A stretch of 29,399 nucleotides of DNA, counting the filler, from an uncultured virus (IMG/VR IMGVR_UViG_2124908004_000021) (lineage: Duplodnaviria > Heunggongvirae > Uroviricota > Caudoviricetes). It is 2 parts of one record of this genome, joined end to end, with 100 filler letters (N's around TTAATTAATTAA, not from the genome) between each part and the next. Parts side by side here need not be neighbours in the genome. Positions count along the whole stretch, not along the records: positions 10,941 to 29,399 come from IMGVR_UViG_2124908004_000021; 1 more part is not named here. One strand, given 5' to 3'. Shown here one piece after another: positions 1 through 29,399 of the stretch. Every line of letters starts with the position of its first letter. Within the stretch, counting starts at the first letter, position 1. The position numbers were made by a program, and so were the translations under genes. The notes beneath the pieces were generated by a model that was not told where the DNA came from, ran no database searches, and saw only the letters and a program-made list of their open reading frames with translations.

Positions 1-19
1 TGTGTATTCCTCCGTATTC

Positions 20-3000
20 TCAAACAATCTCGAACGAGATGGCCATTATGTTTTCCTGGGTATATGTTCCGGCCAACTTCGCGCGGACTTCATCCTGCAG
101 GCGCTCGTTCTGGGCGTCAATTTCATCTTCGCGCTCATATATCTCACGGCGCATTTTCTTACGCCTTTCCTCCAAGCGGCTGACCTCTTCCTTCATTTCC
201 AGCATATCGGCCAGCGTTCGGTCGGTGCTATTTTTGAATATACGCTTTTTTTCTGTAATTTCCTTGTTCAAGTCCTTTAGTTCGCGCTGTAATCCTTCTT
301 TGAGGTCTTCGCTGAAAGCGTCAAGTTTAGCGCACTCCTCGAGGAAGTATTTTTTATTTTCAGCTTCAATCCTCGCCTGCAGAGCTTCGGCATTGGCCTT
401 CCGCAGTTCCTCCATCTCGGCTGTGTTGTTTCCGAGATCACCTGTAACGGCTGCGGGCAATTCCATGATACGGTTTATCATATCAATATCGACCTTCGTG
501 CCATCCTCTGTGACAACCGTGAAGACAAGATGCTCTTCGGTTTCTACGCCAGTATAAATCAGCTTGTCCACCGACAGCTTTCCGCGGAGGTTTGAATGGC
601 TATTTAGGAAGGCAATGTTTCTACCGGAGTTTGTATAGTCAAAGCGTATTGATGATGCAGGTACAGGAGCCGCAATAGCTTCCTCCAGCCATTCTTTGCA
701 TAATGGGTCATCGCGACGCAGGAATATGTCGCCCTGGGCCTCAGCATCTTTCCACTTAAGGTTATACGTCGCGCTTGAACCGTTCTTCCGGTAGTGGATT
801 CTCCACTGGTCGAGAGGCTCTACCCGCTCGGCGCCCTGCATGATAAAGAAATGATAGAGCCACTGAGTAAATTTATCCAAACCTGCGATTGTGTCGGCTT
901 GGCATCCTTTGAGCCGGGCAGCGACCTCTTCATCAAAGTTTTCAAGGATAGATTGTCGGGCGGCCGTTATCTTCTCGTTTATGCGATCAGAAAGCTCTTC
1001 CTGCAGGACATCGAATTCCTCTTGGATAGCCGCCGTGCTTTTGCAGGTCTGATATATATTCGCGATGCGCTTCTCAAAATCGATCCCCGATTCGATAGAA
1101 CCAAGAACCTCATCCGAGGAGCCAAACAGCCCGGAGAAGAGCCGGAACTTCTGATCCAGCAATTCATAAACACGCACATCGGCAGCGTTCCTGACATTCA
1201 AGAAATTGATGACGACCACGTCATTTTTCTGTCCATAACGANNNNNNNNNNNNNNNNNNNNNNNNNNNNNNNNNNNNNNNNNNNNNNNNNNNNNNNNNNN
1301 NNNNNNNNNNNNNNNNNNNNNNNNNNNNNNNNNNNNNNNNNNNNNNNNNNNNNNNNNNNNNNNNNNNNNNNNNNNNNNNNNNNNNNNNNNNNNNNNNNNN
1401 NNNNNNNNNNNNNNNNNNNNNNNNNNNNNNNNNNNNNNNNNNNNNNNNNNNNNNNNNNNNNNNNNNNNNNNNNNNNNNNNNNNNNNNNNNNNNNNNNNNT
1501 AAGGCTGCAGAACTGAAGGTTGATACCCTCAGCAGCCGCTTCCGTCCCGATGAGTATACTGGCCCGGTCTCTGAATTCCTCCACAACGGCAGCCTTCATA
1601 TCAGCCTGCCGAGAACCGGATATCACACCGTCATTTTTATGCCGCTCTTTCCATTTTTCATATATCCGCTTAGAGATGTCGTCGTTGTTGGAGCCATTCA
1701 TGAATACGATTTCATCCGCGTAACCGTTATTTGAGAGCAGGTTAAGCAGATAATTCTGCGTCCGGCGCGACTCGGTGAATATAACGGCCTTACGCTGCCC
1801 GCCGCGCTTTTCGGTTTCAACAAAGCCTTTTTGGAGTGCAGTTAAAAGGTTGTCACCTTTGGCATTGTTCGTGATGCTCTTTGCGAGTCCCGCATACTCC
1901 CGCAATTTCTTAAGCTCGTCGGCTACACCCGCGCGGTCTTGCTCCAGGTCGGCGATTAACGGGTCTTCCGTTTCTTCCTGTTCCTCGACCAGCTCATCAT
2001 AGGTGTCATATTCGTCGTTCAGGTCAAGCTGTTCGTCGATTCCGCGAAGCAGAAATTCCAGCCGGTTGATGAGCGAATTCAGCGTGCCGGAGATAGCAAA
2101 GGATGACGATGCCAGCAATTTACGGAGGACAAGGGTAATCAAGGTTCGCTGCCCCTGCGGTAAGGCGTATAGCCTGTCGGAACGCAGATATTCCGAAACG
2201 AAGTTATACAGCTTCTCTTCGTCCGCTGTCGGAGTATATTCCTGCAGGATAGCGATGCGGCTCGTGTATCTGACGTACTCCACGACCTGTTGTCGCAGAG
2301 TGCGCTTACAAAACTGCGTAAGGCGAGTCTTGAGATTCCTGTTACGAACCTCTTCATTTGTTACCGAGACATACATCTCTTTGAATGTCCGGGCATCGCC
2401 GAAAACATGCTCGTCGATTATGCTTACCAAGCCAAAGAGCTCCATGAGGTTGTTTTGCAACGGAGTCGCAGTAAGCAGCAGCTTCCGCCTGCCGGAAAGC
2501 GCCCGCCTAAGCCTTGTCCCGGTCACGTTCCCTGATTTATAAACATTGCGGAGGCGGTGAGCCTCGTCGATGATGACCAAGTCCCACGGGATCGCACGGA
2601 CATCAAATTCCTTCAGCGAGGCGAAGTTGAAGGAACAGATTACAACCTCGTCCCTTATGTCAAACGGATTTATGGCGCCCTGCTTTTTCGCTTTGTTATA
2701 GTTCGCCGATTCAAGAATCGTCGACTTAATATAGAACTTCTCGTCCAGTTCAGTCCTCCACTGTGTACGGAGGGATGCCGGAACGATAAGCAGGATATGA
2801 CGTTTACGCTCTGACCAGCTTTGCGCAAGCACCAGGCCGGCTTCGATGGTTTTGCCAAGTCCAACTTCGTCCGCCAATAGAGCTCCGCTGGACAGCGGCG
2901 ATTTTAAAGCGAATAATGCAGCATCAACCTGATGAGGATTGAGATCAACCTTTACGCCGGACATAGCAGAAGCAAGCCCGTCAATACTCGATTGTGGGCG

Positions 3001-3057
3001 TTTCAATAAAACCTGTTCAGCAAAAAATCTCGCTTGGTGTGGTGTATACAACTCCAT
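20..3057 (-). CDS. SNF2-family helicase/ATPase with C-terminal coiled coil (one gene spanning the N gap 1242-1499)
   Basis: LLADEVGLGKT, DEAH, LTATPLQN, EAAAEGINLQFCS; after the gap the frame reads RYGQKNDVVVINFLN into ORF 20..1219. A minus-strand GGAGG at 9-13 suggests another gene follows outside the window. Confidence 0.9.
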
Positions 3058-3079
3058 CGCGCTTCTCCTCGTAGCTCAT

Positions 3080-3292
3080 CTATCTTTTAGCGTCGTCACT
3101 GATTTCCATGATGTCAGCAATGTCGCAATTCAGAGCTTTACATATTTTCTCGAGGATATCGGTGTTTACATTTTCGTTCTTACCCAGCTTCGTAATGGAT
3201 GCCGAACTGATCCCGGCCAGCGTCTGGAGGTCTTTTTTCTTCATGTCTTTATCGATGAGGAGTTTCCAAAGTTTTTTATAGCTGATAGCCAT
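3080..3292 (-). CDS. Cro/C1-type HTH transcriptional regulator (HTH_26-like)
   Basis: MAISYKKLWKLLIDKDMKKKDL...ILEKICKALNCDIADIME; GAGG RBS upstream of ATG 3292. Confidence 0.9.
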   Translation of the reverse strand: MAISYKKLWKLLIDKDMKKKDLQTLAGISSASITKLGKNENVNTDILEKICKALNCDIADIMEISDDAKR

Positions 3293-3448
3293 ATTCCTCA
3301 CCTCGCTTTCATCCATTTATTGCATTTATAGTATAACAGTCAAATTGTGAAATTTCAAGAGTAAATCGAGCGAACGCAGGAATTATTGGATTTATCTCTT
3401 GAATCGTTCCGATGTAAATGATATACTCCATATATTGGGGGGATACGG

Positions 3449-3994
3449 GTGATCTTAATTTGCGGCATACACGGCGTCGGAAAATCCTATTTTTGCGATA
3501 AAGTTAAGGCCGAGTTGGGCCTGCAAACATATTCGGCTAGCGCATTAATCACCGAACGTAAAAAATCAGGATTTTCAAGCGACAAATTGATCCCTGATAT
3601 CGATGATAATCAGCAGTACCTGCTTTCCGCGATTCAGGACTTGAACAACACCGACCCTTTATATCTTCTCGATGGCCATTTTTGCTTATTGAATGCCCGT
3701 GGACGGGTAACCCGAATCCCGGAGGAAACCTTTACTGCGCTTAACCCGGATGCGATTGTTCTTTTGACAGAAAGCCCGGAGGTCATTGCTGAAAGGAGGC
3801 GCCAGCGTGACGGAATTGAGCATAGCGAAGGTGAGATACGCGAATTCCAGAATGAGGAGATCGCATATGCTAAGGAAATAGCCGAAAAACTCGATATATC
3901 TATGAAGGTTTCCATGGGCGCCCACGACTTAGCCGACACGCTCCGTTTCGTACAGGCTACAATTAGGAGGGTATTTGATGGCAGGCAAATTTGA
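3449..3994 (+). CDS. Nucleotide-kinase-like P-loop protein (adenylate kinase / AAA_17-18-like)
   Basis: N-terminal GIHGVGKS P-loop, LLDGHF motif, 181 aa, GGGGGA RBS before GTG. Confidence 0.8.
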   Translation: MILICGIHGVGKSYFCDKVKAELGLQTYSASALITERKKSGFSSDKLIPDIDDNQQYLLSAIQDLNNTDPLYLLDGHFCLLNARGRVTRIPEETFTALNPDAIVLLTESPEVIAERRRQRDGIEHSEGEIREFQNEEIAYAKEIAEKLDISMKVSMGAHDLADTLRFVQATIRRVFDGRQI

Positions 3995-5050
3995 ATGGAT
4001 GAAGTTCAGTGATGTGAACCTAAGCGATGTCTTCTTTGACCCGTTAAAAGCCGATTATGAAGAATTCCCGATATGGTTTCAAAAAAAACGTGATGCAGAC
4101 GAAAATGTACTTGTGTTCAATGACGATCAAGGCATTGGCTCCTTTGTCTATTTAAAAAAGAGACCGAACAAATACCCTTGACTGACCGACTTTTACCCGC
4201 AATTCCTCGTTTGAAAATCGGGACATTGCGCCTGGCTGAACGCTTCAGAGGACAGCGATTCGGCGAAGGCGCTTTAGGCGTTTCCCTTTGGTACTGGAAA
4301 AACACAAAGGCAGATGAGATCTATGTCACGGTTTTTGATAAGCATACCGAGCTCATCCACCTTTTTGAGCGGTTCGGGTTTCAGTGTACAGGAAATAACC
4401 CACGTGGGGAGTTAGTATATATTAAGAGACGACAGGCGCTCGACTACAGCGATCCCTATACCTGCTTTCCGTTTATTAGCCCCACGATTGACAAGGCGGG
4501 GATCGTGCCTATCTTTGATCACTTCCATGACCGGTTGTTTCCATATTCGGAATTGAAGGGACGGAACCAGGAGGTCATCGAAGAGACAGCCGGTAACGGC
4601 GTGACGAAAGTCTATATCGGTACACCTGCCAGCGCTATGCATTATAGCGCTGGCGAGCCAGTATTCATTTATAGGATACATACTGGCACGGGAACAAAAA
4701 CTTATAAATCGGTGGTCACATCCTTTTGCACCATCACGAAAGTTGACATCATCAAGAATGTCGGTAAAGTCATGATGAGCCTTGAGGAGTTTATCAAAAA
4801 CGCGGGGAATAAGACCGTTTTCACGGCGGCAGAACTAACCGCGCTTTATAATAACAAAAAAAGTAATCTGATTATGATTGAGATGGTATACAACGGTTTT
4901 TTCGGTAAGGGTAAAAACGTAACCCATAGAAGCCTCGATGATCAGGGCTTGTTTGCCTCATACCCCTATAACATTGAATATACCAAGGCTCAATTCGAAA
5001 AAATATTAGAAATGGGTGGCATAGATGTGTCGAATGTTATTATCAATTAA
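3978..5050 (+). CDS. GNAT acetyltransferase with probable C-terminal PUA/EVE-like domain (frameshift at A6 4154-4159)
   Basis: AGGAGG RBS; KIGTLRLAERFRGQRFGE acetyl-CoA motif A. Adding one A joins YLKK to ETEQIPLTDRLLP and fuses ORFs 3975..4181 and 4178..5050. Confidence 0.8.
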
Positions 5051-5402
5051 CCCAGAGCATGTTGAAAACATACTGCTCGGTACCAAGCGCTTCGAGTTTA
5101 GGAAAGTCCGGTGCAAATCTGATGTAGATAAAATCCTTATCTACGCGACGGCACCTGAAAAGATGGTCGTCGCCGAAGCGGAAGTAGAGGCTATTATTGA
5201 GGGCGACATCGAAACCGTGTGGGGTATCACCTGCGAGTATTCTGGCATCTCCTACGATTTTTATGTCTCTTATTATGAAGGCAAAGATAAGGCGGTCGCC
5301 TATAAACTACGAAAAGTGAGAAAATACGAGGAGCCTAAGCCGTTATCCGAATTCGGCCTCCGCTTCGCACCGCAATCCTTTGTATACTTAGCAGCAACAT
5401 AA
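5025..5402 (+). CDS. ASCH-domain protein
   Basis: LLSINPEHVENILLGTKRFEFRK...IYATAP signature; overlaps the GNAT stop. Confidence 0.9.
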   Translation: MCRMLLSINPEHVENILLGTKRFEFRKVRCKSDVDKILIYATAPEKMVVAEAEVEAIIEGDIETVWGITCEYSGISYDFYVSYYEGKDKAVAYKLRKVRKYEEPKPLSEFGLRFAPQSFVYLAAT

Positions 5403-5410
5403 GAGCTTAC

Positions 5411-5443
5411 AAATCACGCTGGAGAAAACAGCGTGATTTTTTT
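5411..5443 (+). terminator. Rho-independent terminator of the kinase-GNAT-ASCH operon
   Basis: AAATCACGCTG / CAGCGTGATTT stem followed by T run. Confidence 0.8.
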
Positions 5444-5456
5444 ATGTTCAGCCCTA

Positions 5457-5485
5457 TTGACACCCATTTATAGCAATGCTATAAT
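5457..5485 (+). promoter_or_regulatory. Consensus sigmaA promoter for the XRE/ImmA module
   Basis: TTGACA-17 bp-TATAAT with extended TG; inverted repeat AGAAGCG-tatt-CGCTTCT at 5511-5528 may be an operator. Confidence 0.8.
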
Positions 5486-5550
5486 TATTCGCAGATAAGC
5501 GTAGTAGCGGAGAAGCGTATTCGCTTCTTTAAGAAAGGAGCATCACATTT

Positions 5551-5934
5551 ATGGCAGGTGAATTTGGAAGATTCATCGATGAAAAGCGCAGAGGGAGAGC
5601 TGCCGATGGCGGCGATATCATGCTGAAGGACATTGCAAAGGCAATGGAGATGACGGCTACCTATCTGTCTGACATTATCAAGGGAAGGCGTAATCCCCCG
5701 GAGATGCGTTTGCTGGAGAAGATTGCGGAGGTACTTCAGCTGTCACCCGAAGAGAAGGCTGAGATGTTTGACCTTGCTGGACGTGAACGCGATGAGGCCG
5801 CCCCAGACCTCCCCGGCTATATCATGAACGAAGACATTCCGCATGTTCGAGTGGCATTACGCCGGGCGAATGACAAAAACCTCGGAGATGATTTCTGGAA
5901 GAAAGTCGTAGAGAACATGGATAGTGAGGAGTGA
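5551..5934 (+). CDS. XRE-family HTH repressor
   Basis: LKDIAKAMEMTATYLSDIIKGRRNPP; AAGGAG RBS. Confidence 0.85.
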   Translation: MAGEFGRFIDEKRRGRAADGGDIMLKDIAKAMEMTATYLSDIIKGRRNPPEMRLLEKIAEVLQLSPEEKAEMFDLAGRERDEAAPDLPGYIMNEDIPHVRVALRRANDKNLGDDFWKKVVENMDSEE

Positions 5935-5940
5935 TTTTCA

Positions 5941-6312
5941 ATGGACAAGGCTCAGCCGTCAGCGTTAGACCGATTAATCGACAAGAAATGCTTTGATGTC
6001 ATTTACGGAGCACTCGAAGGCTATATCGAGGACAACATAGACAGTTTGGAGCTGTCATCGCACTGCGTCCAAGAGCCGGATGGAGCGCAACTTATAGACA
6101 TGGAGGTTATCAGAACTAATGGCGGCACCTCTGAGGATGATACCATAACGTTTGAAGTCATCGTCAGCTGCGAGATTGAAATTGAGGAGACCGTAAGGCG
6201 GAACCGCGAAACAGACAGCGTGATGCAGTGGTTCAGGGTACGTTGCAAGGCCGAGCTTTTGGAGGGCCTTAAAAACCTCAAGGTTACCAGCGTAGAAGTG
6301 TATTCGAAATAG
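5941..6312 (+). CDS. Acidic hypothetical protein between XRE and ImmA
   Basis: 123-aa ORF, GAGGAG RBS, tightly packed in operon. Confidence 0.7.
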   Translation: MDKAQPSALDRLIDKKCFDVIYGALEGYIEDNIDSLELSSHCVQEPDGAQLIDMEVIRTNGGTSEDDTITFEVIVSCEIEIEETVRRNRETDSVMQWFRVRCKAELLEGLKNLKVTSVEVYSK

Positions 6313-6323
6313 GAGGGTACTGT

Positions 6324-6861
6324 ATGGCGAAAAGCGTTACAAACAACCTCGTCCCCGTTATCGGCAAAAATGAATTCGATAATGAGGCCACCGCATTTCT
6401 AACCCGCTATTGTCCTGAAGCGTTGGGCACGCCAATGGCTGTCCCGATCAGAACCATAGCGGAGAAAAAGATGGGCCTCACCATACTCGAAAATCGGTTG
6501 ACGGAGGATTTCAGTATCTTTGGACAGATGTGCTTTACCGCTGGGATCGCAGAGATTTATGACCGTAATGAAGAGGAGTATCGCGAAATTACGGTCAAGC
6601 AAGGGACGATGATCATCGACCCCGATACCCTTCTGGAGAGGAATCTTGGCTGCATGAATAACACGATCACCCATGAATCCTTCCACTGGTTCAAGCACCG
6701 GAACTATCATATTTTACAGAGCGTCATCGACGGAAAACGTTCTGTGGCGTTCCACTGCCCGTCCAATCCTAAAAGCGAAAAAATGAAAAAGGTCTGGACG
6801 GACGAGGACTGGATGGAATGGCAGGCCAACGGTATCGCCCCCAGGATACTTATGCCACAGC
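6324..6861 (+). CDS. ImmA/IrrE-family metallopeptidase (3' end lost in gap 6862-7237)
   Basis: THESFHW (HExxH) and EWQANGIAPRILMP motifs; AGGAGG RBS. Confidence 0.88.
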
Positions 6862-7345
6862 NNNNNNNNNNNNNNNNNNNNNNNNNNNNNNNNNNNNNNN
6901 NNNNNNNNNNNNNNNNNNNNNNNNNNNNNNNNNNNNNNNNNNNNNNNNNNNNNNNNNNNNNNNNNNNNNNNNNNNNNNNNNNNNNNNNNNNNNNNNNNNN
7001 NNNNNNNNNNNNNNNNNNNNNNNNNNNNNNNNNNNNNNNNNNNNNNNNNNNNNNNNNNNNNNNNNNNNNNNNNNNNNNNNNNNNNNNNNNNNNNNNNNNN
7101 NNNNNNNNNNNNNNNNNNNNNNNNNNNNNNNNNNNNNNNNNNNNNNNNNNNNNNNNNNNNNNNNNNNNNNNNNNNNNNNNNNNNNNNNNNNNNNNNNNNN
7201 NNNNNNNNNNNNNNNNNNNNNNNNNNNNNNNNNNNNNGGGTACCTTACCTTATAATCAGGTGCCCTTCATATGCAGAACAAATTTTTTACCGTGAAACTT
7301 CGCTAAACAGCGTTACAGCGGTATGACGAATGAAGGAAGAATTCT

Positions 7346-7501
7346 ATGGCGCAAATGATGAAATGTCCGAGCTGCGGGCGAAGAGCCTTTGATATATCGA
7401 AGCTACCGAAAGAAAAGATTGAAGTCACGCTTAAGTGCCCCCAGTGCAAGAAACTCGTCACGATTCCTTGCACAGTAGAATGCGAATATAGGCCGCCGTA
7501 G
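7346..7501 (+). CDS. Small zinc-ribbon protein, 51 aa (not in ORF track)
   Basis: MAQMMKCPSCGRRAFD...LKCPQCKKLV, two CxxC pairs. Confidence 0.7.
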   Translation: MAQMMKCPSCGRRAFDISKLPKEKIEVTLKCPQCKKLVTIPCTVECEYRPP

Positions 7502-7546
7502 ATAAACCCGCACAATCTATGATGCGGCGAAAGGAGGTGAATCCAG

Positions 7547-7690
7547 ATGGCAAAGTCCAACCGCAAGCAGACATCCCCCGTTGTTGCCCGTAAGGCATCA
7601 TCCTTGCTGCGTGACGGCCGCACCAGCGCGAAGACAAAATCCGTCGCTGGCAGCGCGTTATCCCAGACGAAGCCCTCCCCTAAGAAGTAA
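7547..7690 (+). CDS. Small basic protein, 47 aa (not in ORF track)
   Basis: AGGAGGTGA RBS; MAKSNRKQTSPVVARKASSLLRDGRTSAKTKSVAGSALSQTKPSPKK. Confidence 0.75.
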   Translation: MAKSNRKQTSPVVARKASSLLRDGRTSAKTKSVAGSALSQTKPSPKK

Positions 7691-7723
7691 CAACTGAATA
7701 CCCATGTTCATACCGAGCAACGG

Positions 7724-7853
7724 AGCCGAGCGCGAGTTACCAAATGGCCGGATGAGTTACGGAATGCAGATTCCTAACCATCCGGCTGTTTGCGTTTCGT
7801 AGCGCCCGGCTTTTTATATATCGCAGCTTGGCTCCTGATTTGAAAGGAGCCAA
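7724..7853 (+). promoter_or_regulatory. Structured leader: long hairpin with T run, then an RBS-sequestering hairpin
   Basis: GCCGGATG(7747)/CATCCGGC(7779) with inner GTTA/TAAC and GGAAT/ATTCC; outer AGCCG-GCGC/GCGC-CGGCT then T run; TTGGCTCCT(7828)/AGGAGCCAA(7845) covers the SD. Confidence 0.55.
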
Positions 7854-7856
7854 ACA

Positions 7857-8354
7857 ATGCAAAGACACGTAAAAACAGGTAAAAAGAATCGTACCTCCTA
7901 CATCTACTACGACGAAAACGGTAACAAGCTCATGGAGCTCTTCCCCGGTGAAAACGGCGTTACCGAAGCAGATATCGAACGACTCCACGCAATGGACGAT
8001 GCCGAAGTCGATGAGCACCGCCGTTACGATTACCACGTTACCGAGCATCTGGACGCCACCCGCAACAAAGAGGGTGAGGACATAACTGACCATAACAAAC
8101 GCCTGGCCGATAATCGGACAAACCCGGAAGCTGTCCTCATTGCCCAGGAAGACGACGCAGCCTACGCGGAAACGCTGTTTAGGCTCACCGAAGCCATGAG
8201 CGGCCTGCAGCCCCAGCAGCGTGAGCTTTTCGAGAAGGTTTATATTCACCGCCGCAGCTATACTTCCATCGCTGCCGAGGAGGGTGTGACTGAGGCCGCG
8301 ATCCGGAATCGCCTGAAGAAGGTACACGAAAAGCTAAAAAAAATCCTTCGTTAA
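7857..8354 (+). CDS. Sigma-70 region 4-type HTH protein (phage/ICE sigma-like regulator)
   Basis: LQPQQRELFEKVYIHRRSYTSIAAEEGVTEAAIRNRLKK. Confidence 0.85.
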   Translation: MQRHVKTGKKNRTSYIYYDENGNKLMELFPGENGVTEADIERLHAMDDAEVDEHRRYDYHVTEHLDATRNKEGEDITDHNKRLADNRTNPEAVLIAQEDDAAYAETLFRLTEAMSGLQPQQRELFEKVYIHRRSYTSIAAEEGVTEAAIRNRLKKVHEKLKKILR

Positions 8355-8430
8355 GGGGGGTTCGAAAAGGCCAATTTCTTCGCATATCGCCAAGGGGAAG
8401 AAAACACCCCTCGGAAAGGAGGACGAAGAA

Positions 8431-8670
8431 ATGGGCCTAAAACACAAAGTTACCATCAACGTAGCCAAACCCGGCGGTATCCGCAATCCCGTGCTGAAGA
8501 GCGGTTCGGGCAGATTCCGCAGCAGGCTCTTAAATCTGCTGTTCGGCGAGAAGGTCGGCGTCATCGTAATCACGCCCGGCGACTCGGTGGAAACGGTGGA
8601 GATCAAGGAGATTAAGGAAGGAGGTACGGAGCATGAGCAAAATCAAGCTGCTTCTGGACGTAGTCTCTGA
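8431..8670 (+). CDS. Phage-associated hypothetical protein
   Basis: AGGAGG RBS; VITPGDSVETVEIKE; lies in replication operon. Confidence 0.7.
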   Translation: MGLKHKVTINVAKPGGIRNPVLKSGSGRFRSRLLNLLFGEKVGVIVITPGDSVETVEIKEIKEGGTEHEQNQAASGRSL

Positions 8671-8944
8671 CCTGCGCTCGCTGGCCGACAGCGTACAGGC
8701 AGTGGCAAATGCGATGGCGGACAATGAACCTACCGAAGCCCTGCAACCGAAAACGCCTGCTCCGGCGCTCGAGACAAAGCCGGTCTCGTTGGAGCAAGTC
8801 CGCTCGGTGCTGGCTGAAAAGTCCCAGGACGGCTTCACGGTTGAGGTTCGCAGACTGTTGGAGAAGCACGGCGCCACAAAGCTGTCACGGATCAACCCCA
8901 GTGAGTATTCGACCCTTTTGCTGGAAGCGGAGGCATTGAAATGA
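8633..8944 (+). CDS. Phage-associated hypothetical protein
   Basis: GGAGGT RBS; LEQVRSVLAEKSQDGFTVEVRRLLEKHGATKLS; ATGA coupling to next gene. Confidence 0.8.
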   Translation: MSKIKLLLDVVSDLRSLADSVQAVANAMADNEPTEALQPKTPAPALETKPVSLEQVRSVLAEKSQDGFTVEVRRLLEKHGATKLSRINPSEYSTLLLEAEALK

Positions 8945-10068
8945 GTGCTCATGCTATCCTATCAGCTTCCGGCGCCCACCGCTGGATGGCTTGCACGCCG
9001 TCGGCTCGTCTGGAACTGGAGTTTGATGATAACTCCGGCACCGCAGCTGAAGAAGGCTCAGCCGCCCATGCAATGGCGGAACACAAACTGCGCAAGACCC
9101 TGAAGATGCGTTCCAAGAAGGCATTTTCCAAGTACGACTGCAGCGAGATGGACACCCACACGGACGACTATGTTTCCTTCGTAATGGAACAGATCGCCCA
9201 GGCGAAACAGACCTGCGTTGACCCAATGATCCTGATCGAGCAGAAACTGGATTTCTCTAGGTATGTAAAAGACGGCTTCGGCACCGGCGACTTCGTGCTC
9301 ATCGCTGATGGGACGCTCCATATCGTTGATTTCAAGTATGGGCAGGGTGTTCTGGTCGAAGCCGAGGACAACCCACAAATGAAGCTGTACGCTCTTGGCG
9401 CCCTGGAACTGTTCGACGGTATCTACGACATCGAACAAATCGCCTTGTCGGTTTTTCAACCTCGCCGAGAGAATGTTTCAACATGGGTTACATCGAAGGA
9501 ATCCCTCTGTCAGTGGGCGGTGGAAGTCCTGAAACCCACGGCAGCCCTCGCCTATGACGGTGGCGGCGAGTATATCCCCGGTGAGCACTGCCAGTTCTGC
9601 CGTGCGGCTGTCAAGTGCCGGGCGCGAGCTGAAGCTAAGATGAAGCTGGCCGCATTCGAATTCGCCCTACCGCCACTGCTCTCCGACGAGGATATCTCCG
9701 AGGTGCTGGCCACCCTCGGTGATCTGACCAGCTGGGCCAATGAGATCGTGGCTTACGCCACGGACGGCGCCGTGAATCACGGCAAGCAATGGCCCGGTTT
9801 CAAAGTGGTCGAAGGCCGCTCCAACCGTAAGTATTCCGACGAGGAAGCCGTTGCGGAGGCGGTAAAGGCAGCCGGGTACCGCAACATTTACAAGCAAAGC
9901 CTCATCACCATCACCGAGATGGAGAAGTTGATGGGCAAACCCAAGTTTTCCGAAGTCCTGGGCGGTCTTGTCATCAAGCCGTCGGGCAAGCCGACGCTGG
10001 TTCCGCTCTCGGATAAGCGTCCGCCTATGAATTCATCCAACGCCAAAATTGATTTTATGGAGGAATAA
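8941..10068 (+). CDS. DUF2800-family phage PD-(D/E)XK nuclease
   Basis: HAILSASGAHRWMACTPS, FGTGD...IVDFKYG, NPQMKLYALGA, HCQFC..C. Confidence 0.85.
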   Translation: MSAHAILSASGAHRWMACTPSARLELEFDDNSGTAAEEGSAAHAMAEHKLRKTLKMRSKKAFSKYDCSEMDTHTDDYVSFVMEQIAQAKQTCVDPMILIEQKLDFSRYVKDGFGTGDFVLIADGTLHIVDFKYGQGVLVEAEDNPQMKLYALGALELFDGIYDIEQIALSVFQPRRENVSTWVTSKESLCQWAVEVLKPTAALAYDGGGEYIPGEHCQFCRAAVKCRARAEAKMKLAAFEFALPPLLSDEDISEVLATLGDLTSWANEIVAYATDGAVNHGKQWPGFKVVEGRSNRKYSDEEAVAEAVKAAGYRNIYKQSLITITEMEKLMGKPKFSEVLGGLVIKPSGKPTLVPLSDKRPPMNSSNAKIDFMEE

Positions 10069-10072
10069 GACC

Positions 10073-10651
10073 ATGACAAATACCGCTAATCGCGTAAATC
10101 CCAACCACGGCAAGAATCCCACGAAGGTCATCACCGGCATCGTCCGCCTGTCCTATGCCAACGTGTGGGAGCCGAAGTCCATCAACGGCGGCGCCGAAAA
10201 GTATAGCGTCAGCCTGATCATTCCCAAGTCCGATACCAAGACCATCGCAGCTATCAACGCGGCCGTGGACGCCGCCATCGAGGAAGGCAGGGTCAAGCTC
10301 GGCGGAAAGGTGCCGAACAAGGCCGCCCTGAAGCTGCCCCTGCGTGACGGTGACATCGACCGCCCGGACGACGAAGCCTACGCCAATTCCTACTTCGTCA
10401 ATGCAAATTCCAGCACGGCGCCCCAGATTGTCAACCAGCAGGTAGAGCCGATCCTCGACCGCTCTGAAGTCTACTCCGGCGTGTATGCGCGGGTGTCCAT
10501 CAACTTCTACGCCTTCAACTCCAACGGGAATAAAGGCATCGCCTGCGGGCTCGGCAACATCCAGAAGGTGCGTGACGGTGAGCCGTTGGGCAGCCGCTCC
10601 AACGCAGCCGACGACTTCGCCACCGACGGTGACGACGACTTCCTGTCATGA
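10073..10651 (+). CDS. DUF2815-family phage ssDNA-binding protein
   Basis: RLSYANVWEP, KYSVSLIIPK, LRDGD, GLGNIQK, acidic tail DDDFLS; GGAGG RBS. Confidence 0.88.
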   Translation: MTNTANRVNPNHGKNPTKVITGIVRLSYANVWEPKSINGGAEKYSVSLIIPKSDTKTIAAINAAVDAAIEEGRVKLGGKVPNKAALKLPLRDGDIDRPDDEAYANSYFVNANSSTAPQIVNQQVEPILDRSEVYSGVYARVSINFYAFNSNGNKGIACGLGNIQKVRDGEPLGSRSNAADDFATDGDDDFLS

Positions 10652-10840
10652 GGACGCTCTTCATCGACATCGAGACATACAGCGGGACAGACCTCGGGAA
10701 ATCCGGGGTCTACCGCTATTCCGAAGAGCAGGACTTCGAGGTATTGCTCTTCGGATACAGCGTGGACGGAGGCGAGGTTCGTGTTATCGACCTCGCTTCC
10801 GGCGAAGCGCCGCCGCCCGATATCTTCGCCGCCCTGACGA
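10648..10840 (+). CDS. Phage family A DNA polymerase, N-terminal exonuclease fragment (scaffold end)
   Basis: MRTLFIDIETYS..DLGKSGVYRYS..DFEVLLFGYSVD (DxE ExoI motif); usual position after DUF2815. Confidence 0.8.
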
Positions 10841-10940
10841 NNNNNNNNNNNNNNNNNNNNNNNNNNNNNNNNNNNNNNNNNNNNTTAATTAATTAANNNN
10901 NNNNNNNNNNNNNNNNNNNNNNNNNNNNNNNNNNNNNNNN
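10841..10940. other. Artificial scaffold linker
   Basis: 44 N + TTAATTAATTAA (stops in all six frames) + 44 N = 100 nt. Confidence 0.95.
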
Positions 10941-11320
10941 TCTGGCAGAGAAACAGCGGTGGAAAGTTTGCGCCGCCATGTCTGGGAAGATTATCGGGAC
11001 AAGATGTACCGATTCACAAAAACTGATCTTGGTAAAGAGATATATGCCAGACGGAAAGAGACGATAGAACGAAGCTTTGCAGATTCAAAAGAGCTGCATG
11101 GTCTTCGCTATTGTCGGATGCGCGGACTGGAGAAGGTATCAGAACAATGCTTGTTGACAGCAGCAGTACAGAACATGAAGAAGATCGCACTGATACTGGA
11201 CCGTCGATTTCTACGTATATTACGAAGATGGATTACGGGTCTCATGATACCCGATGATTGTTATTGCTGAATTGACAAACGCCCCGTTTCATTGAAAACA
11301 GGGCGTTTGTCATCAAGCTG
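10941..11320 (+). mobile_element. 3' end of an IS1182-family element (transposase C-terminus ends at 11270)
   Basis: [29 protein letters not shown]...[10 protein letters not shown]; subterminal hairpin TGACAAACGCCC/GGGCGTTTGTCA. Confidence 0.8.
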
Positions 11321-11351
11321 AACTCCCTCAATGTAAGGGAGTTCTTTTTTT
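11320..11351 (+). terminator. Terminator-like hairpin abutting the IS end
   Basis: GAACTCCCT/AGGGAGTTC followed by T run. Confidence 0.65.
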
Positions 11352-11366
11352 GCGGTGATAAAATGC

Positions 11367-11525
11367 GCCACTATAAAAGATCCTTCCGCCACACGCAGAG
11401 CTTGGACGTTTGATAGCCCGGTAAGCTGTCAGAGCGTCCTCCTGCGGGCCAATAGCGCCAGCACGATGATCTAATCGTGTAAGGACACGAGTAGCCCTCC
11501 GGCGATTAGGGAGCTTTTGAATGGC
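11367..11525. ncRNA. Candidate multi-stem structured RNA, family and strand unknown
   Basis: GC-rich, no long ORF; closing helix GCCA..AAAAG..TCCTT..CGCC / GGCG..AGGGA..CTTTT..TGGC with nested hairpins. Confidence 0.4.
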
Positions 11526-11642
11526 CCCTCTCTTTTGGTTTCGATATATTTCGATTTCATATATAGCATTGCGGCTTAAAAAGAAATGGACTAAAGTGCA
11601 TATGCTGGTCGTTTAAAAAACATTCGGGTTTAGACGAATATA

Positions 11643-11840
11643 TTAATCATTTTCTGAATGACCAACATCTTCAGGCAAGTTTTTTAAAGCAAATTCGCAA
11701 CATTGAACAACTAGTTTATTAAAAGAGATATTGTTTTTAGCGGCTAGCTTTTCTAATTTAACAATTAATTCATCGGGCATGCGTATTGTTTTATTAGAAG
11801 CTTTCGGAGTATTAATAACAAATTTATTTTGATCTTTCAT
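11643..11840 (-). CDS. Ribbon-helix-helix protein (HicB-like/Arc type)
   Basis: KTIRMPDELIVKLEKLAAKNNISFNKLVVQCCEFAL; GAGGTG RBS. Confidence 0.8.
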   Translation of the reverse strand: MKDQNKFVINTPKASNKTIRMPDELIVKLEKLAAKNNISFNKLVVQCCEFALKNLPEDVGHSEND

Positions 11841-11969
11841 ACATACACCTCACTATTATTTTAGGTGCATGATTAAATATAAAATATATGCAAAATTGCA
11901 AGTAAAAATTAATTTAATATTATCGTATATCATGATATAATATTAAAAAAATAAGTAACTGGAGGGGTA

Positions 11970-12392
11970 ATGAAAAGATTCATTATATTTTGTTTCATTT
12001 TAATGATAAGCATAATATTACTCGCAGGATGTGGCGAAAAAGAATTGAGCACAACAGAAATAATGAATATAAATGGAGTTTTAGTGATTGGATATAATAC
12101 TCCGGTTACAGGAGAATATACTACCAACACAAACAAGCCTCCTGAATCAATCGAGGATATTGATTTTATGATTTATGAGGCGGGGGGCGGTTTACGCTAT
12201 TCGCCAAAAACAAAAGTTGATTATAACAAATACGAAGATATTATAGAATATATGGAAGGAATATATGGTAGTCCTTTAAAGCAAAAAGGAACCAAATATC
12301 AGTGGTGCACAGAAGATGACTCCTTAAAAATAAATATGGTTTATGATACTGATATTTATAATAGTATGGCGATTGGAATTAATACTAATTAA
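11970..12392 (+). CDS. Lipoprotein of unknown function
   Basis: Signal MKRFIIFCFILMISIILLAG-C with lipobox; GGAGG RBS. Confidence 0.8.
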   Translation: MKRFIIFCFILMISIILLAGCGEKELSTTEIMNINGVLVIGYNTPVTGEYTTNTNKPPESIEDIDFMIYEAGGGLRYSPKTKVDYNKYEDIIEYMEGIYGSPLKQKGTKYQWCTEDDSLKINMVYDTDIYNSMAIGINTN

Positions 12393-12786
12393 GTAAAGGC
12401 GAACGAAGTGACGCCAAATAGATAGACATGTTACAAGAAAGATATTAACAAGGCAATTTTCAGAGGAGCGGCAAGTGAATAGTAAGGTTGCTTTTTTGTA
12501 CCATTAATCGGCATACATGAGAACCTCCAGAAGGCCCTCTGAGAGGCTTTAGGTATGTCAACGATGGAGAATTATGGTTAAAGAATCAAGCCTATCTTGA
12601 TGTCATGTGGAGGTTCGCCTTAGAAAATAAGGAGCTTGTTCGGTTGAATGTTCGCCATTATGCCTTGTATAATCAATGCATTCGGTAGTATAAAAGGCCG
12701 AACTTGGCTCGTCATAGTGCCTTATGCCATGAGGGCTATCTAGGGGTGCTGGACGGGCTTAGTAGGAGGCACTATCCGTGAGCGCA

Positions 12787-12989
12787 TCAGGGGGCGTCTA
12801 GAGTATAAGTATATTCCATGCAGTAATTATAGAGCAAAGTGCTGGACTTGCTCTTCGTGAAGTTAATACATGTGCATGTGGCTGGCGTTGCGTTCTGGCA
12901 ATGGCGGCAGATGAGGTCTTCGTTGTGATGTGATTCCAGTATAGGTTCAATTCTTCTTTGGTTGATATCGCGCTGTTGTTTTGGTTCAT
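12787..12989 (-). CDS. Small Cys-rich protein, probably with a one-base frameshift
   Basis: AAGGAG RBS; adding one A near 12923 gives MNQNN...ITNEDLICRHCQNATPATCTC...YNYCMEY-stop. Confidence 0.4.
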
Positions 12990-13152
12990 AACTACACTCC
13001 TTATCGATATTTGTATAGCATTATAGCAATTATACATAATATGTAAATATTATTTTACAATATCAACAAAGGTTATTGCGAAATAGGAATTTTTATGTAG
13101 ATTAATTGAACAATTTAAATTATAATCAGTAATAATATCTTAGGAGAAACGT

Positions 13153-15084
13153 ATGTCTTTACGTGATTTATCCTTAAAAGGTTGTTATGAGAGTTATGAG
13201 GATAATTTGCTTGAGGATTTTTACAATCCGATCTTAGCGCAGTCAATAAAATATAAAAGAATAGCCGGATTTTTTTCATCTAGTAGTATTGCGCTGGCTT
13301 CAAGAGGTTTATCTGGGCTTATAAATAATAGAGGGAGTATGCAATTAATTATTTCCCCCAAATTAAGTAAGGAAGATGTTGCGGTTATAAAAGAAGCTGA
13401 CATAAACCCAGATACATATCTCGAAGAAATTTTAATAAATCAGATTGAACAGGTATTGCTGAAGGATCAGTTTTTTGCTTTGGGTTGGTTATTGGCAAAT
13501 AAGATATTAAATATGAAAATTGTAGCTATTGTTAATAATGGTGCTTTTTTAAACGAGGAAGAAGTAAACGAGAGCAAGCTTTTACATCAAAAAATAGGTA
13601 TTCTGGAAGATAAAGAAGGTAACATTGTTTCCTTTAGTGGTTCGGTAAATGAAACCGCTTCTGGCTGGGTAAACAATCTAGAAGAATTCAAAGTATTTAA
13701 AGGATGGGAACCATCAATAAAAGAAACATATATCGATCCCGATATTAAAAAATTTAGTGAAATATGGGAAGGCAAAAGAGAGTATGTGTATGTTTTTAAA
13801 CCTAACAGATTAATTGAAAGACTAATTAAAATATGTCCAACTGATTATAGTTGGGATGTTATTAAAGCAAAGAAAATGATGAAAAATTTAGATTCCAATA
13901 AATGGAACCATCAATTAAAGGCGATGAAGAAATTCATTGAAGAGATGAGCGGCATACTTGAAATGGCAACGGGAACAGGGAAAACAAGAACTTGCTTGAT
14001 GATAATTGTTGAATTAATACAGTCTAACAAAATTGATACTATCATCATTAGTGTTCCTGGAAATGATTTATGTGAACAATGGGAAAATAATTTATTAGAA
14101 TATGAGATTAATAATTTTCCAATTCTAAGAAGTTATTCTGGTTTCAAAGAGCATCAATCATTTTGCTCGAGGCCGGAGAAGTCTATTTTAGTAATACAAC
14201 AAAAGACTCCTGAAAATTTGCTGCATGTTTTAAAACGCTTAACAACTGAACAAAAACAAAGAACTTTAATTGTATTCGATGAAGTTCATAACATGGGAAG
14301 TATTTCGAAAATTAAATCTTTATCGGGAGAAATAATTAAAATTGGCTATAGGCTTGGCCTTAGTGCAACGCCTGAGAGAAATAATGATGAGGCAGGCCAG
14401 TTGTTTATTGAGCAGGAGATTGGCAAGGTTATATTTTCATTTACTCTTGAAGACGCTATTAAAAAAGGAATTTTATGCGAGTTTGATTATGTTAAACTGC
14501 CTTATAAGCTAACCGAAGAAGAAAAACAGGCAATAAAAAAACTTAGAATAAGACTTGAAATAATACGGACTCAAGGAGGAACATTAGAAGAAGAGGAAAG
14601 AATTAAGATATTAATTGCAAAGATAAGAAAACTCGCAGAAAACAAGCTACCTGCATTCAAAGAATATTTGAAAAATAATTCTGTCGTTTTAGACAATTGC
14701 ATAGTTTTTGCTGAGGAAATGCAATATGCAAAAAGGATTCAAGAGATTATTTATAAATATATAAATGAGTTTTACCCCTATTATGACGATGCCAATCCCG
14801 CATATTTAACGAAATTTGCTTCTGGTGAGATTAAAACTTTAATTACATGTGAAAAAATCAATGAAGGCATTGATATTAAGTCTTGTAAAACAATTGTTTT
14901 ATTTTCATCTGATCGATTCAAAAAAACTACAATCCAAAGAATAGGGCGATGCCTAAGAACCAATCCTGAAGATCCTCTTAAAAGGGGTTTAGTCATTGAT
15001 TTCTGTGATGATGATAGCGAGACTGATAAAGAAAGAAGCGAATGGATATCAAAACTTGCTGAGGTGAAGAAAGAGAATGAGTGA
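13153..15084 (+). CDS. PLD(HKD)-like nuclease fused to an SF2 (ResIII-like) helicase
   Basis: LHQKIGILED...SGSVNET; MATGTGKT, DEVH, LSATPER, QRIGRCLR. Confidence 0.88.
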   Translation: MSLRDLSLKGCYESYEDNLLEDFYNPILAQSIKYKRIAGFFSSSSIALASRGLSGLINNRGSMQLIISPKLSKEDVAVIKEADINPDTYLEEILINQIEQVLLKDQFFALGWLLANKILNMKIVAIVNNGAFLNEEEVNESKLLHQKIGILEDKEGNIVSFSGSVNETASGWVNNLEEFKVFKGWEPSIKETYIDPDIKKFSEIWEGKREYVYVFKPNRLIERLIKICPTDYSWDVIKAKKMMKNLDSNKWNHQLKAMKKFIEEMSGILEMATGTGKTRTCLMIIVELIQSNKIDTIIISVPGNDLCEQWENNLLEYEINNFPILRSYSGFKEHQSFCSRPEKSILVIQQKTPENLLHVLKRLTTEQKQRTLIVFDEVHNMGSISKIKSLSGEIIKIGYRLGLSATPERNNDEAGQLFIEQEIGKVIFSFTLEDAIKKGILCEFDYVKLPYKLTEEEKQAIKKLRIRLEIIRTQGGTLEEEERIKILIAKIRKLAENKLPAFKEYLKNNSVVLDNCIVFAEEMQYAKRIQEIIYKYINEFYPYYDDANPAYLTKFASGEIKTLITCEKINEGIDIKSCKTIVLFSSDRFKKTTIQRIGRCLRTNPEDPLKRGLVIDFCDDDSETDKERSEWISKLAEVKKENE

Positions 15085-15286
15085 TATACAAGGATTTAAA
15101 GCTCAAATAGAAGCTCATATAAGTATTATTCTTGACAATTCCACTATACTTAACGCTCAAAAAGGTAAAGTTAAGAGAATAATTTTAAATGCTTATGACT
15201 CCAATTATGATGACAATGATTTAGATAATATTCTGAAAGGAGAATTATGTGGCGATGAAAATAAGGATGATGAAATTAACGATTAA
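15077..15286 (+). CDS. Small acidic protein coupled between helicase and ATPase
   Basis: 69 aa, GAGGTG upstream, overlaps both neighbours. Confidence 0.7.
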   Translation: MSDIQGFKAQIEAHISIILDNSTILNAQKGKVKRIILNAYDSNYDDNDLDNILKGELCGDENKDDEIND

Positions 15287-17135
15287 AGATATTCGCCACT
15301 TTGATGATATTACAATTGATCTTTCACGGGCAAATAAAACTTTTATTATGATGCCTAATGGTACGGGAAAAACAACAACCATTAATTTAATCAGAAATAT
15401 GTTAATAGGAGAAGCTATTTCAAAACAAGAGATACTTGATTTAAAACCTTTTGCAAGCCAAAAAGATGGGGGATCGATCGAGCTTCAATTTGGCATTGAT
15501 TCAAGGGTTTTTACGATCAAGCTATCTTTAGATTTCAAAAATCAAGAAAGTTCTTACGTTTATTATTCCATAGATGGTCACAGCACTACAAAACCAGAGA
15601 AATTGAATATATTTAGTGCGGATTTTACAAGGAAGTTTGTTTTCGATGGTGAATTATGTGTAGAATTTTTAAAAGAAGGTGGAGATTTAACTGCAGATAC
15701 AATAGAAAATTTATTTTTACTTGATCGCTTCAATACTTTCAATGACAAACTTGAGAGGGTAAAAGACGCATTGATCCGCATTAATACTTTAACCAGCGCT
15801 TCAAATCAGACGGGGGGGACAAAGCTTAACAATGAGCTTGAACAACTTAGAAATGATAAAAGTAAATTAGAAATTGAGAGAGCGCGTTTAACAGCTGGAA
15901 GAGACGATTTGGTATCAAAAGAGCATGAATTGGAGTTAAAAATATCTGAAATAAATAACAAATATCAAAATCAAAACAACCAAGTTGTTCAACATGAAAA
16001 TAATATAAATAATTTAGATATTGAAAGATCAAACTTATTAAAAGAAATAAGAGAGTGTACGCTTGCTATTCATTTATTGAGCGAGTCCTTATGGGTAAAA
16101 CAAAGGCCAGTAATAGATAATATGGCTAGTATGAAATTACCCAAAGAGATTTCAGAACAATTTTTTATTGATCTTATAGAAGAAGATACATGTGTTTGCG
16201 GCGAAAAAATGACAGACAATAAAAAATTATATATTAAAAATAATTACAAGTATTATTTGGATGAAAATGATATTGGGATTCTAAATCAAATAAGGAAATC
16301 AGCTAATGATCATACCTATAATAAACAACTTATAGATTTAATCGACAATTATAATAATAAATCAAGCATTAGAGACGTTGAAGAAACTAAACTACGGCGA
16401 CTTAAGAAGGAACTGGATCGCGAGCAATATGCAAAATTAACTAATTTCAGAGAAGAACTTAAAAAAATAAGAGATGATATTTCAAAAAAGAATTTTGAAA
16501 TTTCAGGAATTGAAAGTACTGATGTACATGCAATAAAAATTGGAAGGTTGACAAGCAAGAATAATCTTTTTGCTTGCGAGCGAAAAATCGAAGAGCTTGA
16601 AAAAACAATAGAAGCTTATCATTATAATAAAAGAGTAAAGAAAAATTATTATGTTCTAAAGGCCTTGATTGATGAGCTTAAGAAGCAAATGCTCTCTAGC
16701 ATAAAGAATATGTTAGAAGAAAATATAAACACGGAATTAAGTGATGTACATACATTTGATCAGCTTAAGATATTAATAGATGATAATATTAAAGTATATG
16801 GCAAATCTGGAGTAAGTACAGGGGAATCTTTATCCATTGCTTATATATTTATAAGCACTTTATTTAATAGTTCGTTTTATAATTTGCCACTCATTATTGA
16901 TTCGCCAGTAAACAGCCTTGATAACAATACTCGAAATTCTATTGCGAGGATATTGCCCGAATACTTTGAACAGCTTATATTATTTATAACTTCTTCAGAA
17001 AGGAACCATTTTGTCTCTGAATTTACGAAGCATTGTGATGAAAAAATATCATATTATACTATCTATAAGGAAGATATCAACTCAAAAATGGAAGTCAATG
17101 AAACTTATAACTTTTTTATGAATTACGATTCTTAA
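15249..17135 (+). CDS. SMC/Rad50-like ABC ATPase with CxC hook (DndD-like)
   Basis: Walker A PNGTGKTT, coiled coils, central TCVCG, signature STGE, Walker B LIIDSP. Confidence 0.88.
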   Translation: MAMKIRMMKLTIKDIRHFDDITIDLSRANKTFIMMPNGTGKTTTINLIRNMLIGEAISKQEILDLKPFASQKDGGSIELQFGIDSRVFTIKLSLDFKNQESSYVYYSIDGHSTTKPEKLNIFSADFTRKFVFDGELCVEFLKEGGDLTADTIENLFLLDRFNTFNDKLERVKDALIRINTLTSASNQTGGTKLNNELEQLRNDKSKLEIERARLTAGRDDLVSKEHELELKISEINNKYQNQNNQVVQHENNINNLDIERSNLLKEIRECTLAIHLLSESLWVKQRPVIDNMASMKLPKEISEQFFIDLIEEDTCVCGEKMTDNKKLYIKNNYKYYLDENDIGILNQIRKSANDHTYNKQLIDLIDNYNNKSSIRDVEETKLRRLKKELDREQYAKLTNFREELKKIRDDISKKNFEISGIESTDVHAIKIGRLTSKNNLFACERKIEELEKTIEAYHYNKRVKKNYYVLKALIDELKKQMLSSIKNMLEENINTELSDVHTFDQLKILIDDNIKVYGKSGVSTGESLSIAYIFISTLFNSSFYNLPLIIDSPVNSLDNNTRNSIARILPEYFEQLILFITSSERNHFVSEFTKHCDEKISYYTIYKEDINSKMEVNETYNFFMNYDS

Positions 17136-17152
17136 ATATAAGGAGGGGCAAC

Positions 17153-17623
17153 ATGGCATATAGACTAACAGATCAAGCAAAAAGATATTTTAGAAGCCTG
17201 CTTGAGAGTGGCGATAATAAACTTGATATGATGGAGGTTTATTATTATTGCTGTGTTGTAGGTCTGTTGAAAAAAGATAGGTCAAGCAATAATAACGGAG
17301 AAATTTTCTTGCAGACTATATATAGTAAATTTTCAGCTAATAATAGTTACAGATATCATGAACTTCTGTTATTACTATTAAATTCTGAGATAAAACATGT
17401 GGGAATTAATCCCTCAAATAGAACCGAATTAAAAAAACTATGTTCAGAGCTATTTATTAGCAACGATGACTTAAAGCTTACTGAATTAGGAATGAAGCGG
17501 TTAAATGACTACTGCGAATCTGGCTTCCAAGAATTATACAGAAGAGGAATTCACACTGTCAGTGCATTTGATTTTTTATATGATTGGCATCAAATTATTA
17601 AGAATTTAGAATATCAATATTAA
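17153..17623 (+). CDS. Hypothetical ATPase partner (DndE-like by position and size only)
   Basis: 156 aa, AAGGAGG RBS, directly after the ATPase. Confidence 0.6.
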   Translation: MAYRLTDQAKRYFRSLLESGDNKLDMMEVYYYCCVVGLLKKDRSSNNNGEIFLQTIYSKFSANNSYRYHELLLLLLNSEIKHVGINPSNRTELKKLCSELFISNDDLKLTELGMKRLNDYCESGFQELYRRGIHTVSAFDFLYDWHQIIKNLEYQY

Positions 17624-17634
17624 AGGATTAATAA

Positions 17635-18584
17635 ATGCAAAGGACAAATTGGGAACTAAGGCAATTGCAAAGCTTATCTCTTGAAGGGAAAATCTTCTTT
17701 TCACTTAGAAGAATAAAATCTTGGTATGATGAGAATCACGGTAATGTATATTGCAGCGTAAGTGGAAAAGATAGTATGGTATTGCTTAATTTAGTTCGAT
17801 CTGAGTATCCGGAAGTCCCAGCTGTAACCGTCAATACTGGGATGGAACATCCAGAAAACATAAAGCATTTAAAGACGATTAAAAATCTTATTTGGCTAAA
17901 ACCAGAGAAGAAAATTCATGAAGTGCTGAATGAGAGTGGTTATCCAATAATAAGCAAGATAAATAGTCGAAAACTTTATACTCTCCAAAATAGAACAGGG
18001 AAAAATGAGGCTACAAGAAATCTATATTTAACAGGCTATAATCAGAAAGGAGAGTTCCATAGCGCTAGTATGTTGCCTCCTAAGTACCACGACTTCATTG
18101 ATGCAGGATTCAAAATATCACATAAATGTTGTGATATTATGAAAAAAGACCCGTTGCATAAGTTCGAAAAAGAATTTAAGCTGAAAGCTTATGTAGCTAC
18201 AATGGCAGCAGATAGCGATGGAAGAAAAAAAATTATCTACAATATGGATGTACGATTAGAGGAAAAAATGGTTACTGTAGACCAATCTCAATTTGGACAG
18301 AGCAGGATATCCTAGAATATATTTATAAGAACAAAGTGCAAATATCGGGCGCTTATGGTGAAGTTGTTTTGAAAGATGGAATCTATCAAACTACCGGAGA
18401 GAGTAGGACAGGGTGCTTTTTTTGCTTGTTAGGAATTCAAAATGAAACGGAGCCAAATAGAATTCAGCGATTAAAAACCCAATATCCAAAATTATATGAT
18501 TATTGTCTAAGAGGCGATAACCCATCAAAAGAAGGATTAGCAATGAAGAAGGTATTGGAGAAATTAAATATACCATATGATTAA
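17635..18584 (+). CDS. PAPS-reductase-family PP-loop enzyme (frameshift at A8 18225-18232)
   Basis: SVSGKDS, NTGMEHPE, CCDIMKKDP; adding one A restores NYLQYGC...RPISIWTEQDILEYI...RTGCFFC (~316 aa). Confidence 0.85.
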
Positions 18585-18599
18585 AGATAGGAGATAATT

Positions 18600-19194
18600 A
18601 TGCCACCAAGCTGTGATTTCACCTATGGGATGCTTTGGAGACTCTTAAAGTTGTCCTTCCTGCTCTCTTCGCAATTATTGGGATTATTATTGGTAACATA
18701 TTTAATAATAAAGCCACTCGTAAAATGTTGCAATCACAGTTGCAATCCCAAAGAAAAAATCCCGAAATAGACGAGATTAGGAGTTCATTAAAAACTTTTA
18801 CCAGCCAATGATATTATTATGCAGTAAAAATAAGCAATTATATGATGTATTTAAAGGGCAAAGGAAAGACGAATTCAGAACTTTACTTTATTTGCTTAAT
18901 GGCGAAGAATTCGATAAGAACGATAAAGCGATTCTAGAAGAAATCATGCTAATTGATAGAAAAATAAACGATCTTATATTAAATAACAAGGACCTTGTGA
19001 AAGATGATGCATTAAAAACAGATTTAGCGAATGCATCTGCTCACTTTACCATAATTGATTTAGCCTATCAAAAAAAGATTGAAGGGGAGTGCGATAGATT
19101 TGTTGGATTTGTATATCCAAGAACATTACAAGAAAAATTAGAATTAGAAGTGAAAACGCTTCAAGAAAAATTAGAAATTTTGGAAAAAGAATGA
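18600..19194 (+). CDS. Hypothetical protein with N-terminal transmembrane helix (two probable frameshifts)
   Basis: AGGAG RBS; frame WDALETLKVVLPALFAIIGIIIGNIF...; adding one A at 18790-18794 joins ORF 18808..19194. Confidence 0.55.
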
Positions 19195-19823
19195 GATCAC
19201 AAGAAGTTTACTGGAATGAGCTTTATAATAAACTTGCTCTCGATCCCCCCCCTGCGATAATTGGCTTGAGCCTTATATCCCCATTTTGGAATCAGCGAAC
19301 ATTATTGTGGACTTAGGTGCGGGGGATGGTGCCGATACCATATACTTATGTAAAAAAGGGTATATATCCCGTTGCTTGTGATTTTGCTTTAGAGGCCCTC
19401 AAGAAAATAAATATACTTTGCCCAGAAGTAAAAACGAAATGTTTTGATATGTCTAAAGGCTTGCCGTTTGAGGATGGGAAAGTTGACATAGTAGTGGCTG
19501 ATTTAAGTTTACATTACTTCAATTGGAAAACTACAAAAAACATAGTTGGTAATATTAGTAGGGTTTTAGTTCCTAATGGAATATTGCTTGGCAGGGTTAA
19601 CTCAATAAATGATTTTAACTATGGTGCAATGACAGGTAGGAAGTTGGGGAAAAACTATTTTTATATTGATGGATGTAAAAAAAGGTTTTTTCAAAGAGAG
19701 GAGATTATTAATCTTTTTAAGGGGTGGAATATAGTTAATCTCTATGAAACGTCAACGGATAAATATAATGAGGAAAAGATGATATGGGAATTTGAAATTC
19801 ATAAGAGAGTATTAAAAAAGTAA
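19191..19823 (+). CDS. Class I SAM-dependent methyltransferase (frameshifts near 19245-19252 and 19358-19360)
   Basis: ATGA coupling; IVDLGAGDG motif I in alternate frame; ADLSLHYF; RVLVPNG. Confidence 0.8.
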
Positions 19824-19884
19824 ACATATAAAAGTTCGTTTCAATTTTATCTCCATTTTGGACAATTAATAGGGGAATTGATAT

Positions 19885-20968
19885 ATGATCAATAGACTTT
19901 TTTCAGTTAAGATAGTTCCAATTATTGACGGTGATAATAGAATAGCAGCGTGTAGAGGAGAGCAATGCAGACGGCTTCAAGATATGCTTGACAATGGCAT
20001 GCGAATATGTGGTATACAATTATTTCATTATGCGGTGATAAAGTATAATACAAGATACAATTATTATTTTCCGAAGTTTCTGAATGCTTTGTTTACAACG
20101 ATTTCAACTCTTTCGGATGAAGGTGACAATCTGTTTTTGAATGATCTAGAAGATTCAGAATTGAAAAGGGACTCGACTGAAGTAATCAGTATTGGATTAT
20201 CAAATAAGTTTATGTGTAATTGGTTTGGAATTAACGTAAACAGAATTGAAAAAATACCAGGGACAGGGAAAAGATGTGATTTCAGGTTTCCGTTCGACGG
20301 AGATACTATAATTTTTGAAGCTAAAGGTAGAACAAGTAGGAGCCAGATTAATAGTGCACTAACTGACTGTATTGAAAAAAAAAGTAACTATCAAGGGAAC
20401 TTTTTATATTCAATAATAGGGCATTTGCCAAGGAATGGATCGCCAGCAAGGCTATTGATTTATGATCCTCCAATTTATCGAAATGGCCTTAATTTTAATG
20501 AAAAATATTTAATTGCAAAGCATTATTGCAATGTTGCAGAATTATCAGGACTTGTGATCCTCGCAGACAGAATTCGTAGTAGAATAAAATACTATAAGAG
20601 GATTGGTAACTGGGATACAACGCCTCTTGAATTCAGCAATCTTGAAAAACTTGAATTCAGCAATCTTGAAAAAATCGGGATATCGATATCAATTAATAAT
20701 AACATATATTGGACAAGGAGAACCTTTCAGGATTATAGCTATAGAAATAAAAATATTATATTCAAATTGGTCTACACGAAAAATAATAAGGGCTTTAAAA
20801 GAATGGGATTTTGATGAATTGCTAAGATTTCAAACCGATGATATTGTTTTAAAAGATGATCGTTTAAGCATATTATCAGACGGAAGTTTATTCTACATTG
20901 GAGATCAGACATTACAAAAAAGTATGGGCTATAATGATATTACAACCCCAAACCCACCCAAGAAGTAG
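19885..20968 (+). CDS. Putative PD-(D/E)XK nuclease (C-terminal frameshifts)
   Basis: RCDFRFPFDGDTIIFEAKG; C-terminus continues KIIRALKEWDFDELL in ORF 20603..20968. Confidence 0.65.
20626..20673 (+). repeat. Perfect 24-bp tandem duplication (LEFSNLEK x2)
   Basis: CTTGAATTCAGCAATCTTGAAAAA repeated twice in frame. Confidence 0.9.
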
Positions 20969-21015
20969 AATGTGTTTTTCTTTTGGGACGTTGGTTCCAC
21001 TTCTCTCAGACGAAC
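20944..21015 (-). repeat. att-like repeat R1
   Basis: 20944-21000 matches 24395-24452 except for 3 substitutions and 1 T; GTTTTTCT-26 bp-AGACGAAC. Confidence 0.85.
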
Positions 21016-21105
21016 TTTACAACACTAATTGTAGTGAAAGATGTATGTTAATAATGCGCTGTTTTTCATAAACGTGAGACGAACCAGAACAACGCAATGC
21101 TTATA

Positions 21106-22514
21106 TTACCAGTAGTACCTTTTTTGTTTTTCTTTGCTTTCTATAAGCAAATCTTTATCTTCTTCATTCAGAATAGGATCGGCCTGTTTTCTAACTGGAT
21201 CAAGCCAATCAGCTTTATTTCGCCCCCATTGGATATAATCTTCATTAATATTTTCATGTTCAAGATAATCTAATAAGCGGTTAATATTGCATGATATTTC
21301 ATACTGCTTGGAGAGTTTGATTAAAGCTTGGGTTTGGGCAAACTCCTCGTCATGAATGGCCTCTTTCCTCCTTCGCTCCTCTTGACGGATTCTCTCCTGC
21401 TCAAGTTGCCTTTTATATTCTTGGCGTTCAAGTCTAATAGCTTGAGGTTGACTAAATATATATCGAAAGGCGTCTTTTACCATTAAATCTAATGAATATC
21501 TTTTGGTCTCTCTAAATTCTTTTGTGCAATCCGTATAATTATTTCCACGCACTATTTTTGTGCCCAACAATAATTGTTATAAAACCAGTTGGGAAGTATT
21601 CATAACGATCGCCCCAAGTATATTGGCGTTCATTTTCTGGTTTCTCTTTGCGGGTCCTTTTTCTTTCAATACANNNNNNNNNNNNNNNNNNNNNNNNNNN
21701 NNNNNNNNNNNNNNNNNNNNNNNNNNNNNNNNNNNNNNNNNNNNNNNNNNNNNNNNNNNNNNNNNNNNNNNNNNNNNNNNNNNNNNNNNNNNNNNNNNNN
21801 NNNNNNNNNNNNNNNNNNNNNNNNNNNNNNNNNNNNNNNNNNNNNNNNNNNNNNNNNNNNNNNNNNNNNNNNNNNNNNNNNNNNNNNNNNNNNNNNNNNN
21901 NTTTCAATAATTATGTTTGATTGATCTTGAGTTAAACTGACATTTCCCCCTGCTGACTCGACAGCTTTTAATAGGGCATCTAAAAATAAATATGCTTTTT
22001 GCAGAGTTTCTTCGGATACTGAGCCAGTATTTAATACAGTTTTTTCTCGACTGAGGTGAACTCCATACATATCGTTCCGATAATATTTACTCCGTTTTGC
22101 TTCCTGTATTGCGGCTTTATGCGCTACAATAGTGGGGTGAGGGTTAGATAAAGTTTTGTTTAATTTTAATGAATCATGGATTCTATATAACGCTTTCTGT
22201 TTTTCATTATCATAGAACTGAAAGGGTTTATCTTGGATGAGATCGCCGCTGGCCTTTGTTTTTTCTGTTGATGTTATATCTTGAAAGAAGATTCTTTGAT
22301 TTCCATCAAATGCGGGGAGGGCATCTGGTTTAGGATTTTTACCAGCATAAAAATTCCCCCAGTACTTATTTGAAGGCAACGGTATGTTATAAAGTTTACA
22401 CTTTTTTCGAATCGCTTGATCCGAGACCCCATAGCGTTTAGCAACTTTTGAAACTGCTTCTTGCCATATTTCATTATATAGATTATCACGTGTTGTTTCC
22501 ATAATAGGCTCCAT
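21106..22514 (-). CDS. Hypothetical protein with N-terminal HTH-like region (spans gap 21674-21901; frameshift near 21550)
   Basis: TRDNLYNEIWQEAVSKVAKRYGVSDQAIRKKCKLYNIPLP; C-terminal coiled coil and WGRNKADWLDP. Confidence 0.7.
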
Positions 22515-22566
22515 TTAAAAAAATATGAATTGATTATATCATATGTACTCTTATAATGTCAGAGTT

Positions 22567-22636
22567 ACCCAAACCTACCCATGAAGTAGAATATGTTTTT
22601 CTTTTGAGCTTTTGAGTTCGTCTAGTTTAGACAAAC
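22567..22636 (-). repeat. att-like repeat R2 (diverged)
   Basis: ACCCAAACCTACCCATGAAGTAGAATATGTTTTTCTTTTG; GTTTTTCT-26 bp-AGACAAAC. Confidence 0.75.
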
Positions 22637-24218
22637 TGATATATACAAATAGCGCTGGAAAAAGAAATGTTCGGGGGAGGTGAGGTGGCTTCATGGCATC
22701 CCTGTCTTTATTTTTAGTAAGATAAAAAGGCTCATAATGATTTGAATAATGAATGAGACGTTCTTCTATAATGTTAGGATTCATATCAATGCATTTAAAT
22801 ACATGAAATTGTAACAGAATACACAGCCTCTTAATGTACTGCTCTAGTATCATAAGGTCATTAATACCTAGGGCAAGGGGGTACTTTTTCATGTTATCTC
22901 TATGTGTAAAATAGTTTCGTGTTTGTACAATTATCTGTAGGATCTTGTTTTTGTCTTTTGTATTTGGGTGTCCGAATAATTTATTCATCAATGCATCAGG
23001 TGTCAATCGAAAGATTTCTTTTAATCGCTTATGAAGACTCTTCTCATCTTCATAATTTATTTTTTCTATAAATGCAGCTCGATTTTCTTCACTTACATTC
23101 TCGTTGATAAAAGAAATTATTAATTCTTTCTCTTTTGATGAATCTGATACCGATGGTGTTTCTTTATCCTCTATAAAGAATCTATGAAAAGTTTCAAGGC
23201 TTCGTACAGTGTTCAGGAACCTTGTATATTGGTAGGCTGGGAGATATAAGTCATTGATATAAGGGTTAACAATTTCAGACAGTAAGTTTTGCTGAGAAAA
23301 CCATTTGTTAAATATAACTTCAATATTATCCTGTATATGTTTTCTAAAAAATAAGACTGAATCCGAATAAGGGGAAATTTTTTGAGGCGTATTAATCTCA
23401 CCAACTTGTCTAAAAAATAATCGGCATGAATTTTTGATTTTGTATTCTTTTCCATCATGTGTTGTCTCTTGCTTATTAGGAAGATTGAAATCAATGTATA
23501 AGAAATACAAAGGACTGCCTATAAGCATTGTGAGTAAACGTTTGATTTTTTGAAGATTATCCCTCTGGTGCTTATAAGAAAAACAGGATTTATCTATGAG
23601 TGACAACCTATAGAATCTCTTTATACTAATGTTTGTTGTTTCTTCTGAAAAAAAGTCATTGGAATGATCTATGGTATATCCTATCTCTTCAACAATAGAA
23701 ATGTTATCTGGATTGAGCTTAATGCTTTTTTTCTGAGATAGAGCCTTTTCAAGATCAACCGACCATTCAATTCTACCACTATCCCTATATTCGCGGCTTT
23801 CAATAATATGTATGTTCATCCAAGCATCGAGATATGTGAACAAAAATGTTATGTCTTCAACGATCACGGCATCCTCGTTTTCAATTAATTGTGATCCTGC
23901 ATAAAACTGATCAACTAAATACGTAACAGTGCTGAATCCAGGGATACCCGTCTGTGTCCTAATAATGAAGCAACCATATAACGCAAGCCATTCACCATGA
24001 TTAGAAAAGCCATAAATCACTTGCTTGTAAGAATTTCTTTTTGAAGCGTATTTCTCGCCTGTTTCTTCTTCTAAGGTTCCAATCAGTTCCAAAGTTATTC
24101 TCTGAGAAGTATATTTTAGTATTCCTTGAATCCCGTCTCTATCCATGTTTTGCCATGGAAAATACCAGATGCCTTTTATCTCAAACGAAGCACTCATTAG
24201 TTGTTCTCTGGCTTTCAT
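22575..24218 (-). CDS. apeA: ApeA-like HEPN RNase (anti-phage family)
   Basis: N-terminal KGIWYFP..GILKY..ITLELIG region; FLNTVRSLETFHR; HEPN RNYFTH (RxxxxH). The last ~45 aa run into R2 and may be read-through. Confidence 0.8.
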   Translation of the reverse strand: MKAREQLMSASFEIKGIWYFPWQNMDRDGIQGILKYTSQRITLELIGTLEEETGEKYASKRNSYKQVIYGFSNHGEWLALYGCFIIRTQTGIPGFSTVTYLVDQFYAGSQLIENEDAVIVEDITFLFTYLDAWMNIHIIESREYRDSGRIEWSVDLEKALSQKKSIKLNPDNISIVEEIGYTIDHSNDFFSEETTNISIKRFYRLSLIDKSCFSYKHQRDNLQKIKRLLTMLIGSPLYFLYIDFNLPNKQETTHDGKEYKIKNSCRLFFRQVGEINTPQKISPYSDSVLFFRKHIQDNIEVIFNKWFSQQNLLSEIVNPYINDLYLPAYQYTRFLNTVRSLETFHRFFIEDKETPSVSDSSKEKELIISFINENVSEENRAAFIEKINYEDEKSLHKRLKEIFRLTPDALMNKLFGHPNTKDKNKILQIIVQTRNYFTHRDNMKKYPLALGINDLMILEQYIKRLCILLQFHVFKCIDMNPNIIEERLIHYSNHYEPFYLTKNKDRDAMKPPHLPRTFLFPALFVYISLSKLDELKSSKEKHILLHG

Positions 24219-24379
24219 GAAATCATCCCCCAGTTATTGTTTTTAAGATCGTGATTCCACTCCTTATACGAATTAGGCTTCGCATTATAAAGTGGATAAT
24301 AATATTAAATTATATCATATTTTATAACGCTTCAAATTCGAATCTACTTAATATGGAATTTTGCATATAAAGTTACTAC

Positions 24380-24985
24380 TTACAAAGCTAACGTAACCCC
24401 AAACCCACCCAAGAAGTAGAAGATGTTTTTTCTTTTGGGACATTGGTTCCACCAACTGATCCTTAGAAAAACACTCGGGCTCTAAGGATAACGATGATTG
24501 GCCATCTTGTATGTTGTACAGGATGGTCATTTTATCTTCATCGAGAATGATTTCCCGTACAAAAATATTGATCAGGGACTTGCGAAACCTGAAGTTATTA
24601 ACATCTCCGTTCTTGAATCTCCCCATGAAGTTTTTAACTTCTGCAAATGTGGGCTGTGGGTATCTTATACTCTCTTGGATTAATTGCTTTTTGAGCTCTG
24701 CCAATTCAGCTTGATTCTTAACGATTGAATCCGTGATATATCAGCCGCCTTACCCCTGCTCCAAAGCTTTTATTAAATTCTGGATTGACTTTTCACGGTC
24801 TGTAATTGTACGTTGTAGATGTTTGATCGTAGGCGTATTACTCTCTTTTTTGCACAGGTCTACTACTTCTTTAGCGATAATATCAATATTTTCATCGGTA
24901 AGCAGCTTCTTTGTTTCTGTGACAACAATATCTTCAATATAGTCCTTTGATATGGGTTTCCTTTCGCAGTCCTTTTGGCCTCTTT
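24380..24985 (-). pseudogene. C-terminal remnant of a large serine recombinase
   Basis: Minus strand reads KDCERKPISKDYIEDIVVTETKK...LINIFVREIILDEDKMTILYN, aligning by eye with CDKKTITKDYIEKLVVSETKR...VIDIFVNSVYIYDDKLVLMYN in 28803..29399; catalytic domain missing. Confidence 0.85.
24395..24474 (-). repeat. att-like repeat R3 (symmetric) inside the recombinase 3' end
   Basis: GTTTTTTCT-31 bp-AGAAAAAC with inner TTGGT-tcc-ACCAA dyad. Confidence 0.85.
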
Positions 24986-25091
24986 AAACCCGAAAAGAAA
25001 AAAAGAGCTTCAAAACCTATCAGAAGATTTCCATATTACACTATTGAAGAAGCGATTAAAATACCGAAATTAATAAAAGAGAATAATGGCG

Positions 25092-26151
25092 TGTAGGACT
25101 ACAATACATATTGGACATTGAACCTTGAAAATAAAAGATGCAGGGAAGGACTCATGGGGTATTGTTAAGATGAAGAACAAAACACTACCGAAAGGAGCCC
25201 AAACCTGCATGAATAACATAACACAAGACATGAAGTATCGGCAATCCCTCGTTTGCTTTGCGCTCAAGTACGGCGTTTCCCGCGCCCGCCGCAAGTATAA
25301 CAAAGCCCGTTCCACGATCTATTTTTGGATTTCAAGGTACAATGGCACAATCGAGTCATTGGCCTGCCGGTCACGAAGACCATATTATCATCCTGCGCAG
25401 CATACCGAGGACGAACTCTCGCTTCTGCGCCGCATGCGGCGCAGAAATCCTGACCTTGGCCTGTGCGAGCTGTGGTGGCGTTTGCGGCAAAGGGGCTATA
25501 CCCGTACCCTTGTCAGCATGTACCGCGTCTTAAAGCGCCTGGGGTTGCAGCCGGCACCTGCTCCCAAGCCCAAATACATCCCTAAGCCCTATGAACAGAT
25601 GCTTTATCCCGGCCAACGCGTACAAATAGACGTTAAATACGTGCCTTGCGTCTGTCTGGTCGGGGATGCAAAGGGTAAACGCTTCTACCAGTACACCGCC
25701 ATTGATGAGTATTCGCGTCTGCGGTATCTGGAAGCTTTTGAGGAGTTGAGCACCTATTCATCGGCCACGTTCCTCAAAAACGCTGTCAAGCACTTCAGGT
25801 TCCCCATAGAGTGCGTACAGACCGATAATGGCTTTGAGTTTACCAACCGTTTCTCATCTGCCAAGCGCGACCTACCCACACTGTTTGAAGCCACTGCTGC
25901 CGGCATGGGCATCCGCCACAAACTCATCCGCCCTTATACGCCGCGCCACAACGGCAAGGTCGAGCGTAGCCATCGTGAGGATCAGAAGCGCTTTTACTCC
26001 AAGCACACCTTTTACTCTTTTTCAGACTTCAAGCTGCAGCTTGAAGCCTATCGATACCGTACCAACAAGATTCCCATGCGCCCGCTCGGTTGGCGATCGC
26101 CAACCGAATACCTGCACAACTACACTGTCCAATATGTTTGACAAACCTAAA
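25092..26151 (+). mobile_element. IS481-family insertion sequence, 1060 bp
   Basis: 26-bp imperfect IRs TGTAGG...ACATATTGGACA / TGTCCAATATGT...CCTAAA; flanking 25-bp direct repeats at 25067-25091 and 26152-26176. Confidence 0.9.
25209..26141 (+). CDS. IS481-family DDE (rve-type) transposase
   Basis: QIDVKYV, QTDNGFEF, TPRHNGKVERSHR; AAAGGAG RBS. Confidence 0.92.
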   Translation: MNNITQDMKYRQSLVCFALKYGVSRARRKYNKARSTIYFWISRYNGTIESLACRSRRPYYHPAQHTEDELSLLRRMRRRNPDLGLCELWWRLRQRGYTRTLVSMYRVLKRLGLQPAPAPKPKYIPKPYEQMLYPGQRVQIDVKYVPCVCLVGDAKGKRFYQYTAIDEYSRLRYLEAFEELSTYSSATFLKNAVKHFRFPIECVQTDNGFEFTNRFSSAKRDLPTLFEATAAGMGIRHKLIRPYTPRHNGKVERSHREDQKRFYSKHTFYSFSDFKLQLEAYRYRTNKIPMRPLGWRSPTEYLHNYTVQYV

Positions 26152-27150
26152 AAATTAATAAAAGAGAATAATGGCGGAAACCCTTGGGATACCGAGCAAC
26201 ATGCTATTGCATTAGATGCTAAAAAAAGTGGTAATATTTTCTATTATATGACCGCTGCTTCTAGAGATTATGGCTTTACTATTGGGACAAGAGATACTCC
26301 TACTGTAGCTTTAGCAGATTTAGGTCGTAAATATATTTATGCTCGATATGTATAAGAAATGGAAGAATGCCTAAAAACAGCTTTATTTAGTATTGATATA
26401 TTCAAGCGAGTATATGAATATTACAAAGACGGGGAACCAACAGATAATACTTTCTTTAAAAATGCGTTAACAACGACTTTTAATCTAGATGAAAGTTTCC
26501 ATGATGATTTTATTAGTATTTATCGTAAAAATGTCAAATATGTATTTAAAATTGTTCCCCAAAAGCCTCAAACACTTAACACCTTATCCATAAACAAGGC
26601 ACAAATTTCAAAGCCTACAACTGATAGAAAATTATTTGTGATAATGCCTTTTACAGAAAAATCAAAAGAAGTCCCTAAAGGTTTTTTTAATGAAGTATTA
26701 AAACATTTAATTAAGCCTAGCGCCGAAAAGGCTGGATATATTGCTGAAACAGCAGATCGTAATGGTAGTGATATTATTCAATCTACGATCGTTCAAGCTA
26801 TTAGTAATTCAAGTATTATTTTAGCTGATTTAACTGAACATAATCCTAATGTTCTATTTGAATTAGGTATTGCAATTGCCTTAAAAAAACCGGTTGTTCT
26901 TATTAAGACGGAAAATACAGGACAAATATTCGATATTGATAATACCATTAGGGTCTTTTCATATAATCAGAATTTATGGCCATCTACTTTAGAAAAGGAT
27001 GTTCCTAATCTGGCAACAAGAATTGGCGCTGTAGTCAATAACATAGGTAAAGAAAAATCTTATTTTGATACATTTATGGGTAATTAAAAATAATGTACAG
27101 TTAAGAAAAAATTCATTTCTCTTTTTGAGATCGCCGAGGAGGAATCAAGC

Positions 27151-27375
27151 ATGTTTGAAACAAATGAATTAATTAAAAAGTTTACCAGTTTAATCAACGA
27201 ATTTTCTAGAAATCAAATAAATTATTTAAATGAGTTAGAAAAAAACAGAAATGAGTTAAGCGATTGTAAAAGCCAAAGTGCGCAACATGCTAACATGAAT
27301 AGAGCAGCGATGATAATTAACTCCAGAAGCTCCGAGATGAGAAACTATAATCAGTGCTTTTTATCCTATGCCTGA
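27151..27375 (+). CDS. Small hypothetical protein
   Basis: GAGGAGG RBS, 74 aa, followed by hairpin AGAGATTGA/TCAATCTCT. Confidence 0.5.
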   Translation: MFETNELIKKFTSLINEFSRNQINYLNELEKNRNELSDCKSQSAQHANMNRAAMIINSRSSEMRNYNQCFLSYA

Positions 27376-27458
27376 AACAGAGAGATTGATGATTTAACTC
27401 AATCTCTATATTGCTAGAAGCCCGCTAAAAGCTTTCAACATATTTATAACTAAGATTT

Positions 27459-27506
27459 ATTATAAACAAATTATGAGTTGATTTTAACTCGTTATTTGTT
27501 TATAAT
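27459..27506 (+). promoter_or_regulatory. Palindromic promoter/operator upstream of xre-recombinase
   Basis: 13-bp perfect arms ATTATAAACAAAT/ATTTGTTTATAAT; contains TTGATT-17 bp-TATAAT. Confidence 0.65.
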
Positions 27507-27535
27507 TTATTTATACTGAGGTTAGGAGAAATAAC

Positions 27536-27904
27536 ATGACATCCATCGGGAATAGATTAAAGGAATTACGAACGGGTATGGGGCTATCACAGTCGGCGCT
27601 TGCCAAGATAGTAGGCACAACGCAATCCAGTATTAATCGATATGAGCAGGAGGATTCACAAGCGCCTTACAAAGTGCTTTTGTGGTATGCTGACTATTTT
27701 GATGTCTCGATGGATTATATCTTTGGGCGCACAGACCAGCCACAGGGTAAGCTCTACGATTACCAGCCGAAAAAAATAAAAGAGAAAATGCTCAACACAC
27801 AGGATTGGAACGAGTTTGTGGAGGCTTGCTTTGAGCCGGGCTCACCTATGAATCTAAAACTGAAAGAAATGCTTGTTAAAATGGCTTCGGAGGAACCCAA
27901 ATGA
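27536..27904 (+). CDS. XRE-family HTH regulator
   Basis: IGNRLKELRTGMGLSQSALAKIVGTTQSSINRYE; ATGA coupling to recombinase. Confidence 0.9.
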   Translation: MTSIGNRLKELRTGMGLSQSALAKIVGTTQSSINRYEQEDSQAPYKVLLWYADYFDVSMDYIFGRTDQPQGKLYDYQPKKIKEKMLNTQDWNEFVEACFEPGSPMNLKLKEMLVKMASEEPK

Positions 27905-29399
27905 ATGGTGTTATCTATGCCCGGTATTCTTCTGATAATCAGCGTGAAAAATCGATAGAAGGGCAGGTACGCGAATGTATGGAATATGCAGACCGTTACG
28001 GCCTTGCGATCATCGGCACATATATTGACCGCGCTTTCTCCGCAAAGACGGATGACAGGCCGGAATTCCAGCGCATGATAAAGGACAGTGCCAAGCGGAT
28101 GTTTGAGGTGATACTGGTATGGAAGCTGGATCGCTTTGCCCGTAGCCGCACAGACTCCGCTATGAACAAGTTTATATTGAAAAAGAATGGCGTCAAGGTC
28201 ATATCCGCCAAGGAAAACATCTCAGACGGGCCAGAGGGCATCATTCTGGAGGCCATGCTGGAAGGGTATGCGGAATACTATTCCGCTGAGCTTTCTGAGA
28301 AGATATTGCGTGGCCTGACCGAGAACGCCCTAAAGGGAAAGTATAACGGCGGCGGTCTGCCGCTGGGATATACGACGGACAGTGAACAGCATTTCCAGAT
28401 AGACCCGATGACCGCCTCGATTGTACAAGAAGTGTTCACCCGGTATGCCGACGGAGAAACGGTTGCTGCAATTACTTCTTCATTAAAAGCACGTGGCCTG
28501 GTATCCAGCAGGGGCGCGGCTTTCAACAAGAACAGCTTACACGATATGCTAAAGAACCGGAAGTATATTGGCGAGTACAGATACAAGGACATCGTTCACA
28601 CTGATATGATACCACCTATCATTTCAAAGGAGTTGTTTACATTGGTACAGGAACGGCTGGAGAAGAACAAGAAAGCACCTGCTAAGAAAAAGGCGATTGT
28701 AGAATACCTTTTGACCACCAAACTGTTCTGCGGTAAATGCGGCGCGTTTATGGTAGGTGAAAGCGGGACAAGTAAGACCGGGAGGATATATCATTATTAC
28801 AAATGCGCCATAGCAAACGGGAAAGAGCTTGCGATAAGAAGACAATTACGAAAGACTATATTGAAAAGCTGGTCGTGTCGGAAACCAAACGCATCGTGTT
28901 TCAGGATGATATGATCGACCGGCTGGCAGACGCCATAGTGGAATTGCAGAAGAAAGAGAATACGAGATTGCCCCTGTTGCAGCAACAGCTCAAGGAAACG
29001 GAAAAAGGCATCGAGAATATGCTCAACGCCATACAGCAGGGAATTATCACTTCTTCGACTAAACAGCGTCTGGATGAATTGGAAGGCCGCAAGGCGGAAC
29101 TTGAAGTAGGCATTGCACAGGAGCAGATGGAAAAGCCATTGCTGACTAAAGAACAGATCGTATTCTGGATCAGCCGGTTCAAGGACGGGGATATTGACGA
29201 TGTGAAATATCAGCGCAGCGTAATTGACATATTCGTGAATTCGGTCTACATCTACGACGATAAGCTGGTGCTGATGTACAACTACAAGGATGGTGCCAAA
29301 ACCGTGGCTTTGGAGGATATTCAGAGTTCGGATTTAGTGGGTTGCACTCCACCAAGATTAAACGAAAAACCACCGTATATGGTGGTTTTTCTGCTTTGA
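27901..29399 (+). CDS. Large serine recombinase (frameshift near 28809)
   Basis: YARYSSDNQ, WKLDRFAR, zinc ribbon CGKCG...YYKC..C; adding one base joins ORF 28803..29399 (~499 aa). Confidence 0.92.
29347..29391 (+). terminator. Putative att junction (CTCCACCA) followed by a terminator hairpin
   Basis: CTCCACCA at 29347-29354; GAAAAACCACC/GGTGGTTTTTC at 29364-29391. Confidence 0.6.

Follow-up and report, generated by a model that had tools for sequence, protein, structure and literature searches.

The locus described here raises the question of whether a large serine recombinase can be followed, in the manner of an integron, by small gene units that are each closed by a related recombination site. 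A first-pass annotation had read three same-orientation repeats, called R1, R2 and R3, as the sites of such a platform, which would gain or excise defence cassettes. The window, that is, the whole stretch of DNA analysed, is 29,399 nucleotides long, and the features needed below are the following:

19885-20968, plus strand: gene X, a convergent gene recognised by its homologue P0007
20944-21016, minus strand: R1, a putative hybrid-type site, from repeat comparison and motif spacing
21106-22514, minus strand: unit 1, an unknown gene or genes, from ORF calls
22568-22637, minus strand: R2, a putative hybrid-type site, from repeat comparison and motif spacing
22575-24218, minus strand: the gene of unit 2, ApeA N-terminal domain plus HEPN (PADLOC PDC-S58, E 1.2e-63)
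24348-25010, minus strand: LSR1, the 5'-truncated and frame-broken C-terminal part of a large serine recombinase, from its match to P0001
24396-24473, minus strand: R3, an attP-like site, from repeat comparison and motif spacing
27901-29399, plus strand: LSR2, a second large serine recombinase, full length but frameshifted, from domain and homologue matches

The repeats themselves are real. In the whole window, three direct repeats were detected at 20947-21016, 22568-22637 and 24398-24467, and the 24-mer CCCAAACCCACCCAAGAAGTAGAA has three matches at up to 3 mismatches and none in 100 shuffles. The order on the minus strand is as had been proposed, with the recombinase fragment followed by R3, ApeA/HEPN, R2, the unknown gene, R1 and the convergent gene X, such that three related att-like sites in one orientation bound tandem units without a recombinase. 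The description of the repeats as lying exactly between genes holds broadly, but R3 covers the last codons of the recombinase ORF, R1 covers the last 7 codons of gene X, and R2 is intergenic only after a 1-nt T-run difference is allowed for. The natural ApeA stop is near 22707, judging from the near-identical metagenome contig L002 (99.96% identical), in which the gene ends 44 codons earlier; the earlier end is also found in 8 other aligned homologues (13 found).

In R3, the gene-end half-site, contributed by LSR1, has TGTTTTTCT at 24473-24465 on the minus strand, the dyad centre is at ca 24448-24450, and the mirror half-site has TGTTTTTTCT at 24424-24433 on the plus strand, adjoined by a conserved extension of about 27 nt (24396-24423). 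The outer motifs of R2 are AGTTTGTCT at 22637-22629 (minus) and TGTTTTTCT at 22594-22602 (plus), with the extension at 22568-22593, while those of R1 are AGTTCGTCT at 21016-21008 (minus) and TGTTTTTCT at 20973-20981 (plus), with an extension at 20944-20972 that also takes in the stop codon of gene X. The gap between the outer 9-mers is exactly 31 nt in R3, whereas it is exactly 26 nt in both R1 and R2, as had been reported.

The likeness of R1 and R3 runs from CCCCAAACC to TTGGTTCCAC and is then lost. It ends, as the annotation stated, at the R3 dyad, with the point lying 2-3 nt beyond the middle of TTGGT-TCC-ACCAA, and no more than 2 substitutions and 1 indel separate the two sites over the conserved part (53 nt plus). 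R2 and R3 both cease to resemble R1 at a common point, within ±3 nt. The inner part of R2 has diverged from R1 and R3 and holds an inverted second copy of the motif at 22615-22623; the central bases are GGA in R3 and likewise in R1, and GAA by alignment in R2. The motif AGTTYGTCT has three matches in the 29.4 kb, all within R1 and R2, where 0.33 would be expected, and between these two sites the 9-mer is conserved at 8/9 positions while the 9 nt inside it agree at 2/9. Compared in mirrored register, the left arm of R3 and the right arm of R1 agree at 16/23 positions, a score reached by just 3 of the 56,652 23-mers of the window, although a 16/23 match also turns up about once per shuffled window. 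R3 has a weak dyad, whose ungapped score (13/23) is unexceptional, being equalled at 88-99 other positions in the window.

We now turn our attention to LSR1, on whose 3' end R3 sits. The linked recombinase is indeed truncated, as noted previously, since only residues 297-485 of P0001 are matched (25010-24447). It retains the C-terminal ca 190 residues, its reading frame is broken near 24750, and a tblastn search with P0001 against the window recovered no catalytic domain. The ORF continues past ...KDQLVE into R3 and its flank. Among 73 candidates, three homologues (P0001-P0003) have E <= 0.001; they carry PF00239, PF07508 and PF13408, and they match the window through LVE or MVE and diverge beyond. 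Identity among the window, P0001 and P0002 extends through SLSLEPECFSKDQLVE and is lost after it, and P0003, which shares 58% identity with the window fragment, has ...MVE at the corresponding point before it too diverges. At the DNA level, TTGGTGGA is common to the relatives, with the difference lying beyond it.

The flanks of the relatives show what these recombinases target. The recombinase end is abutted by a tmRNA gene in 7 of 16 scanned loci and by tRNA-Pro in one, and a similar ssrA-type flank is present at three further loci (L010, L015, L016), with a full tmRNA located where the recombinase ends in L015. In the closest relatives, the recombinase sequence continues directly into an ssrA (tmRNA) or tRNA 3' end. 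In all 11 of the natural recombinase-ssrA/tRNA junctions, the distance from the gene-end motif to the T-arm GTTC motif is 26 bp, and the half-site register is the same: positions 23-15 are occupied by the gene-end motif and 18-10 by the T-arm GGTTCRAYT. Of the window sites, R1 and R2 have the motif of their left arm in the closer register and R3 has it in the farther register in both arms, and the gene-end half-site of the relatives has its AGTTYGTCT-type motif 5 bp further out than R1 and R2. The window contains no tmRNA or tRNA gene, with no Rfam match in 19500-29399, and the ssrA 3' end has just a short TGGTGGA-like core in common with the window sites.

The 26-bp spacing of R1 and R2, shared with the 11 natural junctions, and the 5 bp longer spacing of R3 suggest that R1 and R2 are attL/attR-type hybrids and R3 an attP-type site. 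R3 looks like attP because the gene's own terminal half-site is joined to a mirror-image half-site, and R1 and R2 resemble attL or attR because their AGTTYGTCT arm sits 5 bp closer. The P-type and B-type labels rest on the rule described for the LI integrase in PMC3783163, according to which the ZD motif is at 16-24 in attP and at 11-19 in attB. It should be pointed out that in L008, L012 and L013 the divergence begins directly behind TTG(G), which places it 3-4 nt upstream of the centre of the R3 dyad, and both the crossover point and the labels are therefore model-dependent. The proposal that the repeats are attachment sites of a serine recombinase is nonetheless supported by the end of family conservation at the R3 dyad, by the restriction of AGTTYGTCT to R1 and R2, and by the 26/31 spacing.

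These observations bear on two alternatives in which the repeats would not be sites of recombination in this sense. One is that R1 and R2 are the last remains of decayed whole recombinase genes, with the 3' ends kept and the rest deleted. A tblastn search with P0001 gave nothing by R1 or R2 at E <= 10, the DNA upstream of R2 is the 3' region of ApeA, and the motif lies 5 bp nearer the centre than in the gene ends of all 15 tabulated relatives, with unrelated intervening bases. On the other side, AGTTYGTCT does correspond to a stretch of Ser-Ser codons close to the 3' terminus of related recombinase genes, and L066, from another subfamily, repeats the last 51 nt of its recombinase 5.6 kb downstream. 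We consider this scenario very improbable.

The other alternative is that the array was not made by the recombinase, but that cargo exchange in a defence island multiplied an intergenic module of ca 55-75 nt, through either homologous recombination or duplication, and that the LSR1 element integrated into, or fused to, one of the copies. Such a history would account for a conserved part that exceeds a serine-integrase half-site, for the very few differences between R1 and R3 and for the unexceptional dyad score of R3, and it would suit the mosaic character of the region. However, the junction point of the family falls exactly where the R1/R3 likeness stops, the gene-end motif of the family is what the left arms of R1 and R2 have kept despite their divergence elsewhere, and the 26 and 31 spacings agree with the natural hybrids and with the +5 rule. 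Copying of a module is on balance unlikely.

The reading that we prefer, with a probability of roughly 0.4, is that R1-R3 are att sequences of an ssrA-type large serine recombinase family and mark the joints of a small tandem-accretion stack, similar to those of SCC and now frozen. Units without a recombinase would have been inserted successively at the recombinase-adjacent site, leaving R1 and R2 with the mirror half-site and 27-nt extension of R3 and with another arm in which AGTTYGTCT is 5 bp closer. Accretion would proceed as in SCC composite islands and would need a relaxed, Ccr-like pairing of sites. The array would by now be a fossil, with the catalytic half of LSR1 lost, LSR2 and gene X frameshifted, and an IS beside LSR1. 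The repeats, the distances between their motifs, the junction point of the family and the targets used by relatives are direct observations, and the half-site types, the insertion order and any mobility are inferred. The conserved 27-nt extension reaches beyond a normal half-site and is left unexplained by this accretion reading, and the different core of R2 at the aligned centre counts against it.

An alternative that avoids relaxed pairing is a series of nested canonical integrations, in which three related, larger, recombinase-bearing elements each entered by attP x attB at an attB-like site located just past the first cargo gene of its predecessor. R1 and R2 would then be true attL-type junctions, with the element bodies toward lower coordinates, and R3 an unused attP. 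Only the pairing rules established for serine integrases, as described in PMC3783163, would be required, and R1 and R2 do have the spacing of natural integrated junctions. Beyond R1 lies a long cargo/replication block (Pbe defence genes, DUF2800 and an Enc34 ssDNA-binding protein) that could be an element body, although there is no recombinase remnant to the left of the Pbe genes. The window is part of a contig of ca 479.5 kb, and matching far junctions could therefore exist outside it, but the other 21 kb of the window contain no unoccupied copy of the motif. In addition, two elements in succession would each need an attB-like site 70-90 nt behind their first gene, and the common point at which R2 and R3 cease to resemble R1 fits a defined unit end better than unrelated bodies. 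We regard nested integration as rather unlikely.

In its most far-reaching form, the platform proposal would amount to a miniature gene-capture system, in which the attP-type site in the 3' end of an ssrA-type recombinase takes up single-gene defence cassettes with their own promoters, the circular forms carrying an attL-type hybrid site (a B-type arm plus a P arm with the 27-nt extension). If true, serine recombinases would have an equivalent of the integron, one that uses a pairing of attP with attL forbidden to phage serine integrases. According to PMC3783163, the serine integrases studied pair attP with attB or attL with attR, but not attP with attL. Nor does the locus bear out a platform that gains or excises defence cassettes, as it has two units, one recognised defence gene and no catalytic domain, and the scans described below gave no variant or empty site. 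We find this form of capture doubtful.

The units are compact (1.6-1.8 kb between sites), each has its own predicted promoter, and the site arms are 70-90 nt beyond the stop codons. A recognised defence gene is present in one of the two, namely ApeA/HEPN, which has an extended -10 box TGATATAAT at 24317-24309. Unit 1 consists of an N-terminal ORF entering the N stretch and then a 154-aa ORF, and a promoter-like site (CTGACA-18-TATAAT with an upstream TG) is located at 22562-22533, directly after R2. Gene X, whose stop lies inside the R1 extension, is frameshifted near 20790 and contains a 24-nt tandem duplication that is in frame; P0007, 50% identical, spans both frames. The region as a whole is low in GC (30-33%) and mosaic, containing an IS, fragments of transposases and several broken genes.

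Arrays of the same kind were also sought elsewhere. The 24-mer was not found in the viral or genome collections searched, and a metagenome scan gave two contigs carrying this same stretch and one unrelated match. The only other copies, L002 and L003, are pieces of 99.96-100% identity in which the order is unchanged. BLAST of R1 gave no match in 399 genomes (class-level sample), and the array layout was present in none of the relatives' 79 loci. The viral, genome, metagenome, 399-genome and 79-locus scans gave no variant, empty site or second array. The array is small (two units) and found only in its own sequence, and the locus as it stands is a single decayed example.

Among known systems, integrons were the first analogy proposed, and they share with the locus a recombinase gene that precedes a series of units, mostly of one gene each, which all lie in one orientation and are each closed by a related site. 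However, IntI is a tyrosine and not a serine recombinase (the recombinase domains found in the window are of the serine type only), and R1-R3 lack a folded, attC-like structure, with fold z-scores of -2.07 to +0.68 and no structure common to the three. Because of this missing fold and the units' own promoters, the comparison to attI/attC does not hold, and the parallel with tandem SCC att sites, which had also been drawn, is preferred.

SCC integrates at rlmH (orfX), whereas the present array is inside a decayed mobile element. Tandem units without a recombinase at serine-recombinase sites are described in PMC11470126 and PMC3146451. In the SCC/SCCmec composite islands of staphylococci (CcrAB/CcrC), as described in PMC11470126, repeated large serine recombinase att sites delimit tandem units, some of which lack a recombinase and carry anti-phage genes, as here, and in both cases units would move in trans by a neighbouring recombinase. 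The differences are that the present units hold one gene in 1.6-1.8 kb, compared to 17-26 kb in RP62a (PMC11470126), that the recombinase is dead and probably belongs to an ssrA-targeting clade rather than to Ccr, and that the sites read as one attP-type and two same-polarity hybrids.

Integration at the ssrA 3' end, seen in the relatives of LSR1, is also a property of the Dehalococcoides ssrA-specific islands (DsiB, CcrB-like), where PMC3146451 reads tandem islands with and without integration modules as accretion and as cis-mobilisable elements. Unlike those, the window has no tmRNA or tRNA gene, its repeated part is not a copy of the ssrA 3' end, and its units are far smaller. Phage-type serine integrase sites, in the A118/LI model of PMC3783163, are likewise quasi-symmetric with the outer motif 5 bp closer in one kind of half-site, and their attP overlaps or abuts the integrase gene. 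The conserved arm here is, however, ca 27 nt longer than a half-site, and that model, as set out there, forbids the attP-type x attL-type pairing.

In overall appearance the locus resembles a small, inactivated counterpart of the stacked mobile cassettes of staphylococci, and would be a modest variation on known tandem-cassette systems. In staphylococci, tandem accretion at serine-recombinase sites is already known to disseminate resistance and defence genes, and in Dehalococcoides it does so for dehalogenase genes, the units in both being large islands at a chromosomal gene. If elements of the gut Clostridia type stack one-gene units at the recombinase's own attP, anti-phage genes would be shuffled at a much finer grain, and this would reveal a serine integrase family with relaxed site pairing, a property of interest for genome engineering. 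What the locus chiefly supplies is a set of well-defined test substrates, namely one 31-bp-spaced and two 26-bp-spaced sites, together with the natural ssrA target of the relatives.

Finally, an IS adjoins LSR1, and LSR2 retains all three recombinase domains despite its frameshift near 28820-28850. Its stop coincides with the end of the window, and its 3' end and R3 have the 8-nt core TCCACCAA in common.

The three repeats R1, R2 and R3 had been described in the first-pass annotation as same-orientation copies of a putative recombinase attachment site, and the repeats and their common orientation are borne out. A 24-mer taken from the conserved repeat end matches R1, R2 and R3 alone in the window at up to 3 mismatches, and it has 0 matches in 100 shuffles.

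Repeats, insertion element and second recombinase in the window
20947-21016, minus strand: R1, direct repeat
22568-22637, minus strand: R2, direct repeat
24398-24467, minus strand: R3, direct repeat
25067-26176: IS481-type element beside the broken large serine recombinase LSR1; transposase ORF at 25125-26141
27901-29399, plus strand: LSR2, a second large serine recombinase, full length, frameshifted near 28820-28850

In the minus-strand alignment, ca 53 nt are common to the three repeats (...GGAACCAAyGTCCCAAAAGAAAAACAyATTCTACTTCTTGGGTGGGTTTGGGG), with R2 being the most diverged. The order on this strand is the recombinase fragment, R3, an ApeA/HEPN gene, R2, an unknown gene, R1 and the convergent gene X. 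RNA genes and attC-like hairpins were considered as identities for the repeats and ruled out, because there is no tRNA or tmRNA gene in the window, no Rfam match within 19500-29399, and no fold common to R1, R2 and R3.

LSR1, which runs on into R3, consists of ORF 24348-24704 and the frame upstream of it, and represents the C-terminal part of a large serine recombinase only. Using tblastn, residues 297-485 of the homologous recombinase P0001 could be matched to window 25010-24447 while the catalytic domain is absent, which confirms the earlier statement that the linked recombinase is truncated; in addition, there is a break in the frame near 24750. When longer relatives of the fragment were searched for, 3 proteins out of 73 candidates were obtained. 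For P0001 and P0002, the match to the window runs through ...SLSLEPECFSKDQLVE and is followed by immediate divergence, and P0003, with 58% identity to the window fragment, still has ...MVE at that point and then also diverges immediately. After LVE, LSR1 continues by read-through into the flanking DNA (PMSQKKKHLLLLGWVWG...). A tblastn search with the fragment gave one weak, unannotated match among the phage records and no match among the plasmid records.

In genome_contigs, 220 recombinase relatives were confirmed and 79 loci kept. The ORF of the closest group continues into ...AGGVEPxSEN..., that is, the antisense of the tmRNA 3' end. ARAGORN was run on 16 loci: at 7 of them the recombinase end abuts a tmRNA gene, at 1 tRNA-Pro, and at the remaining 8 nothing was called; three of the latter (L010, L015 and L016) have the same ssrA-like flank by eye, and at L015 a full tmRNA was placed at the recombinase end. 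Together, the divergence point of the relatives and the tmRNA or tRNA genes at the recombinase ends show that this is an ssrA/tRNA-targeting family, in which the attachment site takes in the final codons of the recombinase gene itself. The comparison strengthens thus the interpretation of the repeats as attachment sites. The unoccupied ssrA site, from which the natural second attB arm could be read, was searched for in two genomes, those of L008 and L012, with only partial tmRNA matches. In two other relatives' genomes, G001 (that of L015) and G002 (that of L004), model positions 346-363 of the tmRNA 3' end recur elsewhere as several isolated copies of 17-18 nt, including two located 141 nt apart in G001:C27, and these copies may be far-end junctions or the ends of other elements.

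The geometry of the sites can be measured from their outer 9-mers. These are TGTTTTTCT and AGAAAAAACA in R3, with a gap of 31 nt, AGTTCGTCT and AGAAAAACA in R1, with a gap of 26 nt, and AGTTTGTCT and AGAAAAACA in R2, also with a gap of 26 nt, and the spacings of 31 and 26 stated in the first-pass annotation are therefore exact. The motif AGTTYGTCT has 3 matches in the window compared to 0.33 expected, all of them within R1 and R2, and the same motif is present also in the gene-end half-site of relatives (e.g. AGTTCGTCT in L010-L013, AGTTTGTCT in L014 and L019). With all sites placed in one register, the gene-end motif is at positions 23-15, and the T-arm GGTTCRAYT of the tmRNA or tRNA is found at 18-10, spacing 26, in 11/11 natural junctions. 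R1 and R2 thus agree in spacing with the natural integrated (hybrid) junctions of the family, and R3 exceeds this spacing by 5 bp. Work on the LI integrase (PMC3783163) has the ZD motif at base pairs 16-24 of an attP half-site and at 11-19 of an attB half-site. Under this rule, R3, both arms of which are far, would read as attP-like, and R1 and R2, in which the left arm is near and the right arm far, as attL/attR-like.

When the left arms of R1 and R2 are aligned, the 9-mer is conserved at 8/9 positions and the 9 nt inside it are alike at 2/9, which looks like constraint on a binding motif rather than uniform decay. The conserved arm of the repeats extends ca 27 nt past the normal half-site. 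A separate feature of R2 is that the family motif is present twice at 22615-22637, inverted and 5 nt apart (AGTTTGTCT-AAACT-AGACGAACT); the pair forms a 10-bp hairpin (z = -2.07) and is too compact for an att site. At one of the relatives' loci, L017, P-type motifs (outer motif far) are found on both arms, without an array.

The ungapped dyad score of R3 is 13/23, a value reached at 88-99 other positions in the AT-rich window, and the register of the dyad is broken by one extra T. Comparison of the R3 left arm with the R1 right arm in mirrored register gives 16/23. This score is reached by 3 of 56,652 23-mers, two of which are the R3 and R1 arms and the third an unrelated site, and shuffled windows have 0-2 matches at this level somewhere. 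At the aligned centre, R2 has GAA versus GGA in R1 and R3. It is important to note that in three relatives, L008, L012 and L013, the similarity ends directly after TTG(G), at a point located 3-4 nt upstream of the centre of the R3 dyad, and therefore the crossover point is not fixed and the labels P-type and B-type (outer motif near) are model-dependent.

Another option considered was that R1 and R2 are decayed recombinase genes. This is unlikely, because no recombinase coding remnant was found by tblastn with P0001 and because the motif register differs from that of 15/15 relatives' gene ends tabulated.

The DNA between the repeats forms two units. Unit 2, from R3 to R2, is ca 1.83 kb long and encodes ApeA_NTD1 and HEPN_Apea (PADLOC PDC-S58, E 1.2e-63), with an extended -10 box, TGATATAAT, ahead of the gene at 24317-24309. 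The ApeA ORF of the window has 547 aa; by virtue of one T fewer in a T-run (22710-22716) than in L002, a 99.96% identical contig where ApeA has 503 aa, it reads 44 codons further, through R2. This difference stems from a sequencing error or else from a recent frameshift. Of the 13 ApeA homologues found, 8 others were aligned, and all 8 have their C-terminus at about residue 495-510. From these ends and that of L002 it follows that R2 lies ca 70 nt after the natural ApeA stop. Unit 1, from R2 to R1, is ca 1.62 kb long and has a strong promoter-like site directly after R2 (11/12 positions, with TG). Its coding sequence, which is partly masked by N's, belongs to no family in Pfam, PADLOC or NCBIfam and has unnamed clusters only in ESM Atlas; the 282-aa ORF has one weak PHROGs match, to an HNH endonuclease (E 1.5e-4).

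Beyond R1, gene X is, judged from its homologue, a real gene: this homologue is 50% identical and spans both window frames. The last 7 codons of gene X are inside the R1 extension. The gene has a frameshift near 20790 and, at 20626-20673, a perfect 24-nt tandem duplication that adds 8 codons (LEFSNLEK twice). For relatives of ApeA, gene X and the unknown gene, no context was found in viral_contigs.

Written as left arm-centre-right arm on the minus strand, with b for a near arm and P for a far arm, the proposed array is LSR1-[P'-o-P]-ApeA-[b2-o-P]-unknown-[b1-o-P]-gene X. Each unit would thus start with a P arm, the extension and a promoter, and end with a b arm, and serial entry of b-o-P circles into the recombinase-adjacent site would lead to the observed layout. 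Such insertion would require attP-type x attL-type pairing; pairing of this kind does not occur in the serine integrases studied (PMC3783163). The serine-integrase pairing rules would be kept if whole elements had integrated in a nested manner, each into an attB-like site located after the first cargo gene, but such a site would be needed at that place twice by coincidence. R may also have been copied by homologous recombination. The serial insertion proposed here has the same logic as the SCC composite islands, in which, according to PMC11470126, Ccr recombinases move tandem recombinase-less defence cassettes, and the same accretion logic as the Dehalococcoides ssrA islands, which are read as accretion of cis-mobilisable elements in PMC3146451. 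The array is best regarded as a decayed miniature variant of tandem accretion by a serine recombinase. The integron-like platform suggested at first stands as one of several readings of a two-unit fossil, with no second example and no variation.

We have also searched for other copies. The repeat 24-mer pattern has no match in viral_contigs or genome_contigs, and 3 loci in metagenome_contigs. Two of these, L002 and L003, are the window's own sequence, leaving the array without other example or variation. The third, L001, is an unrelated contig that has only the 24-mer CCCAAACCaACCCAgGAAGTAGAA (8001-8024) in common with the window. There, the 24-mer follows an Mrr-type restriction gene at a distance of ca 60 nt and has a short hairpin ahead of it, and the surrounding 9 kb contain no recombinase; the match is due to chance or else represents a distant copy of the extension. 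Looser patterns gave 17 matches and 1 match in viral_contigs, none with flank similarity or a recombinase; exact-pattern scans are blind to diverged copies. BLAST with R1 gave hits in 0/399 scored genomes of a class-level sample around G001 (2 further unscored). The window's layout is absent from all 79 relatives' loci. The gene-end region is repeated in some form at 15/79 of them, 6 of which (L023, L043, L046, L053, L055 and L066) have direct repeats of at least 50 nt further downstream; these six belong to more distant subfamilies and repeat other parts. There, 50-95 nt adjoining or within the end of the recombinase gene are present again as direct repeats 0.7-7 kb downstream, the repeat in L066 being the last 51 nt of the gene (9444-9494 and 15003-15053), and these repeats could represent tandem or relic att sites.

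Both units belong to a block of low GC content (30-33%), which is surrounded by a phage-like element of 45-48% GC with DUF2800 and Enc34-type ssDNA-binding genes, a truncated polymerase, PbeA/PbeC and a split DrmD. The gene X protein is recorded on a 479,504-base contig, so the whole locus is integrated in a large replicon. With megablast, window 1-25000 has no match among plasmids and only short 73-76% matches among phages, to replication genes in three records. The whole window is a decayed defence-rich mobile element. A DrmD-like helicase is split into two ORFs at its left end (1-3057), a polymerase fragment and transposase fragments are found at about 10650-11270, and a PbeA/PbeC (Dnd-related) defence set at 13153-19200 has PAPS-reductase-like ORFs in pieces. 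The transposase of the IS481-type element scores 198 bits with NCBIfam IS481, under the 224-bit cut-off. The element has inverted ends near 25106-25120 and 26123-26137, is flanked by an unusually long 25-nt direct repeat, and leaves LSR1 itself uninterrupted; the ORF split by it is a small one on the plus strand, ahead of a TIR-like / nucleoside deoxyribosyltransferase-like gene (26359-27087).

Finally, the LSR2 tail passes through a terminator-like hairpin, and LSR2 ends with ...GCACTCCACCAAG, of which TCCACCAA is also present in R3. Relatives with ...APP/...CST tails end in GCTCCACCA, and in L043 an element of this kind lies downstream of a tmRNA gene in the same direction. The ssrA 3' end seems thus to serve two recombinase subfamilies, which use it from opposite directions.
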